Positions 1-64,000 of a stretch of 64,000 nucleotides of DNA are shown here, piece after piece. A program made the position numbers and the translations under genes. The DNA is taken from contig CAJARJ010000012.1 of assembly GCA_903944345.1 (NCBI GenBank), positions 4,266 through 68,265 on the forward strand, given 5' to 3'. Positions within the stretch are counted from its first letter, which is position 1, and the number at the start of each line of letters is the position of its first letter. This stretch comes from Candidatus Omnitrophota bacterium. GTDB lineage: Bacteria > Omnitrophota > Gorgyraeia > Zapsychrales > Fredricksoniimonadaceae. Below the pieces are notes generated by a model that did not search any database, was not told where the DNA came from, and was given only the letters and a program-made list of their open reading frames with translations.

Positions 1-1196
1 AATGCGGCACCGTTGTAAATATGCTCCAGGCCCTGCTCAATAAGACCATCCATCTGGAGCACCTCAATGCCTGCAGTTTTAAGAAAATCCATGGGTTTGC
101 TTCCTACAGCATTAACAAGAACGGCCCGGCAATCTTTAAAGGTGTCTGCCATCTGTTGCCAACGATCATCTCCCGCCCCTGCTGGCGGAGCCGGACGGCT
201 TTCAACCAACTCAAACCCTGAATCAGCCTGGGTAAAGACCAGAAATTCTTCTGCACGACCAAGATGCTGATTAACCAGAACGCCCTCCATGCTGGCCACT
301 GCCACATAGGGGCGCTTATCCTGCGGGTTAAGCGGAAGTCTTGCACACTCCTGCAGATCATTGACCGATTGCAAGTCCATTTCTCGTCCGATAATACCGA
401 CAGCATCTGCCCGACAACGGGCACAATGGCGCATCTGCGGCAGAAATTTGGCGGCCATGGCGCGCGCCGCCTCGTGAACAGCGGGCGAAGGCGCTGCCCG
501 TCCGCCAAACTCGGAACCCGGTGCCGGAATAAATGCCATGCAATTAAAGATATCTGCCCCCAAATCTGCAACAACCTTTGCAACGTCACCCGCGCTTTGA
601 TCGTTCACGCCAGGGATCAGAATAAAATTGATTTTAACAATCACTCCACGGGCTTTAAGCAGTTTTATGCCTTCAAGCTGTCGCTTGAGGAGAAGCTCGG
701 CACCCTCGGCACCCCGAAAGACTCGTTTTCCATCCCTGATCCATTGGTATATACCCGCACCAACCAGTGGATCAACCGCATTGACTGTTACAGTGACGTG
801 ACTTACCAGAAGATCGGCGATTCTATCTACATATTCTGGCAAAGCCAGTCCGTTGGTGGCCAGGCACAAAAGCATCTGCGGATAACGCTTGCGCACCAGC
901 TCCAGAGTGGTGAATGTTTCAACAGGATTGGCCAAAGGATCGCCGGGTCCGGCGATTCCTACAACAGAAAGATTATCCAATCGTGCGGTAACTCTTTCCA
1001 AATATGACAATGCCTGCCCTGGTGAAAGTACAACACTTGAGACTCCCGGGCGGCTTTCGTTGACACAATCATATTTACGGTCACAAAAATTGCACTGAAT
1101 GTTGCATTTGGGAGCAACGGGTAAATGCACCCGGCTGCTGGTATGTCGGGCGCTATCATCGAAGCAAGGGTGTCCTGCCCATGGTCTGGTCTTCAT
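1..1196 (-). CDS. nifB: Nitrogenase FeMo-cofactor biosynthesis radical-SAM protein NifB, 3' end (C-terminal NifX-like domain) runs off the window start
   Basis: Manual translation of the minus strand from the ATG at 1196 gives MKTRPWAGHPCFDDSARHTSSRVHLPVAPKCNIQCNFCDRKYDCVNESRPGVSSVVLSPGQA..., with the CxxxCxxC radical-SAM motif and a C-terminal MEG...VNQHLG NifX/NafY-like segment. The RBS AAAGGA lies upstream. The ORF is absent from the supplied track because it is open at position 1. Confidence 0.9.
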   Translation of the reverse strand, partial: MKTRPWAGHPCFDDSARHTSSRVHLPVAPKCNIQCNFCDRKYDCVNESRPGVSSVVLSPGQALSYLERVTARLDNLSVVGIAGPGDPLANPVETFTTLELVRKRYPQMLLCLATNGLALPEYVDRIADLLVSHVTVTVNAVDPLVGAGIYQWIRDGKRVFRGAEGAELLLKRQLEGIKLLKARGVIVKINFILIPGVNDQSAGDVAKVVADLGADIFNCMAFIPAPGSEFGGRAAPSPAVHEAARAMAAKFLPQMRHCARCRADAVGIIGREMDLQSVNDLQECARLPLNPQDKRPYVAVASMEGVLVNQHLGRAEEFLVFTQADSGFELVESRPAPPAGAGDDRWQQMADTFKDCRAVLVNAVGSKPMDFLKTAGIEVLQMDGLIEQGLEHIYNGAA

Positions 1197-1210
1197 TGGA
1201 TTATCCTTTC

Positions 1211-2581
1211 TTACAAGTAACTGTAGCCTACCTGTGAATCATCCTGCTTCTTGTCCAGGAGGGCGTTGACAATCCTGTCGTATAGTTCCAGCGCACCGCG
1301 GTATCCGTAATGAAGTATTCTTTGCGCCCCGATCCGGTCATGAACAGGAAATCCCACCCTGATCAAAGGCACATCAAGCTGCCGGGCGATATGATATCCC
1401 TTGCTGTTCCCTATCAGGATATCCGGACGCAGGCGTTTTGCTGATTCGGCGATACCGGCAAAGTCCTCATCATCAGCCGTTTCAATCCTGCCTTGCAGTT
1501 CAGGAATACGTTCCGCCAACAGCCGACGCAGATGACCGCTTTTCCCGCCCGAGGCACACAGAACAGGGATAATGCCAATTTCAGACAAAAAAGTCGCCAG
1601 CCCCAGAACCAGGTCTTCTTCACCGTAGACAAAAGCTTTCTTCTCGAATACATACTTGTGTCCGTCAACCATCGCATCTGTCAACCTGCCGCGTTCATAC
1701 AGATATTTTTCGGTAAGGGACGTACCGGAGATTTTTTCCAGCACACGCATAAATTCGTCTGTTTCACGGATTCCGACCGGCATTCCCAATGGGTGATGCG
1801 CCACCGCAGATCCATAACGCAGGAATTCTCCGGCTGTTTGCTCCTGGGCAACACAGGCTATCCGACCCAAAGTCAACGAGGCAGCAGACGAGCTCATGGA
1901 AGCAATCTCTTTAACAGAAGTACCTCCTGCGGGCAAAGCCCGGTATTCAGGCCACCCCGGGCCGTCCATGGTCTGGGAGTAATCGGGAAGAAAAACAGCG
2001 GAAAGACCAAAATCAGCAACAATCTCCTTTAAATACCGCAGGTCCGCGGGAGAACAAATACCAGGGAATATATTGATTTGATTCGGTCTTTCCGGAACAT
2101 TCTTTCTATCCGCCAGCCGCCTGACCACTGCGCGCGTTGCTGCCCAGAAACCTTCTGCATGAGATCCCGCATAGCTCGGTGTTGAAACATGCACCAGAAC
2201 AGGCGCACCGTTCAGAGAGTCTTCAGGAATGTTGCGCAGAATTCCAGCCATATCTTCACCGATTGTTTCCGAAAGACAAGTGGTCGCAATACCAATAACA
2301 TCGGGATGATACTGGGTTGCAATATTGGCAAGAGCTGCGGCAAGATTTTTCTCGCCGCCAAAGATAGCAGTCTCTTCGCTGAAGTTGGAAGAAGCGATAT
2401 CAACCGGTTCGCGAAAATGGCTTATAAGATATCGCCGGATGTAAGTCGAACAGCCCTGAGAACCATGTAAAAGAGGAACCGCGCCCTCAATACCTTTAAA
2501 CACAAGAGCGGCTCCCAGCGGAGCGCATAATTTGCACGGATTACGGGTAGAGACAAAATTTTTTCTCAGTGCGCCTTGCAT
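1211..2581 (-). CDS. nifN: Nitrogenase cofactor biosynthesis protein NifN
   Basis: 456 aa, with a NifK/NifN-family signature CAPLGAALVFKGIEGAVPLLHGSQGCSTYIRR. It sits between nifE and nifB, and its stop lies 14 nt from the nifB start. Confidence 0.9.
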   Translation of the reverse strand: MQGALRKNFVSTRNPCKLCAPLGAALVFKGIEGAVPLLHGSQGCSTYIRRYLISHFREPVDIASSNFSEETAIFGGEKNLAAALANIATQYHPDVIGIATTCLSETIGEDMAGILRNIPEDSLNGAPVLVHVSTPSYAGSHAEGFWAATRAVVRRLADRKNVPERPNQINIFPGICSPADLRYLKEIVADFGLSAVFLPDYSQTMDGPGWPEYRALPAGGTSVKEIASMSSSAASLTLGRIACVAQEQTAGEFLRYGSAVAHHPLGMPVGIRETDEFMRVLEKISGTSLTEKYLYERGRLTDAMVDGHKYVFEKKAFVYGEEDLVLGLATFLSEIGIIPVLCASGGKSGHLRRLLAERIPELQGRIETADDEDFAGIAESAKRLRPDILIGNSKGYHIARQLDVPLIRVGFPVHDRIGAQRILHYGYRGALELYDRIVNALLDKKQDDSQVGYSYL

Positions 2582-3960
2582 ACAACAGTCTCCCTGAAAG
2601 GAATATAGTCACCACCGCGACGAGATGAAAATCGCCAGACCGGACTCATCACCGATGAATAGACTTCCCGGGCAAAGTTTCTCATACCGACAAAACCGGC
2701 TAATGCTTCCTTGCGCTCATGATTGTGATCACAGAAGCCAACACCTACCTTGTAGGCAATGGGACGTTCCTTGACTCCGCCAATAAGCAGATCGACATCT
2801 TTTTCCTTAATAAATTTCGACAATTCCAGTGGATTGGCATCGTCAATGATCACAGTTCCCGGATCACATAGATCCTGCAGCTGAGCATAGTCTTTCGGAT
2901 TTCCGGTTTGCGAACCGGCCAGAACAGTTTTCATCCCCAGGAGTCTGAGCGCGCGAACCAGCGACACCGCCTTGAATGCTCCTCCGACATAAATTGCGGC
3001 TTTTTTCCCGTTCAAAGCCGTACGGTAAGCTCTGAGTTCCGGCATCAAAGCGGCCACTTCAGTTTGAACAATAACTTTAGCTTTTTCTAGAATTTGAGGA
3101 TACGCCGGGAAGAACTCTGCAACCTGGTAAAGGGCATCGGCCATATCTTCAATCCCAAAATAGGAAACCTTGATATAAGGTATTGAGTAGGTTTGTTTCA
3201 TGTGTTCTGCCAGCTTCGTCATTGATCCTGAGCACTGCACGACATTCAGCTTCGCACCATGCGCCTTGCGGATATCATCTACCCTGCCGTCGCCAGTGAT
3301 AGTAGAAACAACCTCGATGCCCATCTTCTGGTAGTATTCCTTGATCATCCAGATTTCGCCGGCCAGATTGAAATCTCCCAGAATATTGATCGAACAAGGC
3401 CCGACTCCCTGGGTTGATCCGGTTCCTGTCAGACGCGCAAGCGCATCACAGGCTGCCTGATAGCCGTCTTTCTTTGTGCCTCTGAACCCTTCTGAATGCA
3501 CCGGAAGAACAGTTATCCCTTTTTCCAGAGTGACTCTTTTACAAACCGCTTCAACATCATCACCAATCAGCCCGACAATACAGGTGGCATAAACAAAAGC
3601 TGCCTTGGGCTGATAGGTATCGATAAGCTCCACCAGAGCTGAATATAATTTGTCAGCACCGCCAAAAACAACGTCCCGTTCCTGCAGATCAGTCGAAAAA
3701 CTCATCCGATGCAACTGTCCGCCAGAGGATAAAGAACCTCGAATATCCCAGGTATAGGCCGCACACCCCACAGGGCCATGAACAAGATGGAGTGCATCGG
3801 CAATAGGATAAAGCACCACCCTTGAGCCACAAAAGACGCAAGCCCGCTGACTTACCGATCCGGCCAGGCTTTTTTTCTCGCAGAGAATCTTGAGTTCTTC
3901 TCCTGCGCTGACTTGACCAATCTGGCGCTCACGCTCTTTTAAAATACGCATTTCTGCCAT
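2566..3960 (-). CDS. nifE: Nitrogenase cofactor biosynthesis protein NifE
   Basis: 464 aa, with a NifD/NifE-family signature CVFCGSRVVLYPIADALHLVHGPVGCAAYTWDIRG. It overlaps the nifN start by 16 nt. Confidence 0.9.
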   Translation of the reverse strand: MAEMRILKERERQIGQVSAGEELKILCEKKSLAGSVSQRACVFCGSRVVLYPIADALHLVHGPVGCAAYTWDIRGSLSSGGQLHRMSFSTDLQERDVVFGGADKLYSALVELIDTYQPKAAFVYATCIVGLIGDDVEAVCKRVTLEKGITVLPVHSEGFRGTKKDGYQAACDALARLTGTGSTQGVGPCSINILGDFNLAGEIWMIKEYYQKMGIEVVSTITGDGRVDDIRKAHGAKLNVVQCSGSMTKLAEHMKQTYSIPYIKVSYFGIEDMADALYQVAEFFPAYPQILEKAKVIVQTEVAALMPELRAYRTALNGKKAAIYVGGAFKAVSLVRALRLLGMKTVLAGSQTGNPKDYAQLQDLCDPGTVIIDDANPLELSKFIKEKDVDLLIGGVKERPIAYKVGVGFCDHNHERKEALAGFVGMRNFAREVYSSVMSPVWRFSSRRGGDYIPFRETVVCKAH

Positions 3961-3976
3961 ACTTTTGTCTTCTTTC

Positions 3977-5356
3977 CTAGAACGTCAACTCAAACTTTTC
4001 CTCGGGAGCCTTACGATCGCGTTCATCAAGCAGGGCGTTCAGGAGTTTCTCAACCAGTCGTATTGCCCCCATGTAACCAACATTAGGGAAATAGGAATGT
4101 CCAACCCGGTCCATGATAGGAAAACCAAAACGAATCAAAGGTATGTTTTCGTCCCGGGAAATATATTTTCCCCAGGTATTACCAATAAGAAGATCAACCG
4201 GCTCATTCTTGATCCACTGGTGCAAAAGAAACATGTCGGCCTGGGCCCCCTGACGAAATTTAGCCCCGGGCACTCCTTTGAGAACCTCCGCCATCCGCTC
4301 ATCGAAATACTTCCCAGGGGTTCCGGTGACCACATAAACCGGCTGCATCCCGATATCCACCAGAAACTCGCAAAGCGGGACTAACTGATCCGGATCGCCG
4401 TACAACGCCACTCGCTTATTATAAAAATACTGCTCGTTATCAGTCAGAATGTCGACCAGTCGACCGCGCTCCCGTTCAATGCTCTCGGGGACAGCTACAC
4501 CGGCGGCTTCGCTTAAGGTTTTAATAAAACGATCTGTGGCCGCAAGGCCAACAGGAATATCCAATTCGTATAGTTTGACCTTGCACTTGGCGTTCAACAA
4601 TTCGCCGGCGGGGACAGAAGCGTCATGACCAAGAGCCAGAGTGGCCAGACTGTCACCTGTAGCCCGAAGCTCGTCAATAGTTGTTCCTCCGGTTCCATAC
4701 ATATCAAACTGGCCATTTTGCGGACGATCCATAGTCTCGGACGTATCCGGGAACATAATGCTGGCAACTCCCATTTCAACAGCCAGCCTTTTGATCTCCC
4801 GCATATCGGAGGGTTCTACCCAGCCCGGTATAATATTGACCTTGTTGTCCTTTACCCCGGTCGTGAGTGAAAAATATTTCACCATGCTTTTGACCATATT
4901 GGCAAAACCGGTCACATGCGAACCGATATAGCTGGGCGTATTGGCATGAATAATATATTTGTCAGCAGGGATCTTGCCCTCTTCGGCTGCTTTGGCAATG
5001 ATCTGAACAATATCATCCCCTATAGTTTCGGAAAGGCAGGTTGTATGGACTGCTATGACATCCGGTTTATAAAGCGAAAAGATGTTTTCGACCGAAGTCA
5101 GCAGGTTGGCCTGTCCGCCAAAAACCGCCGAACCCTCAGTAAAGGAGCTGGTCGTCGCCATAACCGGTTCTTTAAAATGCCGTGTCAGCATGCTGCGATG
5201 ATACGAACAGCATCCCTGCGAACCATGGCTGTGCGGCAAACAATTATGGATTCCCAACGCCGCATACATCGCCCCGATTGGCTGACAGGTTTTGGCAGGA
5301 TTAATAGTAAGCGCTTCGCGCTCTTTGATATCTTTTGGTGTATGTCGAAGCAACAT
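3977..5356 (-). CDS. nifK: Nitrogenase MoFe protein beta subunit NifK
   Basis: Signature CQPIGAMYAALGIHNCLPHSHGSQGCCSYHRSM. The start is set to the ATG at 5356 (MLLRHTPKD...), which is preceded by AGGAGG and lies 9 nt after the nifD stop, rather than the upstream ATG at 5416 that would overlap nifD by 52 nt. Confidence 0.9.
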   Translation of the reverse strand: MLLRHTPKDIKEREALTINPAKTCQPIGAMYAALGIHNCLPHSHGSQGCCSYHRSMLTRHFKEPVMATTSSFTEGSAVFGGQANLLTSVENIFSLYKPDVIAVHTTCLSETIGDDIVQIIAKAAEEGKIPADKYIIHANTPSYIGSHVTGFANMVKSMVKYFSLTTGVKDNKVNIIPGWVEPSDMREIKRLAVEMGVASIMFPDTSETMDRPQNGQFDMYGTGGTTIDELRATGDSLATLALGHDASVPAGELLNAKCKVKLYELDIPVGLAATDRFIKTLSEAAGVAVPESIERERGRLVDILTDNEQYFYNKRVALYGDPDQLVPLCEFLVDIGMQPVYVVTGTPGKYFDERMAEVLKGVPGAKFRQGAQADMFLLHQWIKNEPVDLLIGNTWGKYISRDENIPLIRFGFPIMDRVGHSYFPNVGYMGAIRLVEKLLNALLDERDRKAPEEKFELTF

Positions 5357-5364
5357 ATGCCCTC

Positions 5365-6999
5365 CTAATTCGTCTCGTTGATAAAGACTGCTGCCAAAGG
5401 TTCCTGTTTGTGCCACGGAGCACGGATATGCTTCCAGACGCGAGTATTTAACATCCGCTCGACATCGCGATAGAAATTGATTGCGCCTTCAAAGGAGGCA
5501 TAGGGTCCGCCATAATCATAGTTATGCAGTTGCTTTAACGGCATCCCCATTTTCTGAATGACGTATTTCTCCTTTATTCCGGCACAAAATATATCCGGTT
5601 TGTATTTTTCGATGATCAGCTCGGTCTCAAAGTGATTAATATCATCAATGACCAGCGTACCGGCATCCATCTCGGGCATCATGCCTTTATAATCCCTGAA
5701 CTCGAAGCCCTTGGCGGCCATGGCATCCAACTGCTCTTTTGTTTTCCGGGCACGAAACTCGCTGGGGTGAGGTTCGACATGCAATTCTTCAATATTGCGG
5801 CTGTCCGCATCGACCTTGATATCCGGAATGACGACTCGTCCCTCATAATCGTCACGATGCGCAAATTCATAACCGGCAGCGAGCACTTTCATGCCCATTT
5901 CCTTGAATAGTTCCTGATAATGATGTGCCCGTGACCCACCCACAAAAAGCATGGCTGTTTTGCCTTCCACTCTTGGTCTGATAACGGCCAGCTCTGCTTT
6001 GACCTTTTCCATCTCTTCGGCAATAACACGTTCAACTTTCTTTTTGAGCTCGGCATCTTCGAAGTAATCGGCTATCTTGCGCAGTGACTTGGCGCTAGCC
6101 TCTGCACCAATGAAGTTCACCTTGAACCAGGGCACCCCGTATTTCTTTTCGATCATATCGGCAACATAATTAATGGAACGGTGGCACATAACAACAACAA
6201 GATCAGCCAGATGTGCAGAGGCAAACTGCTCGTAAGTGGAGTTACCACTAAAAGTTGCTACCAAAGTAATACCGCATTTGGTAAACAGTTCTTCCAATGC
6301 AAAAGCATCGCCGCCGATGTTATATTCACCCAGCATCGCAACCTTGAACTTGCCTTTGGGACAGGTAGTCCCTTTCCCAACCACATGTTTAAAAAGCTGA
6401 TTATTGGCAATATGATGGCCTGCGGACTGACTTACTCCTTTGTACCCCTCGCAACTAAAACCAAAGACATTGGCCCCTGTTTTCTCGCTCATCTCTCTGG
6501 AAACGGCATGAACATCATCTCCGATCAGTCCGATAGGACAGGTGGAAAAAACGCCAACAGCCTTGGGATGGAAAATATCAACAGCCTCTTCGATTGCTTT
6601 TTTGAGTTTCTTCTCACCGCCAAAGATGATGTTTTCATCCTGCATATCAGTTGAAAGACAATAGGTCATGAAATTGTCATCAGTTTCACTCTCGGGACGG
6701 GTCTGGTTTCGTCTGGTCAGCCAGGAATAGAAACCGCAGCCGATCGGTCCATGCGTAATATTAAGAATATTACGCGTCGGGCCGAGCACCACGCCCTTGC
6801 AGCCGGCATAAGAGCATCCGCGCTGGGTGATAATGCCGGGCAAAGTGCGCACATTGGCCTGGATTTCCTGCCTGGGCTCCTGCTCGGGTTCATTAACGAC
6901 AAACTGCTTTTGTCTTTTGCGCGCCGTCTTTGTGGGATAAGCGCTCAGCATTTCGTCTTTTACCGACTGTGCTGACTTGATATCGTTTTGTGCCGACAT
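5365..6999 (-). CDS. nifD: Nitrogenase MoFe protein alpha subunit NifD (long, anaerobe-type)
   Basis: 544 aa, with signature IITQRGCSYAGCKGVVLGPTRNILNITHGPIGCGFYSW and DENIIFGGEKKL. Confidence 0.92.
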   Translation of the reverse strand: MSAQNDIKSAQSVKDEMLSAYPTKTARKRQKQFVVNEPEQEPRQEIQANVRTLPGIITQRGCSYAGCKGVVLGPTRNILNITHGPIGCGFYSWLTRRNQTRPESETDDNFMTYCLSTDMQDENIIFGGEKKLKKAIEEAVDIFHPKAVGVFSTCPIGLIGDDVHAVSREMSEKTGANVFGFSCEGYKGVSQSAGHHIANNQLFKHVVGKGTTCPKGKFKVAMLGEYNIGGDAFALEELFTKCGITLVATFSGNSTYEQFASAHLADLVVVMCHRSINYVADMIEKKYGVPWFKVNFIGAEASAKSLRKIADYFEDAELKKKVERVIAEEMEKVKAELAVIRPRVEGKTAMLFVGGSRAHHYQELFKEMGMKVLAAGYEFAHRDDYEGRVVIPDIKVDADSRNIEELHVEPHPSEFRARKTKEQLDAMAAKGFEFRDYKGMMPEMDAGTLVIDDINHFETELIIEKYKPDIFCAGIKEKYVIQKMGMPLKQLHNYDYGGPYASFEGAINFYRDVERMLNTRVWKHIRAPWHKQEPLAAVFINETN

Positions 7000-7051
7000 A
7001 GGTCACTCCTTCAGATCGTTTGATTCTCTGTTTACCCCGCAGCCCCAGGCC

Positions 7052-7435
7052 TTATTCATCCAGCACCTTGTCACCCGATTCGCCTGTTCGGACTCTGTAT
7101 GACTCCAGAATGGGAAGAACAAAAATCTTGCCGTCACCGGGTTTCCCGGTCTGATTAGCCTTGATGATGACGTCCACCGTCTTCTTGACCAGACTGTCCG
7201 GGACAACAACAGTTATAAGACGCTTGGGGATCAATCGCGGCCCGTTGGCATTCAGCTGGGAAATGGCTTCTTCCCGTCCCTCCTGTGCTCCGCTAAGAAT
7301 TCTGAAATCGACATTTCCTTTGCCGCGGCCTAAAACGCGGCCGGTCGCAGTCATCGAAGTGATCCCTGCCGCTTCCAGCGCCTTCTTGGTTTCATTCATC
7401 TTGTTAATACGAATGATCGCCATTATGTCTTTCAT
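7052..7435 (-). CDS. nifI2: PII-family nitrogenase regulatory protein NifI2 (GlnB-like)
   Basis: 127 aa PII fold (MKDIMAIIRINKMNETKKALEAAGITSMTATGRVLGRGKG...GDGKIFVLPI). It is the second of two PII genes between nifH and nifD. Confidence 0.85.
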   Translation of the reverse strand: MKDIMAIIRINKMNETKKALEAAGITSMTATGRVLGRGKGNVDFRILSGAQEGREEAISQLNANGPRLIPKRLITVVVPDSLVKKTVDVIIKANQTGKPGDGKIFVLPILESYRVRTGESGDKVLDE

Positions 7436-7447
7436 GTTTAGTCTCCG

Positions 7448-7786
7448 TTATTCATCTTTCTTGCCGGTACTGACGGTATAAACCTCTTCAACCGGAGAAA
7501 CGAATACTTTGCCATCACCGAAATTTCCCTTGGCTCCGGTCCGGGCCGCCTCCATGATGCGCTGGACAACAAATTCCTTGTCTGCCGCCGGAATAACTGT
7601 CATCAGAAGTTCTTTGGGCAGTTCGTCATAATGAATATCGCCAACCTTTAAACCTCTTTGTTTGCCGCGACCAAAAACTGAAACTTTGGTGACTGCCGGA
7701 TAACCTGCATCCAGCAAAGTTGCAAGCACCGCATCCGCCTTCTCGGGTCTTACAATAGAACGAACGAGTATATGTCCCATGACCAT
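7448..7786 (-). CDS. nifI1: PII-family nitrogenase regulatory protein NifI1 (GlnB-like)
   Basis: 112 aa PII fold (ILVRSIVRPEKADAVLATLLDAGYPAVTKVSVFGRGKQRG...GDGKVFVSPV), immediately downstream of nifH. Confidence 0.85.
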   Translation of the reverse strand: MVMGHILVRSIVRPEKADAVLATLLDAGYPAVTKVSVFGRGKQRGLKVGDIHYDELPKELLMTVIPAADKEFVVQRIMEAARTGAKGNFGDGKVFVSPVEEVYTVSTGKKDE

Positions 7787-7797
7787 CCCTCCTGTAT

Positions 7798-8739
<942 letters not shown>

Positions 8740-8875
8740 CTATGTCCTGTCTATTCTTTGCATTCAGCACAAAAGAATGACTCAAACCGAAACTGATGCT
8801 CTTTACGGCTTACACTGATACAAGTAGAAAAGATATGTTTTGGTAAGTGGTAAAGCGAAAAAAAGAGGATTATTT

Positions 8876-8892
8876 TGCTGTCGGGGCACCAG
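8876..8892 (-). promoter_or_regulatory. Candidate sigma-54 (-24/-12) promoter for the nif operon
   Basis: The minus strand reads CTGGTGCCCCGACAGCA, with GG and GC in the canonical TGGCAC-N5-TTGCA register (GG at 2-3, GC at 14-15). It lies about 240 nt upstream of the nifH ATG. No clean TGT-N10-ACA NifA UAS was found. Confidence 0.35.
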
Positions 8893-9099
8893 AGGAGCTG
8901 GATACTGCAATTTTGTTCCTGAAGTATACCCTTAGGAGGTTAATACCCCATACACCGCCACCAAGAAGAAGTGCGCCGCCCAGACCAGAAAGGCATCCGA
9001 CTGAAGGTCTTCCGCAGCAGGGACATACAGAAGAGGTAAGATAAAAAGACGAGGATATTACGCCCAACTGAACAGAGCTTTTATCAAAAAAATGCTGCT

Positions 9100-9912
9100 T
9101 CATTTCCGGCCTCGTATAAAAAAGACAACAATAAAGATCACAAAATTGGCACACACGATCGTAGCCCCTGAAGGAAGATTCCAAATATAGGAAACAAAAA
9201 TTCCCGTAATAACAGATACAACCGAAAAAACTGCCGCCAGCAAGATCGCCGCCCTGAAATTGGTAGCTACAAAAAGAGCGCTGACCGCAGGAAAAACAAT
9301 CAGGCTTGAGACCAGCATGGTTCCTACAACCTTGATCCCTAAAACAACTGTCAGAGCCGTAAGGACAATGAGTATTCTGTTAACCAGTCCCGTTCTGATC
9401 CCTGATACCTGTGCATGATCCTGATCAAAAGTCACAGCAAACAGATCGTGATAAAAGAATCTTACCAGGCCCATGATCACAAGAGAAAGAATTACCGACA
9501 GAATGACTTCTGTCTGACTGACAGAAAGAATATTCCCGAAAAGATAACTGAAAAGATCCACATTAAACCCTCCCGCCACACTGGCAATGAGAACCCCGAT
9601 GGCCACGCCCATCGCGGAAAGAAGGCCTATGGCAGCATCTCCATAAAGCAAGGATTTCTCGGTCAGTCGCAAGACCAGCAAGGCGGCCAAAACAACCAGC
9701 GGAAGTGATATAAAAATCGGGGTGACATGTACCAGAAGCCCAATGGCAATCGTTGCAAAACTTATATGCGCCAGGCCGTCTCCAATCAAGGCAAAACGCT
9801 TGAGAACAAGAAAGACGCCAAGGAATGCACAGCAAAGCGCCACAAAGCACCCGGCAATAAGGGCTCTCTGGATAAACGCGAATTGTAAAGCTTCCCGAAT
9901 ATCAGTGAACAT
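9100..9912 (-). CDS. znuB: Zinc/manganese ABC transporter permease (ZnuB family)
   Basis: Polytopic membrane protein of the ABC-3 family (FTDIREALQFAFIQRALIAGCF...). An ATG at 9912 directly follows the znuC stop in a TGATTATG arrangement. An alternative start lies at 9933. Confidence 0.8.
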   Translation of the reverse strand: MFTDIREALQFAFIQRALIAGCFVALCCAFLGVFLVLKRFALIGDGLAHISFATIAIGLLVHVTPIFISLPLVVLAALLVLRLTEKSLLYGDAAIGLLSAMGVAIGVLIASVAGGFNVDLFSYLFGNILSVSQTEVILSVILSLVIMGLVRFFYHDLFAVTFDQDHAQVSGIRTGLVNRILIVLTALTVVLGIKVVGTMLVSSLIVFPAVSALFVATNFRAAILLAAVFSVVSVITGIFVSYIWNLPSGATIVCANFVIFIVVFFIRGRK

Positions 9913-9914
9913 AA

Positions 9915-10667
9915 TCAACCGTGCCTGTGGCAAATCAGATGTTGTCCTGCACCGAAATAACGGGTCATGTCCGGGGAATGACAGAAATTATCAAACGATC
10001 CGAAAAAGACCACCTTCTTGTCCAGATAGAGAAGCTTGCTGGCGTATTTCCCCATAGTGACCGGATCGTGCGAAACAAAAAGGATGGTCGTCTTTTGTGT
10101 CTTGTTGATCTTTTGCAGCAATACGTAAAACATTTCTCGTGTTGCTGGATCAAGGGCAGTTGTAGGCTCATCCAGAAAAAGCAGTTCCGGAGCATGCACC
10201 AGCGCTCTGGCCAGCAGCACGCGTTGCTGCTGCCCTCCGGACAAGCGCCCGATCATGCGCGTGCGAAGATCCGCAATCCCCAGATCTTTTAGTATATCGG
10301 CCACACGATCCCGATCAGAAGATGTCATTTCTTTAGGATAAGGACGAGAAGCTATAAGCCCGGCCGCCACGACCTCATCGACATTGGCCGGAAAGCGCTG
10401 ATCCAGATGAGTAATACGTTGCGGAAGATACCCGATCTTTTTCCAATCTTTAAATTCCTGCTGCTCCTTGCCAAAAAGAACAACCTGACCGGAAGCCAGC
10501 GGCAAAAGACCCAGTACAGCGCGAACCAGTGTCGTTTTGCCTGATCCGTTGGGTCCGACAATACCGATGTAGTCGCCTGCATTGACCACAAGATCAATCT
10601 GGCTCAAGACTTCGGCCCCCTGATACATTACGCAAAGACTTTTAACATCGAGAGGAATTATTGACAC
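9915..10667 (-). CDS. znuC: Zinc ABC transporter ATP-binding protein (ZnuC family)
   Basis: Walker A GPNGSGKTT, ABC signature LSGGQQQR and Walker B LLFLDEPT. Confidence 0.85.
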   Translation of the reverse strand: MSIIPLDVKSLCVMYQGAEVLSQIDLVVNAGDYIGIVGPNGSGKTTLVRAVLGLLPLASGQVVLFGKEQQEFKDWKKIGYLPQRITHLDQRFPANVDEVVAAGLIASRPYPKEMTSSDRDRVADILKDLGIADLRTRMIGRLSGGQQQRVLLARALVHAPELLFLDEPTTALDPATREMFYVLLQKINKTQKTTILFVSHDPVTMGKYASKLLYLDKKVVFFGSFDNFCHSPDMTRYFGAGQHLICHRHG

Positions 10668-11617
10668 TCAAGCCCTTCCTTCAGTTTGGGCAGATTAGCT
10701 TCCATAATCTTCAGATAAGAAAGACTCGCTATTTTGTCCTTAGCAACATTGTGCGCTCCGTGGAGCAATTCAAGACGGGCGCCCGTTTCACCCGAGATCA
10801 TGCGCGCCACTTTGGGGTCGATCAACTCCTCATAATAAATCGTGTTAGAGCCAACAGACTTGATCGTATCAATGATCTCCTTGATGCTTTTAGGAGCCGG
10901 TTCCGCATCAGGGGAAAACCCTTTATAAGGAGAAACGTGGTCCAGATCGTAACGTTTAGCGAAGTAACCGAACGCAAAATGCCCGGCGTAAATGATCGTC
11001 CTGATCTGACACATGGATAAGGTTGCCGCGAAACGGGCATCCAGGTCTTTCAGCCTGGCCTTGTAGCTTTCAGCATTTGCCTGATAAAACGCGCTGTTGA
11101 GCGGATCTTTCTGAGAAAACGCCTGCGCGATCGTATCAACCATGGTCTGCGCCAACACCGGGTCAAGCCAGATGTGCGGGTCTTTCCCTTCATGACCATG
11201 ATGGGCATGCCCTTCTGGAGGCTCTTCTCCGTGCTCTTCTCCCTGCGCTTCTCCATGCTCTTCTTCATCCATCAAAGAGATCCCCGTGCTGGTATCAACC
11301 GCAACAAGCCCCTTGTTGGTCACACCTTTAAGCAGATCTGCGGCCCATGGCTCCATGAACTGGCCTGTATAAAGAAACACATCGGCCTTATTGAGCCTGA
11401 CAATATCCTGCGGTCTGGGTTCAAAAGTATGCGCTTCAACTCCCGGGGGCAACAGCATGCTTGCATCAATCCTGTCACCACCAACTTCCCGGGCAAAATC
11501 ATACAAAGGGAAAATCGTAGCGACAACCTTCAGCTTTTGATCAGCCGATGTGAAGGGAACAACAAATAGCAGGATAAACAGCGTGATGGACAACATTGCT
11601 GCAAACTGTTTCAACAT
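10658..11617 (-). CDS. znuA: Periplasmic zinc-binding protein ZnuA with a His/Glu-rich loop
   Basis: Signal peptide, cluster-9 solute-binding fold, and a flexible loop EEEHGEAQGEEHGEEPPEGHAHHGHEG typical of ZnuA. Confidence 0.85.
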   Translation of the reverse strand: MLKQFAAMLSITLFILLFVVPFTSADQKLKVVATIFPLYDFAREVGGDRIDASMLLPPGVEAHTFEPRPQDIVRLNKADVFLYTGQFMEPWAADLLKGVTNKGLVAVDTSTGISLMDEEEHGEAQGEEHGEEPPEGHAHHGHEGKDPHIWLDPVLAQTMVDTIAQAFSQKDPLNSAFYQANAESYKARLKDLDARFAATLSMCQIRTIIYAGHFAFGYFAKRYDLDHVSPYKGFSPDAEPAPKSIKEIIDTIKSVGSNTIYYEELIDPKVARMISGETGARLELLHGAHNVAKDKIASLSYLKIMEANLPKLKEGLECQ

Positions 11618-11621
11618 AAAC

Positions 11622-12056
11622 TCACCTCTTATTCTTTAAACAATCCGAGCATATTCCTTCAAGCTGAAAAAGATGGGTATCTATCCGGCAACCCAACTTT
11701 TTCTCAATAGTTTCCTGTGCACCAGCGATGCCGCAATAGTCCACATCTTCAACTCGTTGACAACTATGGCAAATAAAATGATGATGATGTTCCTGCGGTC
11801 TGCGGCAAAGCGCATACGATAAAAGCCTTTCGTCGGATAGCACAGGAATCAGAATGCCTGCCAGTGAAAACTCTTCAAGAATGCGGTAAACAGTAGGAAA
11901 TCCCAGAGGGTGTATCTGTTTTTCCAGTTGGCGATACACATCTCTGGGGGCAAGAATCCTGTTCTCTTGAAGGAAAAGTTCAATAACAGCCTTACGCTTG
12001 GGTGTAAGCTTGTAACCTTTGTTTTTAAGAATTGATAAATAAAGATCCGCAGACAT
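11622..12056 (-). CDS. zur: Fur-family metalloregulator, probably Zur
   Basis: 144 aa with Fur-family HHHHFICHSC and CxxC motifs. It is the first gene of the zur-znuACB cluster. Confidence 0.8.
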   Translation of the reverse strand: MSADLYLSILKNKGYKLTPKRKAVIELFLQENRILAPRDVYRQLEKQIHPLGFPTVYRILEEFSLAGILIPVLSDERLLSYALCRRPQEHHHHFICHSCQRVEDVDYCGIAGAQETIEKKLGCRIDTHLFQLEGICSDCLKNKR

Positions 12057-12085
12057 GATTTGAAACCGTATTTAGGAATTAGCAA

Positions 12086-12106
12086 ATGTTACTCAAATAC
12101 TAACAT
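12086..12106 (-). promoter_or_regulatory. Candidate Zur/Fur-type box upstream of zur
   Basis: A 21-bp palindrome ATGTTACTCAAATACTAACAT (outer 6 bp perfect), resembling the proteobacterial Zur box aATGTTATawtATAACATt. It lies 30 nt upstream of the zur ATG. Confidence 0.5.
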
Positions 12107-12149
12107 AAACAAGAAGGGCTGTAAATAGAACTTTTTCTATTTACAGCCC
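12100..12149 (-). terminator. Rho-independent terminator after the ferritin-like gene
   Basis: A perfect 15-bp stem GGGCTGTAAATAGAA / TTCTATTTACAGCCC with a 4-nt loop (12116-12149), followed on the minus strand by TTCTTGTTTATGTT. Confidence 0.75.
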
Positions 12150-12174
12150 GAAATACAAAAGTGAAACTTGTGTG

Positions 12175-12672
12175 TTAACGGTGCTTCATCACTATTTCCA
12201 GATCTTCCTGCAAGGACTGAAGGTCTTCCTCATGTTCAACCTCATCCTGAAGGATCTGCAAAACGATATTATACGTTACCTGATCCTTGTTGGCGGTTAA
12301 ATCCACCAAAGCCTTGTAAACACCAATCGCGCACTGCTCACCCTTGATATTTTGCTCAAGGAGTTTTTGCACAAAGGGATCTTCCGGGGCATCATAACCG
12401 CAATTGGAAAATTTGGGCCAGTCCTCAGGACGTAATACAGGCGTCCCGCCAAGTTGAATAATACGCAAAGTCAGCATATCGGCGTGACGCAATTCATCGG
12501 CCGCATGCTGAGTCAATTCGGCAATAACCGCATCTTTCATCGGGCCTTTGGCAAGTTTTGCCCCAAGCCAGTACTGGTAATAAGCCAGCCACTCGTCTGC
12601 ATAAGCCTTGTTAAGAAGCACAAGCAGCTTATCAACATCTATTCCTACAATTTCTCTTCCTCTTGTTCCCAT
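12175..12672 (-). CDS. Ferritin-like / Dps-like diiron protein
   Basis: 165 aa ferritin-like four-helix bundle (ELTQHAADELRHADMLTLRI, EDEVEHEEDL), preceded by the RBS GAGGAGG. Confidence 0.7.
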   Translation of the reverse strand: MGTRGREIVGIDVDKLLVLLNKAYADEWLAYYQYWLGAKLAKGPMKDAVIAELTQHAADELRHADMLTLRIIQLGGTPVLRPEDWPKFSNCGYDAPEDPFVQKLLEQNIKGEQCAIGVYKALVDLTANKDQVTYNIVLQILQDEVEHEEDLQSLQEDLEIVMKHR

Positions 12673-12695
12673 AACGCCTCCTCAAATATTCAAAA

Positions 12696-13313
12696 TTAAT
12701 AGTTCAACGCCCTGACCTCAAAAACAGCCTGTTGACGTTGACAGCTCGGGCAAGCAGCGGGTGCCTGTTTGGCTGTATGAATATGTCCGCACTCACGGCA
12801 TATCCAGACAATTTCCGCGTCTTTGGCAAAAACTTTACCGGATTTTACATTCTCGGCCAGTTTGCGGTAGCGGTCCTCATGTTCTTTTTCGATCTTGGCC
12901 ACCATACGAAACTGATTGGCGATTTTAATAAATCCTTCCTTCTGGGCGACATCAGCGAAATGCGGATACAATTCCATAAATTCTTCATGCTCCCCCTCGG
13001 CCGCGGCAAGAAGGTTCTCATGTGTTGTTCCGACCACGCCCGCAGGATAAGCGGCCACGATTTCTACCGGCCCACCCTCAAGAAATGCAAAGAAGATCTG
13101 CGCGTGATGGTCTTCATTATGGGCGGTTTCCTTGAAAATCGCAGATATCTGGTCAAACCCTTCTTCTTTGGCAGCTTCAGCAAACATCACATATCTGTTG
13201 CGCGCCTGGGATTCCCCGGCAAAAGCTTTGAGCAGGTTTTTTTCGGTTTCGGTTCCCTTAATCGACTTTCCCGCGCGATAAGACGCAAAACGTTCTCTTA
13301 ATTCTTTCTTCAT
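12696..13313 (-). CDS. rbr: Rubrerythrin
   Basis: Diiron ferritin-like domain (ExxH motifs) plus a C-terminal rubredoxin-like CRECG...CPSC. The start is set to the ATG at 13313, preceded by AAGGAG. Confidence 0.85.
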   Translation of the reverse strand: MKKELRERFASYRAGKSIKGTETEKNLLKAFAGESQARNRYVMFAEAAKEEGFDQISAIFKETAHNEDHHAQIFFAFLEGGPVEIVAAYPAGVVGTTHENLLAAAEGEHEEFMELYPHFADVAQKEGFIKIANQFRMVAKIEKEHEDRYRKLAENVKSGKVFAKDAEIVWICRECGHIHTAKQAPAACPSCQRQQAVFEVRALNY

Positions 13314-13379
13314 ATAAATCTCCTTTTGGTTAATAGAGTTATTGTTTAAAAGACTTGACCTGTAGAACAAAGAATAAAT

Positions 13380-13407
13380 ATTATATAACAAAACCTGTAC
13401 ATATCAA
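13380..13407 (-). promoter_or_regulatory. Candidate sigma-70 promoter with an AT-rich operator-like sequence for rubrerythrin
   Basis: Minus strand TTGATA-N16-TATAAT with an overlapping AT-rich near-palindrome (TTATATAATATTTATTC), in the position expected for PerR/Fur-type control. Confidence 0.35.
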
Positions 13408-13443
13408 AAGCTTACTCTTGACAACTGCAGCAGGGCGGGCCAG

Positions 13444-14235
13444 CTATCGGGGGCAGGATTTTTTTACTCTTCGCCGGAATTCAGCCCAGGAAAAGTTCTT
13501 GCCGGGGCATTCTGTACTGGCTCCATGAACCTGCCCATGACCATATACATGTCCATCAGGTATCCGATAGAACGTTTTTAGCTGGCAGACCAGATCCACC
13601 AGAGCATCCATCTGTCTGGCGGAAGGTCGTTCGTCGTTAAAATTCCCCACCAGACAAATCCCGATACCACGTTCATTCATTCCGTCTGCCTTGCAGTGGG
13701 CGCCAGGAAGTTGTTTGAGCCAGCGAGGAGAAACCTCGACCTGCCCGTCTTTACGGTCAAGGCTGCCATTATCTATGACAAAATGATAACCAATACCATC
13801 CCATCCCTTGTTCAAGTGAGCTTTATCAAAAAGCAGAGCATCCCCCTGATCGGTAGCACTGTGATGAACAATAATATGGGTCCAGCGTTTGGAAGGATAC
13901 AAAGAAATGACCGGTTGAACAGGGGCTGCATTCGGCACCCGGAGTTTCGAGCCTTTTTTAAGCAAGGGACTGTCGGAAAGCTTATTGGCACGCGCGATAG
14001 TCTTAGAGGGGACATCATACATCTTGCCGATACGCCAGAGAGTTTCACCCGGAGCTACAGTGTGCCAGATATCATGACGGGGTAAAAACTGCGAGGGCGG
14101 ACTGGTCAACTGTACCGGTGGTGGCAACGAATTGGGCGGTACTGTTCTAGAAGTTGAACAAGAGCTGAAAAAGAGAAGAAGAAAAAAGCACAATATATAA
14201 TTAAGATTGTTCCTTGATGCAGGGAATCCTGGCAT
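13444..14235 (-). CDS. LysM-domain N-acetylmuramoyl-L-alanine amidase lipoprotein (Amidase_2/PGRP type)
   Basis: Lipobox LFFSSC, a LysM segment (GETLWRIGKMYDVPSKTIARANKL) and an amidase_2 domain (WTHIIVHHSATD...GYHFVID...HCKADGMN). Confidence 0.75.
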   Translation of the reverse strand: MPGFPASRNNLNYILCFFLLLFFSSCSTSRTVPPNSLPPPVQLTSPPSQFLPRHDIWHTVAPGETLWRIGKMYDVPSKTIARANKLSDSPLLKKGSKLRVPNAAPVQPVISLYPSKRWTHIIVHHSATDQGDALLFDKAHLNKGWDGIGYHFVIDNGSLDRKDGQVEVSPRWLKQLPGAHCKADGMNERGIGICLVGNFNDERPSARQMDALVDLVCQLKTFYRIPDGHVYGHGQVHGASTECPGKNFSWAEFRRRVKKSCPR

Positions 14236-14472
14236 TCAGGCCTCCCGAACCATAATCTTGCAAGCCAGCTGGGCTCCGATAGCCAGGGTTGTGCCTTTAA
14301 GCACAATCATAACCGGCCCATGATCAGCATTATTAACAATCCGGAATTTCTCTCCCGGGACAAAACCCATATCCTGCAGACGCTTGACTGGACCGCCTCT
14401 GACCGTCACGAAAACAAGTGAGGCCGGATTTTTCACCGCACATAATGGCTTTAAATGTTGTTGCATGATCAC
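14236..14472 (-). CDS. feoA: FeoA-domain protein (orphan, no adjacent feoB)
   Basis: 78 aa SH3-like FeoA pattern (VKRLQDMGFVPGEKFRIVNNADHGPVMIVLKGTTLAIG). Confidence 0.6.
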   Translation of the reverse strand: MIMQQHLKPLCAVKNPASLVFVTVRGGPVKRLQDMGFVPGEKFRIVNNADHGPVMIVLKGTTLAIGAQLACKIMVREA

Positions 14473-14507
14473 ACCATAGACATAACAGACTCCAATTCCA
14501 GTGGAGT

Positions 14508-14882
14508 CTACAATAACTCGGCCAACCCCGCCCCGATCCTCAAAAGAACAAAACCGGCTCCCAGACTAAGCGCAATATTCCCGAAAGCGTAAAAATAGGA
14601 ATGACTCTTTAATAAATTGGATGACTCCAAAAGAAGCGTCGAAAAGGTGGTAAATGCGGCGCAAAATCCGCTTAGCAGTAGAACCCGGCCATTAGGGCCC
14701 AAGAAAAACTTTTTCTGCAAGAAAACGTCCAGAAAGCCAATAAGAAAGCACCCACAAAGATTGACGGCCACTGTCCCCCAGGGAAAAAATGTTCCTGCAC
14801 GCAGAGACAATGCTCCGGTTAAGAGGTAGCGTGCAAATGTTCCGGCCACTCCGCCTATCGCCAGATAAAGAAACTTTTGCAT
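14508..14882 (-). CDS. crcB: Fluoride ion channel CrcB/FluC
   Basis: 124 aa, four TM helices, CrcB-family motifs (GGVAGTFARY, FTTFSTL). Confidence 0.8.
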   Translation of the reverse strand: MQKFLYLAIGGVAGTFARYLLTGALSLRAGTFFPWGTVAVNLCGCFLIGFLDVFLQKKFFLGPNGRVLLLSGFCAAFTTFSTLLLESSNLLKSHSYFYAFGNIALSLGAGFVLLRIGAGLAELL

Positions 14883-14914
14883 TATGAATCTTTCCGCCAG
14901 AAAGAACTTTCAGT

Positions 14915-16768
14915 CTAGATCCGGGTAGCCTGTTCCATAATTTCGACCATCCGTTTGACATAATCTGCCTTGGAAGCAAGCTCCCCTTCCATCAACTGGG
15001 CACTTTCGTAAAGCTGCACAATACATTTTTGGGAAATATCATCCGATTTATTAGCCAGGAAACGACGCGAAAGATTCTGGATGACAGGATGCTCCATATT
15101 GAGTTCCATAATTTTTTTTGAAGCCGGAACCTCATGTCCCATCATTTTCATCATACGCTCCATCTGGCGATCCATACCGGAACTTCCGGTCACCAGAGTG
15201 ACCGGAGAATCAACCAAACGACGGGAGACCCGAACATCCTCGACTTGTTCCTTGAGAGATTCCTTAAAAAGAGCCAGCAAGGACTCTGAAAGCTCATCCT
15301 GATCCTTTTTCTGGGCCTGCTCAAGCTCGATATCGCCCTTGTCGATGGCCTTAAGTGCTTTTTTATCGTATTCATGAATTGAGGGGACAATGAAGATATC
15401 GACTGGCTCAACAAGTAACAGCACTTCAAGCTCATATTTGCGGAAATATTCGAGATTGGGACTGCTTTCAACCTGCAGACGAGTTTCACCGGTAATATAA
15501 TAAATCTCTTTCTGCCCTTCTTTCATCCGGCTGACATAATCACGCAAAGAAGACATTTCTCCTGCCTTGCGGGTCGAAGTCTCAAACCGCAACAATTCGA
15601 TAAGTTTGTCCCGATTGGCGAAATCAGTATTAATACCGGTCTTGACCAGTGGACCGAAATTCTTGTAGAAAGTAAGATACTTTTCTGTCTCTTTTGTGGC
15701 CAGTTTCTGCAGCCACTGAAGTATTTTAGCGGTCAAAGCTGTACGGATTTTGTTCATTGCAGCTGAAGCTTGCACCACTTCGCGCGACACATTCAGGGGC
15801 AAATCGCTTGTATCCACAATGCCGCGGATAAACTGCAGATATTCCGGCAGAATATCCTTGCAGTCATCCATAATCATAATCTTGTTTGTATAAAGCTGAA
15901 CGGTCTTCTGCTGTTGCACGCGCATCAGGTCAAAATGCGCCTTGGCAGGAATAAACAAAAGCGCCTTGAACTCTGCGCCCGCCCCTTCAACCGACAACTG
16001 CAGAAATGACAGCGGATCTTCATAATCATTGGTAACAAACTTGTAGAATTCGTTACGCTCCTCGTCCTTGACATCGGCCTCGCTCTTGCGCCAGAGAGCT
16101 TCTACTGTATTAACTTTTTCTTTGCCTATCAAAATAGGGAAATCAGCAAAATTGGAATACTTCCTGATGATCTGCCGTAATTTATTTTCGTCGGCAAATT
16201 CCTGGGCTGTTTCCTTGAATTTGAAACTGATCCGGGTTCCACGCGCCTGTCTATCGGTTTCCTCGATAGTAAAACTTGACTCACCAGATGATGTCCAGCG
16301 ATACCCCTTGGAATTGAGGTCAAAATGCCTGGTTTCAATTGTCACCTCGTCAGTAACCATAAAAACCGAATAAAAACCGACGCCAAATTGCCCGATCAGA
16401 TCCGAAACATTACTCTTCTCTTCCCTGAGTTTCTTGAGATACTCCAGAGTCCCCGAGCGGGCCACGGTCCCGATATTCTGGGTAAGATCCTCAAAGGTCA
16501 TCCCGATACCGTTGTCCTCAATGCTGAAAGTTTTCGCGGCTGCATCAACCGTAATCCTGATTTCCAGCTCCTTGCCGTGATCAAGAATCTGGTTATCAGT
16601 CAGTTGACGATAACGAATCTTGTTAAGAGCATCCGAAGCATTGGAAACCAGCTCCCGAAGATAAACTTCCGGGTGAGTATAAAGAGAATGAATAATCAGC
16701 TGAAGCAACTGCTTCATTTCTGCCTTGTATTCGAAAGTCTGAGGTGTTTTGGTCGTAGTCATATCCAT
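14915..16768 (-). CDS. htpG: Molecular chaperone HtpG (Hsp90)
   Basis: 617 aa with the LVSNASDALNKIRY GHKL ATPase motif and full-length Hsp90 architecture. Confidence 0.92.
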   Translation of the reverse strand: MDMTTTKTPQTFEYKAEMKQLLQLIIHSLYTHPEVYLRELVSNASDALNKIRYRQLTDNQILDHGKELEIRITVDAAAKTFSIEDNGIGMTFEDLTQNIGTVARSGTLEYLKKLREEKSNVSDLIGQFGVGFYSVFMVTDEVTIETRHFDLNSKGYRWTSSGESSFTIEETDRQARGTRISFKFKETAQEFADENKLRQIIRKYSNFADFPILIGKEKVNTVEALWRKSEADVKDEERNEFYKFVTNDYEDPLSFLQLSVEGAGAEFKALLFIPAKAHFDLMRVQQQKTVQLYTNKIMIMDDCKDILPEYLQFIRGIVDTSDLPLNVSREVVQASAAMNKIRTALTAKILQWLQKLATKETEKYLTFYKNFGPLVKTGINTDFANRDKLIELLRFETSTRKAGEMSSLRDYVSRMKEGQKEIYYITGETRLQVESSPNLEYFRKYELEVLLLVEPVDIFIVPSIHEYDKKALKAIDKGDIELEQAQKKDQDELSESLLALFKESLKEQVEDVRVSRRLVDSPVTLVTGSSGMDRQMERMMKMMGHEVPASKKIMELNMEHPVIQNLSRRFLANKSDDISQKCIVQLYESAQLMEGELASKADYVKRMVEIMEQATRI

Positions 16769-16907
16769 CTCTCCTGATTAGAACCCGGCAGGGCAAATTG
16801 TCACACACTATCTGGCCACACCAGAATAGCAGACACTTATCATACAACGAATGAAATAATTTTCCAGTACGGATCAATCCGTTATCTGGCAGACAGGCCG
16901 GAGCTTG

Positions 16908-18782
16908 TCAGTCCGGTTTTGAATCCTTGAAGAACAGCTCCTGAAAACAACGCACAACTTTTGAGGGGGATGTTTCGACCGGAGTCAGAAAAAGTCCATG
17001 TTTGCGGAAAAAAAGGCCTAAAGCAGGGTAACTGACAACAACCGAAATAGGCACAGCCAAAAGAAGAGGGAAAACAATGATCGAGACCCAGAAGAACAAG
17101 GTTTTATTGACCATAAAAGTTAACACCGCCCATAAAAATGCTCCAATCATTCCGGGGCCGTAAGCATGAAAAGCCTCGGCAAATGAGGTGCTTTGTGAAC
17201 GCCGCACCTGTGGTTTCCAGACCAGCTTTTGTCCAACAATATTCAAAACAACATACCAGCTGTGAAAAATCATTCTTAAAGGGGCCAACAAGGTCGAGAA
17301 AACAGTTTCCAGAATGACGCCCAGAGCCAGATTTCTAATCCCGCCGAAACGTTTGGCTTTCTCCGGCGAAAAAGCTAATAAAAGAACTCCAAGAAACTTG
17401 GGAAGAAGAAGAAAAGTTCCGGTAACCAGCAAAAGACGAAAGGAGAGCGCGTGATGCTGCACAGGCCACTGAGGAAACAGAACCTTCTCTGCACCCGGGA
17501 AATATACTATGTCCTGAAGAAAATTGGATACAGCATAAAGGGTCATCAGCAGTAAAAGAAGAAACCAGAGAAAAGATGAGAAATAGAACAGATTACCATT
17601 GAGAAAAAGAAGGCGATGGCCTACGGCGATCCCTTTCATGAATATAAGCCGCAGGTGCTGAATATTCCCCTGGCACCAGCGGCGATCCCTCTCCAGTTCT
17701 TCCAGGAGATTCGGGGGTAATTCCTCGTAACTTCCTTCAAGCTCGTAAGCAAGCCATACGCCCCATCCGGCTCGTCGCATCAAAGCGGCCTCTACAAAAT
17801 CATGACTTAAAATCTCACCTCCGAACGGAGGTCCTCCTGGAAGCTTGGGTAAGGCGCAGTACTGCATAAACGGGGCTACCCGAATGATGGCATTATGCCC
17901 CCAATATCCGGACTGATCAAGCTGCCAGTAGCGCAAACCGGAAAAAAACAAAGGGCCATAAACATGACTGGCAAACTGTTGTAAACGGGAAACCAGACTG
18001 CTCTGGTTCATGGCCACAGGAGCTGTTTGCAAGATACCGATATCATCCCTGGCTTCCATAACATTCACCATCTTGACCAGCAGCTCCCCCTCCATAAGGC
18101 TGTCAGCATCAAAAATGATCATGTATTTGTACTGACTGCCCCAGCGGCGGCAGAAATCACTCACATTCCCACTTTTCTTATGAATACGGTGTTTTCTGCG
18201 ACGATAGAAAATTCTCCCAAAACCATCGACGTCGCGGCAGAGCTCCGACCAGGCTGTTTCTTCCATAAGCACATACTCGCTCTGGACAGAATCGCTTAAT
18301 ATAAAAATATCAAACTTGTCCAGCTGTCCTGTTTCCCGGAGTGATTCATAGGTGCTTCTCAAGGAAGAATAGATGCGGGCCATTTCTTCATTATAGACCG
18401 GCATGATCAAGGCGGTCTTAGTCGCCGAGGAAACAGGCAGAGGGGAGTCTGGCAATACAAGCTCATTCTTTGCCCCACCTAATGAGGCCAGAAAACCAAA
18501 AATCACTGTCCAGAAATTAAACGATATCCAGGCAAAAAGAAAGATATAGATAGCAACAATAAAAATAGCCAGAATCGAGAACCCATGGGTGCCAATAATT
18601 GTGGCAAAGGCCGAACCGGCAATGAAAGTCGAAACGGCCACCAGAACAAAGAAGACGCTACGCCGGATAAACAAAAGAAGACTGTTGCCGGCAAGATCAT
18701 CACGGACAAAAACAGGCCGGGATAAAGGCCGATAGCCCATAGGTGTTCTGTGTAAAGGTGGCTGTTTTGCTGAGCGAATCAT
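16908..18782 (-). CDS. opgH: Glucans biosynthesis glucosyltransferase H (OpgH/MdoH)
   Basis: 624 aa polytopic GT2 protein with the OpgH-like motifs IMPVYNE and FDADSLM. Confidence 0.88.
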   Translation of the reverse strand: MIRSAKQPPLHRTPMGYRPLSRPVFVRDDLAGNSLLLFIRRSVFFVLVAVSTFIAGSAFATIIGTHGFSILAIFIVAIYIFLFAWISFNFWTVIFGFLASLGGAKNELVLPDSPLPVSSATKTALIMPVYNEEMARIYSSLRSTYESLRETGQLDKFDIFILSDSVQSEYVLMEETAWSELCRDVDGFGRIFYRRRKHRIHKKSGNVSDFCRRWGSQYKYMIIFDADSLMEGELLVKMVNVMEARDDIGILQTAPVAMNQSSLVSRLQQFASHVYGPLFFSGLRYWQLDQSGYWGHNAIIRVAPFMQYCALPKLPGGPPFGGEILSHDFVEAALMRRAGWGVWLAYELEGSYEELPPNLLEELERDRRWCQGNIQHLRLIFMKGIAVGHRLLFLNGNLFYFSSFLWFLLLLLMTLYAVSNFLQDIVYFPGAEKVLFPQWPVQHHALSFRLLLVTGTFLLLPKFLGVLLLAFSPEKAKRFGGIRNLALGVILETVFSTLLAPLRMIFHSWYVVLNIVGQKLVWKPQVRRSQSTSFAEAFHAYGPGMIGAFLWAVLTFMVNKTLFFWVSIIVFPLLLAVPISVVVSYPALGLFFRKHGLFLTPVETSPSKVVRCFQELFFKDSKPD

Positions 18783-20383
18783 GGAAAGTAAGTATAGCTC
18801 CAGGTTTCGGTCAGCGGACGACCATCACGCTTGAGAAAAGCGCGAAATTCAACAGCTGTTTTCTGGTACGGCAATACTTCCTCAATAAAATGCGGAGGAT
18901 CAAGAAGAACTCTTAAAACAAGACGTCTTCCTCCGGTAACATCATTCATGATAATCTGCGAGTTTGTGATTTGAGCTCCTTGAGCACACCAAACGTCCTC
19001 GACAAGCGTATTACCCCAAACATTATCTTTAGCCCCCTCCTTCTCAAAATCGATGAGAAAAAGAAGTTCCTTATCTTTACGAACCACCCTGGTTGCGGTG
19101 ACAATTCCTGTGGTGGGAGTTGCAGTCACTTCGCGAGTCTGCCATGAAAGGGTATACGCATAATTCACCGAATCTCCGCGCTCGAACACCTTTTCGGGAA
19201 CCCAGTAGGTCACAACATTATCATTGTATTCATTTTCAGTCGGGATTTGCACCAACTCCAGATGCCCCGCTCCCCAGTCCCCCTGCGGCGTCACCCATAC
19301 ACTGGGACGACGCTCATATCTGGCCTCCAGATCCTGATAATGATCAAAATGGCTGTCTCGCTGAAGAAGGCCAAAGCCTTGCGGCGTCCCCCCACTAAAA
19401 GAATTGATCAAGAGCCGTTGGGGATTAAGCAGCGGATGCCATATTCGTTCCCCGGAAGAAGCATGAAGCAGCAAGCCGTCCGAATCATGCACTTCAGGGC
19501 GAAAGTCACTGTTTCCCCGAAAACCCGAATCTTCACCGTAGAAAAACATTGATGTCAACGGAGCAATACCGAGTTTTTGTGACTGCCGCCGAAAGAACAA
19601 AAACATATTGACCTTCATCAAGGTCTTTTCACCTGGGATTACAGTAAATTCGTAGGCTCCGGTCAAGGTTGCACTGTCCAACAGAGCATATATGATAATC
19701 TGTTTGGCTTTGGCTGATGGCTTGACTAGCCAGAACTCACGAAAAACAGGAAATTCCTCACCATTCTCTGCGCCGGTATTGATTGCCAGACCTCTGGCCG
19801 ACAACCCATAACGAAGATTACGACCCAGTGCGCGAAAATATGAAGCTCCCAAAAACGAAAGCAATTCATCGGCATAAGCAGGAGTATTCAGAGGATAATG
19901 AAGGCGAAAACCGGCAAAACTATCATTTCCATCAGGCAAAAGCTCTTTGAGTCCAGGAGTGTCATAACGAAAGAGATCTGAAGAGAACGATATCGGATAA
20001 GTGCCCGTATTATCAACATAGTTAACCTGGACAGGATACTGATAAAGAAATCCCGGGTGAAAAAACTGGGCACTAAAGGACTCATTTCCCCACAATGCCT
20101 GGTCCGGACGATAACGGATCCCTCTCCATTGATCGTATCCCATGGTTCTGAAAGCCTCCGGGAGATCCGCAGACAGATCCTTATACGGAGTTGCAGCCAA
20201 CTGGCTGGCCTGCTCAATAATATCCTTGAAACGAACACGCGCAGAAGTACGGGCGGCAGACACATTCGAGACAGTAAAGTCAAAGAATACGCCAACAACC
20301 AACAAAGCCGTAACACATGTTCGGGCAATAAATGGAGAACGGAGAAAACCATAAGAAAAGCGTTGCCAACTTGCAGGGAACAT
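18779..20383 (-). CDS. opgG: Periplasmic glucans biosynthesis protein G (OpgG/MdoG)
   Basis: 534 aa with a signal peptide and the OpgG family pattern (FFHPGFLYQYP...RALGRNLRYGLSARGLAINTG). It overlaps the opgH start by 4 nt. Confidence 0.88.
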   Translation of the reverse strand: MFPASWQRFSYGFLRSPFIARTCVTALLVVGVFFDFTVSNVSAARTSARVRFKDIIEQASQLAATPYKDLSADLPEAFRTMGYDQWRGIRYRPDQALWGNESFSAQFFHPGFLYQYPVQVNYVDNTGTYPISFSSDLFRYDTPGLKELLPDGNDSFAGFRLHYPLNTPAYADELLSFLGASYFRALGRNLRYGLSARGLAINTGAENGEEFPVFREFWLVKPSAKAKQIIIYALLDSATLTGAYEFTVIPGEKTLMKVNMFLFFRRQSQKLGIAPLTSMFFYGEDSGFRGNSDFRPEVHDSDGLLLHASSGERIWHPLLNPQRLLINSFSGGTPQGFGLLQRDSHFDHYQDLEARYERRPSVWVTPQGDWGAGHLELVQIPTENEYNDNVVTYWVPEKVFERGDSVNYAYTLSWQTREVTATPTTGIVTATRVVRKDKELLFLIDFEKEGAKDNVWGNTLVEDVWCAQGAQITNSQIIMNDVTGGRRLVLRVLLDPPHFIEEVLPYQKTAVEFRAFLKRDGRPLTETWSYTYFP

Positions 20384-20479
20384 CCAGGCTACCCAGATAA
20401 ACTGTTAATGCATACACAAATGTATATAACAAAACGGAAAGTATCTTACTCCCGGCAAGCATTTTTGGAAAGAATTTGA

Positions 20480-21217
20480 TTAAAAAGTATAATTAACTCC
20501 AGCCAGCAACTGAATATCCGATTTCTTGCTGCCTTCAGAAGGGGCGGTGTTATAGTCGAGAATATATCGCAACTCGGTGCTTAAACGATCAGTCAAAGGG
20601 TTTGAAAAAACGGTTTCCGACCGTATAGTCGATGCCACCTGCGCTTCCAGGCCAGGATAAATAACAAAATCTTCCGATAAAAAAGCTTTGCTGAAAACTG
20701 TTTTCTTCATAAAGGTATGGACAATAGCAGTCGGGAAAACGTCGTCCTCTGAAGGATTCACTCGGTGACGCTCGAAACGAACACCGAAACCGGCATCAAC
20801 AGACCATTCCCACTCTTTCAGACGCGCCAGGTGATAACCAAAACCTGCACTGGGCGTCAGGCGGTAATGGATATCAGCAAAACGGTCATGATCCGCCAGG
20901 AATTGATAGAAAGTAAACCATTCGCCTTCCTGAATAAAGTCATAGGAGTACCGACCGAGCACATCCCATTTTTGTCCATCCATTAAATCGTTGTTGGACG
21001 AATAAGACATGCCGCCCTTTAAAGAGGCCGCATGTCGGCCAGATAACCTGCCTAAGTCCAGACGCATATTCGCCACACTCTTGTTAGTATTGCCATTGGA
21101 ACGGTTATAGCCGGCAAAAATACCGCCTGTCAACGGCGTGGACGTCTGACCGGCAGAAACAAGGTTGTTCGAAAAGAAGACCACCGACAAAATTCCGATA
21201 AACAAGACCGTCTTCAC
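20480..21217 (-). CDS. DUF481-family outer-membrane beta-barrel protein
   Basis: 245 aa with a signal peptide, alternating beta-strand pattern and C-terminal aromatic residue (YTF). GTG start. Confidence 0.6.
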   Translation of the reverse strand: MKTVLFIGILSVVFFSNNLVSAGQTSTPLTGGIFAGYNRSNGNTNKSVANMRLDLGRLSGRHAASLKGGMSYSSNNDLMDGQKWDVLGRYSYDFIQEGEWFTFYQFLADHDRFADIHYRLTPSAGFGYHLARLKEWEWSVDAGFGVRFERHRVNPSEDDVFPTAIVHTFMKKTVFSKAFLSEDFVIYPGLEAQVASTIRSETVFSNPLTDRLSTELRYILDYNTAPSEGSKKSDIQLLAGVNYTF

Positions 21218-23100
21218 TATTTATCTCCTTTCTGCAGGGATAGAAAAACCGCTGTCATAGGTGCCAAGGCAATCTGACCAGAGATGGCCGCAAGAGGTTC
21301 TTGCTGGCCTCCGGCATAGCGCACGCTGTCCGTAGTAAAAAGCAGCCGGTAATCCGCTGATAAAAATGGCAATGTCAGCGTAACCGGACGAGAAGAAAAT
21401 GAATAAATCGCCGCAAAACGCTGCCCGCGACCAACGACATACTCTGCTGCCAGCCATGCTTCAGAGTCAGGCTCAAACTGATCTGAAATAATCACTCTGA
21501 CAATACGCCGTTTTGCAGACAGATGTTTCTTCCGGAGCCTCAAAAGATCCTGATAAAGTCGCAAAAGCGCTTTATGTGAGGGCTGAGATGGCAACGTCCA
21601 GTCCAGCCTGGACGAGAGAAATGTTTGCTCGGCTTTGGGATCAGAAACGGACGTCCAGCCAAAATACAAGAAATCTCTTTGCCTGCCCTCTCGAACTGCT
21701 TGAACAAGCTGGGCATCCTCGTGGTCAATAAAGTACTGAAACGGGGCCTGCTCACCATATTCTTCCCCCATGAAAAGCAAAGGAGTATACGGTGAGAGTA
21801 AAAGGAGTGTCGCGGCAAGCTTGCGAGCCTCAAAAGACAAAAGAGAGCCAAAACGATCCCCCAAAGCACGGTTACCCACCTGATCATGGTTCTGTATGGC
21901 AACAACCAGTCTTTCGGTAGGCAAATCTTTAACCACATTCCCATGACAACGATTGCGCACTCCTGAGTAAATACCGTCATAAACAAAACCGTCTGTCAGC
22001 GCTTTAGCCAAGTTCTGAAGTGAGCCGAAATCCCGGTAATAACCTGTCGATTCTTTTGTCAACAAAGTATGGACAGAGTGATGGAAATCATCACTCCACT
22101 GGGCAGCCAGACCATAACCACCTTTATCAACCGGACGAATCAGACGAGAATCATTCAGATCGCTTTCCGCAACAACAAAGGTTTTGCGTCCATAACGTTC
22201 GCCTTCGCTTTCAACCGCGGCATTAATCTCTTCAAGAATATGACGAGCCCCGAAATCGTAGATTGCATGTACCGCATCCAGTCGCAGAGCATCAATATGG
22301 AATTCACGCACCCAGTATCTGGCATTCTCGACAAAGAATTTGCGTACCGGACCACTGCTCCAGCCGTCGAAATTGACAGCTTCGCCCCAGGGAACATGAT
22401 AACGGGAAGTAAAATATGGCCCAAACTCACGTAAATAATTTCCTTCCGGACCAAGATGGTTATAAACCACATCCAGGCAAACCGCGATTCCCTCGCGATG
22501 ACTGGCATCAACCAGCGCTTTGAGTCCCTCACTTCCGCCGTAACAAGGCTGTACAGCGAAAAGACCCGTTCCATCATAGCCCCAATTACGTTCGCCGGGG
22601 AATCTGGCCACAGGCATAATTTCCAGCACATTGACACCGAGGCTTTTGAGATATGGGAGTTTTGTGCTAACGGCAGCAAAAGTCCCCTCGGGAGTGAATG
22701 TCCCGACATGCACTTCGTAAAAGACTGCGCGGGAAAGCTGAATTCCTTTCCAATCGTGATCAGTCCATGTAAAAGAATACGGGTCAACTATTTCAGCCGG
22801 ACCGTGCGGACTAAGCGCCAGAGAACGGGCGGCGGGATCAGGGCGTTCTCTGGTTTTATCTAAAAGATAGTAATATTGCATCCCGGCTGTAGCCCTGTTG
22901 GTCTCTATCCAGAAATAACCCTCATCATCTTTGAGCATTGGCAATAAGACGTCTCCCTGGCGAGTCCGAAGTTTAAGATCCACCTCCCTGCATAAAGGAG
23001 CCCAAACTCTGAAAGAATATGTACCCTGCCCTTTATAATTGGCACCCAGATCAAAAGGTAATTCTTTAGTCAAGTGTTGTTTCATAGACGCATCCCTCAA
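21217..23100 (-). CDS. treZ: Malto-oligosyltrehalose trehalohydrolase (TreZ, GH13)
   Basis: 627 aa with GH13 catalytic regions (DVVYNH, GFRLDAVHAI, EESDLND, FIQNHD). Confidence 0.88.
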   Translation of the reverse strand: MRDASMKQHLTKELPFDLGANYKGQGTYSFRVWAPLCREVDLKLRTRQGDVLLPMLKDDEGYFWIETNRATAGMQYYYLLDKTRERPDPAARSLALSPHGPAEIVDPYSFTWTDHDWKGIQLSRAVFYEVHVGTFTPEGTFAAVSTKLPYLKSLGVNVLEIMPVARFPGERNWGYDGTGLFAVQPCYGGSEGLKALVDASHREGIAVCLDVVYNHLGPEGNYLREFGPYFTSRYHVPWGEAVNFDGWSSGPVRKFFVENARYWVREFHIDALRLDAVHAIYDFGARHILEEINAAVESEGERYGRKTFVVAESDLNDSRLIRPVDKGGYGLAAQWSDDFHHSVHTLLTKESTGYYRDFGSLQNLAKALTDGFVYDGIYSGVRNRCHGNVVKDLPTERLVVAIQNHDQVGNRALGDRFGSLLSFEARKLAATLLLLSPYTPLLFMGEEYGEQAPFQYFIDHEDAQLVQAVREGRQRDFLYFGWTSVSDPKAEQTFLSSRLDWTLPSQPSHKALLRLYQDLLRLRKKHLSAKRRIVRVIISDQFEPDSEAWLAAEYVVGRGQRFAAIYSFSSRPVTLTLPFLSADYRLLFTTDSVRYAGGQQEPLAAISGQIALAPMTAVFLSLQKGDK

Positions 23101-26100
23101 GAGTCCTCCTGACCGGACAAAAGGCCGGTGAAAATATGCCTGAACACGTCTTTGGCCATAACATAACTGCCTTCGGAAGAGCGCTGCACGGAAACTGTCT
23201 CCCCTGTTAAGACATCTTTAAGCAGAGAAGGATATCTGATCCCTTCAGGAAGAATTATTCTGGTTTCTTGCCATATTTGAGCGGAAGACCGATATCCCGC
23301 TTGAAGCGTAGTTAGTTCCGTAAAGAAACGGGCCGCAGCCGTCAAAACAATTTTACCAGCACGCAGACGAACAAAAGCCACTATGTTTCTTTTTTTCACA
23401 CCCTCACAGGAGGCAGGCAGATACTGCCCCCCGATAAAAAGTTCCTTGTTATCGCGGCGGAAGCGCAAAATCCTGGAAAGAAAGAAAAGTTTAAGTTTGT
23501 CCAGATCAACAATACCGGAAGCTGACATAGTATTGGACAGAAAACTTTCCGGGACATTTTCATTTCCAAGCTTTTCCCATAAATTCTGGCGATAATTAAA
23601 ATCCACCGGACGACGATTATCAGGATCAACCAGAGCGTAATTCCAGAGTTCATCCCCTTGGTAAATATCAACCACGCCTGGGGAGCATATCTTCAAAAGA
23701 ATAGCTGAAAATGAATTCAGCTTCCCGTAGAATGAAATTCTATTATGAAACATTTTAAAACTCTTTATAAAAGGATCTGTCTCAACCGGCTTGAGAAGAG
23801 AATCAGTAAAAGTTCTCACTGCTCCCTCATATCCCAAATCGGGCCTTATCCAGCTGGTATAAACCTTGGCCTCGCGTACCGATTTAAGGACGACCGTCCA
23901 CAATCTCTCGCGAAACGCAGGAAGGTCAGCAGCGGTTAGTCCCTGGTCGGGCCAGACTCCAAGCAAGGTTTGATAAATGGCATACTCCGTATTTCTGCGT
24001 GGCTCCAAAGTTCCCGCCAGGTCTGTTTTGCCGCTTTCGTTCATGAGAGCCCATTCGTTTATCAGGCACTGCCACTCCCCAGGGATTTCGCTCAGGACAT
24101 TAAGGCGCATGCGTACATCTTCACTCCGCTTAGTGTCATGTGTCGAAGACGCCAGGAGGCTGCACGTCCAGCATTTTGCAGCCTGGGAATTGCGAAGATG
24201 AAAATCCTCAACCGAGTACCCGAAATGCAGTGGGTCTCCCCCGACTTCATTCAGAGAGAGTAGACGGTTATAAACAAAAAAAGCAGTATCCTCGACGCCT
24301 TTAGCCATGATAGGGCCAGTCAGCTGCTGGAACCGCATCAGAAAATCCCGGAGCCTGACCTGACTATCGCTGTCTTCAGGGGAATAGGCTCGCAGCAAAA
24401 GAACATCCTGAAGAAAGTCATAAACAGCAGGATTAAGAGCCGGAGTTTTTTTCTTGGCCTTGCGAACTGCCATCTGAATATATTGAACATCTTTCTCTCC
24501 GAGCACCTGGGCTCCGGGCGAAACATAGGTTCTGTAAACGGGAAAACAGGCAATCACTTCACGGATAGCCAAAGTGAGGTCATTTCTGGTAAAGTCCCGG
24601 AAACGACGATTAGCCACAGTGATATGATCCAGCCGGTTGCCCAGGGCATTGATTTCACTGGCCATGTGCACCAGGGCAAAGAATTTCTTTTTGGAATAAA
24701 CCAGCTCCTCAAAATCAATCTTGTGACCGATAAAATCATCGTAAAGACGCGAAAAAGAACCTTCATTGTGCTGATTGACAAAAAGACCGTTGGCGGCGTT
24801 CATAAAATCGTAGCCGACAGTGCCGTGAATACTCCAGTCGCCGGGTAGTTGCTCCCGCCGGTCAAGAATTTTCTCTCCAACAACAAAGAATCCGGAGGCT
24901 ACACCTCCACCATCAAGAAGACGGTCAAGAACCTCACGCGCCGCTGCGACATCAAAAATATTACCTCCCTGCGTAAAGGCAGGATCCTGGTCACACTCTC
25001 CTAGAATCATATTCAGAAAACATTCCCGCTGAATCAACCTGAAATAGGCAGTCGGATCATAAAGACCGTCCGGATGATCAATGCGCAGGCCGGAAATTTT
25101 TCCCCGGCGAATAAGATCGAAAACATAAGCATGATAATGCAGAAAAACATTCTCGTTTTCTGTATGAATAGCCGCCAGATCATTGATATTAAAGAAACGT
25201 CTGTAGTTGATCTCCTGTGCAGCCACACTCCATAACCCCAGTCGGTACGCCTGGGCGTTAAGCAAGGCATCCAGCTGATCAAAACTGTGCTCATCCCCTT
25301 TACGACCGTTAAAGATTACAAGACGCGAGTGCACAAAGTCTCTGATTACCGGAGAAACAATTAAAAGACTGGCCAGCCGCCTTTTGGCAATTTCTTTCTC
25401 GCGATTACGCTCGGAAATTTTTTGAGGATCGGATTCACCGCGGGAAGGAAGATTCCTTAAAGCTGTGCTTATGCTCAGATATTCTTCAAGTTCTCTTTTG
25501 TCGCTCCCGAAAGAACCTATGAGATCCTGCAGCCCATATTCCAGAATCAAAGGATAAGTACGCGGATCGACCGGAAAGCAGCGTTCGTAATAATGGACTG
25601 AAAATCCTCCATCATTTAGAACCAGCCGGATCTCCTGGTTTTCCAGCACCCGTCCATAGAAGTCCCCCAGAACCGGCAAAAGAATTTTTCCGGAAAGTTT
25701 TCGGGTAGGCGGGTCCCAATCAATATCAAAAAAACCGGCATAAAGGGAACTCTGTCCATTCTCCAGAACATCCATCCACCAGCGGTTACTTTCGCCAAAT
25801 ATGCCCATATGATTGGGTACAACATCCAGAATTTGCCCCATTCCATGATCTGTCAAAACCGCACAAAAACGCTCATAATCCTCCGTGGAACCGATTTCGG
25901 GATTTAACCTGTTGGGATCAGTGACATCATAACCATGCAAACTGCCAGGAACCGCCTGAAAAAACGGCGAGCAATAAACAGCCTCAATACCAATCTCTTT
26001 TAAATACGGAATCAAAGCAAGCGCGTCGCTGAAAGTAAAATTCCTATTAAACTGGAGCCGATAAATCGAAGAAGGTATATAAAGAGAGCGAGCTTTCTTG

Positions 26101-26180
26101 ATAATCCAGGAGCTTAATTTCTCCTCACTCAAAACAATCCTGTTTTCTGCGATCACTTTATCGTTTAAATCCGCTACCAA
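23097..26180 (-). CDS. treY: Malto-oligosyltrehalose synthase (TreY)
   Basis: 1027 aa. The N terminus (YRLQFNRNFTFSDALALIPYLKEIGIEAVYCSPFFQA...GYDV) and overall length are GH13 TreY-like, with insertions. Confidence 0.85.
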   Translation of the reverse strand: MVADLNDKVIAENRIVLSEEKLSSWIIKKARSLYIPSSIYRLQFNRNFTFSDALALIPYLKEIGIEAVYCSPFFQAVPGSLHGYDVTDPNRLNPEIGSTEDYERFCAVLTDHGMGQILDVVPNHMGIFGESNRWWMDVLENGQSSLYAGFFDIDWDPPTRKLSGKILLPVLGDFYGRVLENQEIRLVLNDGGFSVHYYERCFPVDPRTYPLILEYGLQDLIGSFGSDKRELEEYLSISTALRNLPSRGESDPQKISERNREKEIAKRRLASLLIVSPVIRDFVHSRLVIFNGRKGDEHSFDQLDALLNAQAYRLGLWSVAAQEINYRRFFNINDLAAIHTENENVFLHYHAYVFDLIRRGKISGLRIDHPDGLYDPTAYFRLIQRECFLNMILGECDQDPAFTQGGNIFDVAAAREVLDRLLDGGGVASGFFVVGEKILDRREQLPGDWSIHGTVGYDFMNAANGLFVNQHNEGSFSRLYDDFIGHKIDFEELVYSKKKFFALVHMASEINALGNRLDHITVANRRFRDFTRNDLTLAIREVIACFPVYRTYVSPGAQVLGEKDVQYIQMAVRKAKKKTPALNPAVYDFLQDVLLLRAYSPEDSDSQVRLRDFLMRFQQLTGPIMAKGVEDTAFFVYNRLLSLNEVGGDPLHFGYSVEDFHLRNSQAAKCWTCSLLASSTHDTKRSEDVRMRLNVLSEIPGEWQCLINEWALMNESGKTDLAGTLEPRRNTEYAIYQTLLGVWPDQGLTAADLPAFRERLWTVVLKSVREAKVYTSWIRPDLGYEGAVRTFTDSLLKPVETDPFIKSFKMFHNRISFYGKLNSFSAILLKICSPGVVDIYQGDELWNYALVDPDNRRPVDFNYRQNLWEKLGNENVPESFLSNTMSASGIVDLDKLKLFFLSRILRFRRDNKELFIGGQYLPASCEGVKKRNIVAFVRLRAGKIVLTAAARFFTELTTLQAGYRSSAQIWQETRIILPEGIRYPSLLKDVLTGETVSVQRSSEGSYVMAKDVFRHIFTGLLSGQEDS

Positions 26181-26304
26181 AACAGCCTCCTTTGTTATCC
26201 CTGCGTCCTGACCAAAAACAATGCCAAAGATTTACCGGGAAAAGAAATTTCCGAATGTCTTTGTGGTCAGAAAAACGCTTATTGACCTGTCTTGAAGCTT
26301 ATAC

Positions 26305-27984
26305 TCACTGCCTCCGGAAACTTTGATTGAATCTGTTACAGGCGTGGCAATAGGCATTATTATTGCCCAGCTGAGTCCGGCCGGTTTCGTCACCGGCCAG
26401 TAACATCGGAACACCCTGAGATAAAATAAGTGTTGCCAGAAGATTGCGTTTTTGTTTTTCCCGTAAAGCTTTAATGGCAGGATCAGCTGTCGGGCCTTCC
26501 ACACCGCAATTCCAGCTTAAATTATCGTTTGTCCCGTCAATATTGTTATCACCATTGGCTTCATTATGTTTATGATTATAACTCACCTGATCATTAAGCG
26601 TGAAACCGTCATGGCATGTCACAAAATTAATGCTGGCTGACGGCCGACGACCGCTTGATTCATACAGATCACTGCTTCCGCTTAAACGGGTGGCAAACTC
26701 GCCCAAAGTACCTCCGTCATTCTTCCAGAAACGCCGGACTGCGTCTCGATACAAGCCATTCCACTCGGTCCAACCGACAGGAAAATTCCCAACCTGATAG
26801 CCGCCATGGCCCAAATCCCATGGTTCAGCAATCAGTTTGACCTGGGAGAGGACAGGATCCTGACAAATAACATCAAAGAAAGCACTTAACTTGTTAACTT
26901 CATACAGCTCGCGCGCCAGGGCACTGGCCAGATCAAAACGAAAACCGTCAACATGCATCTCCAGAACCCAATATCTAAGGCTGTCCATGATAAGTTGAAG
27001 AACACGCGGGTGCTGTAAGTTAAGGGTATTCCCACATCCGGTAAAATCTTCATAATAGCGGCGATTATTTCTGACCAGCCTGTAATAAGCCGCGTTATCC
27101 ACACCCCGGAAGGACAGTGTTGGCCCGAAATGATTACCCTCAGCCGTATGATTGTAAACTACATCCAGAATGACTTCAATCCCCACCAGATGAAATGAGC
27201 GGACCATCCGTTTAAACTCGTCAATGGCCCCCTGCTCAGTCCGGGAAGCCGCATAGCGCAGATCAGGAGCAAAGAAAGAAAGGGTGTTATACCCCCAGTA
27301 ATTACTTAGGCCTTTTGCCAGAAGATGACGATCATCAACAAAATGGTGCACAGGCATAAGCTCCAGCGTAGTTACACCCAGATCTTTTAGATAATGAATA
27401 ACGGCATCAGAAGATAATCCTTCATAGGTTCCCCTGAGATTCGGCGGCACCCGGGGATGTAATTTGGTAAACCCTTTCACATGCAGTTCATAAATCAGGG
27501 TACGGTGCCAGGCAACCCTGGGTGGACGATCATTTCCCCAGTCAAAATGCGGGTCAACAACCGCCGCAAGCGGAACATACGCCGCATTATCCCGCTCATC
27601 GTAAGAAAGGTCCCCCCGCGGATCTCCGATGCGATAAGCAAACAGTTCATCCTGCCATTCGAGCCTGCGGCCAATAGCCCTGGCGTAAGGATCAAGGACA
27701 ATTTTATTAGGATTAAAACGATGCCCAAGTTCCGGTTGATACGGGCCATGCACCCTGTAGCCGTAAAGAAATCCTGGCCAAGCTCCAGGCAGATAACAAT
27801 GCCAGACCTGATCGGTATGCTCCCGCATCTGAATACGGAGAACCTCTTTCGTTTTGTCTGCCGAATCAAAAAGACAAAGCTCAACCTTGGTAGCATTCTC
27901 GGAAAAAAGGGCAAAATTGACCCCTTGCTCATCGCGCGTTGCCCCTAAAGGATATGGACGTCCCGGTCAGATATTTATAGCCAT
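26305..27984 (-). pseudogene. glgX: Glycogen debranching enzyme GlgX/TreX homolog with an in-frame TGA at codon 6 and no C-terminal domain
   Basis: From the ATG at 27984 the translation reads [42 protein letters not shown]..., which then joins the track ORF ([15 protein letters not shown]... from 27828). The protein stops 13 aa after GNNNAYC, so about 100 aa of the isoamylase C-terminal domain are absent. Confidence 0.55.
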
Positions 27985-28381
27985 AAATTATTCTTTCAGT
28001 TCTTTTGTATAAAAAGCGTTTGAGTAGGATAAGCAAATTCTATCCCGCGCTTTCCGAATTCTTCCCTGATCGCAAGATTGATCTCTTGCTGGATATCCAT
28101 ATAAATATTGTAATCAGGACCCAGCACATAATAAACGATTTCAAAAACCAGACTGAAATCACCATAACTGGAAAAATGCGCGCGGTCAAAAACGCAGCCA
28201 TTTTTCCTGATAATGCTTTCCAGAACTCCCGGAATTTACTTGAATCTTTCAAGTTGCTCGCCGCCGGGCTGCGTAAGCGAGTTGCTTTAATGCCGATATA
28301 CTTGACCGTACCTATAATGAATAGCCGAGAAAGACAACGATACTGCGAGCTACCAGAAAAGCGATCGCTGCCAGCTGAACA

Positions 28382-28426
28382 GAACCCAAAAAGGCCGCCT
28401 CCGGTTAAAAAAACCAGATGGCGGCC
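28382..28426 (-). terminator. Rho-independent terminator after the ptsN-like gene
   Basis: Minus strand GGCCGCC-(20-nt loop with inner CCGGTT/AACCAG pairing)-GGCGGCC followed by TTTTTGGGTTC. Confidence 0.65.
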
Positions 28427-28480
28427 CGACCATCAATGCTCCCTCTGAAGGAAAAATTCTTCAGACCCCGTTTATCCGTT

Positions 28481-28972
28481 TCAGTCAAGAAAGAGCGCCG
28501 CAACCTCCTCAGCATTCACCGAAGCAAGAATCCGCATCCTGTTATCCTGATCCTTGACACTTCTTAGAATCTTGCCCAACAAATGAAGATATGACAACTG
28601 ATCATTCTGCGGACCGCCTATAAGAAAAACCAGATTAACCGGCTTCTGATCGGGAGCATCCCAGTTAACCGCAGAATCCACGATGGCGGTCAAAACAAAA
28701 AAACGGCTAATTCCCGAAAGACGGGCGTGCGGGATGGCAATACCATCACCAATAGCAGTACTGCAAATGCCTTCGCGGGCGTAAATCGCGGACTGAAATG
28801 AGCCAATGTCCTCAACAAGACCCAATTCGACTGCCTTTTGACACAAAGCGTCCAGCACTTCTTTCCTGGAATGCTCATACATAAAGAAAACGGTATTGCG
28901 ATTAACAAGCTGTTCTATATCCACAAGGATGCTACTCCCCTGATTTGTTTCGTTGCGGGTAACTGCCAGCAT
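28481..28972 (-). CDS. ptsN: PTS EIIA-type 2 domain protein (PtsN/EIIA-Ntr-like)
   Basis: EIIA_2 fold with the phosphorylatable His motif GDGIAIPHAR. A possible alternative start lies at 28882 (MYEHS...). Confidence 0.7.
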   Translation of the reverse strand: MLAVTRNETNQGSSILVDIEQLVNRNTVFFMYEHSRKEVLDALCQKAVELGLVEDIGSFQSAIYAREGICSTAIGDGIAIPHARLSGISRFFVLTAIVDSAVNWDAPDQKPVNLVFLIGGPQNDQLSYLHLLGKILRSVKDQDNRMRILASVNAEEVAALFLD

Positions 28973-30707
28973 AAATCAATTTCTCCTGTCCATCTAGTGT
29001 CACAATCTGGTCATCCTTAAGGTTAGACATTGCCTTAAAAGCTCCTGCCAGTGCGACCAATCTCGGGTTTATTGTAAAGATATCACTCCAACTCATCGAA
29101 GAAAACTCTTCAAGAATATAACCGCCAACTTTTTTCAAAACCGGTTCAAAGGACATATCAATATATTTCGTGAGCAGAATCTCTGTACCATCTCCGGTTA
29201 TTCTCTGCAGCGCTTCTTCCAAACCCGATACTTTGACAATACGGCCGGAAAAAGTTGAGCCATAGCCCCGCAATCCTTTACCGATAACATCCGCAACCAT
29301 GAAAACCCGGATATTGTTCACCATAATCGGTGAATCAATGGGGATGCCTGAAAGAATAACAACTTTGTCAAACGGCTTGATCACACCGTGCTGCTGACCG
29401 AGCGAAATCGCATTGGCCAAGACGGAATCCGAATCATTCTCCGTACTGGAAATAATCGGAATAACACCCCAATAAAGTAAAAGCTTGCGGCGCACATCTT
29501 CATAAGGTGTTACCGCCACAATATGCTGATCCGGACGGTACTTGCTGATCAGTTTGGGAGTATTTCCACGCAAAGTTGGCGTCACAATAGCATCGGCTTT
29601 GATATCCCTGGCCACCAGAAATGCCGAGCGGGCAACCGTATCGGCAATATTGATTTGTCTGGAATCACTAAAAAGATTTCGGGCCTTGGAATACTCTGCC
29701 GACCCCTCAATCTCAAGAGCAATCTTGTGCATCATCTGAACCGTCTGTATCGGATAAGACCCGCTGGCAGTCTCACCGGACAGCATAATAGCGTCAGTCC
29801 CGTCAAGAATAGCATTGGCCACATCCGTAATCTCGGCCCGTGTAGGCATAGGGTTGCGGATCATGGATTCAAGCATCTGGGTAGCGGTAATAACCGGTTT
29901 ATTGTTTCTGTTGCACTTCTGGATAATACGTTTCTGGGCCAGAGGGATTTCTTCAGGACGCAACTGCACCCCCAGATCCCCGCGCGCCACCATCACACCG
30001 TTCGAGACCCGGATAATCTCGTCGACATTCTGCAACCCTTCCTCATCCTCCACTTTCGCAATAATATCAACATTGCTGTCAGCGATATCAATCGCGGCAC
30101 GAATTTCCTTGATGTCGCTTGGCTTGCGGATAAAAGAAGCCGCAATAAAATCAACCCCCTGTGCTATCCCGAACATGAGGTCTTCCAGATCCTGTCCGGT
30201 GACCGCTGGCAAAGAGGTTCTGACGCCAATAACGTTGACATTTTTATAGCTTCCGATCCGGGCATCATTTTTAATCAGACAAAGGATCAGCTGACCTTCA
30301 ACTTTCTCGACTTCCAGGTTTACAAGCCCGTCCGCAATAAAGATCTGTTTGCCAGGAGAAACTTCAGTCGGCAAATTTTTGTATGAAATCCCGAGCAGCT
30401 CGGCTGTGCCTTCCACCTGCTCGGTCGTAAGCGTAATGTGTCTACCCTTGACCAGTTCGATCATTTCGTTATTTCTGGTCATGCCGGTCCGGATTTCGGG
30501 TCCCTTGGTGTCCAGAAGAAGGGCAACCGGAATTGAGGTCTTGCGACTTGCGTCCTTGACGATATCCATCCGTTCCTTATGCTGGGCATGATTGCCGTGA
30601 GAAAAATTAAACCTGGCAACATTCATCCCTGCATAAAGCAACCCCTTGACCGTCTCAATATCCTGACTCGCCGGGCCTATAGTGCAGATAATTTTTGTTT
30701 TGCGCAT
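28932..30707 (-). CDS. pyk: Pyruvate kinase with a C-terminal PEP-utilizer domain
   Basis: 591 aa, with MRKTKIICTIGPAS and the NFSHG and DTKGPEIRTG motifs. A C-terminal PEP-utilizing-enzyme-like extension (GGRTSHAA-like region) is present, as in long Pyk forms. Confidence 0.88.
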   Translation of the reverse strand: MRKTKIICTIGPASQDIETVKGLLYAGMNVARFNFSHGNHAQHKERMDIVKDASRKTSIPVALLLDTKGPEIRTGMTRNNEMIELVKGRHITLTTEQVEGTAELLGISYKNLPTEVSPGKQIFIADGLVNLEVEKVEGQLILCLIKNDARIGSYKNVNVIGVRTSLPAVTGQDLEDLMFGIAQGVDFIAASFIRKPSDIKEIRAAIDIADSNVDIIAKVEDEEGLQNVDEIIRVSNGVMVARGDLGVQLRPEEIPLAQKRIIQKCNRNNKPVITATQMLESMIRNPMPTRAEITDVANAILDGTDAIMLSGETASGSYPIQTVQMMHKIALEIEGSAEYSKARNLFSDSRQINIADTVARSAFLVARDIKADAIVTPTLRGNTPKLISKYRPDQHIVAVTPYEDVRRKLLLYWGVIPIISSTENDSDSVLANAISLGQQHGVIKPFDKVVILSGIPIDSPIMVNNIRVFMVADVIGKGLRGYGSTFSGRIVKVSGLEEALQRITGDGTEILLTKYIDMSFEPVLKKVGGYILEEFSSMSWSDIFTINPRLVALAGAFKAMSNLKDDQIVTLDGQEKLIYAGSYPQRNKSGE

Positions 30708-30715
30708 AAAATATT

Positions 30716-31411
30716 TTACCTTCCACGTTCCAGAGCATTCAACAAAGCGTTCATGACCCGGTTAATTTCCGTAAAGCGCGGGCCATCAGCCAGGATTTCT
30801 TTCTCGGCCTGGACATAGCAGGATGGAACAAGTTCCTGGCGACAATGACTGAGCATCAACCTCGCAGACTCGGGTGTTGTCTCCAGATGGAACTGTAATC
30901 CTACCACGCAACCAGCAAAAATAAAACCCTGATTTTTACAAGCATCGCTCGCGGCTATCGGCAGAGCCCCGTCAGGGATATCAAACGTGTCCCCGTGCCA
31001 GTGAAAAACCTTCAGCTTTTGCGGAAAGACAGCGTCCAAAGCCGTAGCTTCCAGTCCGGGCATACGACAGATATCAAACCATCCGATCTCGGGATATTTG
31101 TTCTTGTAAACCCTGGCGCCCAGAACTTCAGCCAGCAATTGCGCCCCCAGACAGATTCCCAGAATTGTTTTGCCCGAATCAATAGCCTTACGGATAAAAG
31201 ATTTCTCCTGCACCAGCCAGGGATACTCTTTCTCATCCCCGACGCTCATGGGGCCTCCCAACACTATCAACCAATCAACTTCCTCCAGTAAAGGCAAAGC
31301 ATCTCCCTCAAACATACGCGTACAGGATAGAGTGTGCCCTTTGCGCTCCAGTTCCGGTGCAATACTTCCCAACCCCTCAAAAGCAACATGCTGTAAATAA
31401 TGAACCCGCAT
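30716..31411 (-). CDS. Class I glutamine amidotransferase-like protein
   Basis: 231 aa GATase1 fold with ILGICLGAQLL (catalytic Cys) and FHWHGD (His). Confidence 0.75.
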   Translation of the reverse strand: MRVHYLQHVAFEGLGSIAPELERKGHTLSCTRMFEGDALPLLEEVDWLIVLGGPMSVGDEKEYPWLVQEKSFIRKAIDSGKTILGICLGAQLLAEVLGARVYKNKYPEIGWFDICRMPGLEATALDAVFPQKLKVFHWHGDTFDIPDGALPIAASDACKNQGFIFAGCVVGLQFHLETTPESARLMLSHCRQELVPSCYVQAEKEILADGPRFTEINRVMNALLNALERGR

Positions 31412-31467
31412 TCATTCCTCCTACTCGGATTTTTTGGGGAAATGGTGATCTGCTGCAAGCAGAAAAT

Positions 31468-31938
31468 CTACCAGGCAATGATCTGCTTTTCCTGCATAGC
31501 CTTTTTCTCTGGGGCCGCAGGATGCTTGCTGATAGTGACCCCCTCAGCAAACATATCTCTGGGCACAGCATCCTGGGCCTGTCTTGAAATACCAGAAGTA
31601 GCAGAAGCCTTTGCTCGTGACGAAGCCACCTCCGCCGTATTTATACCTGAAGCCGCAATTTCTTGAGAAGGCCTGGCAACAGGGTCTGGCTTGGTAATGG
31701 TGATCCCGGGCGCAGGAGAAACCGGAGCCGGATGCAACAAAGCTGGTTGTCCAGCATCCGACCTTTTTAAAGGCACCGACTGTTTATCGACTATGACCGC
31801 CGAATCAGGCATCAGTTCATGAGAGCCGGCTGGCAAAGACTCAACCTCGACTTTCTTGAAAGCGAAGTTGGTCAAGAAAGGAAGCAGTAAAGCAAAAACA
31901 AATAAAACAATAAGATATAACGGTTTCGGCCTGAACAC
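31468..31938 (-). CDS. Hypothetical membrane-anchored Pro/Ala-rich protein, last gene of the pilin-type cluster
   Basis: 156 aa with an N-terminal TM helix and a low-complexity periplasmic part. It directly follows the pilX-like gene with no gap. Confidence 0.45.
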   Translation of the reverse strand: MFRPKPLYLIVLFVFALLLPFLTNFAFKKVEVESLPAGSHELMPDSAVIVDKQSVPLKRSDAGQPALLHPAPVSPAPGITITKPDPVARPSQEIAASGINTAEVASSRAKASATSGISRQAQDAVPRDMFAEGVTISKHPAAPEKKAMQEKQIIAW

Positions 31939-33267
31939 TTAAATTTCCTCCCAGGAAAGCGTAATGTAGTCTCCAGTCGTCGGCATATATGGCGGTGGGG
32001 CACCAAGAAGCCGTGCGTCATAACCGTAATCCTTGGAATAACCCGTTGCTTTTGTTCCGGTACGACTGTCAAAAGTACCAACTGGTCCGCGTTCTTTCTG
32101 AATAATGCCTCCATAAACAGTCAAAGTCCCACGGGGAGATCCAAGCCAGTAATTTTCAAGGAGGAACGAGTCTCCCATAGACATAATACAGGAATTGATT
32201 TCCATATTTGTCGGAGCCGCATCGTCAATAACAACATCTCTTTCGGCAATAATTCCCAAAGTATCATCTGAAGCAGGATCCGTTCTGGGATCGTCTGCAT
32301 ATACCACACTGCTGGGAATAACCACGTCTTTCTGGGCTCCGACCGTAAGACGGCCATTAAGGGTTCCGGATATCGTTAAACTCCCCCCGTTACGGCAATT
32401 ACTCCCGTCGCAGACAACAAAAAGAGCACCATTGGCAGGAATAGGCATGTTCCTGTTTGTCCATCTGTTATAACTATTGGTGACATTCATTGTTCCGTTG
32501 GAGTTAAGCACAATGGTCGTATTCCCCCGCAAGGAAAGCCCTCCGCTGGAAGCAGCAGAACGCAGTCCCAAAGCCTGTGACGGCATCGTAGTGACTTCCG
32601 CGCCAAAAGTAAAGCCTTGCTGGAAATCCGGCTCGTCATTCGGGGCATTGGTAGTCTGTTGAAGATTGACTGCGGAGCCATTATTATAAAACTTGATGTA
32701 CGTATCAACCGACTGCGCCTGACTTTCAAAAACCGGATCCTGATTGATATTGAAATGCCCATTGGTGTGTGTCGGACCGTTAAGACGGTCGCCGGCGGTA
32801 AACCAGACATTCGTTCCTTCAAACAGTTCCTGATCGGTAAACCACAAATAACGGGCATAATTGTCAACCTGCAGATATTTGACGAGCACCCGGGAGGAAC
32901 CAGAATGTGTCCCGGTGGCAGTGACTTTATATCTGCGGATATTCCCGGTTGCTCCCACAAGACCAAGATCAGTGATTGTGGCACTATAAGTCCCGCCTCC
33001 CAGCGCCTGCGTTCCTCCCCATGGATTGGTATAATTTCCAGTTGGAGGTGCGGACTGAGCCCGCAACCAGACAACTGCTCGGGCAAGCCCGGATTCCGCC
33101 AAACTAAACGACTTGGCTCGTTGCGCGGAACTCATGGCCAAAAGATTCTGACTCACACCGGTGGCCAGAAAAGCCGCCCCGTAAACCACCAGAAGACTGG
33201 TGATAATCAGACTAAACGCCAGGGCGATTCCTCTGTTATTCCTAAGCCGGTGCTCAATACATCGCAT
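31939..33267 (-). CDS. pilX: PilX-like type IV pilus minor pilin/assembly protein (PilX_N domain)
   Basis: The N terminus MRCIEHRLRNNRGIALAFSLIITSLLVVYGAAFLATGVSQ matches the PilX N-terminal hydrophobic segment. 442 aa with a Gly/Thr/Asn-rich body. Confidence 0.65.
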   Translation of the reverse strand: MRCIEHRLRNNRGIALAFSLIITSLLVVYGAAFLATGVSQNLLAMSSAQRAKSFSLAESGLARAVVWLRAQSAPPTGNYTNPWGGTQALGGGTYSATITDLGLVGATGNIRRYKVTATGTHSGSSRVLVKYLQVDNYARYLWFTDQELFEGTNVWFTAGDRLNGPTHTNGHFNINQDPVFESQAQSVDTYIKFYNNGSAVNLQQTTNAPNDEPDFQQGFTFGAEVTTMPSQALGLRSAASSGGLSLRGNTTIVLNSNGTMNVTNSYNRWTNRNMPIPANGALFVVCDGSNCRNGGSLTISGTLNGRLTVGAQKDVVIPSSVVYADDPRTDPASDDTLGIIAERDVVIDDAAPTNMEINSCIMSMGDSFLLENYWLGSPRGTLTVYGGIIQKERGPVGTFDSRTGTKATGYSKDYGYDARLLGAPPPYMPTTGDYITLSWEEI

Positions 33268-33269
33268 AA

Positions 33270-33788
33270 CTAGTTCCTCATCCTTACCTTAAGCTGCGAA
33301 GAATCCTGCATGGTTCGGCCCGCATCGGAAATCTTGCTGGCTGTAATATCAATCTGCAAAATGTCGGCCGGGGAATTTGACCGGGTAAATTGCAGGCTCG
33401 AGATGTTTCGAGCCACAACCGAGGTTGTGCCGGCAAAAGTTCTGGTGATCTGACCTGAACCGTCGAGAGCATACACAATATCAGCAGACCACTCGATGTA
33501 ACCTGAAGCATCTAGAATAGTGCCATCATTATTGGTATCCTGAGGAATACGAAAGGTCAACGAATTCGAAGAGGCTCCGCTGCCGAGACTGATCTGGGCC
33601 GGGCGGGTCTTTTTAAGATCCAGTTCCATCCTGGAAAATGATCTGACCAGCTCCTGGCGCAACTGCACAGACACATCACTGGTCAGCCAGTTCTTGGCTC
33701 CGATATCCATAATCTGGAACGATCCAAGCATGAGGATAACCAGAATGGACAAGGAAAGCAGAAGTTCTACCAGCGTCATACCCTTCAT
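33270..33788 (-). CDS. Prepilin-type N-terminal cleavage/methylation domain protein (minor pilin or pseudopilin)
   Basis: MKG|MTLVELLLSLSILVILMLG is the class III signal and methylation motif. 172 aa. Confidence 0.7.
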   Translation of the reverse strand: MKGMTLVELLLSLSILVILMLGSFQIMDIGAKNWLTSDVSVQLRQELVRSFSRMELDLKKTRPAQISLGSGASSNSLTFRIPQDTNNDGTILDASGYIEWSADIVYALDGSGQITRTFAGTTSVVARNISSLQFTRSNSPADILQIDITASKISDAGRTMQDSSQLKVRMRN

Positions 33789-33791
33789 GTG

Positions 33792-34310
33792 TCATCCATT
33801 CGAAATCAGGGTTACAAGTTTTACCGGTGACTCAAGAATTCCGTCTGCATCAGCACGTTCTCCGGTATCCAGCCGGCCATTAAGATTGGTATCCCCGCCA
33901 ATAATTCTGTTCCCCTGCCGCCAGCTGAGAGTAATGGTGACCTTGACCAGCTCGGAATTGCTGTCATCTACAAACACCGCACCCCGGCTTTCAGGAATAT
34001 CGTTGAGAACAAAAGTTACCTGATCGTAGTTATCGACAAGATTGACAAATGAACTGGCCCGAATCTCTTCCATAAAAGAAGCAGCGGCATTGGCGGCTGT
34101 ATTGGTATTTCGGGCAATACTTATCAAGGCGGCACAGGAAATAAAGGCCCCGACAATAGCACAAAGGACGCCAGCCAGAATAGCAGTAGCTACAAGCACC
34201 TCGACAAGAGTGATTCCGCGACATGATGCTCGGCAAGATTTCTGAAAGAAGAAAAGGATGCTCACGGGGCCTCCATCGCACGAAGTCAGGAAAGTCGTAC
34301 GCGTGCACAA
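33792..34310 (-). CDS. Prepilin-type minor pilin or pseudopilin with an unusually long leader
   Basis: RG|ITLVEVLVATAILAGVL is the prepilin motif, preceded by a 32-aa leader if the ATG at 34310 is used. No closer in-frame ATG, GTG or TTG is present. Confidence 0.6.
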   Translation of the reverse strand: MCTRTTFLTSCDGGPVSILFFFQKSCRASCRGITLVEVLVATAILAGVLCAIVGAFISCAALISIARNTNTAANAAASFMEEIRASSFVNLVDNYDQVTFVLNDIPESRGAVFVDDSNSELVKVTITLSWRQGNRIIGGDTNLNGRLDTGERADADGILESPVKLVTLISNG

Positions 34311-34526
34311 GGATCCCGGCCCTGATTGCCTGACCCCTGCTACAAGTCTAGCTTCCGTTGCAAGGTAAAATCAAGGCTATTCTCATAAACTCGAATGGCG
34401 CCATAGCCGCTCAATAACCACGAAGCCGCTTGTACCAATAGATGGGCTTGAATTCAACTCAGCATACAACAATGTTAACGTCGAGGAAAGGTGTGATTCA
34501 GGCAGGATTTAACTCTCCCTGCACCT

Positions 34527-37349
34527 TTACAGGCCCAAGAACACAAACAATGTTGTATCGGCCGGGCGGATATCAATTATGAAGGGAGCAAGCCCTGCAG
34601 CGAAACGGATTGCCTGGGCTTTCACGGGATCAAACACGATACTATTGCCAACTTCTTGAGTCAGAATCTGCAAACCTGATCTGTCAGGGGCAAGATCAAT
34701 GCCGCCTTTCTGATCCGGAGAAATCTTGGACTCCTCGTGGAGATGCACTCCGGAATCATCCACACTTATCCATGTATAAGTCTGCTCTCCCGGAGTATCG
34801 TGGCGACCCCATTCATTGCAGTTTGACCATGTGCCGGAGTTGACATACTGCCAGGCAGTCTCCCCCTCAAGAAGCATCCCCAGAAAACCCTCCCCCGGCT
34901 TCTGGGGTTCATGAGTATGGCCATAAACAATATAACGCTTCCATTGCTCAACAGGAATGTCCTTAAACAAATCCGGGTAAAGATACGGCAGAAGCTCGTC
35001 CCATAACTCGCCCAACTGTCTGATCCTTTTCTTCTGGGCACTAACCAGAAACAGCTGGAACCCGGAAACATTCTTTATCATAAAGGTCATAAAAGGGAAA
35101 AACATATCATTCTCGACAAACTGATTTAGAGTCCCCCAATGACGGTTTGACAACGCACTCATGAAGTTATCAAGGACACTTCCCCCTGCCTGTTTATTAT
35201 TAAACTTGTCGGGAACATGTCCGTGTTCAAAGTGCAGGATCTGACCTGCGGCAGGACGGACAATAACCACATACCGGCTGATAATCATTCTGTCTTTCCG
35301 GTCTTTATTCACCACTTCAAGAAGTTTATGTCCGATATCATCATTGAGGTCCGCTATCATTTTCTGTACATACAACACAGCCTTCGCCAGGGGCATCGAA
35401 AGGACAGAGTCGTCAAACCAGACATATCCTTCTTTGTCCATAACCGGGCCATAAGGCAGCTTCGCCCGGGTAAGCCTGGCAATATCTTTGGCCTTGGCCG
35501 CCCGGATAATGTTCTGAAGTTGTTGCGTGCGGGCAAAATCGGTAATCTCCAGATTTTGAGCCATCTTGGCCAGATGACGCCTCTTTTTTGCGAGACGTTC
35601 CTTGAGGATAACATCATCGTGATTACCTGCAACATAAAACACCTTGTCACAACGGGCTAAAGCTTCAAAGAAAACCTGATAGGACTGATAGACATCGCCG
35701 TAGCGATTCTTCTGAAGCTCGAGGATATCGCCATTGAGCACAACCACCTGTTTCTCTTCTGCCGCAATGCGCAACAGGTCAAGCAATTCCGGTAAACGCC
35801 CGGCAAAAGCGTCATGCGAATCTCCTGCCCCCAGGTGAATATCAGAAAGATTCAGAACCTCCTGATCGGTTCTGTAAATAAAGGTTCTTTGCTTTTTGCT
35901 CCAGCGCTTTACCTCCTCAAGCAAGGCCTCCGCCCGCTTGGCAAGCCTGGGATGCCGCTTCATTCGTTTGCCGAAAAAAGCATCCACTTTCCCGTTATGA
36001 ATGGAGAACAATATGGACTCCTTCTTATACTTCTCCTGCCAGAACCAGCCACCCGCAATCGCCTGCTGAATAAAACGTACGACTTGCTTCTTCTTGTCAC
36101 CGGTAACCCCCAGCCACTGGTCTTGCGATCCGTTATGAAAAAGCATCAAAGGGTTCTTTTCGGCAACCTTGCGCCAGGCTCTGGCTGGCGAAGAAGATAG
36201 TGCCTCGTCTGGCTCTGCCGACTGCGAAAAATCAGCCCTGTCGTCCGGAACAATTTGCATGGCCGTGCGAATGATCATGGTTCGCCCGGAAAACCCGGGA
36301 AGGGATACATCCTCGGAAAAAGGGCGAATATCCATAGCGGCGTCCACTCCCAGATCAAATCCTCCGGAAAAATATTTTCTCGGCAGTGGCTGACCGCCAG
36401 AAGAATCCGGATCTTCTGCAATATGCGTATAGGCACCCGTATTAAATCCCTGAGCATACCGCTTCCATATGTCATGCGGTTCTTGCGGATTGGCAATACT
36501 TACTCCGGCAGTTTTGGCGCGATCTGCATACTCCTGTGACAACACAGACTGCTTCATTTTGATCTTGTACCAGGCGGCAAGAATCAGGGAATGATACACC
36601 TGACGTAATTGGGCAAAATAGCTGCCTTCATTAACCTCTTTTTCTATAACCGGGATAACGACCTCGCGTAAAACAGAAACAGCCATAGAGGAAATTTCAG
36701 AAGTGGTATCAACGCTCGCAGCGTTATAATCCCTGTCAAGGATCACTTCAAGCCGGGCTTCGGCCACATACGCCGCTCCGGCATTTTCATAGACCACAGC
36801 TTTGCGGGGAACAATCCAGACCTTATTGATCAGCTCTAATGGAATATCGGTGGTGCCGTACTTTTGCTGTGCCAAAGCATATATCTTTTGCCAGAACTTC
36901 TCACCAGTCTTGTCTTGCGGGAACAACAAGGCCGTCGTTAACTGTTTAAGCAGATAATCCTGGGCCAGAAGATCGCGTCCCATCTCCGTCAGGCCGAAAG
37001 TTGGAGGAATAACACGATTTTCTTCGTACGGGCTCAGGTTAACCCACAGATCATGCTCGGGAATGGTCAAAGCGGCCAAAAAGTACTTAAGCAAACGGGT
37101 GGAGTCAACCCTGATATCATTAAATGAAATATTGGCATCCCCTTTATCAAGAATGAAATCAAACCTTAAGGGTTCATCCGGATAAATTTTTATGCCTTGA
37201 AGAAGGGGGGGATTAAGTGCCTGGCTTGGGGCCGACACCTGGCCGGGAAAAAGGTCGACTCCTGCCTCAAGAGGAGACAAGTTAACAGACACAAATACCA
37301 ACAAAATGATAAAAGTTAAGAACTTCATCACAAAAACCGGGAATGCCAA
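34527..37349 (-). CDS. Large secreted protein, paralog 1: novel conserved N-terminal domain, calcineurin-like metallophosphoesterase module and conserved C-terminal tail
   Basis: 940 aa with a signal peptide MKFLTFIILLVFVSVNLSPLEA. The N-domain motifs LRFDFILDKGD, WVNLSPYE, TEMGRDLLAQDY, GTTDIP, LAAWYK and RKYFSGGFD are shared with the 851-aa and frameshifted paralogs. The metallophosphoesterase motifs are SDIHLG, NGDILE, GNHD, HFEHGH and GHTHEP. The tail is GGIDL...AGLAPFIIDIRP. Confidence 0.8.
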   Translation of the reverse strand: MAFPVFVMKFLTFIILLVFVSVNLSPLEAGVDLFPGQVSAPSQALNPPLLQGIKIYPDEPLRFDFILDKGDANISFNDIRVDSTRLLKYFLAALTIPEHDLWVNLSPYEENRVIPPTFGLTEMGRDLLAQDYLLKQLTTALLFPQDKTGEKFWQKIYALAQQKYGTTDIPLELINKVWIVPRKAVVYENAGAAYVAEARLEVILDRDYNAASVDTTSEISSMAVSVLREVVIPVIEKEVNEGSYFAQLRQVYHSLILAAWYKIKMKQSVLSQEYADRAKTAGVSIANPQEPHDIWKRYAQGFNTGAYTHIAEDPDSSGGQPLPRKYFSGGFDLGVDAAMDIRPFSEDVSLPGFSGRTMIIRTAMQIVPDDRADFSQSAEPDEALSSSPARAWRKVAEKNPLMLFHNGSQDQWLGVTGDKKKQVVRFIQQAIAGGWFWQEKYKKESILFSIHNGKVDAFFGKRMKRHPRLAKRAEALLEEVKRWSKKQRTFIYRTDQEVLNLSDIHLGAGDSHDAFAGRLPELLDLLRIAAEEKQVVVLNGDILELQKNRYGDVYQSYQVFFEALARCDKVFYVAGNHDDVILKERLAKKRRHLAKMAQNLEITDFARTQQLQNIIRAAKAKDIARLTRAKLPYGPVMDKEGYVWFDDSVLSMPLAKAVLYVQKMIADLNDDIGHKLLEVVNKDRKDRMIISRYVVIVRPAAGQILHFEHGHVPDKFNNKQAGGSVLDNFMSALSNRHWGTLNQFVENDMFFPFMTFMIKNVSGFQLFLVSAQKKRIRQLGELWDELLPYLYPDLFKDIPVEQWKRYIVYGHTHEPQKPGEGFLGMLLEGETAWQYVNSGTWSNCNEWGRHDTPGEQTYTWISVDDSGVHLHEESKISPDQKGGIDLAPDRSGLQILTQEVGNSIVFDPVKAQAIRFAAGLAPFIIDIRPADTTLFVFLGL

Positions 37350-37370
37350 ATTAAATAAAACTTACTACCT

Positions 37371-39926
37371 CTATTGGAAGATGGAAACAGCCGGATCAAC
37401 TATCCGGTCGATCCCGATAATCCGCGGTGAAAGTCCTGCTCTTACGGCCGGCAGAGTGGCTGAATCGATATTAAAATGAATCGGTCCACCATCATTAGCG
37501 ATATCCAGCTTCATATTGCGAGTGGACATATCAATACCACCCACCGGCTCAACCGCCTGACTCGCATCGGCTATTCTTTTATGCAAAACATCCTGACTCC
37601 AGTGATCCTTACTGTCTTTCACTGACCGATAATCGTTAGCGATGGCCTCAAGAGACTCTGCAATCGTTCTGTCCCACCCACCCCATGTGCCCGCAAACTC
37701 TGGAATCAATCCCCTTGAATATTTCAACGCCAGATCATACGGATTGGAATTTGCGTATTCAACAAGATCCGCATCGACAATCAAAACTTCCGGAGTCCCG
37801 TCCTGGGCGGACTGAAGAATAAAATTCGCAGCTCGGGGGTCATTTATCAGGATTCCTCTGCCTACAAGTGTACGGAACAGACGGATAAGAGCCTTGATAA
37901 TGTCCTCGTTCATTGTACCGGCGGCAATCACCTTATCCAGAGAGTCACCTGACATCCATTCCACAGCCAGAAGTTCTCTGCCATTGGTAGCCTTGATCAC
38001 TGCAACCCATGCCGGACCAACTCCCTCTTGTTCGACTATTCTGAAACCGTCTTTAATCTCCTTAAGAACAGTATCCATCCTGATCGGCGCCCGAATAGCC
38101 ATATGCTGGTTTTTATAGACATCATGGTTACCGCCAGATCCGACATATTCCTGCTGAACCCCTTTCATAATCAAGGTTTTTTCTCTTCCCTCAACCTGAA
38201 CGGGTTTCGACCGGCCCAGATGAATCAGCTGGGAGAACCGCTTGAGAGAAAAATTCATTAAAACACGCTGAAGCTGTCGTTCTAAAGAGGAATCATCTAT
38301 CTCCAGCACAACCTGATGAACACCAGGCCCCAGAGCAGGCAAAACCAGGTCATTAAGAAGAAGATAGTTCATCGGTTGTTGCCAATATTGACGCCAGAGT
38401 TCTTTATTGGTTATCTTCCTGATAATGATCATTTTCTCACCATACTGCCCGGCATACACGTCTTCGTTATCAGAAGACTTCAATAATCTGGTCTTCTCGA
38501 CATTATCTGTCACAAAACCACGTAAAAAACGCCGCCTTGTATTCTCAAGATCTTCATTAAAAGCAGCCACAGATGTCCCGAGCGAATCAAAAAAAGTCGC
38601 CATGCCCGGACTAGTGCGCTGATAAAGAAAGGTTTTAACAACTACCTGGCTTAACCTGAGAATATAATCCGGGGTAGCCTCTCTCCTTGAAATATCCGGT
38701 TTCTGCGCCATATCTGTCGATATATCCGAACGGCTGTCCTGAGGCTCTACCAAAACTCCTACTCTTATCAACCCTTGCGGATTATTAGCAAAAAGATTGC
38801 TGGAAATCTCCTGTAGGGATGCACGTTCCATCGCTTTATCGAAGTCCGGCGCAAACCCGCCCGAGAAATATTTGCGCAATAGCGGGTCACCCGAAAAAGG
38901 ATCCGCCTCTTCTTTGATATAACTAAAAACACCCTGCCTGAAAGCGGCCATGTATTGCTGGTAAATTTCATTAAGTACTTTGGGATCTCTAAGATTAACT
39001 CCATCCGTCTTGCCTTTGTCAACGTACTGATCGTACAAGATACCTTCCTTGACCTTGCGCTTGTACCATGCCGCCAACGCCATGGAGTAATAAATCTTGC
39101 GCAACAAGGCGAAACTTTCACCATCATTGATTTCTTTCTCGATAACAGGAAGAATAATTTCACGCAACCCGGGTTGAACCTGATTTTCTTCGGCCTCGTT
39201 ATGGACACTATTGCCAGATTGCACCTTCTCCGCCAGATAATCGCGCTCCAGCGCGACTTTCATCCTGGCATTCGCCAGCATGGCTATATTTCCATTCTCA
39301 TAAAACGCCGCTTTGTCCGGGCTGATCCAGACTTTATTGAAAACATCAAACGGAATATCAGTAGTTCCAAAGGCTTCCTGCGCACGCCGATAAACGTCAG
39401 TCCAGAATTTCTTCCCCAACGGTGCCTCGGGGTATACAAGAGAAGCCATAATCTGTTTGAGCATATAATCCTGAGCCAACAGGTCACGCCCCATCTCGGT
39501 ACGGGCAAAATTTTCACTAACAATCCGCTTATCTTCATAAGGAGAAAGGTTGACCCACTGCTCCTCTTCCGGAACAGTCATTGCTGCCAGAAAATATTTA
39601 ACCAGTCTCTCGGATTCAGCGGTCAGCGCCTCACCGGAAAGCAGCTCGTCTCCCTGATCCATAAAGAAATTAAAACGAAAAGGATTATTGATGTCCACCT
39701 GAATGCCAACCAGGCAAGCGGGCTTGAACCCGTGGCTGACATCAACCATAGATCCCGGCAACGGCAAGGCTACGCCTTCAATGGCATATACCGGCAAAGA
39801 ATTGATGAATAACACCTGAACAATAATAATATGAAATAGAATGCGAAACATCAGTTTCTCCCAAACATTCAAACTTTCAGAATTATGAAACTTACCACCC
39901 GATAATAAATATAATATATATATCAA
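37371..39926 (-). CDS. Large secreted protein, paralog 2: same N-terminal domain and C-terminal tail, with a putative kinase-like internal module
   Basis: 851 aa with a signal peptide. The N-domain is FRFNFFMDQGD, WVNLSPYEDKR, TEMGRDLLAQDYMLKQ, GTTDIP, LAAWYKRK and RKYFSGGFA. The internal region has a Gly-rich loop VGSGGNHDVY, ILINDPRAANFIL and LIVDADLV, which suggests a kinase-like fold. The tail is GGIDM...AGLSPRIIGIDR. Confidence 0.8.
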   Translation of the reverse strand: MIYILYLLSGGKFHNSESLNVWEKLMFRILFHIIIVQVLFINSLPVYAIEGVALPLPGSMVDVSHGFKPACLVGIQVDINNPFRFNFFMDQGDELLSGEALTAESERLVKYFLAAMTVPEEEQWVNLSPYEDKRIVSENFARTEMGRDLLAQDYMLKQIMASLVYPEAPLGKKFWTDVYRRAQEAFGTTDIPFDVFNKVWISPDKAAFYENGNIAMLANARMKVALERDYLAEKVQSGNSVHNEAEENQVQPGLREIILPVIEKEINDGESFALLRKIYYSMALAAWYKRKVKEGILYDQYVDKGKTDGVNLRDPKVLNEIYQQYMAAFRQGVFSYIKEEADPFSGDPLLRKYFSGGFAPDFDKAMERASLQEISSNLFANNPQGLIRVGVLVEPQDSRSDISTDMAQKPDISRREATPDYILRLSQVVVKTFLYQRTSPGMATFFDSLGTSVAAFNEDLENTRRRFLRGFVTDNVEKTRLLKSSDNEDVYAGQYGEKMIIIRKITNKELWRQYWQQPMNYLLLNDLVLPALGPGVHQVVLEIDDSSLERQLQRVLMNFSLKRFSQLIHLGRSKPVQVEGREKTLIMKGVQQEYVGSGGNHDVYKNQHMAIRAPIRMDTVLKEIKDGFRIVEQEGVGPAWVAVIKATNGRELLAVEWMSGDSLDKVIAAGTMNEDIIKALIRLFRTLVGRGILINDPRAANFILQSAQDGTPEVLIVDADLVEYANSNPYDLALKYSRGLIPEFAGTWGGWDRTIAESLEAIANDYRSVKDSKDHWSQDVLHKRIADASQAVEPVGGIDMSTRNMKLDIANDGGPIHFNIDSATLPAVRAGLSPRIIGIDRIVDPAVSIFQ

Positions 39927-40015
39927 TAAAATGAAAGGGAAGCGAATAAAACACTTCGAGTGTCATAATATGGCATAATCATGAATGATATGCGCTTAGG
40001 CGTCATTAATCGGAT

Positions 40016-40834
40016 TTACGATTGGCTTCCGGAAACAAACCAGCGGATTAGATCGGCAGAAAGTGATCGTCTTTGCGGGACTTTCGGCAAGGCATTGGCT
40101 TTAAACCATCCGGCTTCAGCTATCTCGACATTGTCTATCCGGATGGAACCGCTGAGATAATCTGCCGTAAAACCAATCATAAGACTATCAGGAAAGGGCC
40201 ACGGTTCACTTTTGAAATAACGAATATTCGTGAGCGTAATCCCCACCTCTTCCATCACCTCACGTCGGACTGCCTCTTCCAGCGACTCGCCCGGTTCGAC
40301 AAAGCCGGCCAGAACACTGTACATTTCTTTATCAGAGAAATTATGTGCCCGTGCCAGAAGGATCTGATCCTCCTTGACCACAGCCACGATCACTGCAGGG
40401 GATATTCTTGGATAATTGACAGAATGACACTGTGGACATTGGCGAGCATGCTCATCGGACAAAAATATTGTAGGAGTGCCGCAGCGTCCACAGAAACGAA
40501 AATTGCTTTCCCAGGAGGCAAGCTGCCGTGCGTACCCGGCAACACACGAAAGTTCGGCATCACTCTCCAGGTACACGTCTCTCAGGGCAGACCATTCGTA
40601 ACCATCTAGAGGAATCTTCTGCGTTGCAGTCGCACAATAACAAGGCTTATTGTCCAGAAAACCGATAAAGTATGCATCGCTGAAACCGGAAGCCGCAGCC
40701 TGCTGCGGAGTGAGCAGAGGAAAGGTTTTGAGTTCTCCCTCAAGACGAACAAGAACCTCTGCTTCGACAAAGCAAAAATACCAAGCCTGGTCAAACAACT
40801 GATCCGGCTTTTGCGTTGACTTGAGAAAGCGCAT
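40016..40834 (-). CDS. nudC: NADH pyrophosphatase NudC (Nudix plus zinc ribbon)
   Basis: 272 aa with a zinc ribbon CGRCG...CPQC and the Nudix box GFVEPGESLEEAVRREVMEEVGI. Confidence 0.85.
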   Translation of the reverse strand: MRFLKSTQKPDQLFDQAWYFCFVEAEVLVRLEGELKTFPLLTPQQAAASGFSDAYFIGFLDNKPCYCATATQKIPLDGYEWSALRDVYLESDAELSCVAGYARQLASWESNFRFCGRCGTPTIFLSDEHARQCPQCHSVNYPRISPAVIVAVVKEDQILLARAHNFSDKEMYSVLAGFVEPGESLEEAVRREVMEEVGITLTNIRYFKSEPWPFPDSLMIGFTADYLSGSIRIDNVEIAEAGWFKANALPKVPQRRSLSADLIRWFVSGSQS

Positions 40835-40875
40835 TTATTAAGTGTCCTCCTCTGTACGCACAAGGCAAGGAATGA

Positions 40876-41157
40876 TCAGCCTCTTTTGTTGATATAAATC
40901 AGATGGTACCCGAACTGTGTTTTGACCGGCCCCTGAACCTTGCCAACCTCGGCGGAAAACACAACCTGGTCAAACTCCGGGACCATCATGCCCTGGGAGA
41001 ACTCGCCCAGGTCTCCACCGTCTTTTCCTGAGGGGCAGAGAGAATGTTTTCTGGCTACTGCGGAGAAAAATGCCCCGGCTTCGATCTGCTGTTTGAGCTT
41101 GAGACACTCTTCTTCAGAATTGACGAGAATATGACTTGCGCTTGCGATGACCGCCAT
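40876..41157 (-). CDS. ppiC: Parvulin-type peptidyl-prolyl isomerase (PpiC)
   Basis: 93 aa parvulin fold (ASHILV, GGDLGEFSQGMMVPEFD, GYHLIYI). Confidence 0.85.
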   Translation of the reverse strand: MAVIASASHILVNSEEECLKLKQQIEAGAFFSAVARKHSLCPSGKDGGDLGEFSQGMMVPEFDQVVFSAEVGKVQGPVKTQFGYHLIYINKRG

Positions 41158-41250
41158 GTTGTCTCCTTTTTTTATCGGATAAAAACATAATTAATTTGGA
41201 CAGTTTGCCTAAATCCTGTGAACTTGTCAATATTTTTGAAACACACATCT

Positions 41251-41943
41251 TTAACCCGGATCTCCCAGAAGAATGACCGGATTCTGATCTGTCTCGAGCC
41301 AGTTGAGCAGTCGGCGCAATCGCCAGCGGTCCACGCCAACGCAACCAGAGGTCGGGGCACGCCCGCGGTCACGCCAGATATGCATAAAAATCGCACTGCC
41401 GTCACCCGGCACAACCGGACTGGTATTGTATTCAATAATCAACCCCATCTCGTACAAACCGTCCGGGCGAAGCATGTATTCAAATGACGCGGCAGTCACA
41501 GGCAGTTTGACCCAGCGATTATAATCAGCTGAAGCGGGATCGTCTATCCAGATATCATCTGCGTTTACCTGACGATAAGCCAAGCCGGTTGCAATAAGAT
41601 TGCGTTCACCAAAAGCGCCACCCAAAGCATAAACTCCGGAGGGAGTTCTCCCGTCGCCCTCCCTTTTGCTTCCCCGGGGAGCAAATCCGTTACGACCCAC
41701 CACTACAGGCCAGGGACCCAAAATCTTTCGCCAGGCATCCTGACGATAATCCCAGGCAGTTAGCACTGCCTGAAAAGGATGCACCCCGCCGGCAGGCCTG
41801 ACCTCGATAACCTGTCGACTAACTGCGGAATCGAACGAAAATGGCATCACCGGAACAGGACGAACACTGCCTGAAAGAGAGGTACACGCCGCACCCGTCG
41901 ATGTCAGAACCAGCAATAGAAACAAACGCCAAATATTTGTCAT
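41251..41943 (-). CDS. L,D-transpeptidase-family lipoprotein (YkuD domain)
   Basis: Signal peptide with lipobox (GAAC). The catalytic region FMHIW...SGCVGV matches the L,D-transpeptidase H..SHGC motif. Confidence 0.65.
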   Translation of the reverse strand: MTNIWRLFLLLVLTSTGAACTSLSGSVRPVPVMPFSFDSAVSRQVIEVRPAGGVHPFQAVLTAWDYRQDAWRKILGPWPVVVGRNGFAPRGSKREGDGRTPSGVYALGGAFGERNLIATGLAYRQVNADDIWIDDPASADYNRWVKLPVTAASFEYMLRPDGLYEMGLIIEYNTSPVVPGDGSAIFMHIWRDRGRAPTSGCVGVDRWRLRRLLNWLETDQNPVILLGDPG

Positions 41944-43145
41944 GAGACCGGCGGGTTTGCGGAGGAAAGCCAGTTAGAGCCATAAAGCTTGCGTGAAAGC
42001 AACGTACACGTCACATTGTCCCCAACCGCATTGATCATGGTTGCCGGAGGATCAATGATAGTTCCGATCATAGTGATCAACGGAAGGGCCTCCAGCGGAA
42101 AGCCATAAAGTGTCACAATAAGCAGCTCACCGATCATCCCTCCGGCTGGAATACCACTTATAACAGTTCCGGAAAGAACCGCTATCGCGATTGCCGTAAG
42201 CCAGACCTGCCAACCGGTAAACGGTATCTGAAAGATTCCGAACAAAAAAGCTATCTTGACTATAGCACCAAGGCATGAGCCTTCCATATGAATGGTAGCC
42301 CCCAGGGGAATAACAACATCCCGGATATCCTCCCTGACCCCAATCTTGCGGGCGGCTTCAAGATTAACCGGAATAGTCGCAACACTGCTGCCGGTTGCCA
42401 GGGCTGTCAGAGCTGTTGAAGGTATATTACGCCAGAACACTCGAAGTCCTTTAAGGGATGCCGCCCAATAAACATAAAGGGAAAAAGCGACAAAAAAATA
42501 AACTATGGCGACAGGATAATATACAACAAAAATCCGTGCATAAGAGCCCATAACCTGCGGCCCCATGGTGCCCACAAGATACGCCAGATAAGCTCCCAGG
42601 CCTATGGGCGCATAAAGCATGATAAATCCGATCACACGCCCCATCACGACGTTGGCCGAAACAAGAAACCGTGAAAACGCCGCACCTTTCTCACCTGAAG
42701 AGGCCGTGGCCATTCCCACCAGAAAAGCAAACAGGATCAAAGGCAACATGTTCTTTCTGGAAAGCAATCCCAGAAAATCCGGGGTGGTAAACGTCCTGAC
42801 CAAAGTATCGGCCGCACTTAAAGAGTCAAGCGCCGTCCGTTCCGGAAGATTCCAGGGCGTGCCCGCGAAGGGAGGGAATACCTGCACAGCAAAAATCATA
42901 ATAATCGAGGCCAATATCCCCGTCAGAACAAAAAAGAACAGCATCCAGCCCATAACCCGCGCGAGACGACGCGAGTCACCCATTGAGGCAATCGCAGAAG
43001 CTATGGAAAAAAAGACCAACGGAACCACTGCGGTAAAAAGGAGATTCAAAAAGATATCCCCCAGGGGCTTGAGTACCCCGGCCTTCGACCCAAAGAACAG
43101 CCCTGCCAACACACCAAAGCTAATTCCAATAATAATAGCTATCAT
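41940..43145 (-). CDS. Dicarboxylate/amino acid:cation symporter (DAACS/GltP-SstT family)
   Basis: 401 aa polytopic protein with SDF-family reentrant-loop motifs (ATGSSVATIP, GATIHMEG, DPPATMINAVGD). Confidence 0.8.
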   Translation of the reverse strand: MIAIIIGISFGVLAGLFFGSKAGVLKPLGDIFLNLLFTAVVPLVFFSIASAIASMGDSRRLARVMGWMLFFFVLTGILASIIMIFAVQVFPPFAGTPWNLPERTALDSLSAADTLVRTFTTPDFLGLLSRKNMLPLILFAFLVGMATASSGEKGAAFSRFLVSANVVMGRVIGFIMLYAPIGLGAYLAYLVGTMGPQVMGSYARIFVVYYPVAIVYFFVAFSLYVYWAASLKGLRVFWRNIPSTALTALATGSSVATIPVNLEAARKIGVREDIRDVVIPLGATIHMEGSCLGAIVKIAFLFGIFQIPFTGWQVWLTAIAIAVLSGTVISGIPAGGMIGELLIVTLYGFPLEALPLITMIGTIIDPPATMINAVGDNVTCTLLSRKLYGSNWLSSANPPVS

Positions 43146-43154
43146 GGCAAACGC

Positions 43155-43970
43155 TTATTCGTGCTTGTATAAATGGATATCTCTTTGCGGGAAAGGAATA
43201 ACAATCCCGGCCTTCTCCAAATCCAGTTTGGCCTGCTCGGTGACATCAAAAAGTACCTTCCAGTAGTCGTCCGGTTTGACCCAGGGACGGCAGACCAGAT
43301 TGACACTGCTCTCAGCCAATTCAGATACCGCCACAACAGGTTCGGGGTCTTTAAGGATACGGGGATCAGCAAGCAGGATATTCATCAACACCTCTTTGGC
43401 CTTTTTCATATCCGAAGTGTAGGAAATACCAAACACCATGTCGATACGCCTGCGGTCAATAGCCGAAAAATTGGTGACATTATCTCCGGTGATCTTCGAA
43501 TTGGGAACAATTTCCCTGCGATTATCAGGAGCATTCAGAATCGTATTAAAAATCTGAATCTCCTCAACCGTGCCCATAACACCGCCTGCTGATATAAAAT
43601 CTCCAACCTTGAACGGACGAAAAAGAATAATCATAACCCCGGCCGCAAAGTTGGAGAGCGATCCCTGCAGAGCCAGACCAACCGCAAGGCCGGCAGCACC
43701 CAGAAGAGCAATAAATGATGTTGTTTCAACCCCGATTTTGTTAAGAGCGGCCGTACAGACAAAAACAAACATAACCCAGTAAACAACATTTCTGATAAAT
43801 CTGGCGAGAGTCTTGTCGATATTGGCTTTATCCAGTGCCCTGGACACCAGATCGGAAAGCAGCCCTATCGCCCATCTGCCAATAAAAAATATGAGCAGTG
43901 CCGCCAGCAGATTAAAGGCATTTCTCATGCAGACTTCATAAACTTTATCCCACAAACCTTCCATAGACAT
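43155..43970 (-). CDS. mscS: Small-conductance mechanosensitive channel (MscS family)
   Basis: 271 aa with three TM helices, the conserved pore helix region (GAAGLAVGLALQGSLSNFAAGVMI) and an FRPFKVGD beta domain. Confidence 0.85.
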   Translation of the reverse strand: MSMEGLWDKVYEVCMRNAFNLLAALLIFFIGRWAIGLLSDLVSRALDKANIDKTLARFIRNVVYWVMFVFVCTAALNKIGVETTSFIALLGAAGLAVGLALQGSLSNFAAGVMIILFRPFKVGDFISAGGVMGTVEEIQIFNTILNAPDNRREIVPNSKITGDNVTNFSAIDRRRIDMVFGISYTSDMKKAKEVLMNILLADPRILKDPEPVVAVSELAESSVNLVCRPWVKPDDYWKVLFDVTEQAKLDLEKAGIVIPFPQRDIHLYKHE

Positions 43971-44255
43971 TTCCCCCTTTAGACAACAACAAACCCTTCT
44001 GGACGTTTAATACACAATAGACCTATTATACCGGCAGAAATAAAAAAGCCAGCCCTGATTGTATCAATTATTAAATCCGGATTTTTCTTCAGAAAAGTCA
44101 ATGATATGCATGATCGGACAGCGAAAAAGCACGGCATTCCTGACCGGATTCTCATCCGGGAAATCACTCTAATCCATGACCACAAGACGGGGCGTAATAA
44201 TCTGTCTATGATTATGCCCCACCGATAAAGCTACAGCGTTATTGCGGGCCAGGCG

Positions 44256-45302
44256 TCAAAAGCAGCGCTGCTTGTTTTTCTTCACGCAGTTTTTCTCACA
44301 GCGATAGCAAATTTCATTAGGAAGAAAACCTCCGCGCAGATAATCCTGAATATTATCCAACGTCGTGCGTGCAATACTTTCCATAGCATCCCTGGTGAAA
44401 AACGCCTGATGCGCCGTAATAATAACATTGGGAAAGGTCAGCAAGCGTGCCAGAACGTCATCAGCCACTACCTTGGAGGACAAGTCTTCAAAGAAATATT
44501 CACCTTCCTCCTCATAGACATCAAGTCCCGCAGCCCCCACCCGGCCGGACTTAAGGGCTCTTATCAGCGCACGGGTATCAAGTAACTCTCCACGTCCGGT
44601 GTTAATGAGCATGACGCCGTCACGCATCTGTTCAAAAGCCTGGTCGTTAACCAGATGCCTGGTCTGGGGAGTCAGCGGACAGTGCAAGGAAATAATCTGC
44701 GCCTCCCGGTAAATCGTAGGTAAATCCACATACGAAACGCCAGTCTCTGCGGCATAAGTCTGATCAGGAAAAGCGTCATAGGCCAGTATTTTCATACCGA
44801 ATCCCTTCAGAATGTTCACCAGACAACGGCCAATTCTTCCGGTTCCGATAATGCCGGCCGTACGCCCGTGGAGGTCATAACCAAGAAGTCCATCAAGCGT
44901 AAAATTACCGTCACGCACACGATTATAAGCACGATGTGTCTTGCGGTTAAGTGTAAGAACAAGAGCCGCGGCATGCTCGGCCACAGCATATGGCGAATAG
45001 GCAGGCACACGCACTACGTGCATGGCGCCATAGGCCGCCTTAAGATCCACATTATTGTACCCGGCACAACGCATGGCCACCAGCCCCACCTTGCTCTCCC
45101 GAAGAGCGGCAATTGTTTCACTGTCCACGGTATCGTTAACAAACACACACGCCGCCACACAGTCTTTAGCCATGCCCGCGGTATCGGCTGAAAGGTGCAC
45201 AGACAAAAACCTGATATCAAAAGGGTAATCTTTCAGAATGGCCGAGAAGAACTCGCGATCATAACTGCGGGTATCATAAAAAGCGATCACAGGCTTGCTC
45301 AT
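44256..45302 (-). CDS. ldhA: D-isomer-specific 2-hydroxyacid dehydrogenase (D-lactate dehydrogenase-like)
   Basis: 348 aa with the NAD-binding GIIGTGRIG, catalytic R...E...H (MLINTGRG, HQAF), and a Cys-rich C-terminal tail. Confidence 0.8.
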   Translation of the reverse strand: MSKPVIAFYDTRSYDREFFSAILKDYPFDIRFLSVHLSADTAGMAKDCVAACVFVNDTVDSETIAALRESKVGLVAMRCAGYNNVDLKAAYGAMHVVRVPAYSPYAVAEHAAALVLTLNRKTHRAYNRVRDGNFTLDGLLGYDLHGRTAGIIGTGRIGRCLVNILKGFGMKILAYDAFPDQTYAAETGVSYVDLPTIYREAQIISLHCPLTPQTRHLVNDQAFEQMRDGVMLINTGRGELLDTRALIRALKSGRVGAAGLDVYEEEGEYFFEDLSSKVVADDVLARLLTFPNVIITAHQAFFTRDAMESIARTTLDNIQDYLRGGFLPNEICYRCEKNCVKKNKQRCF

Positions 45303-45317
45303 AAGAACTCCTTTTTT

Positions 45318-46253
45318 CTAGAACAACGGTCCGGCCAGACGATTAACCAGAGCGATGAACACCGGTATAGTGACAATCGAAAAGACCGTACTGACAAAAA
45401 CACAGCGTGAAGCCAGGGCCGTATCAGAACCAAATTTCTCGGCAAAAGCCGCAGTATTGGCCGCCACAGGCATAGCCAGACTCAACACACAAACCCCCAG
45501 TGCCAGTCCGCGCACCCCGCAAACATACATTCCGCCCAAAGCTATCGCGGGGACTAAAAGCAGGCGAACAAAAGCGGCATAATAAACCTTCCTGTCGCCA
45601 ATAACCTCGCGAAAAGGCATCCCGGCCAGCATGGAGCCGATAAGGATCATGGACAAGGGCGTTGTCGTGGCTCCCAGCATATCAAACGCTTTCGCTACTG
45701 GAGAGGGCAAATGCCACGACAGAAAAAACATGACCAGTCCCGCCAGCACAGCAAGCAGTCCCGGATTAAAAAATACCTTTCCCCAGGACACCTTTTCTTT
45801 ATCACTTCGAAAGAGATATATCCCCAGGGTCCAGAGCGAAATAATAAACGGGACTGTAAAGACCGAACCATAGAAAACGCCGATCTTGCCATACAGACTG
45901 TACAGGACAGGATAGCCCATAAATGCACAATTGGAGAAAATCGCTGTAAATCGCAAAACCTGACGCTCTTGCCCCGAGTAGCGGCGAAAAAGGAAGCCGC
46001 CAAGATAGAAACTGAAAGTATGAAAGAAGGCGGAAAACAGGAATACCTTGAGCGCAGTAGCTGCCATGTCCGCGTCAAAGGCAATATTAAACGCACCAAG
46101 GATCATAAGGGGCATGGTAACATTCAACAGCAACTCTGCCAGCCCGCGGTTCATTCCGGGATCTATCAATCCGCGCCACCGAGCCAACGCCCCGACTGAA
46201 ATTAAAAGAAAAAGAATAAGCACCTCATTAACCACACCCATGAAACACTCCAT
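45318..46253 (-). CDS. AEC-family (auxin efflux carrier / malate permease-like) transporter
   Basis: 311 aa, 10 TM, AEC membrane transport fold. Confidence 0.75.
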   Translation of the reverse strand: MECFMGVVNEVLILFLLISVGALARWRGLIDPGMNRGLAELLLNVTMPLMILGAFNIAFDADMAATALKVFLFSAFFHTFSFYLGGFLFRRYSGQERQVLRFTAIFSNCAFMGYPVLYSLYGKIGVFYGSVFTVPFIISLWTLGIYLFRSDKEKVSWGKVFFNPGLLAVLAGLVMFFLSWHLPSPVAKAFDMLGATTTPLSMILIGSMLAGMPFREVIGDRKVYYAAFVRLLLVPAIALGGMYVCGVRGLALGVCVLSLAMPVAANTAAFAEKFGSDTALASRCVFVSTVFSIVTIPVFIALVNRLAGPLF

Positions 46254-46387
46254 TCATCGTTATGCCAGAAAAAATATCCCTGAAGATTGGTCGGTGGCAG
46301 GTTAAGTACCTGACGAGTATAATATATCCTACTCTATGTATTAACAAAGGCAAAAAGCCCATCCAGCAGTATGGACAGGCTTTGGAA

Positions 46388-48668
46388 TCAATAATTCTGT
46401 GTGTCACTAATTATTTTATACGGATCTATAGAGATAATAACCGGTGAGAATCCGGCAGCGTTCTGCATCTGCTGAAGCTGCTCAGAGGTCAGGTCTACCT
46501 CGATTGCAGTGCTATTATTCCGTGTCTCAAACTGGGCATTGTCGGGGTTCAGGTTAATACCACCGACTGCTTCCTGCCCAGGCAGAGAAGACAAGGGCTT
46601 TTCCATCAAAATTCCCCATTCTTCATTCATCCTCCGGGACAACTCCCAGGATTTCTGCAACAAACTTCCTCTATTGCGGCTCTTGAGCAGCGCAAGAACT
46701 TCTTCCGCATAAAATTGCTGATCCTTATCAAGAACAAGTGGTTTATACCCCAACATTCTATACAAAACAAAATTGGCTAATCCGTGAGGCAAAGTGCTGC
46801 CAATTACAAGAGAATCATAACCAGACTCGACTGCCAGTTCCTCGAGAGACTTAAGAATACTTTTAAATAATGCGCCCGCGTAAGGGAAAGATGGATACAT
46901 CTGTGACGGATACAACATGCGTTCCTCGTTTCGCAAGCGCTCCAGCAACAACTGCACGTTTGTATCATCGTCTTTCACCTTCAGAGCCGATTCAATTTGC
47001 GTTTGTCTCAGGCCCACGCTGGCCTCAGCAAAAGAAAGAAGAACTTTGCGATCCTGCCAGTCAAACTGCGGTAAAGCTTGCATAAACACGCCCTTTAACT
47101 GCTCCAAAACTTTCTCCAAATTACGCTTTCCCCACTCATCTGACCCCATCCAGATTTTCTGCGTCAGGATTACAGGTGACGAGGTGGTCATCTCCAGATG
47201 GGCCCGGCCGATGATTAACGAGTTGCGATCAAAACCACGACCATTCAATAAATTAAATTGGATAAAAACACCCTGATTATTCCTGTAGACAAGATCGTAA
47301 CTGTCGAAATCATCGGACTGGATTATCTCTCCCAGAAGCGTACGGGTTGTAAGCGTTCGCCCGGGGCCTCTTAAGATATCAACTTGCGGCTCATCATAAT
47401 ACTGCGACAATATCCCCTCCAGACGCTCTTTCTGACGTTCAATCAGCCGGCTAAACTGCTCTCTATCCGCTCTGGAACGTTTAACCTTCAGTTTGGGTAA
47501 AACAGACTCCTGAGCCGGATCTCCTGGCAGAACAGAGGTCTCTTCACGAACAATCACCAGTCTGTCAGCAGCACTCGGCCCCAGGTCAACCGGCCATACG
47601 TCCGATTTTACTGTCAGAGAACTATCCATTGCCCAATCAATACCGCCGGAAAAATATTTTCTGACCAACACTTCGTCAAACAATGCATCAGGTTCTTCCT
47701 TAATAAAATCATACGCGCCCTTGCGGAAGGAAACGACATAATCCTTCCAAATACGGTCCACTTCCCCGGGGTCTGGAATATTTATTCCGGCAACCTTATT
47801 CCGGTCAACGTAAACAGCGGACAATAATGATTGTCTGATCTTTCGTTTATACCAGGCGGCAAGAATCAAAGACTGATAAACCTGTCTGAGCGTCGCAAAG
47901 TTCTTACCTTCATTAACCTCTCGCTCCAGTTCAGGAATGACCATCGTACGTAAAGCTTCCTCCATCATCATATGATCCGGACTTGCGGTTTGGGGCACCG
48001 CACTTTTTTCTTGTGCCAGATAATCACTTTCCAGCTTAACCTCCAAGTGAGATTCGGTTACATAAGCCAGCCCCATCTCGCCATTCTCAAATACTACAGC
48101 TTTTCCAGGAACAATCCAAACCTTGTTCAACGTATCAAGCGGAATATCCGTAGTGCCATATTTTTCCAGGATCCGGGCGTAAATTCTCTTCCAGAATACT
48201 TTTCCAATCTCCCCTTCAGGGTTAAGAGTCTTTGCGGTGATTTGCTTGAGAAAATAATCCTGCACCAGTAAATCTCGCCCCATCACAGTCTGCCCAAAGG
48301 CTGGGGGAACGATGCGATTTCTTTCATATGGACTCAGGTTAACCCAGAGGTCATTTTCAGGAATTGTCAGGCTGGCAAAAAAAATATTTAATCAGACGGG
48401 TTGATTCACTTTTGATCTGGTCATTAGTAATTCTTTCATCGCCTTTATCAAGAATAAAATCAAACCTGAGCGGATTTCGAGGATATACCCTAATTCCTTT
48501 TAATACAGGCGGATTGAACGCCGGACTTAAAGACACCACCTGACCACCGGGAGGAGTCAAAATCGGCTCCCCGGCATACAGAATAACTGGGCTCAAAACA
48601 TGTGCCAGAACTATCCAAATGATGACAAATTTTCTTAGAAACATGAAGGAAAGATACCTGACCAACAC
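46388..48668 (-). pseudogene. Large secreted protein, paralog 3: frameshifted in an A8 homopolymer, with its 3' end overwritten by an element terminal repeat
   Basis: The N-terminal ORF 48357-48668 (signal peptide, then LRFDFILDKGDE...KYFFCQPDNS-stop) and the ORF 46388-48286 (MMGRDLLVQDY...) are joined by a +1 shift inside a run of 8 A (48377-48384). With 7 A the reading is KYFFASLTIPENDLWVNLSPYERNRIVPPAFGQTVMGRDLLVQDY, collinear with paralogs 1 and 2. The last 9 codons (KIISDTQNY-stop) are encoded by the element TIR at 46391-46415. Confidence 0.7.
46391..46415. repeat. Solo terminal inverted repeat of the 133-bp element (inverted left end)
   Basis: AATTCTGTGTGTCACTAATTA matches 21 of 21 of the reverse complement of the element's left end (AATTAATTAGTGACACACAGAATT). 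No internal element sequence follows. Confidence 0.6.
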
Positions 48669-48742
48669 CTGTTTTGCAAATATTTATAATACGAAGCCAA
48701 GTTGCAGTGATGCTGGAGGACATGTCTTATAGCGTAAAGCAA

Positions 48743-48775
48743 TGACACAGAATACAATAAAACAATTCTGCGTGA
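48743..48775. repeat. Collapsed mini-copy of the element: both TIR halves separated by 8 bp
   Basis: TGACACAGAAT-ACAATAAA-ACAATTCTGCGTG, about 70-110 nt upstream of the paralog 3 start. Confidence 0.5.
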
Positions 48776-48836
48776 TAATCATTAACAGAGCTTCCTCCCT
48801 TATGGAAAATTGCGGACGGTCTATGGGGGGGACTAA

Positions 48837-49175
48837 TTATTTAATGCTCAGAAAATTGTTCAGATTATCATCTCCAGCCAGAACGATTGCGATATCCCCC
48901 GCCGTCGTTATTTCCCGCACGGTATCTACCTCGCCCCTTAACGTCACAATCTCCCTTTCAACAGTAACATCAATGTTGTCCAGCACCCCAGACAAGGACG
49001 TTTCCCGACCTAAAGCATCTTGAATATCTATAGCCAGGTCATTATCGATTCCCGTTGTATTCATCCTTGATCCGTCTTTAAGGTCTGCCAGAATTTTTGC
49101 ATTCTGCGAATCTTCATTTAACTTTTCATTTCTCTCCAACGATAACCCTGTCAAAACTGCCTGGGAATTTAACAT
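48837..49175 (-). CDS. BON-domain (OsmY-like) protein
   Basis: 112 aa BON domain pattern (LADLKDGSRMNTTGIDNDLAIDI...GEVDTVRE), preceded by the RBS AAGGAGAA. Confidence 0.65.
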   Translation of the reverse strand: MLNSQAVLTGLSLERNEKLNEDSQNAKILADLKDGSRMNTTGIDNDLAIDIQDALGRETSLSGVLDNIDVTVEREIVTLRGEVDTVREITTAGDIAIVLAGDDNLNNFLSIK

Positions 49176-49226
49176 TGTATTCTCCTTGATAAAGTTGAAT
49201 AAAACCGGGACTCCCGCCTCTTAAGA

Positions 49227-49264
49227 CTATTCTAGGACGCAGCCGGAATGTATCAATTGTACCG
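49227..49264 (-). promoter_or_regulatory. Conserved promoter motif copy A (TTGATA-N16-TAGAAT with a conserved spacer), upstream of the BON gene
   Basis: Minus strand CGGTACAATTGATACATTCCGGCTGCGTCCTAGAATAG, identical at 32 of 38 positions to the motif at 53292-53329. Confidence 0.55.
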
Positions 49265-49299
49265 GGGTTTAACAAATGAAACCTGGACGCACCACCCCC

Positions 49300-49962
49300 T
49301 CAGGGCTGTTGAATCCTGCCATCCTTCAAAAGAATCTGTCGCCGGGCAAGTCTGGCAAAATCCGGCTCATGCGTCACTAACACAACCGTAGTCTTGTTCT
49401 TTAGATTGACATCGATAAATATTTTCATAACTATATCGCCATTGACACTGTCCAGGCTACCGGTCGGTTCATCGGCAAAAAGGTATTGCGGTTCCATCAC
49501 AAGCGCCCGGGCGATGGCTACCCGTTGCTGTTCCCCGCCCGAAAGCTGACGCGGCAAGCGGGCCATCTTCTCTTTGAGTCCGAACTGCTCCAACAACGAC
49601 TCCGCGGCAGGCCGCCGTTTTTCCTTCTGATGAAGTTTTACTGTAGGCATAAGTACATTCTCGAGCGCGGTTAACTCTGCGATCAGATAATGAAACTGAA
49701 AAACAAACCCCATATGCCGGTTACGAAAAAGGTGAAGATCGTCGGAATTCAATTTCTGCAAATCTTTCCCGGATATTTCAATCTTTCCTTCACTGGGTGT
49801 ATCCAGACTGCTTAAAAGGTACAAGAGCGTGCTTTTCCCCGATCCGGAGCGTCCGGTCAATGCAACAAATTCACCGTCCTGTATCTCCAAAGAAATATCG
49901 CTCAGAACCCGGCTTGGCGGAACACCTATCTCTTTCCCGGCATGTTGAACCACAATACTCAT
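49300..49962 (-). CDS. ABC transporter ATP-binding protein (LolD/MacB-ATPase type)
   Basis: 220 aa with Walker A GRSGSGKST, signature LSGGEQQR and Walker B LFADEPT. Confidence 0.85.
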   Translation of the reverse strand: MSIVVQHAGKEIGVPPSRVLSDISLEIQDGEFVALTGRSGSGKSTLLYLLSSLDTPSEGKIEISGKDLQKLNSDDLHLFRNRHMGFVFQFHYLIAELTALENVLMPTVKLHQKEKRRPAAESLLEQFGLKEKMARLPRQLSGGEQQRVAIARALVMEPQYLFADEPTGSLDSVNGDIVMKIFIDVNLKNKTTVVLVTHEPDFARLARRQILLKDGRIQQP

Positions 49963-51213
49963 CTAAGCTCCTGAGCGAATAATCTGAATAGGAGTAAATC
50001 TGCTGGCAGCGAGGGCCGGCAGGATGCTTGCAAAAGACGATGAAAAAAGCGACAAGAACAATGCCTGGACATAAATCCCGGGAGAGAGTGAAATTTGCAG
50101 GTGTGCCTGGGGATCATACGAACTACCGCCTGAGAAAGGAATAGTTTGCAAATACAGGCATAGAAAATACCCGCATACCAGCCCCAGCAGGCCACCACAA
50201 ATGCCAATAATAATCCCCTGTGAGAAAAACAGTACAACCACATCATATGTGTCATACCCCATTGAGCGCAAAATCGCAATGTCCTGCCTTTTCTGCGTAA
50301 CTGTCATGTTTAGAATATTGTAAATACCAAAACCCGCTACAATTATGACCGTCATTGTCATGGTCCAGCGCAGAATAGTTTGCAATCTGATAACCGAAAG
50401 AATGCTGGCATTCTGCTGGTCCCAACTTTCAGTGCGTTCCGGCGCAATTCTGGACCAGTTGGTGGCTATGGCGGCCGCCTGAGTGTAATCGCTCAGGCGC
50501 ACCCCGATCTCATTAACCTGATTGGGAGTCCCGTTCAGCTTCTGAACGTCATTTAAAGCCCCGTAAGCCTGCGTATCGCTCCCCCGATTTCCTGTCCGAA
50601 ATCGGCCCACAACTTTGAAAGGCACAGGCAAGCCGGTTTTAACCGCCACCAAGAGGGTCTGATCAATGCCGGCTCCAAGGCGTTTCATCAATTCATCTCC
50701 CAGAATAATCCGGTTCCCTCCCGCTCCAATATCGGAAAACTCGCCTTCAATCATGTAATTGGCAATACTTGTCACCTTGCCTTGCTGTTTCGGGTCACAA
50801 CCGACCAGATTGGCTGAAACAGAAACTTTAGCCAAGGTGAATAAAGCCGGAGCTGTCAATAACGGAGCAAAAGCCTCAACCCGCGGATCCGCCTTCAGTC
50901 GTTCATACCAGCTTTGAGGATTCTGAATCCCCAAATAACCGTGTACTCCTGATGGCGGAGATCTCCAGAAGACGTATCGGAACTCCTGGTTGTAAAATGC
51001 TTCGTCAAGTTGATGCTCAGTCAGATAATCTTGCCGGGCCTCGATATGTATCTGTGCCGAATTATTAACAAGCTGCTGAATCATGAATGTCTGAAAACCC
51101 GTAAAAAAACCGGTGACCGCGACATAAGCCAGAGCACCTAAAAAGACACCCAGCAACGTAAAGATCGTCTGCTTTCTGCGTTCCAGAAGATAGCGGATAG
51201 CCAGATAAATCAT
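49963..51213 (-). CDS. FtsX-family ABC transporter permease (LolCE/MacB-type, one periplasmic domain)
   Basis: 416 aa with four TM helices and a large periplasmic loop between TM1 and TM2, the FtsX/MacB-type permease architecture. Confidence 0.8.
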   Translation of the reverse strand: MIYLAIRYLLERRKQTIFTLLGVFLGALAYVAVTGFFTGFQTFMIQQLVNNSAQIHIEARQDYLTEHQLDEAFYNQEFRYVFWRSPPSGVHGYLGIQNPQSWYERLKADPRVEAFAPLLTAPALFTLAKVSVSANLVGCDPKQQGKVTSIANYMIEGEFSDIGAGGNRIILGDELMKRLGAGIDQTLLVAVKTGLPVPFKVVGRFRTGNRGSDTQAYGALNDVQKLNGTPNQVNEIGVRLSDYTQAAAIATNWSRIAPERTESWDQQNASILSVIRLQTILRWTMTMTVIIVAGFGIYNILNMTVTQKRQDIAILRSMGYDTYDVVVLFFSQGIIIGICGGLLGLVCGYFLCLYLQTIPFSGGSSYDPQAHLQISLSPGIYVQALFLSLFSSSFASILPALAASRFTPIQIIRSGA

Positions 51214-52022
51214 TTGTTAAGGTCTTTCCGCACAAGAACACGATCACCAACCCGAAGATCCCCGGAGACAATTTCACTCATAGCCTTGTCGATGATCCCT
51301 GTCTTGACTTCTGCTCGTCTGGGAATTTCATTCCCACGCTTTCGCCAAACATATTGTCCCTGCTCCAGCGCGGCAACCGGCACAAGCAGCACATCCGGAT
51401 GCGTTGCTATTTCGATAGCCACATCCCCGGTCATATCCGGTAATATTCTTAATGGCAAATCCGGAACGCTGATGCGAGCCAGAAAATTACTGTCATTGGG
51501 ATACACCGATTCGACAAGGCCGTTGTAACTCTGACTGCGAATCGTATCGAAACTGACCTTTACCTGCTGCCCTGCCTTGACCTGTAACGCTCCCTGTTGC
51601 TCCAGAGACACCATCAGATATCGTTCCCGCAAATCCACCAGAGAAAGGGCTGAACTCTGCGGATACACATTCTCGCCGACCTTATAAGGAAGAAATGTCA
51701 CGGTTCCGTCAAAGGGAGCCGAAAAAACATTCTCATCAAGATTTATCAGCGGATCACCTTTTTTTACGGCATCACCTTCTTTTACATACAAGGCCATAAC
51801 TGTGCAAATCAGCCCCGGGCGCAGCTGATAACTGTTGCGGGCGGTAACCGTGCCAATACCGTAAACCGACTCGACAATCGTTCCCTTTTGCAAAGGTTCG
51901 GACAAATCACCCGCTGATCGTGCCTTAACAATATTGAGCAGCCAAAACCCCGCCAACAGGAGCACCGCAAATAGCACACTCCAGAAACGATGCGTACTGA
52001 TCCAGATTAAAATAGCTCGCAA
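51210..52022 (-). CDS. Efflux transporter periplasmic adaptor (short HlyD/MacA-like membrane fusion protein)
   Basis: 270 aa with an N-terminal TM anchor, biotin-lipoyl-like and beta-barrel segments (YVKEGDAVKKGDPLINLD...), directly upstream of the FtsX permease and ATPase. Confidence 0.7.
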   Translation of the reverse strand: MRAILIWISTHRFWSVLFAVLLLAGFWLLNIVKARSAGDLSEPLQKGTIVESVYGIGTVTARNSYQLRPGLICTVMALYVKEGDAVKKGDPLINLDENVFSAPFDGTVTFLPYKVGENVYPQSSALSLVDLRERYLMVSLEQQGALQVKAGQQVKVSFDTIRSQSYNGLVESVYPNDSNFLARISVPDLPLRILPDMTGDVAIEIATHPDVLLVPVAALEQGQYVWRKRGNEIPRRAEVKTGIIDKAMSEIVSGDLRVGDRVLVRKDLNK

Positions 52023-52064
52023 TATTCCCGCCTCAAATTGACGTTATCCAGTCCGGCATACAAT

Positions 52065-52265
52065 TTAACAGCTGCATAAATACTTCCGGCCACCGTTATT
52101 GACCATATGCACATGTCCTTCTCTGACCAGCCAGCCGATGCCCATATCTGTCAGACCTTCCGCATTGTTCAAATGTGATCGCACCTCTTCAAGACTGACC
52201 GGACGTTTCTTTTGATCGATAAGATTCAGAATATCCCCGGAAGCAATACCAATTTGTGTCATCAT
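52065..52265 (-). CDS. Small hypothetical protein (possible winged-helix fold)
   Basis: 66 aa with no strong family signature. Weak confidence. Confidence 0.35.
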   Translation of the reverse strand: MMTQIGIASGDILNLIDQKKRPVSLEEVRSHLNNAEGLTDMGIGWLVREGHVHMVNNGGRKYLCSC

Positions 52266-52408
52266 CTTTCTCTCCGTTTCTTTATACCCTTATTAGTTGT
52301 CGTAGCAAAGAATCAGCACCATCCGGATCGGTCGACACCAGATGCATTAGTAATTCTAAAGCAGGAAAAAAAGAAGACAATTAGACCGGGGTATAACTGA
52401 GAAAACAC

Positions 52409-53197
52409 TTATCTACAACCACCGCGTGAATTCTTTTCCGGGGTTGCCGATGGTTTGCCATACCAATACGCCTGACGCTCATAATGTTTATGCAGTTGTT
52501 CCTCATAATCACGGGTAGGCAAAGACTCCGCCGTGTATTCCGGAGATTTCTTGATAGTCTCGACTGAAAGACTTATATAAACTTTCGACTCATCCCAACT
52601 CACGCGCTCGATCCATTGTGGCGCCACCAGAACTTTTTTCCCGTGCCACCAATTCTTTGTATCAACGACCAGATAACGAATTGCCCAGGACGCTTCATCA
52701 ATAATAAAATCATCGATATGGCCGATCTCTCCATCCATGGCCTGAATGTGATACCCGCTTACGCTTTGCGTGCTACGCAAATGCGGATCCCACCCTTTCC
52801 CGGTTTGCACAGACTTCTTCCATTGCGTCTGATCACGCACAATACCGGGATACCCGCCCCACATAAATGGACCTTCCCAGTACACAGGATATCCATAATA
52901 TTTATGATAAACATCCTCGAACTGTCGTGAAACAGGCTTGTCGCTATCGAGCGAGGGACTATCCTCAATCTGCTTTCTGCTAAGACCAACAACAATACAC
53001 TGCTCCTCCTCCATCACGGCGCCCAACGCATACGGGGAGATCAAAACCTGCCGGCCTACGAGCCAATTGCCTGTGTCCGCTACCAGATAGCGAATCGTCC
53101 AGTGCTGATCATCGAAATAGAATTCCTTGACCCTGCCAATCTCCTTGCCATCATTGTTTAATTTGAAACCGTTTAGTGTTTTGGCTTTATAGAGCAT
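52409..53197 (-). CDS. Tandem PRC-barrel domain protein
   Basis: 262 aa with two repeats of the PRC-barrel pattern (WTIRYLVADTGNWLVGRQVLISP and WAIRYLVVDTKNWWHGKKVLVAP). Confidence 0.7.
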   Translation of the reverse strand: MLYKAKTLNGFKLNNDGKEIGRVKEFYFDDQHWTIRYLVADTGNWLVGRQVLISPYALGAVMEEEQCIVVGLSRKQIEDSPSLDSDKPVSRQFEDVYHKYYGYPVYWEGPFMWGGYPGIVRDQTQWKKSVQTGKGWDPHLRSTQSVSGYHIQAMDGEIGHIDDFIIDEASWAIRYLVVDTKNWWHGKKVLVAPQWIERVSWDESKVYISLSVETIKKSPEYTAESLPTRDYEEQLHKHYERQAYWYGKPSATPEKNSRGGCR

Positions 53198-53291
53198 TCC
53201 GAACCTTTCTGTTATCCAATTTCCTCTGTGAGAGAATATACGAGCCGCCCAACAGAGCGGACGGGTTAGATCGAAACTTTCTCTCGTAATT

Positions 53292-53329
53292 CTATTCTAG
53301 GAAGGATCAGGAATGGTTCAATTGTACCG
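53292..53329 (-). promoter_or_regulatory. Conserved promoter motif copy B (TTGAAC-N16-TAGAAT), upstream of the PRC-barrel gene
   Basis: Minus strand CGGTACAATTGAACCATTCCTGATCCTTCCTAGAATAG, paralogous to the motif at 49227-49264. Confidence 0.55.
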
Positions 53330-53410
53330 AAGTATTACTGCGAAGAAACTGAACAAATGCCACTTTCAGAACGGGCTGATCGCCCCGGACAACAGCCAGC
53401 GTAAATCTAT

Positions 53411-54235
53411 TTAATTCTGTAACTGTTTCTGGATTAAATTCCTGATTTTCTCTGAAACAATCTCCCGGCCCATTTGAGGACTCTCAAGATCAACAACCAA
53501 AACCGTTTGGGGATCATCCCAATTAAACTTTTTGTCATTATTTATATCACGCACGATTTCAATAAAAAGCTTGCGAACTTTCTCGTCGAAATACCATGCT
53601 TTCATCTGGGCATTTTCCGGTGTAACCTGGGTCAGCTTCAAACCACCCAAAGCCGCGATAAATCCTGCTGAAGCGTCAATCTGATTAATGACACCATCAT
53701 TATTCGTATCGTACCGGGCCATTTCGATCAACATAAAAGTTGGCCGGACGGCGTCTTTTTCTTTGTTATAATTCTTTTCAGGAAAATAAATACTGGTAAT
53801 ATACCCATTATCAGCAAGAAGCGCCCTGGACTCACCTGTCAGCTTGTTAACAAAGATTAAATTGTAATATGGTCCACCGTAACCATAGGAATAGCTCCCC
53901 CGCCCCCAACTATCACCGTCGTAACTCTTTGATGCCGAGGCCCTTGAATAGAGACCTATTCTCTCTTCTCCATATTTTCTTTTCTCCAGCCTGACAGGGA
54001 CAATAAAATGATCCAATTCGCTTACCGATAAAGGTAAGCCGAATTCAACAGATAACTTCAACTCCTCATCGCTGCTGCGCGAATCGACTGCAAGCCCCTC
54101 AACGTGATGCCTTTTATGTCCAACAAACGAAAACAACATGCCGACGACCATAATTAGAAAGCCCGCAAGGAAAACAACTCCGACGGAAATACCCACAATT
54201 CTCCAGATCCGGGACAATATTTTATCAAAATCCAT
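53411..54235 (-). CDS. Hypothetical membrane-anchored protein with a Gly/Tyr/Ser-rich segment
   Basis: 274 aa with an N-terminal TM helix and a low-complexity SYSYGYGGPYY stretch. No family recognised. Confidence 0.45.
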   Translation of the reverse strand: MDFDKILSRIWRIVGISVGVVFLAGFLIMVVGMLFSFVGHKRHHVEGLAVDSRSSDEELKLSVEFGLPLSVSELDHFIVPVRLEKRKYGEERIGLYSRASASKSYDGDSWGRGSYSYGYGGPYYNLIFVNKLTGESRALLADNGYITSIYFPEKNYNKEKDAVRPTFMLIEMARYDTNNDGVINQIDASAGFIAALGGLKLTQVTPENAQMKAWYFDEKVRKLFIEIVRDINNDKKFNWDDPQTVLVVDLESPQMGREIVSEKIRNLIQKQLQN

Positions 54236-54366
54236 AACGACTTTCCTTTCGGGGCACCACTGATTTCAAACTTGTCCTGATTTCATGCGTGTTGAATTCT
54301 ACCGGCGCTTTTCAGCGTCATATATGCAACATAAACATAGCATATCAACGTTATTACATCAAAACG

Positions 54367-57300
54367 TTAGCATAACTGCCCCTTTGCACTCTCGGGAACA
54401 TAGCCGACGGCTTTGGCCAATCTTGTACCGACCCAAATTCTCAACCGATCGATATATGAGAACGTTGCCGGAACAACGATCAGAGTCAACAGAGTCGAAC
54501 TAATCAACCCGCCAATAATAGCCACTCCCATGCTTGTCCTTTGACTAGATGTCGCGCTTAAACCAACAGCAACAGGAATCATCCCGGCAATAAGCGCAAA
54601 TGAAGTCATCAAGATCGGCCTTAGCCGTATCTTGCAGGCCTGAACCGTTGCCTCTGGACGACTCAATCCTTCTCGCATTTTATGACAAATGTAATCGACG
54701 AGAAGAATCGAATTCTTACACGCCACACCCAGCAACATGATCATCCCCAGGAATGTAAACATACTCATCGACTGATGAGTTACCCAAAGGGCCACAAAAG
54801 CACCGCAAATAGCAAGCGGCAACGCCAGCATAATGGCAAACGGCATAATAAACGATTCGTACAAACTGGCCAACACCAAATAGATAAACAGGATTCCCAT
54901 CCCCACCGCTGTCATCATAGATCCCAGCATTTCCTGGTAACGTTCGGACTCTCCCCCATAGATGACCCGAACCCCTTCCGGCGGAGGCAATTCTTTTTTC
55001 ATCATAACATCCACATCTCTCATCACATCGCCCAGACCAACACCGGGATTCAATCCTGCTGTAACCTGAACATACCGACCACGATCCATGCGCTTGATAG
55101 ATGCGGCCCCTCGCTCTTGATTAATGTCGGCTACGTCGGTCAATTTGATGAGTCTGCCGTTAACATTGGGAACATAAATCTCGCCATAATTCTGGCTCAA
55201 ATCCCTCTGCTCCGGGAGCAACCGCACGCGGATGTCATACTCCTGCCCGTTTTCTCTGAACTTTGCCGGCTTATCTCCCTCAATCTGGGCATGAATCTCA
55301 TTGCCAAGCGTTTTGGTATTTATCCCATAAACCCTGGCCTTTTCCGCATTCAACTTGATCTGGATTTCCGGCTTACCCAACCGGGCATTGGAATCAACGT
55401 CTTTAAGCCGTTTATCTTCATTCAACTTTGCCAGAAGTTTTAAGACATATTCATCCAGCACCTTTGTGTTTGTCGAAACAAGATTCAACGTAAACGGCTG
55501 GTCTCCGCCCCCGCCAACCGGATCATAATTATTGACCTTCGGATTAGCTGAGGCCAAAACTTTTAATTTTTCACGGAGATCGACCTTGGTCTTCTCCGTT
55601 GAAGTCGAACGTGCTTTTCCCTCTTTAAGTTTGACATAAATGCTGGCTTTATACGGCTCGTTGTTGCTTCCGCCGATCTTTAATTCCGTCAACTCTACAT
55701 CGCTGTTCTGATGAATAATCTCATCTGCCTGTTTACCAACCCGGTTCATGGCATCGAGATTTATTCCCGGTGAAAGTTCCAAAGAGACTGTGAACTGTCC
55801 GTTATCAGCCGTCGGCATAAAGTTTAACGGAACCTTGGCCAGGGAGCTACATGCCACAATAAAAACCAGAAAACTGATCAGCAATGTTCGTTTGGGATAC
55901 TGCACAACCCAACGAAGAATGACTTCATAATACTTTTCAAGCCAGTCCTGAAAAGCGCTAAAGGCGGACAACAATCTGCCAACGGTCTTGTCCCATAAAG
56001 AAAGTTTATGCGCCCCTTCTTTCTTATTTGTACCGACAGCAAGGTAAGTTGACAGCATCGGGGCAATCGTCAATGAATCAAATAAGGAAATCAGCATAGC
56101 AAAACACACTGTTAAGCCGAACTGTCGCATAAAAGTCCCCATCATGCCACTCATAAGGCCAACAGGGGCAAAGGTCGAAAGGACAACCAATGTTGTCGCC
56201 ACAACCGCCAACTGAACCTCCTGTGTTCCTTTAATCGAAGCCTCCCTAGGACTCATTCCCCCTTCAATCTTCCTAAAAATATTTTCACGAACAACAATGG
56301 CATCATCTATTAAAAGGCCGACTGCCAGACTCAGCGCCAACAAACTTATCACATTGAGCGAAAACCCGGCAACAGCCATCAAAATAAATGAACCGATCAG
56401 GGAGTTTGGAAGGGCAAGTCCGGTAATTATAGTCGAGCGGCCATTTGCCAAGAAGAAATAGACAACGAAAATCGTAAGGAAGATACCGATGAGAATTGTT
56501 TCTTCAACGTCTTTAATATTATCCCGGATCTCTTCGCTGGAATCTTGCAAGACCTCAATCTTCGGCTTTCCGGCCATTAAATCGAGCGTCGGTTGAAGTT
56601 TCCTGATCTGCGACATAACGCCATCAGCCACCGAAACGGTATTGGTTCCCGACTGACGGTATACTTCGATCAACAAGGCTTTCTTGCCGTTAACATAAAC
56701 ACGGGATGTTTCATCCTGTAATGTGTCCTGGACTATCCCAAGGTCGGAAACTCTTGTTGCCACCTCATTGTTATAAAGAGTTACCATTGTTTTTCCAATA
56801 TCATCAACATTGGAAAACTCGCCAAGGCTACGAAAAGTCGTTTCATTGTCGCCCTGATTAACAGTACCTCCGGGGACGTTCTCTCCAGTTGACGACAAGC
56901 GAGCGGCTATATCTGTGACCGTCAATTCCCGGTCTTTCAGAATCTTTCGGTCAAGCGTGACATGGATTTCTCTCTTTCTGCCACCGATAATCTTGACCGA
57001 CCCCACGTTCTCCACCCGCTCCAATTCCGGTTTTATCGTCTGGTCGGCGACATCGTACAGCTTGCCATCATCCAGATCACCTGACACGACCAGCTGAAAA
57101 ATAGCCTGGCCTGCCGGATCCATCTTGGTGATCGTTGATTCATCCACACTATCGGGAAGTTGCGGCTTTACCTTGCTGACCTTGTCCCTGACCTTCTGCT
57201 CAATTAGCCGTGAATCAACGCTCATTTGAAACTCAGCTGTAACCTGACTTGTTCCTTCCATGCTCGTTGATGTGATCCGCTTGAGCCCCGCAATCGTGCT

Positions 57301-57513
57301 GATCTCATCTTCCAATGGTTTTGTAACCAACGTTTCAATTTCTGTTGGACCAGCTCCCGGATACGTTGTTGTAACCGTAACTGTTGGAAAACTTGTGTCC
57401 GGGAATTTATCGACACTCAACGTCTGAAAACAGTGAATACCGACTACAATCATGGCCAAGACAAGACAGGTTATAAAAACCGGCCGCTTGATAGCAAGTT
57501 CTGCAAGGCTCAT
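54367..57513 (-). CDS. RND efflux transporter permease (AcrB/HAE1 family)
   Basis: About 1048 aa with 12 TM and two large periplasmic loops, typical of AcrB. The start is set to the ATG at 57513, preceded by AGGAGA and overlapping the TolC-like stop as ATGA. Confidence 0.88.
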   Translation of the reverse strand: MSLAELAIKRPVFITCLVLAMIVVGIHCFQTLSVDKFPDTSFPTVTVTTTYPGAGPTEIETLVTKPLEDEISTIAGLKRITSTSMEGTSQVTAEFQMSVDSRLIEQKVRDKVSKVKPQLPDSVDESTITKMDPAGQAIFQLVVSGDLDDGKLYDVADQTIKPELERVENVGSVKIIGGRKREIHVTLDRKILKDRELTVTDIAARLSSTGENVPGGTVNQGDNETTFRSLGEFSNVDDIGKTMVTLYNNEVATRVSDLGIVQDTLQDETSRVYVNGKKALLIEVYRQSGTNTVSVADGVMSQIRKLQPTLDLMAGKPKIEVLQDSSEEIRDNIKDVEETILIGIFLTIFVVYFFLANGRSTIITGLALPNSLIGSFILMAVAGFSLNVISLLALSLAVGLLIDDAIVVRENIFRKIEGGMSPREASIKGTQEVQLAVVATTLVVLSTFAPVGLMSGMMGTFMRQFGLTVCFAMLISLFDSLTIAPMLSTYLAVGTNKKEGAHKLSLWDKTVGRLLSAFSAFQDWLEKYYEVILRWVVQYPKRTLLISFLVFIVACSSLAKVPLNFMPTADNGQFTVSLELSPGINLDAMNRVGKQADEIIHQNSDVELTELKIGGSNNEPYKASIYVKLKEGKARSTSTEKTKVDLREKLKVLASANPKVNNYDPVGGGGDQPFTLNLVSTNTKVLDEYVLKLLAKLNEDKRLKDVDSNARLGKPEIQIKLNAEKARVYGINTKTLGNEIHAQIEGDKPAKFRENGQEYDIRVRLLPEQRDLSQNYGEIYVPNVNGRLIKLTDVADINQERGAASIKRMDRGRYVQVTAGLNPGVGLGDVMRDVDVMMKKELPPPEGVRVIYGGESERYQEMLGSMMTAVGMGILFIYLVLASLYESFIMPFAIMLALPLAICGAFVALWVTHQSMSMFTFLGMIMLLGVACKNSILLVDYICHKMREGLSRPEATVQACKIRLRPILMTSFALIAGMIPVAVGLSATSSQRTSMGVAIIGGLISSTLLTLIVVPATFSYIDRLRIWVGTRLAKAVGYVPESAKGQLC

Positions 57514-58967
57514 ATTTTTTCTCCTGTCTTTGCAATAGACCAATGGGCCGGATCATTCCGATACAAATTAATCTGCGCCACAAGGTTCAAGACTTCATAC
57601 CCGGCACTTGCGCGAGAATACTCGGCATCAAGATAATCCTTCTCGAATTGCAAAACCTGATAAGTCGTCGTTCTCCCCCGTTTCAAACGTTCCCTTTCAT
57701 ACTCCAATTTTTCTTTCTGTGCTGACTCAATAGTAAAGGTCATTTCAAAACGCTCCCGTGCGTTCTTCAGCTTCTCTTTCAAATCACGCCAATCACTTTC
57801 CTGATCACGTAATTTCTGTTGATACGCCAATCCTGCCGCATCAGCCTTCTTTCGAGCCCCCGCACGGACACTGCCGGAAGCCCCCAGATTTAGAGGGACT
57901 GAAAACTTGAGACCTACTGTCGTTGTCGGATCTTCAGAAGAGAACGAATTCGAAATTGCATCCGAAGACTGCGTTGCACCGCCATTCCAAGCGTAATCAA
58001 CATATAAATTCAATGAGGCTTTATTATCTTCTTCCTTCATCTTGGCATTTGCCGCCGTTGCCTTAGCCGCTGCCTCTGCCGCTTTAACATCTGCCCTTGC
58101 ATCAAAAGAATCTATTTCTACTGGCAAAATTACCTTAACCCTATCCCAATTGATCTGTTCAATGATTGGGCTGTCTTCAACGCTATTGCGATAAGCATTA
58201 AAACTTCGAAGCGCCGCACTTTCATTGTCTTTGGCAGTTTTAAAATCCAGCTTTTTGGATTCAAGATTGGCTTTGGCCTGTAAAACATCTGCCTTATCCT
58301 TTAAGTTCATTCCGGCCTGTTTGGCATCATAATCGTAAATCGCTTGCGAGGCTTCAACTCCACTCCTTTGAATCTCGACCAACTCCCGCATGACCGCCAG
58401 CTTCCAATAATTAATTTCCGCATTTACTAAAAGTATTCTACGGTCATTCTCGGCCTTCCATAGATCCTGTTGGGACTGTGCTCGGGTTGCTTCTTCATTA
58501 GCTCGGTCAGAACAACCAAATCCGTTCTTCCAAACGGGCAAAGAAAGCTCCACTACCGGACTGGCTTCTGAATATTTGTTGGAACCGGTTACAGAAGAAT
58601 ATTGAGTGTCATCAAAAGCATAATAAAGTTTACTCTGAAATCCGTAGCGGCTGGTTTGGCTGATACCAGAAGAGTACGTTTGACTTTCTGTTTTGTTATA
58701 AAGAGAACCGTAGCCCTGCTTCTCATCACTTTTCGCCTCAACATTCGTAAAAAAAGATGGACTGAAGATCAAATCAGCCTCCCTTCCAATCTGCTTAGAG
58801 GCTTCTCTTAATTCTACAGAGCTACGATAAGTGCCATTCTTGACCTGAACCTCTTGTAAATAATCAGGCAATGAAAGCACAGTGCTTGCAGGCGCTTCTC
58901 CCCAGGCTAATGCGGGCGTTACCAGAAGACCGATTCCCAGAAGTACTATCTGTATTTTATTGATCAT
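57510..58967 (-). CDS. TolC-family outer-membrane efflux protein
   Basis: 485 aa with a signal peptide and the two-repeat OEP architecture with long coiled-coil segments. Confidence 0.85.
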   Translation of the reverse strand: MINKIQIVLLGIGLLVTPALAWGEAPASTVLSLPDYLQEVQVKNGTYRSSVELREASKQIGREADLIFSPSFFTNVEAKSDEKQGYGSLYNKTESQTYSSGISQTSRYGFQSKLYYAFDDTQYSSVTGSNKYSEASPVVELSLPVWKNGFGCSDRANEEATRAQSQQDLWKAENDRRILLVNAEINYWKLAVMRELVEIQRSGVEASQAIYDYDAKQAGMNLKDKADVLQAKANLESKKLDFKTAKDNESAALRSFNAYRNSVEDSPIIEQINWDRVKVILPVEIDSFDARADVKAAEAAAKATAANAKMKEEDNKASLNLYVDYAWNGGATQSSDAISNSFSSEDPTTTVGLKFSVPLNLGASGSVRAGARKKADAAGLAYQQKLRDQESDWRDLKEKLKNARERFEMTFTIESAQKEKLEYERERLKRGRTTTYQVLQFEKDYLDAEYSRASAGYEVLNLVAQINLYRNDPAHWSIAKTGEKI

Positions 58968-59031
58968 ATACTATCTCCAATGCCACAAGTAATCGAACAC
59001 TTACTATAAGCATACGGCCCGTAGTTGCATT

Positions 59032-59059
59032 TGTCAAGTATGTACTCGATTACTTGACA
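59032..59059. promoter_or_regulatory. Candidate TetR operator palindromes in the tetR / tolC-RND divergent region
   Basis: TGTCAAGTA-N10-TACTTGACA is a perfect 9-bp inverted repeat. A second inverted pair CAAGTAATCGA (58986-58996) / TCGATTACTTG (59046-59056) lies nearby. Confidence 0.55.
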
Positions 59060-59103
59060 AGCTGATTATTTCAACATAAACTTACTTTCAAGGAGATCCC
59101 ATT

Positions 59104-59718
59104 ATGGATAATGCATTAACGCCCCGGCCAAAACAGAAACGCAATCGCGAAGACAGTAAACAACGCATTCTAAAAGCGGCTTTGGAGACTTTTTCTGAGG
59201 TCGGCTATGATGCGGCTACAACGAAAATGATTTCACTGCGGGCTGGATTAAACGAATCACTAATTCAGCGTTATTTTCAAAGCAAATTCAACTTGCTGGT
59301 AGAAGTGACCCATTCCTCTATGGAAGCCATGCGATTAAAGACACCCCCACCCCCTGCCGCCACACCGGAAGAGGAAATCTGTAACTTCCTGATTAACAAA
59401 CTAGAACACGATTCTCAAAATCAAGGATTCTTAAAGATTCTTTTTTCCAGGCTTCTCATTGACCCGGAGGTTCGAACTGAATTAAAGAAACGTCAGGGAG
59501 GAATGCCGCCAAACTTATTTTTAAAAGATCGCCTCGTAGCATTCCAAAAAAAAGGGCAAATAAGAAATGACATCAACATCGACACTTTAATACAATCTTT
59601 ATTAGCCCAGTCCATCTCTGCCGGTCTATTTGAACGAATATTCTTTGAGAAAGATATTGAAACCTGCAAAGAGCAGTTTCGACAATTTACAAAAAATATT
59701 GTTAAAGGGATTTGTTAG
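59104..59718 (+). CDS. TetR-family transcriptional regulator
   Basis: 204 aa with the N-terminal HTH (ILKAALETFSEVGYDAATTKMISLRAGLNESLIQRYFQSK), divergent from tolC-RND. Confidence 0.85.
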   Translation: MDNALTPRPKQKRNREDSKQRILKAALETFSEVGYDAATTKMISLRAGLNESLIQRYFQSKFNLLVEVTHSSMEAMRLKTPPPPAATPEEEICNFLINKLEHDSQNQGFLKILFSRLLIDPEVRTELKKRQGGMPPNLFLKDRLVAFQKKGQIRNDINIDTLIQSLLAQSISAGLFERIFFEKDIETCKEQFRQFTKNIVKGIC

Positions 59719-59745
59719 AAATACGACCGGAATTTCTTCTGACGG

Positions 59746-59878
59746 AATTAATTAGTGACACACAGAATTGTTTCTTGACATTCTTTACGACAATTAAACT
59801 TGTTGCAGGTCTGGATTTTTTCATTGCAATAGAATGTAACAGAATGTGATAGAACAATTCTGTGTGTCCCCGATTATT
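59746..59878. mobile_element. 133-bp MITE-like element, copy A, with 18-bp terminal inverted repeats
   Basis: AATTAATTA-GTGACACACAGAATTGTT...(about 100 bp)...AACAATTCTGTGTGTCCC-CGATTATT. It is 98% identical to copy B at 61822-61954 and lies between tetR and tacA. Confidence 0.7.
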
Positions 59879-59994
59879 TTTCTGTACGTAATCGATCCGG
59901 CCTCAAAGACGGCGGTGTTATGATCATAAATTATTTAGTGTGGACAAAGTGTGTACGGAATGGTATCCTTGAATCGTAAAAGAAAGGATCACCT

Positions 59995-60270
59995 ATGCCA
60001 GTTATACAAAAAGACACCCGCATTGACCTGAGGATCGAGAACTCCCAAAAGGACTTCCTGGTCTATGCCGCAGGTCTCAAAAACATGAAGCTCTCCGCTT
60101 TTGTATTAAACAGCGCGATCAAGGAAGCCGAGGATCTGGTGGCCAGCAAGACCCAGTTTGCACTGCCAGATGCCCAATGGAAGGCCTTTAGCGCGGCTTT
60201 GGACCGCCCTGCGCGCGAGAACCCCAAGCTCAAGAAACTCTTCAAGTCAGCCGATGTTTTCCATGGATAA
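59995..60270 (+). CDS. tacA: DUF1778/TacA-family ribbon-helix-helix antitoxin
   Basis: 91 aa (RIDLRIENSQKDFLVYAAGLKNMKLSAFVLNSAIKEA), preceded by the RBS AAGGA. Its stop overlaps the toxin start as ATGGATAA. Confidence 0.8.
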   Translation: MPVIQKDTRIDLRIENSQKDFLVYAAGLKNMKLSAFVLNSAIKEAEDLVASKTQFALPDAQWKAFSAALDRPARENPKLKKLFKSADVFHG

Positions 60271-60766
60271 GCTTAAAAACCCTGTCCTTCTGGACCAGCA
60301 CCATGATGTCGATGATTTCGACTGCGGTGCTGAGCCTTTAAACAATTACCTTAAGAACTTTGCTCTCACCAACAATCAGAACGGATCGGCCAGGACATAC
60401 ATTACGACCAGATCCGGTAAGGTTGTCGGCTACTATACATTGACCCCAGGCTCGGTCATCAAGGCCACAACACCGCAACGTGTCGGCAAAGGCCTCGCTA
60501 ACCACCCGGTACCCGTCATTGTCATCGCCCGTCTGGCCGTTGATAAGACTGAACAAGGCCACGGCATCGGTAAAGCGCTTGTCCGCGACGCACTGTTAAG
60601 GATCGTTGACGCCGCCGAAATTATTGGAGGCCGCGCCGTTCTCGTCAACGCAAAAGACGCACAGGCTAAACGTTTCTACGAGCAACTGGGCTTTGATCCA
60701 TCCCCCATCGACCCGCTTCATCTTTATTTACTCATCAAAGATATTCAGAAGACAATCGGACTTTAA
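60263..60766 (+). CDS. tacT: GNAT-family acetyltransferase toxin (TacT-like)
   Basis: 167 aa GNAT fold (VIVIARLAVDKTEQGHGIGKALVRDALLRI). The start is set to MDKLKNPVLL, overlapping the tacA stop. The track ORF extends further upstream, out of frame with tacA. Confidence 0.8.
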   Translation: MDKLKNPVLLDQHHDVDDFDCGAEPLNNYLKNFALTNNQNGSARTYITTRSGKVVGYYTLTPGSVIKATTPQRVGKGLANHPVPVIVIARLAVDKTEQGHGIGKALVRDALLRIVDAAEIIGGRAVLVNAKDAQAKRFYEQLGFDPSPIDPLHLYLLIKDIQKTIGL

Positions 60767-60909
60767 TTCTTTAAACTATTTGACGAATACCAACGGGCAT
60801 CTTTGACTTATCACCGACATTGGCGAAGGCTCAGGAAGCCCGTCAGCGGTGATCCTAGCTAATCAGAAAACCCGGCTTTGCTCCCGGATAGGCCGGAGCC
60901 TCGAGAACC

Positions 60910-61809
60910 TCACCGATTATATTCGTAGTGCACACTCCGTCCGCCGCCGGAGGCTTGCCGTAACAAGCCTTTTTCGACCATATCCGAGATCTCACGGAAC
61001 GCGGTCGCCCTGCTCGTGCTCCCAAGGCTCACATATTTCCGGGTCGTCAAACCACCGACAAATTCACCCGGCCCGGCATCCAGCATCCGATTAAGGATCT
61101 TCTTTTGACGCTCATTGAGCTGAACTTGCGCGTGCTCTGCCCAAAAATCCGCCTTCAAAAGGACCTTGCCCATTATCTTTTCCGACTTCCCGATGGCGCG
61201 CTGATAACACCCAAGGAACCACGAGAGCCAGCCTGTGAGGTCCAGATCAGCTGTCTTCGAGTTCTTCTCGAGGATCTTGTAATAGTCATCCCGCTCTTCC
61301 ATGATCTGGGATGAAAAGCTGTAGTATCTCACCTTGAGTTTCTCGTCCTGCGCGAGCGCCATATCAGTAAGGCTCCGGGCAATACGCCCATTGCCATCCT
61401 CAAAAGGATGGATCGTCAGAAAATAAAAATGCGCCACCCCCGCGCGCAGAAGCCCGTCCACACTGCCGTGGCTTTCCTTCCACCACTGAAGGAATCTTTT
61501 CATTTCACCATCGACCTCGTCCCCGGGAGGCGCCTCAAAATGGATACGTTCACGCCCCACTGGCCCCGAAACAACGCGCATAGGGTCGTCGTGGCCTCTC
61601 CATTGAGCGACGCGGATCTTATGAAGTCCCGAGTACCCTGTCGGAAAAAGAGCGCCATGCCATCCAAAAAGCCTCTGCTTATTCAAAGAAATATCGAATT
61701 TCCGGGTCGCGTCCAGAACAACCTCGACGAGCCCATCAACAGACCTGGATGAACCCCCGAGACCCGCTGTGGGAAGCCCCAGGTGCCTTGCCACTGAGGA
61801 GCGGACCAT
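60910..61809 (-). CDS. fic: Fic/DOC-family protein (AMPylator-type) with a C-terminal winged-helix domain
   Basis: Fic motif HPFEDGNGRIARSL. The first ATG is at 61809 (MVRSS...). The track uses a TTG at 61821 that abuts the element. Confidence 0.8.
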   Translation of the reverse strand: MVRSSVARHLGLPTAGLGGSSRSVDGLVEVVLDATRKFDISLNKQRLFGWHGALFPTGYSGLHKIRVAQWRGHDDPMRVVSGPVGRERIHFEAPPGDEVDGEMKRFLQWWKESHGSVDGLLRAGVAHFYFLTIHPFEDGNGRIARSLTDMALAQDEKLKVRYYSFSSQIMEERDDYYKILEKNSKTADLDLTGWLSWFLGCYQRAIGKSEKIMGKVLLKADFWAEHAQVQLNERQKKILNRMLDAGPGEFVGGLTTRKYVSLGSTSRATAFREISDMVEKGLLRQASGGGRSVHYEYNR

Positions 61810-61821
61810 CTGCAAATTCAA

Positions 61822-61954
61822 AATTAATTAGTGACACACAGAATTGTTTCTTGACATTCTTTACGACAATTAAACTTGTTGCGGGTCTGGATTTTTTCAT
61901 TGCAATAGAATGTAACAGAATGTGATAGAACAATTCTGTGTGTCACCGATTATT
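61822..61954. mobile_element. 133-bp MITE-like element, copy B, with perfect 18-bp TIRs
   Basis: Same sequence as copy A with 2 mismatches, and perfect TIRs GTGACACACAGAATTGTT / AACAATTCTGTGTGTCAC. It is followed by a tandem 11-bp duplication CCGATTATTCC x2 (61946-61967) that overlaps the stop of the Ank-RES gene. Confidence 0.7.
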
Positions 61955-61960
61955 CCCCGA

Positions 61961-63985
61961 TTATTCCACCGCCTCGCTCGACTGCTTCCAACGATCCCAC
62001 GATGAGCGCCTACCGCACTTTAGGCATTCGTGACCAGGGCCGATGTATGGCACGTCCAAAACATCCAAGAGGCGGAATACTCTCACAAGCTCAGAACTGC
62101 TATGCTGAAAGTACCGATAGCCACATTCCGGACATACCACTTCCACGTAGTTCGGATTTCGGTCGGAACCGCCCAACCGGTTGGCCGTGACGCCAGATGA
62201 CAGCAGATCCAAGTAGAGCACCTTCTCCTGACACTGAAGGGTAACTGTCATGATGGAATCCATGTAACGTATCGGCGACAACACCATGTGTTCTTTAGGC
62301 GGGGCGTAGTTCACCCTGCCGTCGGCTACCTCACTGAATGTCAGAATGCACTCTGCTTCAACAAGTTGCCCTTGCCCGTCCGTTTTGGTCACTCGAAACA
62401 CGTTGACGGCTGCAACCCCCAGCTTGCTATCCACCTCCTCTGGCTTTATTGCCAAGTTTTCGTATGCCACAGGCGAATCAGTTCTTCGGATCGATGGGTA
62501 TAAAAAGCCTGAATTGCCAGGAAAATCGAAGTAGGTGTCAATGATCTCATTGGTAAGCTTGTAATACTTCTCGTCAGTGCGCGTCAGAGTGAAAAGACCA
62601 TTGAGGAACTCATTGGTTCTCACAAGCGCACGCTTTCTCTCCTCGGTGACCGGGATGTCTGCTATTTCGGCCAGCATTTCGATGCCGATCGGCGCCACGG
62701 TGAGTGACATCCCGTCCCGAATAACGTAGGAAACCATAGTGAAAACTTCACCTATATGCATCTCGCCCACCTCAAAGATTGGTGCGATGGGATTTGTCGA
62801 CGCGTACAGCAAGGGTGCGTGCGGCCTGTTGCATCTGCCGTACGACTTGCATGACTGTGCAGGCGGATAAAAGAGATCAGCCACTTGGTGGAAGGCATCA
62901 ACCCCATGATTCTTCCTGATCCTGTAGAAACTCATCTGCCCCGGGGACACGTTAACACTGCCAGCAACTACTTCCGGCATGATCTCGACAAGAATCTCAC
63001 GGATCGTTGGCCATGGCTCCGCTCTATCAAGGCAGTCGTTGAAATCTGCGATTGCCACCTCTCTGCGCCGAACTGAAATTGGGAGTGGGAATTTCACATC
63101 CGCGCTCGCACCCGAACTGGCTAGAAGTTGTACTATTTCAGTATATCCGTTAAGAGTGGCAATCTTGAGCGCAGTAAAACCGTTATGGCAAGGCAGGTCT
63201 GGGTTTGCTCCAGCCTTCAATAGGAACGCGGCGACTTCGTACCGACCCCAGCAGCATGCGGTCATCAACGCTGTAGAACCCCTTTTATTCGTCGCATTCA
63301 GATACGCGCCGTTCTTGACGAGAAGTTCGACTACGCCGACATGCCCGAATTGAGAGGCAACGTGAAGAGCCGCGCTTTGGTTTTCTTTGGTCAGACGCCT
63401 GCCAACATCTGCACCATTACTCAGAAGAAGACGCACGACACTCTCTTGTCCGCCCTGCGATGCCATGAACAATGGGGTTGCACCGTCGTTCCGGAGTGAC
63501 AAGTCAACTTTGGCGCCGAGAGCAAGCAGGAGCTGTGCGGTCTCGAGTCTATTCTCCTGGCACGCTACGGAGAGAGGCGTTGCTGTGCCCATGTCAGGGT
63601 CTGCACCGGCTTCGACCAACATGCGGACCACTTCCGAATAGCCATTCTCGCTGGCGATATACAGCGCCGTTAGCATTGCTACACTTATCATCCGTATATT
63701 TGGGTCTACCTCCCGCTCGACGAGGTCCTTACGATATTGTGCTCCGTCTACTTCTGCCTCAATATATGAAAGACCGTTTGGATCAGCCCCGTTCCGGAGC
63801 AGGAGCGTTACGATCTCAGAGGAATTCGCCTGCGCGGCTGCATATAAGGGCAGAAATTTGCCGGAATGGGTTTCGTAGATTTCGTTGACAATCCCTGGAT
63901 TCAACGTAAGGGCAACACGCACGCCCGTGGGGTTCCCTTGGAGAATCGCTTTTATCAACGCGTCAGTGGCAAAACGTTTCATCAT
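61961..63985 (-). CDS. Ankyrin-repeat protein fused to a RES-domain (NAD-targeting toxin-like) module and a C-terminal zinc ribbon
   Basis: 674 aa with about 8 ankyrin repeats (TPLxxAxxxGHxxVVxLLLxxGAD pattern). It then has a RES-like core (SFYRIRKNHGVD...GRCNRPHAPLLYASTNPIAPIFEVGEM...YPSIRR) and ends in CPECGYRY...CLKCG. Confidence 0.7.
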   Translation of the reverse strand: MMKRFATDALIKAILQGNPTGVRVALTLNPGIVNEIYETHSGKFLPLYAAAQANSSEIVTLLLRNGADPNGLSYIEAEVDGAQYRKDLVEREVDPNIRMISVAMLTALYIASENGYSEVVRMLVEAGADPDMGTATPLSVACQENRLETAQLLLALGAKVDLSLRNDGATPLFMASQGGQESVVRLLLSNGADVGRRLTKENQSAALHVASQFGHVGVVELLVKNGAYLNATNKRGSTALMTACCWGRYEVAAFLLKAGANPDLPCHNGFTALKIATLNGYTEIVQLLASSGASADVKFPLPISVRRREVAIADFNDCLDRAEPWPTIREILVEIMPEVVAGSVNVSPGQMSFYRIRKNHGVDAFHQVADLFYPPAQSCKSYGRCNRPHAPLLYASTNPIAPIFEVGEMHIGEVFTMVSYVIRDGMSLTVAPIGIEMLAEIADIPVTEERKRALVRTNEFLNGLFTLTRTDEKYYKLTNEIIDTYFDFPGNSGFLYPSIRRTDSPVAYENLAIKPEEVDSKLGVAAVNVFRVTKTDGQGQLVEAECILTFSEVADGRVNYAPPKEHMVLSPIRYMDSIMTVTLQCQEKVLYLDLLSSGVTANRLGGSDRNPNYVEVVCPECGYRYFQHSSSELVRVFRLLDVLDVPYIGPGHECLKCGRRSSWDRWKQSSEAVE

Positions 63986-64000
63986 TATTGACCTTCTGTC

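Follow-up and report, generated by a model that had tools for sequence, protein, structure and literature searches.

Two adjacent genes of a Candidatus Omnitrophota bacterium, A and B, and a third copy, C, located in the same window (the whole 64,000-nucleotide stretch of contig CAJARJ010000012.1 that was analysed), encode members of a large protein family that appears to have gone undescribed to date. Intact members follow a four-part plan, in which a Sec signal peptide precedes an N-terminal domain of about 300 aa ending in RKYFSGG (N-domain), a cargo, and a C-terminal tail of about 60 aa. We consider, with moderate confidence, that these proteins may be exported modular effectors whose conserved ends would serve as handling modules; the placement of signal, N-domain and tail around a changing enzyme module has the look of a scheme for export or effector delivery that would be new. 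An earlier note on this DNA had proposed a new class of multidomain exoproteins, a fair description because A, B and C carry canonical Sec signal peptides, as predicted from their N-termini. Within the literature library that was searched, no paper mentions the GGIDL motif of the tail or the family defined by the N-domain and the tail.

The two ORFs are real and co-directional on the minus strand, at 34527-37349 (A, 940 aa from a TTG codon) and 37371-39926 (B, 851 aa from a TTG codon). Their description as giant proteins was not borne out: A likely starts at the ATG at 37328 and B at the ATG at 39851, giving 933 and 826 aa, and exactly these two products are present in public assemblies. So delimited, ORF A (34527-37328, minus strand; family HMM E 2.8e-152) is laid out as a predicted signal peptide (MKFLTFIILLVFVSVNLSPLEA, cleaved before GVD; 37263-37328), the conserved N-domain up to LPRKYFSGG (36360-37262, from sequence comparison and an AF2 model), a metallophosphoesterase cargo (34707-36359), and a tail (GGIDLAPDRSGLQILTQEVGNSIVFDPVKAQAIRFAAGLAPFIIDIRPADTTLFVFLGL; 34530-34706) placed by tail comparison. 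ORF B (37371-39851, minus strand; family HMM E 4.7e-141), separated from A by 42 nt, has the same layout around a kinase-like cargo, with a predicted signal peptide of the Sec/signal peptidase I type (MFRILFHIIIVQVLFINSLPVYA, cleaved before IEG; 39783-39851), an N-domain running from the mature N-terminus to LLRKYFSGG (38856-39782) without Pfam or NCBIfam match, and a tail (GGIDMSTRNMKLDIANDGGPIHFNIDSATLPAVRAGLSPRIIGIDRIVDPAVSIFQ; 37374-37541) placed in the same way as that of A.

The cargo of A contains a calcineurin-like metallophosphoesterase region (35586-35858; PF00149, E 9.3e-9, 36.4 bits versus a cut-off of 21.5) and also matched phrog_1649, a metallo-phosphoesterase. The signature of this enzyme class consists of DxH, GD, GNH[DE], H and GHxH, and the translation of A contains the metal-binding motifs DIHLG, NGD, GNHD, EHGH and GHTH. 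One public source names A 'LpxH', and the product of B stands in public assemblies as 'hypothetical protein'. The LpxH identity was rejected, no NCBIfam LpxH model having matched; only generic phosphoesterase models were hit, all below threshold (PdeM, 24.8 bits versus 150; SbcD; YfcE). In B, the cargo gave a sub-threshold match to the ABC1/atypical-kinase-like family (37770-38000; PF03109, E 0.0064, 16.1 bits, below the cut-off of 22.9) and no match in a sequence search of the PDB; INDPRAANFIL and IVDADL in its translation may be read as kinase-like motifs. The cargos of the window had no relative among the other family members.

The N-domain is a genuine and strongly conserved unit of about 300 aa common to A, B and C (A versus B, 43% identity over 385 aa, E 3e-98). 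The motifs quoted for it in the earlier note are present, except that B reads FRFNFFMDQGD instead of LRFDF..LDKGD, and its lack of a nameable family was upheld in Pfam and NCBIfam. Neither the N-domain nor the tail matched Pfam, NCBIfam, PHROGs or PADLOC, and single-sequence and profile searches of PDB sequences with the N-domain also returned nothing. The AF2 model of the A N-domain (pLDDT 74.8, pTM 0.68) predicts a structure rich in helices with two long beta-hairpins. A Foldseek comparison of this model, the fold check that had been called for, recognised no known fold, with a best and non-significant E of 0.058 against the PDB and nothing against BFVD, so that any role given to the domain is a guess. 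The top PDB matches, all non-significant, were alpha-pore-forming toxins of the ClyA family (NheA, MakE, SmhA/B, Cry6Aa, YaxB), which share long helices and a beta-hairpin with the model; a ClyA-type toxin would be expected to show an elongated helical bundle bearing a hydrophobic head or beta-tongue, together with significant fold similarity. Recent duplication or gene conversion among A, B and C was considered and rejected, since DNA identity reaches 66-69% in patches and the longest exact shared run is 19 nt. The N-domain of A is nearer to homologs in other genomes (up to 56% identity) than to that of B (43-45%).

The shared signal peptide claimed for the three copies is likewise predicted, and the same pattern extends to the family. 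A hydrophobic core was found in 113 of 117 family N-termini and a small-x-small site in 104 of the 117, mostly A/V-x-A followed by Q, D or E (AxA cleaved before Q in the family plan). Among the members listed, the AxA-type site commonly lies 32-35 aa ahead of the RFDF motif, and a TM-like segment follows the N-domain in only 7 of 66 complete members. Class III signals have a short basic leader, cleaved between G and F/M-T-L-x-E, and then a hydrophobic helix (Pfam N_methyl); the leaders of A, B and C are of type I instead, with AxA-type sites. The host is diderm, as indicated by AcrB, OEP, MdoG and Lol-type genes within the window.

The tail, absent from the earlier note, is the second common module (GGIDL...PVII.I.P...FLG) and opens with an invariant GGID. 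Comparison of 69 tails with Pfam and NCBIfam at E<=1 gave scattered noise only and no CTD model. The smallest member, P0017, consists of a signal peptide, N-domain, 15-aa linker and tail and nothing more; it was modelled in AF2 with docking of the tail on the N-domain in mind, and its tail reached a pLDDT of 30-45. A function as sorting signal would be conjectural for the tail, which could not be modelled. A and B both combine the three family features, namely the type I signal peptide, the N-domain and the GGID...PVII.I.P tail.

The family comprises at least 1298 N-domain clusters, and an exhaustive search of representatives with the tail profile returned 3347 tail-bearing cluster representatives (a word-indexed database gave 9 short fragments and was uninformative). 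The tail match lay at the C-terminus or within about 25 residues of it in all 150 representatives listed. Species-representative genomes contain no fewer than 576 loci with family genes, and single MAGs among the best 80 have as many as 7 of them; the genes are multi-copy and almost wholly confined to Omnitrophota, and not centred on Desulfobacterota, where homologs had been expected. In a sample of 79 loci (94 family ORFs, 1.09 Mb), essentially every complete ORF has the end of its N-domain at aa 350-380 and a tail that begins 58-90 aa before the C-terminus. Pairing of the two modules is near-obligate in family ORFs: the single-module ORFs examined are nearly all halves of genes broken by a frameshift, an in-frame stop, an IS element or the locus end, L067 15741-17336 being set apart from these. 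Counting against the effector reading, the N-domain is absent from 13 of 47 long tail-bearing representatives, though these may include broken genes. No neighbouring gene family of any kind is conserved around the family loci, which therefore point to no partner machinery.

Compared in pairs, the N-domains are at least 42% identical, the median being 55%. Cargos range from 300 to 3000 aa and were similar by BLAST in only 6 of 1225 pairs. Their recognisable domains include methyltransferases, HATPase_c, Glu and Ala dehydrogenases, radical SAM, Pkinase, GGDEF, PP2C, His phosphatase, GNAT and TPR/HEAT, with a MafB19-type (MafB19/dCMP-type) deaminase in one member, and are mostly cytoplasm-type enzymes dependent on ATP, SAM, NAD, GTP or Fe-S.

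Omnitrophota are widespread, uncultured bacteria of ultra-small size that are suspected to live as predators or parasites of other microbes, and attention has so far gone to their giant genes and pili. Two sources regard predation or parasitism as their likely lifestyle and credit them with T2SS-like, Tad and type IVa pilus systems (PMC10066038; bioRxiv 10.1101/2023.11.21.568195); neither describes the family of N-domain and tail. If the proteins are exported effectors, they would cross the inner membrane by the Sec route, after which machinery common to all members would handle both constant ends, whether by moving the proteins across the outer membrane or attaching them to it, by passing them to another cell, or by freeing the cargo through proteolysis. 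Effector activity would then reside in the cargo, most likely inside the cytoplasm of prey or host, given that its cofactors are cytoplasmic and that a predatory or parasitic lifestyle is suspected for Omnitrophota. For the window, this would make the delivered cargo of A a metallophosphoesterase, that of B a kinase-like domain and that of C, which is inactive as written, an unrecognised domain. Passage through Sec in the unfolded state would be odd for radical SAM enzymes or NAD-dependent dehydrogenases, because cofactors would have to be loaded afterwards. A more specific version, which we regard as unlikely, takes the N-domain and the GGIDL tail as recognition or processing handles of a new Omnitrophota-specific pathway by which each genome would supply prey or host cells with dozens of cytoplasm-type enzymes translocated through Sec; the cargo may in that case be freed by cleavage at the flanking invariant Gly-Gly pairs, after FSGG and before GGIDL. 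Were such a pathway to exist, the family would be the main effector arsenal of a phylum of nanobacterial predators or parasites.

Thousands of members, many copies per genome, export signals, two conserved modules of no recognised fold and swapped enzymes together make the family a candidate effector list. The N-domain and tail profiles are two sequence handles by which members can be found in any metagenome, and the family offers a concrete route toward an export or sorting machinery. It would also bring at least two new domain families into databases and correct misannotations such as 'LpxH' for A.

Several known systems share part of this plan. T9SS cargo proteins (CTD; TIGR04183/PF18962) likewise have a Sec signal peptide, diverse domains, a conserved C-terminal module and many paralogs per genome, and their genes are dispersed and unlinked to the machinery. 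They are, however, without a common 300-aa N-terminal domain, and the family tail, at about 60 aa, is shorter than their CTD; since family tails match no Pfam or NCBIfam family, none matches a T9SS CTD model, type A or B. T9SS itself is not known outside Bacteroidota and their relatives (Fibrobacteres-Chlorobi-Bacteroidetes group). Proteins of the TpsA/CdiA type also place a conserved N-terminal domain of 250-300 aa after a Sec leader and vary in their distal parts, the TpsA domain being the recognition module for an outer-membrane transporter. The TpsA domain is a beta-helix, whereas the N-domain model is helix-rich with two hairpins, and, with no Pfam or NCBIfam family matching the N-domain, a TPS domain is not recognised in it. 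Family genes have no TpsB or Omp85 gene beside them, the window neighbours being NUDIX, PPIase and pilin genes; unlike in TpsA/CdiA proteins, the variable part is internal with a conserved tail after it, and there are no immunity genes. Classical and inverse autotransporters (T5SS), whose translocator is a 12-stranded beta-barrel at the C- or N-terminus, were rejected: no barrel or translocator was matched in Pfam, the N-domain is predicted to be mostly helical and the tail is only about 60 aa. Compared by function only, the Legionella Dot/Icm and chlamydial effectors offer a likeness in their many modular kinases, phosphatases, methyltransferases, acetyltransferases and repeats per genome, and in the host-dependent lifestyle of their producers, which is thought to apply to Omnitrophota as well. 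They differ in using T3SS or T4SS signals, without a Sec leader, a common 300-aa N-domain or a 60-aa tail, and in their delivery, which for the family is a proposal.

Among the other explanations, the earlier note had made A and B pilus or T2SS tip adhesins or substrates, PilY1-like and tied to the adjacent minor-pilin cassette. This cassette (31468-34265, minus strand; Pfam and public annotation), the downstream neighbour of A and outside the family, consists of two prepilin-like genes (33792-34265 and 33270-33788), to which N_methyl matches downstream of A are limited, a DUF4900/PilX-like gene (31939-33267) and a small membrane protein gene (31468-31938). The 216-nt gap reported ahead of the first pilin gene holds for its longest TTG ORF and becomes 261 nt for the called 157-aa gene. 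A and B are indeed co-directional and 216-261 nt upstream of the prepilin-prepilin-DUF4900 block, and a scan of 33700-40100 for promoters and terminators, with counts within about 1.2 sd of the shuffled expectation, placed no site, and hence no terminator, in the gap between A and the pilin genes. The arrangement recurs in one other genome (L058), where the same position is taken by a family member whose cargo and upstream genes differ. Yet this is the only such block downstream of a family gene among the 79 loci sampled (at L067 the pilins are unrelated and divergently oriented), and copy C is not near pilins. In the reverse direction, the cassette is conserved in Omnitrophota and solitary in all four other genomes (L086-L089), where other genes lie upstream of it and neither N-domain nor tail genes occur within 8 kb; its homologs were collected by protein search and contig look-ups, a metagenome scan for the DUF4900 protein having given 2 short loci. 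PilY1/PilC proteins are recognised by a C-terminal beta-propeller (Pfam Neisseria_PilC), often an N-terminal vWA domain and a position in a minor-pilin operon. They resemble the family as large exported proteins, beside minor-pilin-like genes in the window only, but neither propeller nor vWA domain occurs in A, B or C: a Pfam scan at E<=1 returned Metallophos (A), weak ABC1 (B) and noise (C), and no PilY1/PilC. With leaders of type I and not class III, a PilY1-type role is very improbable, and the linkage counts go most of the way to refuting it; partnership with the neighbouring pilin genes is not conserved in the family.

It is doubtful, though less so, that the proteins are enzymes resident in the envelope, exported and kept in the periplasm or on the surface of the producer, with ends that anchor, scaffold or oligomerise head-to-tail and no delivery. 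A signal peptide and a diderm host fit this equally, the two conserved ends could bind one another or a shared component of the envelope, binding could also be the task of TPR, HEAT and ankyrin-type cargo, and dedicated secretion genes are not linked; however, most recognisable cargo depends on nucleotides or cofactors, with no obvious supply of substrate or cofactor outside the cytoplasm, and typical periplasmic functions (hydrolases, binding proteins) were not found among it. The conserved ends and hypervariable middle, the deaminase mentioned above, the tandem arrays of three copies each at L014, L064 and L072 and the frequent pseudogenes and IS insertions would suit a polymorphic toxin system for inter-bacterial competition, with a trafficking region and swappable toxins as in CdiA, Rhs or MafB. 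In such systems the protein ends in the variable toxin and a cognate immunity gene comes next, whereas here a conserved tail closes the protein and the variable part lies inside it, no small immunity-like ORF lies between or after the genes (42 nt between B and A) and no neighbour is conserved. The cargo families are mostly not classical toxins, and the absence of Pfam or NCBIfam matches on the N-domain or tail extends to known toxin-trafficking domains, which makes this explanation improbable. A shade less probable still are enzymes tethered to the cytoplasmic membrane by an uncleaved N-terminal anchor and active inside the producer: the cytoplasmic type of the cargo would agree with them, but the hydrophobic core has basic residues ahead of it and a canonical AxA site behind it at a near-constant distance, a pattern that predicts an N-in, C-out topology or cleavage and so leaves the remaining protein outside, and a second TM-like segment able to return the cargo inside was found in only those 7 of 66 members.

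A phage origin of the family was also considered, three IMG/VR contigs containing members, and was rejected, no Pfam-recognisable phage gene being present in the 5-kb flanks of two of the three, L092 and L094. Disrupted members are frequent, as pseudogenes or through IS insertions, and might point to a family in decay and no longer actively used. Copy C, reported at 46388-48668, is present at 46388-48644 on the minus strand and, as stated, shares with A and B the N-terminal hydrophobic leader and the conserved region up to RKYFSGG. It has signal peptide, N-domain and tail but is frameshifted and split in two (family HMM E 9.5e-94 and 1.9e-24 for the halves): the 5' piece (48357-48644) holds the signal peptide with the first part of the N-domain, and the 3' piece (46388-48283) the rest of the N-domain, an unrecognised cargo and the tail (46391-46564). 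The +1 frameshift lies in an 8-T homopolymer (48377-48384), where seven Ts would restore KYFFASLTIPENDLWVNLSPYE, and C is inactive as written. An independent JGI assembly is identical at this run, with the same frameshift, and the 631-aa product of the 3' piece is recorded in 5 contigs.

The three paralogs in the window, ORF A, ORF B and copy C, belong to a multi-copy family found across the phylum Omnitrophota, whose members are all built in one order: leader, N-domain (a conserved region of about 300 aa ending in RKYFSGG), variable cargo and tail (a conserved C-terminus of about 60 aa starting with GGID). The genes of this family are unlinked. ORF B runs on the reverse strand from 39926 (longest start) or 39851 (ATG start) to 37371, and ORF A, on the same strand, from 37349 or 37328 to 34527, with a spacing of 42 nt. 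Their ATG-initiated products, of 826 aa for B and 933 aa for A, are identical to public-assembly records. The third member, copy C (46388-48644, reverse strand), lies 6.5 kb upstream; the earlier note was right to count three copies, except that a +1 frameshift within a T8 run (48377-48384, reverse strand) divides C into two pieces. Since this run is identical in an independent JGI assembly, the frameshift is not a local sequencing error.

Comparison of A with B confirmed the shared N-terminal region described in the earlier note, with 43% identity across the first 385 residues (E 3e-98) and no significant similarity between the middles. The motifs quoted for this region were recovered, B departing from them in small details. 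A second module, overlooked in that reading, is formed by the last 55-60 residues, which are also common to the paralogs (GGID[LM]... [FH][DN]... AG[LF][AS]P.II.I). These two conserved regions divide each paralog into a leader, an N-domain extending to RKYFSGG, an unrelated middle and a tail. DNA identity among A, B and C is 66-69%, in patches only, and the N-domain of A is nearer to homologs elsewhere than to that of B. Judged from these comparisons, the three are old paralogs and a recent duplication is ruled out.

The N-domain of A matched 1298 protein clusters at E<=1e-3, the best 120 of which are 44-59% identical to it. Named clusters are almost all 'hypothetical protein' from Candidatus Omnitrophota/Omnitrophica MAGs, and their recurring locus-tag prefixes indicate many paralogs in each genome. 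Scanning species-representative genomes gave at least 596 matches, at least 576 of them confirmed; the confirmed loci nearly all bear Omnitrophota titles, along with a few bins labelled Planctomycetales or Elulimicrobium. Among the best 79 loci, up to seven come from one MAG, and arrays of two or three family copies are common. Because the family matches are nearly all from Omnitrophota, and the orthologs of the neighboring pilin cassette agree, the window organism belongs to this phylum and not to Desulfobacterota, as had been guessed. Full-length members were also found on three viral-classified IMG/VR contigs (L092, L093, L094), which may in fact be cellular and wrongly assigned. Within 5 kb on either side of the members on L092 and L094, Pfam recognised no phage gene; radical SAM/SPASM, Lcl_C and HEAT domains were found there, along with several ORFs without any match.

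To define the architecture, ORFs were called in 79 loci and searched with N-domain and tail HMMs. The great majority of ORFs with a family leader have an N-domain ending at residue 350-380. In virtually every complete gene the tail starts 58-90 residues ahead of the stop codon, and middles vary in length between about 300 and more than 3000 residues. A natural minimal member of 438 aa (P0017) is made of leader, N-domain, a 15-residue linker and tail, and nothing else. ORFs that seem to depart from this plan are for the most part products of gene breakage or of truncation at the end of a locus: tail-only ORFs are mostly found at a locus edge or directly 3' of N-domain-only ORFs, with L067 15741-17336 as a possible exception, and the junctions of split genes show frameshifts beside G7 or G11 runs, in-frame TAA/TAG and two gaps of 0.7-1.4 kb. 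Three N-domain-only proteins of 350 aa (P0043, P0020, P0087) are likewise 5' halves, the breaks being a TGA, a G-run at the FSGG codons and an IS insertion.

An exhaustive tail-profile search retrieved 3347 cluster representatives, including 1464 at E<=1e-10, and in all 150 of those listed the match lies at the C-terminus or within about 25 residues of it. The N-domain is present in 34 of the 47 listed matches of at least 600 aa, among them copy C itself (P0259), whose N-domain match is partial only. The remaining 13 have neither N-domain nor leader, and most of them are probably 3' halves. The tail matched none of the models in Pfam and NCBIfam, including those for sorting signals of the T9SS and CTERM types. 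Family genes are often disrupted at homopolymer runs, by in-frame TAA/TAG/TGA or by IS insertion (copy C; L073, L012, L090, L056, L004, L091). The run is T8 in copy C and TCGGGGGGG, coding FSGG, in L090, and other members have G7 and G11 tracts. These disruptions could reflect decay, or phase variation at contingency loci.

The N-domain is also unrecognised, as the earlier note had stated: it matched no family in Pfam or NCBIfam, even at E<=1, nothing in PHROGs or PADLOC, and no PDB sequence, with either a single sequence or a 46-sequence profile. The AlphaFold2 model obtained from the 46-sequence alignment (pLDDT 74.8, pTM 0.68) predicts two long beta-hairpins packed against about seven long helices. 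Foldseek comparison of this model gave no significant match in the PDB (best E 0.058, TM 0.12-0.15), the top non-significant ones being ClyA-family pore formers, and nothing in BFVD.

N-domains have a median pairwise identity of 55% (minimum 42%); among the middles, BLAST similarity was detected in only 6 of 1225 pairs, and Pfam assigned 58 different families to 50 of them. The cargo includes SAM methyltransferases, radical SAM enzymes, Glu/Leu/Phe/Val and alanine dehydrogenases, GNAT, HATPase_c, Ser/Thr kinases, a Kdo-type kinase, GGDEF, PP2C, histidine phosphatase and TPR/HEAT domains, with a MafB19-type deaminase in one further member. ORF A carries a calcineurin-like metallophosphoesterase with a complete set of metal-binding motifs; the name 'UDP-2,3-diacylglucosamine pyrophosphatase LpxH' given to it in one source is probably an over-annotation, support being limited to the generic calcineurin-like phosphoesterase domain. 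ORF B, publicly named 'hypothetical protein', contains an atypical-kinase-like region matching Pfam below threshold, and no domain was recognisable in the cargo of copy C. Searched against other members, the three middles have no relatives, save one weak match for C.

Both cargo junctions bear an invariant Gly-Gly, which closes the N-domain as FSGG and opens the tail as GGID. The motif [DNE]xA[MQ] occurs within 14 aa after FSGG in 39% of members (216 N-side junctions) and within 14 aa before GGIDL in 39% (217 C-side junctions), against a background of 3% in random cargo 14-mers; window examples are 'GVDAAMD' in A, 'DFDKAME' in B and 'GIDWAMD' in C. Speculatively, these elements could be processing sites or the boundaries of cassette exchange. 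Near-identical short peptide insertions ('VIARSEATKQSQ', 'DSRFRGND', 'SRLRGND') break conserved regions of several homologs, after the RFDF..GD motif in P0042 and P0046 and in the tails of L013, L067 and P0148, and resemble a small repetitive DNA element in translated form. P0042 also harbors, around residues 440-460 where its cargo begins, a twin-arginine-like motif internal to the protein (SRRKFLKTASLGGAAALPA), which gives the impression that a gene bearing a Tat leader was captured between N-domain and tail.

The N-termini of the family point to export: of the 117 compared, 113 contain a strong hydrophobic core and 104 a small-x-small site (mainly AQA, VYA, AYA, VQA, VHA, then Q/D/E), with the cleavage-type site located 32-35 residues upstream of the RFDF motif in most listed members. 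With basic residues ahead of the core and no lipobox cysteine, the family leaders are predicted to be textbook Sec/signal peptidase I signals. A further TM-like segment was found in only 7 of 66 complete members, so that the mature protein is expected to be located, over its full length, outside the cytoplasm. Genes in the window for AcrB, an outer-membrane efflux protein, MdoG and a Lol-type ABC system indicate a diderm cell.

We propose that, after Sec export, the N-domain and tail would be recognised by the cell, whether for attachment to the surface, passage across the outer membrane, delivery or processing, and that the middle would be the payload. As this payload consists overwhelmingly of enzymes needing ATP, SAM, NAD(P), GTP or Fe-S, it would most plausibly act in the cytoplasm of another cell. 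We give about an even chance to this interpretation, in which exported payload proteins, with their constant ends as recognition modules, act inside other cells. Such delivery is consistent with the proposal that Omnitrophota live as predators or parasites (PMC10066038; bioRxiv 10.1101/2023.11.21.568195); the two studies contain no description of the N-domain/tail family. The main rival, that the proteins remain in the envelope of the producer with their ends serving as anchors or oligomerisation modules, seems to us improbable; polymorphic toxins, cytoplasmic-anchored enzymes and pilus adhesins are each weaker explanations.

Like this family, T9SS cargo, TpsA/CdiA and other effector families place conserved handling modules around swappable payloads; tested for membership of the T9SS cargo and TpsA/CdiA groups, the family fell outside both. 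No mention of the two modules was found in the literature searched, and they appear to be new. The family may, with a low but real probability, mark a new secretion or delivery pathway.

The earlier note had read the paralogs as pilus- or secretion-associated exoproteins in the position of a PilY1-type adhesin. The pilin cassette 3' of ORF A (31468-34265, reverse strand) encodes prepilins of about 157 aa and of 172 aa, a DUF4900/PilX-like protein of about 435 aa and a small membrane protein (about 145 aa). A scan of 33700-40100 for promoters and terminators gave hit counts close to those in shuffled sequence (within about 1.2 sd) and no site in the gap between A and the cassette. In the 1.09 Mb of the 79 family loci, searches by regex and phmmer found the pilin-pilin-DUF4900 block at one locus only, L058 (2047-7115), where the family member directly 5' of the orthologous cassette has other cargo and other upstream genes (RND pump, outer-membrane factor); this adjacency could stem from a hot spot of insertion common to both genomes or from an association peculiar to the lineage. 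L067 encodes three unrelated pilins in divergent orientation. Conversely, the DUF4900 protein has hundreds of orthologs in Omnitrophota (55-69% identity), and the four-gene cassette is intact on four long contigs (L086-L089), downstream of an ABC transporter, methyltransferases, a GDSL lipase or a divergent gene, with no N-domain or tail sequence within 8 kb. Copy C is flanked by transporter genes, and clustering of all neighbors of family genes revealed no recurrent partner. The single locus, the family-free cassettes and the lack of a recurrent neighbor together make the pilin adjacency a local feature and not a property of the family. The PilY1 analogy was rejected on this non-conserved linkage and on the domain content of A, B and C.

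The pilin cassette itself is a free-standing conserved unit across Omnitrophota, with variable genes upstream and downstream. Elsewhere in the window, an ankyrin-repeat protein of over 678 aa (61961-64000, reverse strand; Ank E 1.6e-47) is cut by the window end, and no tail was detected in it; its N-terminus, where an N-domain may be present, lies beyond; ankyrin repeats are frequent in host-associated bacteria. Just downstream of a PTS EIIA gene, an nhaA-I RNA, a riboswitch-type cis-regulator, was identified at 28416-28468 on the reverse strand (Rfam 45.1 bits versus a gathering threshold of 37).

Follow-up and report, generated by a model that had tools for sequence, protein, structure and literature searches.

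The multifunctional autoprocessing RTX (MARTX) toxins of Vibrio and relatives are built from conserved ends that bracket strain-variable, unrelated enzymatic effector domains. Export and translocation are attributed to the flanks, and the middle is the payload. These proteins are 3,500 to 5,300 aa long, leave the cell by type I secretion without a Sec leader, have flanks of glycine-rich repeats, and free their effectors with a cysteine protease domain. Polymorphic toxin systems (Rhs, CdiA, LXG, MafB) combine a constant N-terminal part with swapped C-terminal toxin modules. The T9SS CTD proteins of Bacteroidota and the dockerin enzymes of cellulosomes share a short conserved C-terminal module that occurs on dozens of paralogs per genome.

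The widespread Omnitrophota have not been cultivated, and dependence on other microbes, or predation on them, is assumed for many members. A lifestyle of predation or of dependence on a host has been suggested for the phylum (PMC10066038). The giant proteins of Omnitrophota ("Archaeovorins" and multi-enzyme giants) reach 10,000 to 147,000 aa, have many transmembrane helices, combine signal peptides with enzyme domains similar to those discussed below, and adjoin T2SS/T4P-like loci (bioRxiv 10.1101/2023.11.21.568195, 10.64898/2026.06.07.730766).

We analyzed a window of 64,000 nucleotides from an Omnitrophota assembly that encodes three paralogous proteins, P1, P2, and P3, all on the minus strand (Table 1). 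By sequence, they are members of a very large protein family restricted to Omnitrophota. Family proteins have four parts: a Sec-type leader, an N-domain of about 305 aa, an exchangeable middle, and a C-terminal tail of about 55 aa, which opens with GGID/GGIN in P1 to P3. The first-pass annotation had proposed a constant scaffold with swapped enzymatic modules, and delimiting the three proteins by domain bears this out, as does recurrence of the pattern throughout the phylum. Pairwise BLASTP aligned the N-terminal 330 to 390 aa or so (E 1e-72 to 1e-97) and, in a second, short match, the last 50 aa or so, leaving the middles unmatched. The N-domains are 42 to 50% identical, and the middles are unrelated to one another.

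Table 1. Features of the three family members and of the neighboring pilin-like cluster (positions refer to the window)
Feature	Position	Strand	Residues or sequence	Basis
P1, metallophosphoesterase cargo	34527..37349	-	940 aa from TTG	ORF list
P1 predicted Sec-type signal peptide	37263..37328	-	MKFLTFIILLVFVSVNLSPLEA, followed by G	Only hydrophobic segment in P1
P1 N-domain	36330..37244	-	aa 36-340, ends RKYFSGG	HMM, identity to P2/P3
P1 junction region	35865..36329	-	aa 341-495, with GGFDLGVDAAM	Motif enriched family-wide
P1 calcineurin-like metallophosphoesterase module	34710..35864	-	aa 496-880	Pfam PF00149, PHROG
P1 motif I	35829-35846	-	aa 502-507, SDIHLG	
P1 motif II	35718-35735	-	aa 539-544, NGDILE	
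P1 motif III	35616-35627	-	aa 575-578, GNHD	
P1 motif IV	35217-35234	-	aa 706-711, HFEHGH	
P1 motif V	34905-34922	-	aa 810-815, GHTHEP	
P1 tail	34530..34709	-	aa 881-940, GGIDL...GLAPFIIDIRP...FLGL	Tail HMM
P2, protein-kinase-like cargo	37371..39926	-	851 aa	ORF list, BLASTP
P2 N-domain	about 38847-39764	-		AF2 N-domain confident
P2 protein-kinase-like core	37668..38180	-	aa 583-753	Profile matches
P2 tail	37374-37550	-		Paralog comparison
P3	46388..48668	-	Two frames	Paralog comparison
P3 insert	46574-47611	-		Between N-domain and tail
P3 tail	46391-46573	-		Paralog comparison
Prepilin-type N-methylation-motif protein	33792-34310	-		Pfam N_methyl
Prepilin-type N-methylation-motif protein	33270-33788	-		Pfam N_methyl
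DUF4900 protein	31939-33267	-		Pfam DUF4900

Like MARTX, which we regard as the closest architectural analogue, the family has conserved N- and C-terminal regions around a variable enzymatic middle. The resemblance is one of architecture only: the family has a Sec-type leader and, as flanks, a globular domain of 305 aa and a tail of 55 aa, and neither RTX repeats nor a cysteine protease domain were detected in P1 to P3 with Pfam and NCBIfam. With polymorphic toxins it shares multiple copies, a constant N-terminal part, swapped modules, and ADP-ribosyltransferase and Zeta-like kinase payloads, but its payload is internal and consists mostly of ordinary metabolic or signaling enzymes. T9SS CTD and dockerin proteins likewise join a Sec leader and diverse catalytic domains to a short conserved C-terminal module; unlike them, the family has an additional large N-domain and cargos that are not mainly glycoside hydrolases or proteases, and its tail matched no Por_Secre_tail/T9SS or dockerin model in Pfam or NCBIfam. 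The giant proteins come from the same phylum and also carry radical SAM, HATPase_c, PPDK_N, GGDEF, HEAT, and methyltransferase domains with signal peptides, near secretion or pilus genes, whereas family proteins are 600 to 1,650 aa long with a single leader. Term searches of both giant-protein papers gave no description of the N-domain/tail pair, and those of three Omnitrophota papers gave no mention of such a family.

We count at least 3,673 protein clusters with the shared architecture and no fewer than 593 genomic loci, all in Omnitrophota MAGs, with up to seven copies or more in a single MAG among the top 80. All named sources of family proteins are Omnitrophota; some of the MAGs are mislabeled as Planctomycetales. 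An HMM of the N-domain covered 120 of 120 homologs end to end, and the tail HMM matched at the extreme C terminus in 111 of them. The N-domain of P1 is about 50 to 58% identical to those of 99 homologs, and its AF2 model (pLDDT 75, pTM 0.70) predicts a globular alpha/beta domain of 305 aa; it found no match in Pfam, NCBIfam, PDB, or BFVD, and no structural relative was found in these searches. The tail, modeled with low confidence (pLDDT 51 to 62), matched nothing in Pfam (whole proteins, E<=1) or NCBIfam (whole proteins, E<=1; isolated tail, E<=10). Outside the metallophosphoesterase module, P1 to P3 had no match in Pfam, NCBIfam, PHROGs, or PADLOC, and no curated library or paper searched describes the family, nor do its signature motifs occur in any paper of the library searched. 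A junction motif, [DNE]xA[MI], is enriched family-wide both after the N-domain (47% observed, 4% expected) and before the tail (29% observed, 2% expected).

A leader with K/R, a hydrophobic core, and AxA/YAQ-type sites was called by rule in 101 of 107 complete family N termini. The leader of P1 was assigned by this pattern (n-region, h-region, and small residues at -3 and -1), and a second hydrophobic segment is absent from P1 to P3. The middles of family proteins, of 230 to 1,200 aa, hold one or more enzyme domains and always lie between N-domain and tail. In relatives they include radical SAM, methyltransferase, GNAT, GGDEF, P-loop kinase, ADP-ribosyltransferase, glycosyltransferase, and lipase modules; the Pfam domains concerned are ART-PolyVal, Radical_SAM with B12-binding, His_Phos_1, Zeta_toxin, Methyltransf_4, Guanylate_kin, GGDEF, Glycos_transf_1, Lipase_GDSL, and GNAT. 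Precomputed Pfam assignments add further families to this list. Phylum-wide, the scaffold carries dozens of other enzyme families, and HEAT and TPR cargos are also present. Most of these families are ordinary cofactor-dependent metabolic or signaling enzymes rather than recognized toxin domains, although ART-PolyVal and Zeta_toxin-like modules do occur. Catalytic signatures are retained in cargos of relatives: CxxxCxxC in three of three radical SAM modules, and also GGEEF, P-loops, and RHG. About two thirds of the homologs listed have no recognizable cargo domain.

P1 probably starts at the ATG at 37328 (M8), giving 933 aa, and a database protein that is 100% identical (P0001) begins MKFLTF. 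In the calcineurin-like superfamily, motifs I to V run in the order DxH, GD, GNH(D/E), H, and GHxH. As the first-pass annotation had stated, P1 has all five, at the places given there and in the correct order, and PF00149 (Metallophos) scored 36.4 to 38.4 bits against a cutoff of 21.5, with only the N-terminal half of the model aligned. A PHROG metallo-phosphoesterase also matched the module (E 1e-5). The five motifs are identical in an ortholog at 83% identity, which represents one ortholog lineage, and the two catalytic halves have dN/dS values of 0.058 and 0.070 relative to it. Hence, the retention of catalytic residues in orthologs is borne out for P1, whose metallophosphoesterase site is, by motif content, complete and under strong purifying selection. 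The module differs from the PF00149 superfamily, whose signature motifs and gathering threshold it otherwise matches, by a large insertion of about 90 to 120 aa between motifs III and IV. No NCBIfam subfamily model reached its cutoff, the nearest being PdeM, SbcD, YfcE, and Rv0805/Icc (E 1e-5 to 0.5). Judged from these features, the P1 cargo is a genuine, divergent, and intact binuclear metallophosphoesterase. The preceding region (aa 341 to 495) gave no family match and has a dN/dS of 0.24 relative to the ortholog.

The likely true start of P2 is M26, at position 39851; its ortholog begins MMFRF. A resemblance of the P2 middle to a protein-kinase-like core had been suggested from VGSGGNHDVY, INDPRAANFIL, and IVDADLV (at aa 595, 694, and 716), and profile comparison substantiates it. 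The landmarks are the G-loop GSGGNHDVY, AIR in beta3, the catalytic loop NDPRAAN, and VDAD as the DFG equivalent. P2 alone gave sub-threshold matches in Pfam, to the kinase-clan families ABC1 (E 0.0008 to 0.006; 16 to 19 bits against 22.9) and YrbL (E 0.04 to 0.12). A profile of five related modules built without P2 found the P2 core at E 2.6e-9, and a joint profile that included distant relatives from family members matched solved kinases among PDB sequences, with a best E value of 9.6e-7 and kinases in all of the top 60 places. It aligned with ULK1, StkP, and PAK1 at E about 1e-6 and with NleH2 and OspG at E 0.002, over the G-loop, beta3, hinge, catalytic loop (D-x4-N), and DFG Asp; NDPRAAN and VDAD of P2 fall on HRDLKPQN and DFG of ULK1. 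By these profile links, the P2 cargo is a minimal protein-kinase-like domain homologous to protein kinases.

Although it can be aligned with eukaryotic-like kinases and with the minimal bacterial effector kinases NleH and OspG from the G-loop to the DFG Asp, it comprises only about 200 aa and has Arg (in AIR) opposite the Lys of VAVK, as have six of seven related modules, the remaining one having Lys. The invariant beta3 Lys, which positions ATP, is thus not present in P2, and because Arg replaces it, canonical kinase activity is doubtful; the predicted fold membership stands. In one tandem copy (L064b), the D and N residues are gone, and the ortholog of P2 has an in-frame stop, a 23-nt duplication, and an Ala at the catalytic Asp, while dN/dS between the two cores is 0.10. 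With the P2 middle as a single sequence, both a word search of 5.8 billion proteins and an exhaustive HMMER scan of 1.84 billion representatives returned only its own ortholog. A full-length AF2 model of P2, made with N-domain and tail rows, had a pLDDT below 50 over aa 560 to 796, and Foldseek of this low-confidence model against PDB gave nothing at E<=0.001; most of the top 50 sub-threshold matches have kinase or APH folds.

P3 has no intact ORF in this sequence. It consists of a piece at 46388-48286 and an N-terminal piece in another frame at 48357-48668, separated by a +1 frameshift at a run of eight T on the minus strand (48377-48384), inside the conserved KYF(L/F)A motif. The third insert, which had been described as unrelated to the others, is indeed unrelated to the P1 and P2 middles, but the gene that carries it is frameshifted. 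The insert matched no Pfam or NCBIfam model, had no homolog in the 5.8-billion-protein search, and gave nothing at E<=1 against PDB sequences (one chance-level match, E 1.5). Its sole relative lies in family member L055, with 32% identity across 146 aa. A reading of the stretch YAGALFKSIL...ANFVLYRMLGYKP as a GNAT acetyltransferase was dropped because hhalign against the GNAT modules of the family gave a probability of 0.8%. Some family copies may be decaying or noncatalytic, given the Arg for Lys in P2, the stop and D-to-A change in its ortholog, and the frameshift in P3.

With the same leader, N-domain, and tail around differing enzymes, the family appears to be a means by which enzymes are exported, displayed, or delivered. 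The explanation that we favor as a whole, at roughly even chances, is that these proteins are exported enzyme carriers destined for the cell envelope or for another cell. They would pass the inner membrane via Sec and then lose the leader, and the invariant N-domain and tail would act jointly as a handling unit for a conserved partner, perhaps a machine for secretion, anchoring, or translocation. Such a role would explain why identity at the two ends holds at about 50% across the phylum while the middle is exchanged. Many cargos retain their catalytic motifs and, as predicted from their families, depend on ATP, GTP, SAM, acetyl-CoA, or an Fe-S cluster. From established bacterial physiology, we know of no source of SAM, GTP, ATP, or acetyl-CoA outside the cytoplasm. 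Since the motifs of such cargos are intact and their cofactors are absent from the periplasm, action in a foreign cytoplasm would be the most economical reading, and much of the family may work there, as effectors delivered by a lineage associated with hosts or prey. For hydrolases that need no cofactor, such as the P1 phosphoesterase, the periplasm or the cell surface would be an equally possible site of action. Against exported carriers it may be held that the leader call is rule based only, that the tail model is of low confidence, that so many of the homologs listed lack a recognizable cargo domain, that dedicated secretion genes are not linked to the family generally, and that the window comes from a metabolically rich diderm.

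More tentatively, the N-domain and C-terminal tail might define an unrecognized, phylum-specific sorting or delivery route, by which hundreds of different cytoplasm-type enzymes are exported via Sec, passed to a conserved partner machine, and transferred into or displayed to other cells, with cargo perhaps released through processing at the duplicated GG...DxAM junctions. We consider this extension possible but doubtful. If true, the route would represent the main effector repertoire of a largely host-associated nanobacterial phylum, and the family would be the short-protein counterpart of its giant multi-enzyme proteins.

Alternatively, the proteins might reside in the envelope, in the periplasm or at the surface, where the N-domain and/or tail would anchor them to peptidoglycan, the outer membrane, or a surface scaffold by a dockerin-like or T9SS-CTD-like logic, and where they would serve the producing cell by acting on envelope polymers or by scavenging nutrients. 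The Sec-type leader without other membrane segments is consistent with this, and so are the P1 metallophosphoesterase, GDSL lipases, and glycosyltransferase-like modules, which need no scarce cofactor or have envelope-type substrates. The window has the genes of an elaborate diderm envelope (MdoG/H, YkuD L,D-transpeptidase, TolC/AcrB), and the organism, with its nitrogenase genes, looks free-living. However, intact radical SAM, GGDEF, P-loop kinase, GNAT, and methyltransferase cargos would have no extracytoplasmic source of cofactors by established physiology, and the tail is matched by no dockerin, T9SS CTD, or other sorting-signal model, so that we regard permanent envelope residence of the family as unlikely. 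Less probable still is that the enzyme-derived middles are mainly pseudoenzyme binding modules of a variable surface, adhesin, or ligand-binding family, serving attachment or metabolite capture rather than catalysis. The Arg in six of seven kinase-related modules, the missing D and N in the tandem copy, the HEAT and TPR cargos, the near-orphan middles of P2 and P3, and the share of homologs listed without a recognizable domain would all fit, but the five metal-binding or catalytic motifs of P1 are invariant (dN/dS 0.06), and the signatures of radical SAM, GGDEF, P-loop, and His-phosphatase cargos are intact.

The first-pass annotation had likened the paralogs to polymorphic effector or toxin families, and here its view is not sustained in the form given. 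If the family were a classical polymorphic toxin system used in competition between bacteria, its immunity genes lying elsewhere or escaping recognition, this would account for the conserved N-terminal part, the hypervariable enzymatic modules, the many paralogs per genome and occasional tandem arrays, the ART-PolyVal and Zeta_toxin-like cargos of relatives, and frequent gene decay, as in P3 and the P2 ortholog. Yet the variable module is internal, with the conserved tail of about 55 aa after it in P1 to P3 and in the great majority of homologs, no small immunity-like ORF follows P2, P1, or P3 in the window, and no RHS-, LXG-, or filamentous-hemagglutinin-type or other known trafficking domain was detected; TPS, PT-TG, RHS, LXG, and repeat domains were all absent from P1 to P3 in searches of Pfam, NCBIfam, PHROGs, and PADLOC. 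For these reasons, and also with most cargos outside toxin families and with paralogs that are old, we judge a classical toxin system improbable. Recent cassette exchange between the paralogs was rejected, since their nucleotide identity is 66 to 69% and the longest exact match is 19 nt; recombination tracts between P1, P2, and P3 were not seen.

For the favored exported enzyme carriers, the size of the family, its invariant ends, and cargos with motifs that need cytoplasmic cofactors together make a concrete candidate for an effector or surface-enzyme repertoire. The family has thousands of members, several copies per genome, and ends without a known fold, and defining its two unannotated domains would allow genome annotators to place thousands of "hypothetical proteins" in a recognizable class. 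If cargo is truly delivered, the scaffold would be a modular carrier of natural origin that accommodates widely differing enzymes.

The window also has genes for four proteins of nitrogenase type, HtpG, glycogen enzymes, and RND efflux, and its source is a metabolically rich diderm and not obviously a reduced parasite. P2 is followed by P1, with 22 nt to the P1 ORF start, and P1, after a gap of 216 nt, by the pilin-like cluster (31939..34310, minus strand). Promoter and terminator scans between P1 and the pilin-like genes stayed at chance level and gave no operon signal. Pilin linkage as a family-wide feature was rejected, as prepilin-like ORFs adjoin only 3 of 80 other family loci (3-kb flanks), and the cluster is probably context only for the family. 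Its synteny with P1 is kept in the relative at 83% identity. P3 is followed by a gene for a 311-aa membrane protein.

Alignment of the three window paralogs, P1, P2 and P3, by BLASTP and tblastn delimits two shared parts. The N-terminal ~330 to 390 residues are 42 to 50% identical (E 1e-72 to 1e-97), the last ~50 residues form a second, short match, and the middles do not match one another. This bears out the first-pass annotation, which had described a common scaffold with differing internal modules, the third of them, in P3, unrelated to the other two. The shared parts are referred to here as the N-domain (~305 aa) and the tail (~55 aa), and the unshared stretch between them as the cargo. 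P1 likely starts at M8, because the identical database protein P0001 opens with MKFLTF, and P2 likely at M26, because its ortholog opens with MMFRF. The first ~100 codons of P3 are out of frame with the remainder: a +1 shift lies in a run of eight Ts (48377-48384, minus strand) within the conserved motif KYF(L/F)A(A/S)LT. Deletion of one T restores the reading ...LIKYFFASLTIPENDLWVNLSPYE and a full-length family protein; the shift may stem from a sequencing error, mark a young pseudogene or reflect slipped-strand phase variation.

Positions of the family genes, the P1 junctions and neighboring features
Feature	Positions	Strand	Description
P1	34527-37349	minus	single ORF, 940 aa
P1 junction, N-terminal side	about 36294-36347	minus	aa 335-352; [DNE]xA[MI] motif present
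P1 junction, C-terminal side	about 34695-34742	minus	aa 870-885; motif absent
P2	37371-39926	minus	851 aa; directly upstream of P1, 22 nt apart
P3	46388-48668	minus	~9 kb further upstream; two frames, 48357-48668 and 46388-48286
Pilin-like cluster	31939-34310	minus	downstream of P1 after a 216-nt gap
Nitrogenase component-1-type genes	1211-6999		four consecutive; nifD/K plus nifE/N-like arrangement
MdoH-like (GT2) and MdoG genes (periplasmic glucans), then three GH13 alpha-amylase-family genes	16908-20383, 21217-27828		two GH13 proteins with CBM48
Ankyrin protein	61961-63985		674 aa, largely ankyrin repeats

The family to which these proteins belong is large, unannotated and confined to one phylum, and its cargo is paradoxical. 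With P1 as query, at least 3,673 protein clusters were retrieved at E<=1e-5, the best 120 of which align only to the N-terminal 31 to 48% of P1, except for two true orthologs (100% and 83% identity). All source names given for the homologs are Candidatus Omnitrophica/Omnitrophota or "hypothetical protein" from such a MAG. Likewise, a scan of a collection with one genome per species, which excludes the window's own species, placed the N-domain at 593 loci at least, all in Omnitrophota MAGs; among the top 80 loci, a single MAG accounts for as many as seven. HMMs of the two shared parts, built from the three paralogs and run against 120 homologs, matched the N-domain (P1 aa 36-340) end to end in every one and the tail at the extreme C terminus in 111, fragments from short contigs being among the other nine. 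The N-domain starts 15 to 60 residues from the N terminus in nearly all full-length homologs, and the stretch between N-domain and tail measures 230 to 1,200 aa. Several family-bearing MAGs were deposited as "uncultured Planctomycetales bacterium" (loci L005, L008, L012 and others), a label that the N-domain could flag as a taxonomic marker.

Neither shared part matched a described domain in the libraries queried. There was no Pfam or NCBIfam match (whole proteins at E<=1, isolated parts at E<=10 in NCBIfam) apart from a single NCBIfam match to the N-domain at chance level (E 0.044; score 12 bits, cutoff 600), and none in PHROGs or PADLOC at E<=0.1; among PDB sequences, neither phmmer nor a 101-sequence profile found a relative. 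An AlphaFold2 model of moderate quality (mean pLDDT 75, pTM 0.70) predicts a mixed alpha/beta fold with two beta-hairpins packed on long helices, for which Foldseek found nothing among viral models at E<=0.001. The N-domain alignment contains 47 invariant positions, many of them polar, in motifs such as WVNLSPYE, MGRDLLAQDYxLKQ, KVWIxP, EVNEG and WYK; such invariance would suit an active site as well as an interface under tight constraint. The signature motifs of the family occur in no paper of the literature searched, and term searches of three Omnitrophota genomics papers (PMC10066038; bioRxiv 10.1101/2023.11.21.568195 and 10.64898/2026.06.07.730766) returned no such family.

By a rule-based call, 101 of 107 complete family N termini carry a Sec-type leader, that is, K/R residues followed by a hydrophobic core (Kyte-Doolittle above 2.0 in an 11-residue window). 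Visual inspection of ~40 leaders showed sites such as SYA|Q, VYA|Q and AQA|Q, or LEA|G in the case of P1, behind the core, in agreement with the -3,-1 rule of signal peptide sites. Since no further segment of P1-P3 has the hydrophobicity needed to cross a membrane, the mature protein as a whole should reside outside the cytoplasm. At the borders of the cargo, the N-domain ends in an invariant ...RKYFSGG and the tail starts with an invariant GG (GGIDL). In 51 of 109 proteins, a motif, [DNE]xA[MI], follows the first GG by no more than 25 residues (expectation from the middles, 4%), and in 32 of 109 it precedes the second GG by no more than 15 (expectation, 2%). The resulting mirrored order, GG...[DNE]xA[MI] - cargo - [DNE]xA[MI]...GG, is more than tenfold enriched on both sides of the cargo and could reflect a paired-strand neck under the inserted cargo or twin processing sites.

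The P1 cargo is a metallophosphoesterase, with the complete calcineurin-like motif set originally noticed. It scores 36 to 38 bits against Pfam Metallophos (cutoff, 21.5), matches the PHROG "metallo-phosphoesterase" at E 1e-5 and has the five superfamily motifs in order (aa 502, 539, 575, 706 and 810), with an insertion of roughly 90 to 120 aa between motifs III and IV. The first-pass annotation had named loss of catalytic residues in orthologs as an argument against an enzyme. This does not apply to P1, because its motifs are identical in the 83% ortholog and dN/dS is low in the catalytic halves (0.058 and 0.070), below that of the N-domain (0.17), tail (0.19) and insertion (0.30). The module is remote from any characterized metallophosphoesterase subfamily: its matches to the models of PdeM, SbcD and YfcE and to the Rv0805/Icc structures have E values of 1e-5 to 0.5 and fall well short of the cutoffs.

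The assignment of the P2 cargo required the use of its relatives. Alone, P2 gives sub-threshold matches to the kinase clan over one and the same stretch (ABC1, E 0.0008 to 0.006; YrbL, E 0.04 to 0.12), and two very large searches with the middle brought up its ortholog as the sole homolog. In the full-length AF2 model, the N-domain is confident and aa 560-796 have pLDDT <50; Foldseek found nothing at E<=0.001 for this low-confidence model, most of the top 50 weak matches being kinase or aminoglycoside-phosphotransferase folds. The P2 middle is weakly similar, however, to those of family loci L014, L038 and L064 (two tandem copies) and of the database homolog P0061. Searched against a 1,501-sequence set, a profile of these five modules without P2 matches aa 583-753 of P2 (E 2.6e-9) and nothing else in the window. 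A joint seven-sequence profile reaches solved protein kinases (ULK1, StkP, PAK1, CDPK1, MNK2, PKR and RSK) at E values down to 9.6e-7. The 60 listed matches are kinases without exception, among them NleH2 and OspG, minimal kinases that act as type III effectors. In this alignment, P2 GSGGNHDVY pairs with the glycine-rich loop, NDPRAAN with HRDLKPQN and VDAD with DFG, and the hinge E..xG is also aligned. Thus, the original kinase-like call stands at the level of profile homology, but activity is doubtful, as Arg takes the place of the ATP-positioning beta3 Lys in P2 and in six of the seven modules. The P2 ortholog of the sister lineage (L001:7529-10047; also L002 and L003) is interrupted in all three assemblies by an in-frame stop (EAEED*VQPGL), shows a D-to-A change at the putative catalytic-loop Asp and, in one assembly, carries a 23-nt tandem duplication (CTTTGAGAGCCGAATCCGAGAGA). 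Given that dN/dS between P2 and this ortholog is still low overall (0.10 in the kinase-like part), most of the divergence took place under constraint and the decay looks recent. L064:2884-7137 encodes two tandem P2-type modules (aa 766-976 and 986-1195); with neither the D and N of the catalytic loop nor the DFG Asp left in the second, the two look like an active/pseudo pair from their motifs.

Searches of Pfam, NCBIfam, the PDB and a large protein database returned no match to the P3 cargo; one other family member, L055, is related (32% identity over 146 aa). Assignment as GNAT was rejected after the comparison with GNAT failed. In ten relatives scanned with Pfam, every domain falls between N-domain and tail: ART-PolyVal, Radical_SAM with B12-binding, His_Phos_1, Zeta_toxin-like, Methyltransf_4, Guanylate_kin, GGDEF, Glycos_transf_1, Lipase_GDSL_2 and GNAT. 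The scaffold is constant and the enzymes swapped, as first proposed. Further Pfam accessions in precomputed homolog annotations we take to be HATPase_c, PPDK_N, EPSP synthase, PRTase, epimerase, CheR, FHA, HEAT and TPR. CxxxCxxC is intact in all three radical SAM modules, as are GGEEF, Walker P-loops and RHG in the cargos checked. The 83%-identical relative has an extra family gene that the window lacks (L001:987-3293; 768 aa), between 2-hydroxyacid dehydrogenase and MscS genes, a sign of gain or loss in individual lineages. The cargo of the extra protein is a metallophosphoesterase of another, PPP type (GDFFDRG and GNHE), so phosphoesterase cargos have been recruited into the scaffold more than once.

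The nearest architectural analogue is MARTX, in which conserved N- and C-terminal arms surround a variable central effector array, but every defining MARTX component is absent here. The likeness to polymorphic toxins raised initially extends to a constant front with a swapped payload; it does not extend to payload position, to immunity genes (no small immunity-type ORF follows P1, P2 or P3) or to known trafficking domains. T9SS-CTD and dockerin systems similarly place a catalytic domain between a leader and a short C-terminal module, yet their models do not match. Hence, we file the finding as a form of the modular exported-enzyme theme, built from two undescribed domains and outside these three groups.

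The Sec-type leader, invariant ends, freely replaced enzymatic middle, intact catalytic motifs in many cargos, many copies in each genome and confinement to one phylum form the basis of our proposal that these proteins are exported enzyme carriers working outside the producer's cytoplasm. N-domain and tail would be the parts recognized by a conserved partner, which would explain why ancient paralogs with unrelated middles are still ~50% identical there. The main rival is an envelope-resident enzyme family, and for hydrolases such as the P1 phosphoesterase, action in the envelope or extracellularly would indeed also be possible. Radical SAM, GGDEF, P-loop kinase, GNAT and methyltransferase cargos, however, need SAM, GTP, ATP or acetyl-CoA, none of which, to our knowledge of established physiology, the bacterial periplasm supplies. 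For much of the family, the most economical destination would then be another cell's cytoplasm. We give this full reading, with partner-recognized ends, about an even chance and consider envelope residence rather unlikely, at around half that weight. Omnitrophota giant proteins are reported to have the same kinds of domains and signal peptides and to adjoin T2SS/T4P-like loci (bioRxiv 10.1101/2023.11.21.568195 and 10.64898/2026.06.07.730766), and host dependence or predation has been proposed for many members of the phylum (PMC10066038). The family lends itself to experiments that ask directly how Omnitrophota affect their surroundings.

Downstream of P1, two prepilin-type N_methyl proteins, a 442-aa DUF4900 protein with a PilX-like hydrophobic N terminus and a 156-aa ORF resemble a type IV pilus or T2SS minor-pilin cluster. 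The order P2-P1-pilin-like cluster is kept in the 83% relative; promoter and terminator scans around these genes were uninformative. Prepilin-like ORFs adjoin only 3 of 80 other family loci, so the pilin link may be local. Elsewhere in the window, the four nitrogenase-type genes suggest nitrogen fixation, unusual in a phylum often described as metabolically reduced, and the MdoH/MdoG and GH13 genes suggest an elaborate envelope and glycogen metabolism. HtpG, pyruvate kinase, NUDIX, parvulin, YkuD, MscS and an RND efflux pump are also encoded. The source organism is a metabolically capable diderm and not obviously a reduced parasite, which tempers the argument from lifestyle. Ankyrin-repeat proteins, of which the window encodes one, are a class often associated with host interaction. 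Nearly all long ORFs of the window share the minus strand, and every 2-kb bin has a negative GC skew, which fits co-oriented genes on a single replichore.

Follow-up and report, generated by a model that had tools for sequence, protein, structure and literature searches.

A conserved C-terminal module caps a very large family of exported Omnitrophota proteins with interchangeable middle regions

Described systems with conserved protein ends

Cargo proteins of the T9SS of Bacteroidota carry a Sec signal peptide, a C-terminal domain (CTD) of tens of residues and diverse domains between the two, with many such proteins encoded per genome. The signals of sortase, exosortase and rhombosortase systems (LPXTG, PEP-CTERM, GlyGly-CTERM) consist of a short motif, then a transmembrane (TM) helix and finally, at the very C-terminus, a basic cluster, and dockerins are modules of ~60–70 aa, built on a duplicated Ca-binding loop-helix, that dock many exported enzymes onto a scaffold. 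T1SS/RTX proteins have no N-terminal signal peptide and bear tandem GGxGxD nonapeptide repeats upstream of their signal; the MARTX toxins are giant T1SS substrates, likewise without a Sec signal peptide, with glycine-rich terminal repeats and a cysteine protease domain for release. The TPS domain of TpsA proteins is a beta-helix, and polymorphic toxins have their variable part at the C-terminus, with an immunity gene next to it downstream. Mycobacterial PE/PPE proteins join a conserved N-terminal domain to diverse C-terminal regions, including enzymes, and are exported by the T7SS with no Sec signal peptide.

The tail common to three proteins of the locus studied here forms the C-terminal end of the proteins in an exported Omnitrophota family that is very large and apparently undescribed. 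Its members consist of a Sec signal peptide, a conserved domain of ~300 aa (the N-domain), a linker, the cargo, a second linker, a tail of ~60 aa and a short polar extension; no description of such an N-domain/GGIDL-tail family was found in the searchable literature. As in T9SS cargo (Por_Secre_tail), there is a signal peptide, a C-terminal module and a diverse middle, but none of 83 aligned tails matches the T9SS CTD models (TIGR04183/Pfam) at E ≤ 1, single tails giving none at E ≤ 10; moreover, T9SS cargo has no common N-domain, whereas the Omnitrophota tail is never found without one, and the phylum is a different one. Unlike the sortase, exosortase and rhombosortase signals, the tail lacks both a TM helix and a basic end, and it matches none of their models. 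A functional analogy can be drawn with dockerins, as C-terminal modules of ~60–70 aa common to many different exported enzymes, and dockerin-bearing giant proteins have been reported in Omnitrophota (10.64898/2026.06.07.730766), in a study that also reports 176 complete genomes of the phylum. However, none of the 83 tails matches Dockerin_1, GGID occurs once in the tail where a dockerin has its duplicated loop-helix, and dockerin enzymes lack a common N-domain.

Other likenesses concern the arrangement of conserved and variable parts. MARTX toxins offer an analogy in their conserved ends and swappable enzymatic middle, the effectors acting in the cytoplasm of another cell, but Pfam domains for glycine-rich repeats or the cysteine protease are absent from the three window proteins and nine relatives, and Sec signal peptides are present. 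T1SS/RTX proteins differ in the same respect (105 of 115 family members have a signal peptide, as judged by hydropathy and cleavage-site pattern), as well as in their repeats, since the Omnitrophota proteins have a single GGID motif and one tail each. Like TpsA, CdiA and polymorphic toxins, the family has many paralogs and frequent decayed copies, and its proteins likewise join a conserved domain of ~250–300 aa, placed directly behind the signal peptide, to a variable effector part; yet its N-domain, which matches nothing in the PDB, is predicted to be rich in helices and to have two beta-hairpins, in contrast to the TPS domain, and its variable part is internal and tail-capped, with no recurrent downstream gene family in 79 loci. 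PE/PPE proteins are analogous in being restricted to one lineage, greatly expanded, built from a conserved N-terminal domain with very diverse regions attached to it, and tied to an export route of their own, but they have neither a Sec signal peptide nor a conserved C-terminal cap, and no sequence or fold relationship to the Omnitrophota family.

Three paralogs and their common tail

The window (the whole 64-kb stretch of DNA that was analysed) contains three paralogs, p1, p2 and p3, all encoded on the minus strand. Paralog p1 is a complete gene whose open reading frame occupies 34527–37349; translation probably begins at the ATG at 37328 (Met8), which gives a protein of 933 aa, 100% identical to P0001 (933 aa). 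A Sec-type signal peptide (37263–37328; MKFLTFIILLVFVSVNLSPLEA, cleaved before G), recognized by a hydrophobic core of KD 3.1 and an AXA-like cleavage site, is followed by the conserved N-domain (36360–37262), which alignments show to end in an invariant RKYFSGG, and by a linker with the motif DAAM, of the form D-x-A-M (36333–36344). The cargo region (34716–36332) includes a calcineurin-like metallophosphoesterase at ~35586–35858 (Pfam PF00149, E 9.3e-9, residues 498–588), and the tail module (DQKGGIDL...FLGL) lies at 34530–34715. Paralog p2 (37371–39926, probable start the ATG at 39851) stands in tandem with p1, directly upstream of it, and comprises an N-domain (38856–39782), the linker motif DKAM (38829–38840), a weakly kinase-like cargo (Pfam ABC1, E 0.006, below the Pfam cut-off) and a divergent tail without the terminal FLGL (37374–37556).

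Paralog p3 (46388–48668) is frameshifted: a single additional T within a T8 homopolymer (48377–48384), in the conserved KYF[FL]A codons, divides it into two ORFs (48357–48668 and 46388–48286), and conceptual repair gives a protein of 759 aa. Its N-domain falls at ~47642–48569, its linker motif DWAM at 47627–47638 and its tail (VGGINL...SIDP), again without FLGL, at 46391–46582. Decayed copies are frequent in the family, with in-frame TAA codons or frameshifts in the genes of relatives. When p3 is repaired, all three paralogs have a signal peptide and an N-domain ending in RKYFSGG, the N-domains being 46–60% identical to each other. The initial annotation had described the regions upstream of the tail as divergent, which is true of the middles (that of p1 is unrelated to those of p2 and p3, and all are mutually unrelated) but not of the signal peptide and N-domain.

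The tail itself is real, and we confirm it as a homologous C-terminal module common to p1, p2 and p3, as originally proposed: the paralogs' tails are 31–36% identical over ~50 aa in BLASTP (E 4e-5 to 4e-8), and an HMM built from other family members only, without window sequences, recovers those of p3 (57.9 bits), p1 (48.8 bits) and p2 (36.7 bits, HMM positions 4–53) at E 1e-19 to 5e-13. A search of the window's six-frame translation with an HMM of the three tails yields no copies beyond these three. Each protein has the GGIDL...G-x-x-P-[VI]-I-[IV]-x-I...(FLGL) module once, at the C-terminus. The three peptides first quoted for the tail are all present on the minus strand (p1 ~34563–34709, p2 37404–37544, p3 ~46421–46567), although the intervals given for them cover most rather than all of each, and they are not the last 50 residues: a further 10–11 follow, and the module extends over ~60 aa to FLGL, which only p1 retains among the window paralogs. 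Family-wide it reads kGGIDLTPanMnLQ..N.G..IkF.lDPAMLQQLQNA.G..PVIInIQP....FLGL, followed by a short polar extension (median 9 aa; rich in S, A, N, Q and T, with 6% K and 3% R).

Four positions (G, G, G and P) do not vary across the 83 aligned tails and six more (I, D, D, I, P and F) hardly do, even though these tails are only 25–50% identical to that of p1 (82% in one close ortholog) and the median identity family-wide is 47%. By hydropathy and composition, neither a TM helix nor a basic C-terminal end was found in 252 tails, just one of which has an 18-aa window of KD >1.8. None of the 83 tails matches a Pfam or NCBIfam model, including those for the T9SS CTD, PEP-CTERM, LPXTG and dockerin, and neither the tail profile nor a profile of the full-length family gave a significant match in the PDB. 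A relationship to the COMM domain (PF07258) was considered and rejected: 19 of the 83 tails gave sub-threshold matches only (best E 2e-4; one listed match scores 13.9 bits against a gathering cut-off of 22.4 bits), hhalign of the tail profile with COMMD1 gave a probability of 0.08%, and the PDB profile search retrieved no COMMD chain.

Family extent, coupling of tail to N-domain, and cargo

The tail profile matches 4,584 cluster representatives at E ≤ 1e-3, and the tail is C-terminal in 150 of 150 representatives among the matches listed. Exactly one tail, no more than 28 aa from the C-terminus, was found in 109 of 120 N-domain relatives. A genome scan yielded 158 tail matches, from which 79 loci were kept, a sample biased towards one tail subfamily as the scan used a narrower alignment of that subfamily; all 79 derive from Omnitrophota-type metagenome-assembled genomes (MAGs), with several loci per MAG and at least eight tail copies in one. 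The family is massively expanded and, in every locus examined, confined to this phylum.

Despite this breadth, the tail is not independently distributed. In 47 tail ORFs the N-domain is part of the same ORF; the nine uncut ORFs with a tail only all lie either at the edge of a contig or downstream of an N-domain gene's in-frame TAA or frameshift. Four long tail proteins lacking the N-domain proved to be fragments when their contigs were examined. Neither these four nor the 79 loci, which had been retrieved by the tail alone, included a clean tail-only gene. Many short Met-initiated metagenome matches likewise suggested tail-only proteins, but all those examined were contig-end fragments or 3′ pieces of interrupted genes. 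Wherever a complete gene with the tail was inspected, it encoded a Sec signal peptide and the ~300-aa N-domain as well. Identities of N-domain and tail co-vary (Spearman 0.64, Mantel p ~0.001). The reverse dependence is looser: because P0108 (locus L083) is a verified N-domain protein without any tail, the tail is not absolutely required. The initial annotation had set against its own proposal the alternative of a tail restricted to three paralogs as the end of their shared ancestor; the module is far more widespread than that, yet it is indeed the end of one family scaffold.

Between these ends the proteins have little in common. Cargo spans 222–2,163 aa and is shared by only 29 of 7,750 protein pairs, and proteins whose N-domains are 80–87% identical carry unrelated cargo. 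All identified cargo domains sit between N-domain and tail, and in the family they include ART-PolyVal, B12/radical SAM, SAM methyltransferase, GNAT, PRTase, GGDEF, guanylate kinase and histidine phosphatase. Such turnover between conserved ends implies recombination, and retention of the tail through repeated cargo replacement implies purifying selection. As many of the cargo domains need SAM, NAD+, acetyl-CoA, GTP or PRPP, their likeliest destination would be inside another cell. No ‘empty’ protein of N-domain and tail was seen, the smallest cargo being that of 222 aa, and Pfam found no family-wide protease domain in p1–p3 and nine relatives.

The linkers on either side of the cargo are enriched in D-x-A-M (54% and 34% of windows, against a background of 1.8%). 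The YFSGG that ends the N-domain is often followed by x-D-[LF]-AM, resembling the GGIDL start of the tail; in p3 this junction reads YFSGGIDWAMD, and the tail HMM gives a local match in the YFSGG region. N-domain and tail are two new conserved domains with defined boundaries and profiles. Modelled alone with AF2, the N-domain has a core of pLDDT 85–95 with two long beta-hairpins and long helices, and it has no match in Pfam, NCBIfam, the PDB or BFVD; the pore-forming or translocation proteins NheA and MakB came up at a probability of 0.02–0.05 (TM ~0.1). The AF2 model of full-length p1 (mean pLDDT 54.5, tail <50) is too poor to judge tail fold or docking, and the tail stays below 50 at an alignment depth where the N-domain models well, in keeping with an element whose folding depends on a partner.

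Possible roles of the conserved ends

A tail so strongly conserved across unrelated middles would look like a targeting or docking element. Our preferred explanation, to which we assign a probability of roughly 45%, is that the conserved ends form a bipartite carrier for exported, swappable cargo, of which the tail would be one part rather than a free-standing sorting tag. N-domain and tail would act jointly on the cargo after Sec export, with the tail as the part by which a conserved endogenous partner docks or recognizes the protein; that partner could be lineage-specific machinery or the N-domain itself, and would secrete, anchor or deliver the cargo. This is suggested by the architecture, the coupling and co-divergence of tail and N-domain, the wholesale replacement of cargo, the prevalence of Sec signal peptides, the absence of any known sorting-signal feature from the tail and its low pLDDT, which is consistent with partner-dependent folding. 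It would also suit the predatory or parasitic lifestyle proposed for most Omnitrophota (PMC10066038). Weighing against it, no partner or machinery was found and, on clustering of all neighbouring ORFs, no gene family recurs beside family genes at the 79 loci, AF2 models neither the tail fold nor its docking with confidence, and P0108 does without a tail. A strict predator-effector form of the carrier is further weakened by the window organism, which appears metabolically self-sufficient because it encodes nitrogenase, glycogen metabolism and periplasmic-glucan synthesis.

Much of the same evidence could be read structurally. N-domain and tail may be halves of one ancestral domain that fold together, with cargo inserted as a loop, in which case the tail would be conserved because it closes the scaffold; this is compatible with a carrier but leaves the tail no recognition role. 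The mimicry of GGIDL by YFSGG-x-D-[LF]-AM, with the local tail HMM match there, the D-x-A-M motifs in both linkers, the co-varying identities and the constant company of the N-domain all favour such an origin, though co-variation can also come from simple co-inheritance. Since the N-domain core is modelled with confidence in the tail's absence, AF2 shows no confident tail or docking in full-length p1, a natural tail-less member exists and no ‘empty’ scaffold was seen, we regard domain insertion as a serious but somewhat unlikely account. We think it distinctly less probable that these are self-delivering effectors in the manner of MARTX or AB toxins, whose conserved ends would be the translocation apparatus and whose GG and D-x-A-M motifs would be processing sites for cargo release. 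Conserved ends around a variable enzymatic middle, motifs at both junctions, the need for cytoplasmic co-substrates, conflict-type domains such as ART-PolyVal, an N-domain model rich in long helices with two long beta-hairpins, and the inferred predatory or parasitic habit of Omnitrophota (PMC10066038) are all in keeping with it, but the N-domain model has no significant likeness to pore-forming or translocation domains, no protease domain is common to the family, and the Sec signal peptides set these proteins apart from T1SS-secreted MARTX toxins.

The interpretation first placed on the tail, a C-terminal sorting or secretion signal, fares less well in its simple form. A free-standing signal, able to be attached to any exported protein and read by machinery resembling a sortase, an exosortase or the T9SS, would account for the C-terminal position, the Sec signal peptides and the retention of the tail in thousands of carriers with unrelated middles, and to that extent the initial annotation is supported. 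On distribution, however, it is largely refuted by a tail that never occurs apart from the N-domain; there is also neither a TM helix nor a basic cluster, curated sorting-signal models match none of the 83 tails, and the sortase- or exosortase-like component expected alongside was found neither in the window nor recurring near family genes at the 79 loci. The annotated ORFs of the window likewise include no T9SS genes of the PorU/PorV/SprA type. We accordingly hold a free-standing signal to be very unlikely. That the tail has no specific function, being a vertical remnant or, together with the other conserved end, a DNA homology arm for cassette recombination, is least credible of all. It would agree with the restriction of all carriers to one family, with the recombination that cargo turnover implies and with the frequency of decayed copies, but it is the protein that is conserved: at only 31–36% identity, the tails in the window still keep G, G, G, P and the hydrophobic pattern, which together with retention through cargo replacement points to purifying selection, and sequences so divergent (family median 47%) would be useless as homology arms.

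A more far-reaching version of the carrier, which we consider unlikely though worth stating, is an unrecognised Omnitrophota delivery system in which the novel-fold N-domain and the GGIDL tail would carry through the envelope and into other cells many interchangeable cytoplasmic-type enzymes per genome, among them radical SAM, methyltransferase, GNAT, ART, kinase and GGDEF domains, with YFSGG/GGIDL and D-x-A-M processing or clasping the cargo. If true, this would represent a new logic of secretion and effector delivery and the main effector repertoire of a presumed predator/parasite phylum. Omnitrophota are ubiquitous and uncultured, and attention has so far centred on Tad pili and giant proteins as their means of acting on cells; the present family, with ~4,600 representative clusters bearing the tail, is absent from Pfam and NCBIfam. 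Enzymes dependent on SAM, NAD+, acetyl-CoA, GTP or PRPP are hard to explain behind Sec signal peptides unless they work inside another cell. Should the conserved ends be a delivery handle, the family would amount to a catalogue of candidate effectors, a testable route to the missing machinery and a natural plug-and-play scaffold that tolerates cargo of 222 to 2,163 aa; even with a more ordinary function, it adds two conserved domains to those described.

The surroundings of the family genes offer two minor observations. Directly downstream of p1 are two N_methyl proteins and one DUF4900 protein; a pilin-like neighbour occurs in only one of the 79 loci, and we take the adjacency to p1 as coincidence rather than as a pseudopilin link. 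Clustering of the ORFs around the tail gave one group only, of tyrosine recombinase/Xer matches; five of these are ~295-aa proteins 2.7–4.1 kb downstream of the tail, and the group was discounted because it is apparently one syntenic locus repeated across related genomes.

Three paralogs and their relatives

Three minus-strand genes of the window encode paralogs that end in a homologous tail: p1 (34527–37349, 940 aa), p2 (37371–39926, 851 aa) and p3 (46388–48286, 632 aa), the last an incomplete ORF whose N-terminal piece lies in another frame (48357–48668, minus strand). The split falls at a run of eight Ts (T8; 48377–48384, minus strand) in conserved KYF[FL]A codons; deletion of one T yields a 759-aa protein collinear with p1 and p2, and the frameshift may reflect an error in sequencing, mark a pseudogene or arise from slipped-strand phase variation. 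The p2 and p1 genes are in tandem, spaced by 21–42 nt, and the likely start of p1 is Met8, since an ENA protein is 100% identical to it from that residue. The tail peptides quoted in the initial annotation are all found near the C-termini of p1, p2 and p3, and their homology is borne out by pairwise BLASTP (31–36% identity over ~50 aa, E 4e-5 to 4e-8) and by an HMM of other family members, window sequences excluded, which detects all three (E 1e-19 to 5e-13). They are not the last 50 residues, as had been stated; a further 10–11 residues follow. Of the supposedly divergent upstream regions, only the middles are mutually unrelated, whereas a signal-peptide-like N-terminus and an N-domain of ~300 aa (46–60% identity, ending RKYFSGG) are common to all three. 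The middle, here called cargo, holds a metallophosphoesterase domain in p1, a weak ABC1-kinase-like match under the Pfam cut-off in p2, and no domain recognisable by Pfam scan in p3. An HMM of the three window tails found no extra copy in any frame of the window.

Searching with p1 recovered a very large set of relatives, the named ones being proteins of Candidatus Omnitrophica or Omnitrophota MAGs. The best 120 matches (540–1,632 aa, with extremely varied precomputed Pfam domains) have only the N-domain in common with p1 (31–43% of the query), except for an identical copy and one 83% ortholog at 99% coverage. With the three-sequence tail HMM, 109 of the 120 gave a single tail match, in every case no more than 28 residues from the C-terminus. 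A profile of 83 tails was run against 1.84 billion representative proteins: 4,584 matched at E ≤ 1e-3, of these 1,668 also at E ≤ 1e-10, and the tail lay at the C-terminal end in all 150 matches listed. Scanning one genome per species with tail-derived peptide patterns, targeted at one tail subfamily, confirmed 158 tail sites, from which 79 loci were kept. All 79 are from MAGs labelled Omnitrophota or Omnitrophica or from bulk-labelled MAGs (e.g. at L002, L004, L041 and L045): many ‘uncultured Planctomycetales’, one uncultured ‘Alphaproteobacteria’ and one ‘bacterium’, labels that probably represent coarse or wrong taxonomy, or mis-binned contigs. Up to eight tail loci occur in one MAG, though only one subfamily was targeted; the family is thus multicopy and, within this sampling, confined to one phylum.

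Coupled ends and a replaced middle

A family-wide alignment reveals a tail both longer and far more strongly conserved than one would judge from the three window copies (consensus kGGIDLTPanMnLQtqN.g..IkFhlDPAMLQQLQNApGFtPVIInIQPm.dl..FLGL, with residues G, G, G and P invariant), and FLGL is followed by a polar extension of 0–28 aa (median 9). The window tails are divergent members, scoring 37–58 bits against a median of ~100 in the sampled set, and the terminal FLGL has been lost from p2 and p3.

As they were retrieved through the tail alone, the genome loci are unbiased with respect to the N-terminus. The N-domain is in the same ORF as the tail in 47 cases, and 27 tail-bearing ORFs are cut by the 5′ end of their contig. 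Each of the nine uncut tail-only ORFs can be accounted for: in three, a single TAA is all that separates the tail ORF from an N-domain ORF immediately before it in the same frame; two come after a TAA-interrupted upstream ORF cut by, or reaching, the contig end; one shares the frame of a preceding N-domain ORF, from which several stops divide it; one belongs to a copy with multiple frameshifts; and two begin no more than 34 nt from a contig end. Many tail matches in the metagenome library are short or Met-initiated and lack the N-domain; of four long ones traced to their contigs, one is preceded by N-domain fragments in other frames and three start within 58 nt of a contig end. The initial annotation had offered, against its own reading, that the tail might be confined to the three paralogs and have no independent distribution: the former fails against the 4,584 matches, but the latter stands, with no clean tail-only gene among the 79 genome loci and four long metagenome proteins. 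The reverse case exists but is rare, the sole verified tail-less member being P0108 (complete, 1,032 aa, L083:5001–8099), with no tail anywhere downstream of its N-domain in L083. Two genes upstream of it lies a large autotransporter with PATR repeats (L083:1–4046).

The segment between N-domain and tail ranges from 222 to 2,163 aa in 122 complete members, none of which is an ‘empty’ N-domain plus tail protein. Tool-verified cargo domains, all between about residue 395 and the tail, include ART-PolyVal, B12-binding plus radical SAM, SAM methyltransferases, histidine phosphatase, GNAT acetyltransferase, phosphoribosyltransferase, GGDEF and guanylate kinase. When N-domain, cargo and tail were compared all-against-all in 125 complete proteins, N-domain and tail identities co-varied (Spearman 0.64, Mantel p ~0.001), cargo similarity at E < 1e-5 appeared in only 29 of 7,750 pairs, and the nearest N-domain relative had the same cargo for only three of the 125. 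Even pairs with N-domains 80–87% identical, and tails up to 87%, carry unrelated cargo of differing length. The two ends are thus passed on as a pair, with replacement of the middle: a cassette architecture. One relative, P0121, has a partial second tail opening within its cargo (residues 618–636, HMM positions 2–20) beside its terminal tail, perhaps a relic of recombination among genes of the family.

The N-domain closes with an invariant YFSGG, to which x-D-[LF]-A-M is often added, and this end resembles the GGIDL opening of the tail; in p3 the sequence is YFSGGIDWAMD, with a local tail-HMM match. The motif D-x-A-M occurs after YFSGG in 70 of 129 windows (54%) and before GGIDL in 44 of 129 (34%), as against 13 of 730 random cargo windows (1.8%); the window copies are at 36333–36344 (p1), 38829–38840 (p2) and 47627–47638 (p3). 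Such likeness suggests either that cargo may have been inserted into an ancestrally continuous protein, or that the two linkers may share a function (processing or clasp, strand pairing). Interrupted copies are many (the p3 T8 frameshift, in-frame TAA elsewhere, multiply frameshifted copies), which is consistent with rapid turnover. In related MAGs, six in-frame single stops (L037:4135, L071:3649, L065:303, L012:1989, L012:87, L077:291) are all TAA, with the N-domain just upstream in three of the genes, and could represent pseudogenisation, programmed readthrough or recoding.

Sorting, docking and rival readings

Judged by pattern, family members begin with a putative Sec-type cleavable signal peptide: a basic n-region, hydrophobic core and AXA-like site (e.g. 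SYA|Q, VYA|Q, LEA|G) are present in 105 of 115 Met-start members as well as in p1–p3. Signals for sortase, exosortase and rhombosortase have a tripartite anatomy, which we ruled out here, since a TM-like segment appears in the tail region of only one of 252 tails and the extension after FLGL is not basic. Pfam and NCBIfam searched against the 83 tails at E ≤ 1 returned scattered noise and sub-threshold COMM_domain matches, the latter unsupported by hhalign or a PDB profile search; the T9SS CTD, PEP-CTERM, LPXTG and dockerin models in those libraries matched none. Neither tail nor N-domain is represented in Pfam-A (2025 copy) or NCBIfam release 20, and the N-domain has no relative among PDB sequences. 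No known sorting signal corresponds to the tail, and the free-standing C-terminal signal initially proposed is unlikely given that lack of a match, the missing sorting anatomy and the want of a clean tail-only gene. AlphaFold2 modelled full-length p1 poorly from 58 family rows (mean pLDDT 54.5, tail below 50), so we make no statement on tail docking from it. At equal alignment depth the N-domain was modelled and the tail was not, which is compatible with, and no proof of, an element that gains structure on a partner.

The tail is thus one of two conserved, coupled and co-diverging ends of an Omnitrophota-restricted, exported modular family with swapped cargo. That these ends lack any function is very unlikely, because protein-level conservation persists through repeated cargo replacement. 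Tentatively, at a probability of roughly 0.45, we infer that the ends jointly form a carrier: after Sec export of the protein via its signal peptide, N-domain and tail would together carry the cargo, and the tail would dock on, or be recognised by, a conserved endogenous partner. That the tail is so strongly conserved, between paralogs as between species, favours a constant partner over variable targets. A purely structural scaffold for domain insertion seems rather unlikely, and a self-translocating effector resembling MARTX or AB toxins improbable. The family's nearest counterparts are analogous in function alone: MARTX toxins have conserved ends around variable effectors, T9SS cargo pairs a signal peptide with a C-terminal domain, and in TpsA/CdiA and other polymorphic toxins the signal peptide leads straight into a conserved domain. 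These counterparts, with dockerin-tagged enzymes and PE/PPE proteins as two more, each fail at least one defining feature tested on the family.

As to destination, many cargo enzymes require SAM, NAD+, acetyl-CoA, GTP or PRPP, which are unavailable outside the cytoplasm, so that the inside of another cell would be the most economical. Such a destination would fit the predatory or parasitic life proposed for most Omnitrophota (PMC10066038), with the caveat that nifHDKEN, P-II proteins, glycogen enzymes and MdoH give the window organism little resemblance to a reduced, obligate predator. These are conserved-handle, variable-cargo exported proteins with two apparently new domains and an unusual two-ended handle; we found no description of the family in open-access literature, including Omnitrophota genomics, so its novelty is not proven.

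Gene neighbourhood and host

Directly downstream of p1 are two N_methyl prepilin-type proteins (33792–34310 and 33270–33788) and, next to them, a DUF4900 protein (31939–33267), all on the minus strand; the stretch 31939–34310 looks like a minor-pilin or pseudopilin cluster. A pilin-like neighbour was found at only one of 79 independent loci. Clustering of neighbour ORFs gave no recurrent family except a tyrosine recombinase/Xer group that is largely one syntenic locus; machinery, if any, is not encoded beside the family genes. Tyrosine recombinases of ~340–380 aa are encoded a few kb or less from family genes at L057:412–1548, L009:5100–6122 (minus strand) and L010:4346–5422, one of the three with a zinc-ribbon-like N-terminus; relatives of ~295 aa, 2.7–4.1 kb downstream of the tail at five other loci, appear to be one syntenic locus. 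L057 also carries three family genes in tandem.

Upstream of p3, a minus-strand group (48837–52022) encodes three Pfam-verified proteins, namely a BON-domain protein, a MacB/FtsX-type ABC permease and an HlyD-family membrane-fusion protein, and includes a putative ABC ATPase-like ORF (49300–49962). The minus-strand gene at 16908–18782 encodes an MdoH-type glucosyltransferase for osmoregulated periplasmic glucans (773.7 bits; equivalog cut-off 419), an indication of a conventional diderm periplasm. This apparent Omnitrophota genome also carries nitrogen fixation genes: in a minus-strand cluster at 1–8730, NifH, NifD, NifK and NifE exceed their NCBIfam cut-offs and NifN falls just below, two small ORFs (one P-II-like on scanning) lie between NifD and NifH, and a NifB-like radical SAM ORF, read from sequence, runs off the window start.
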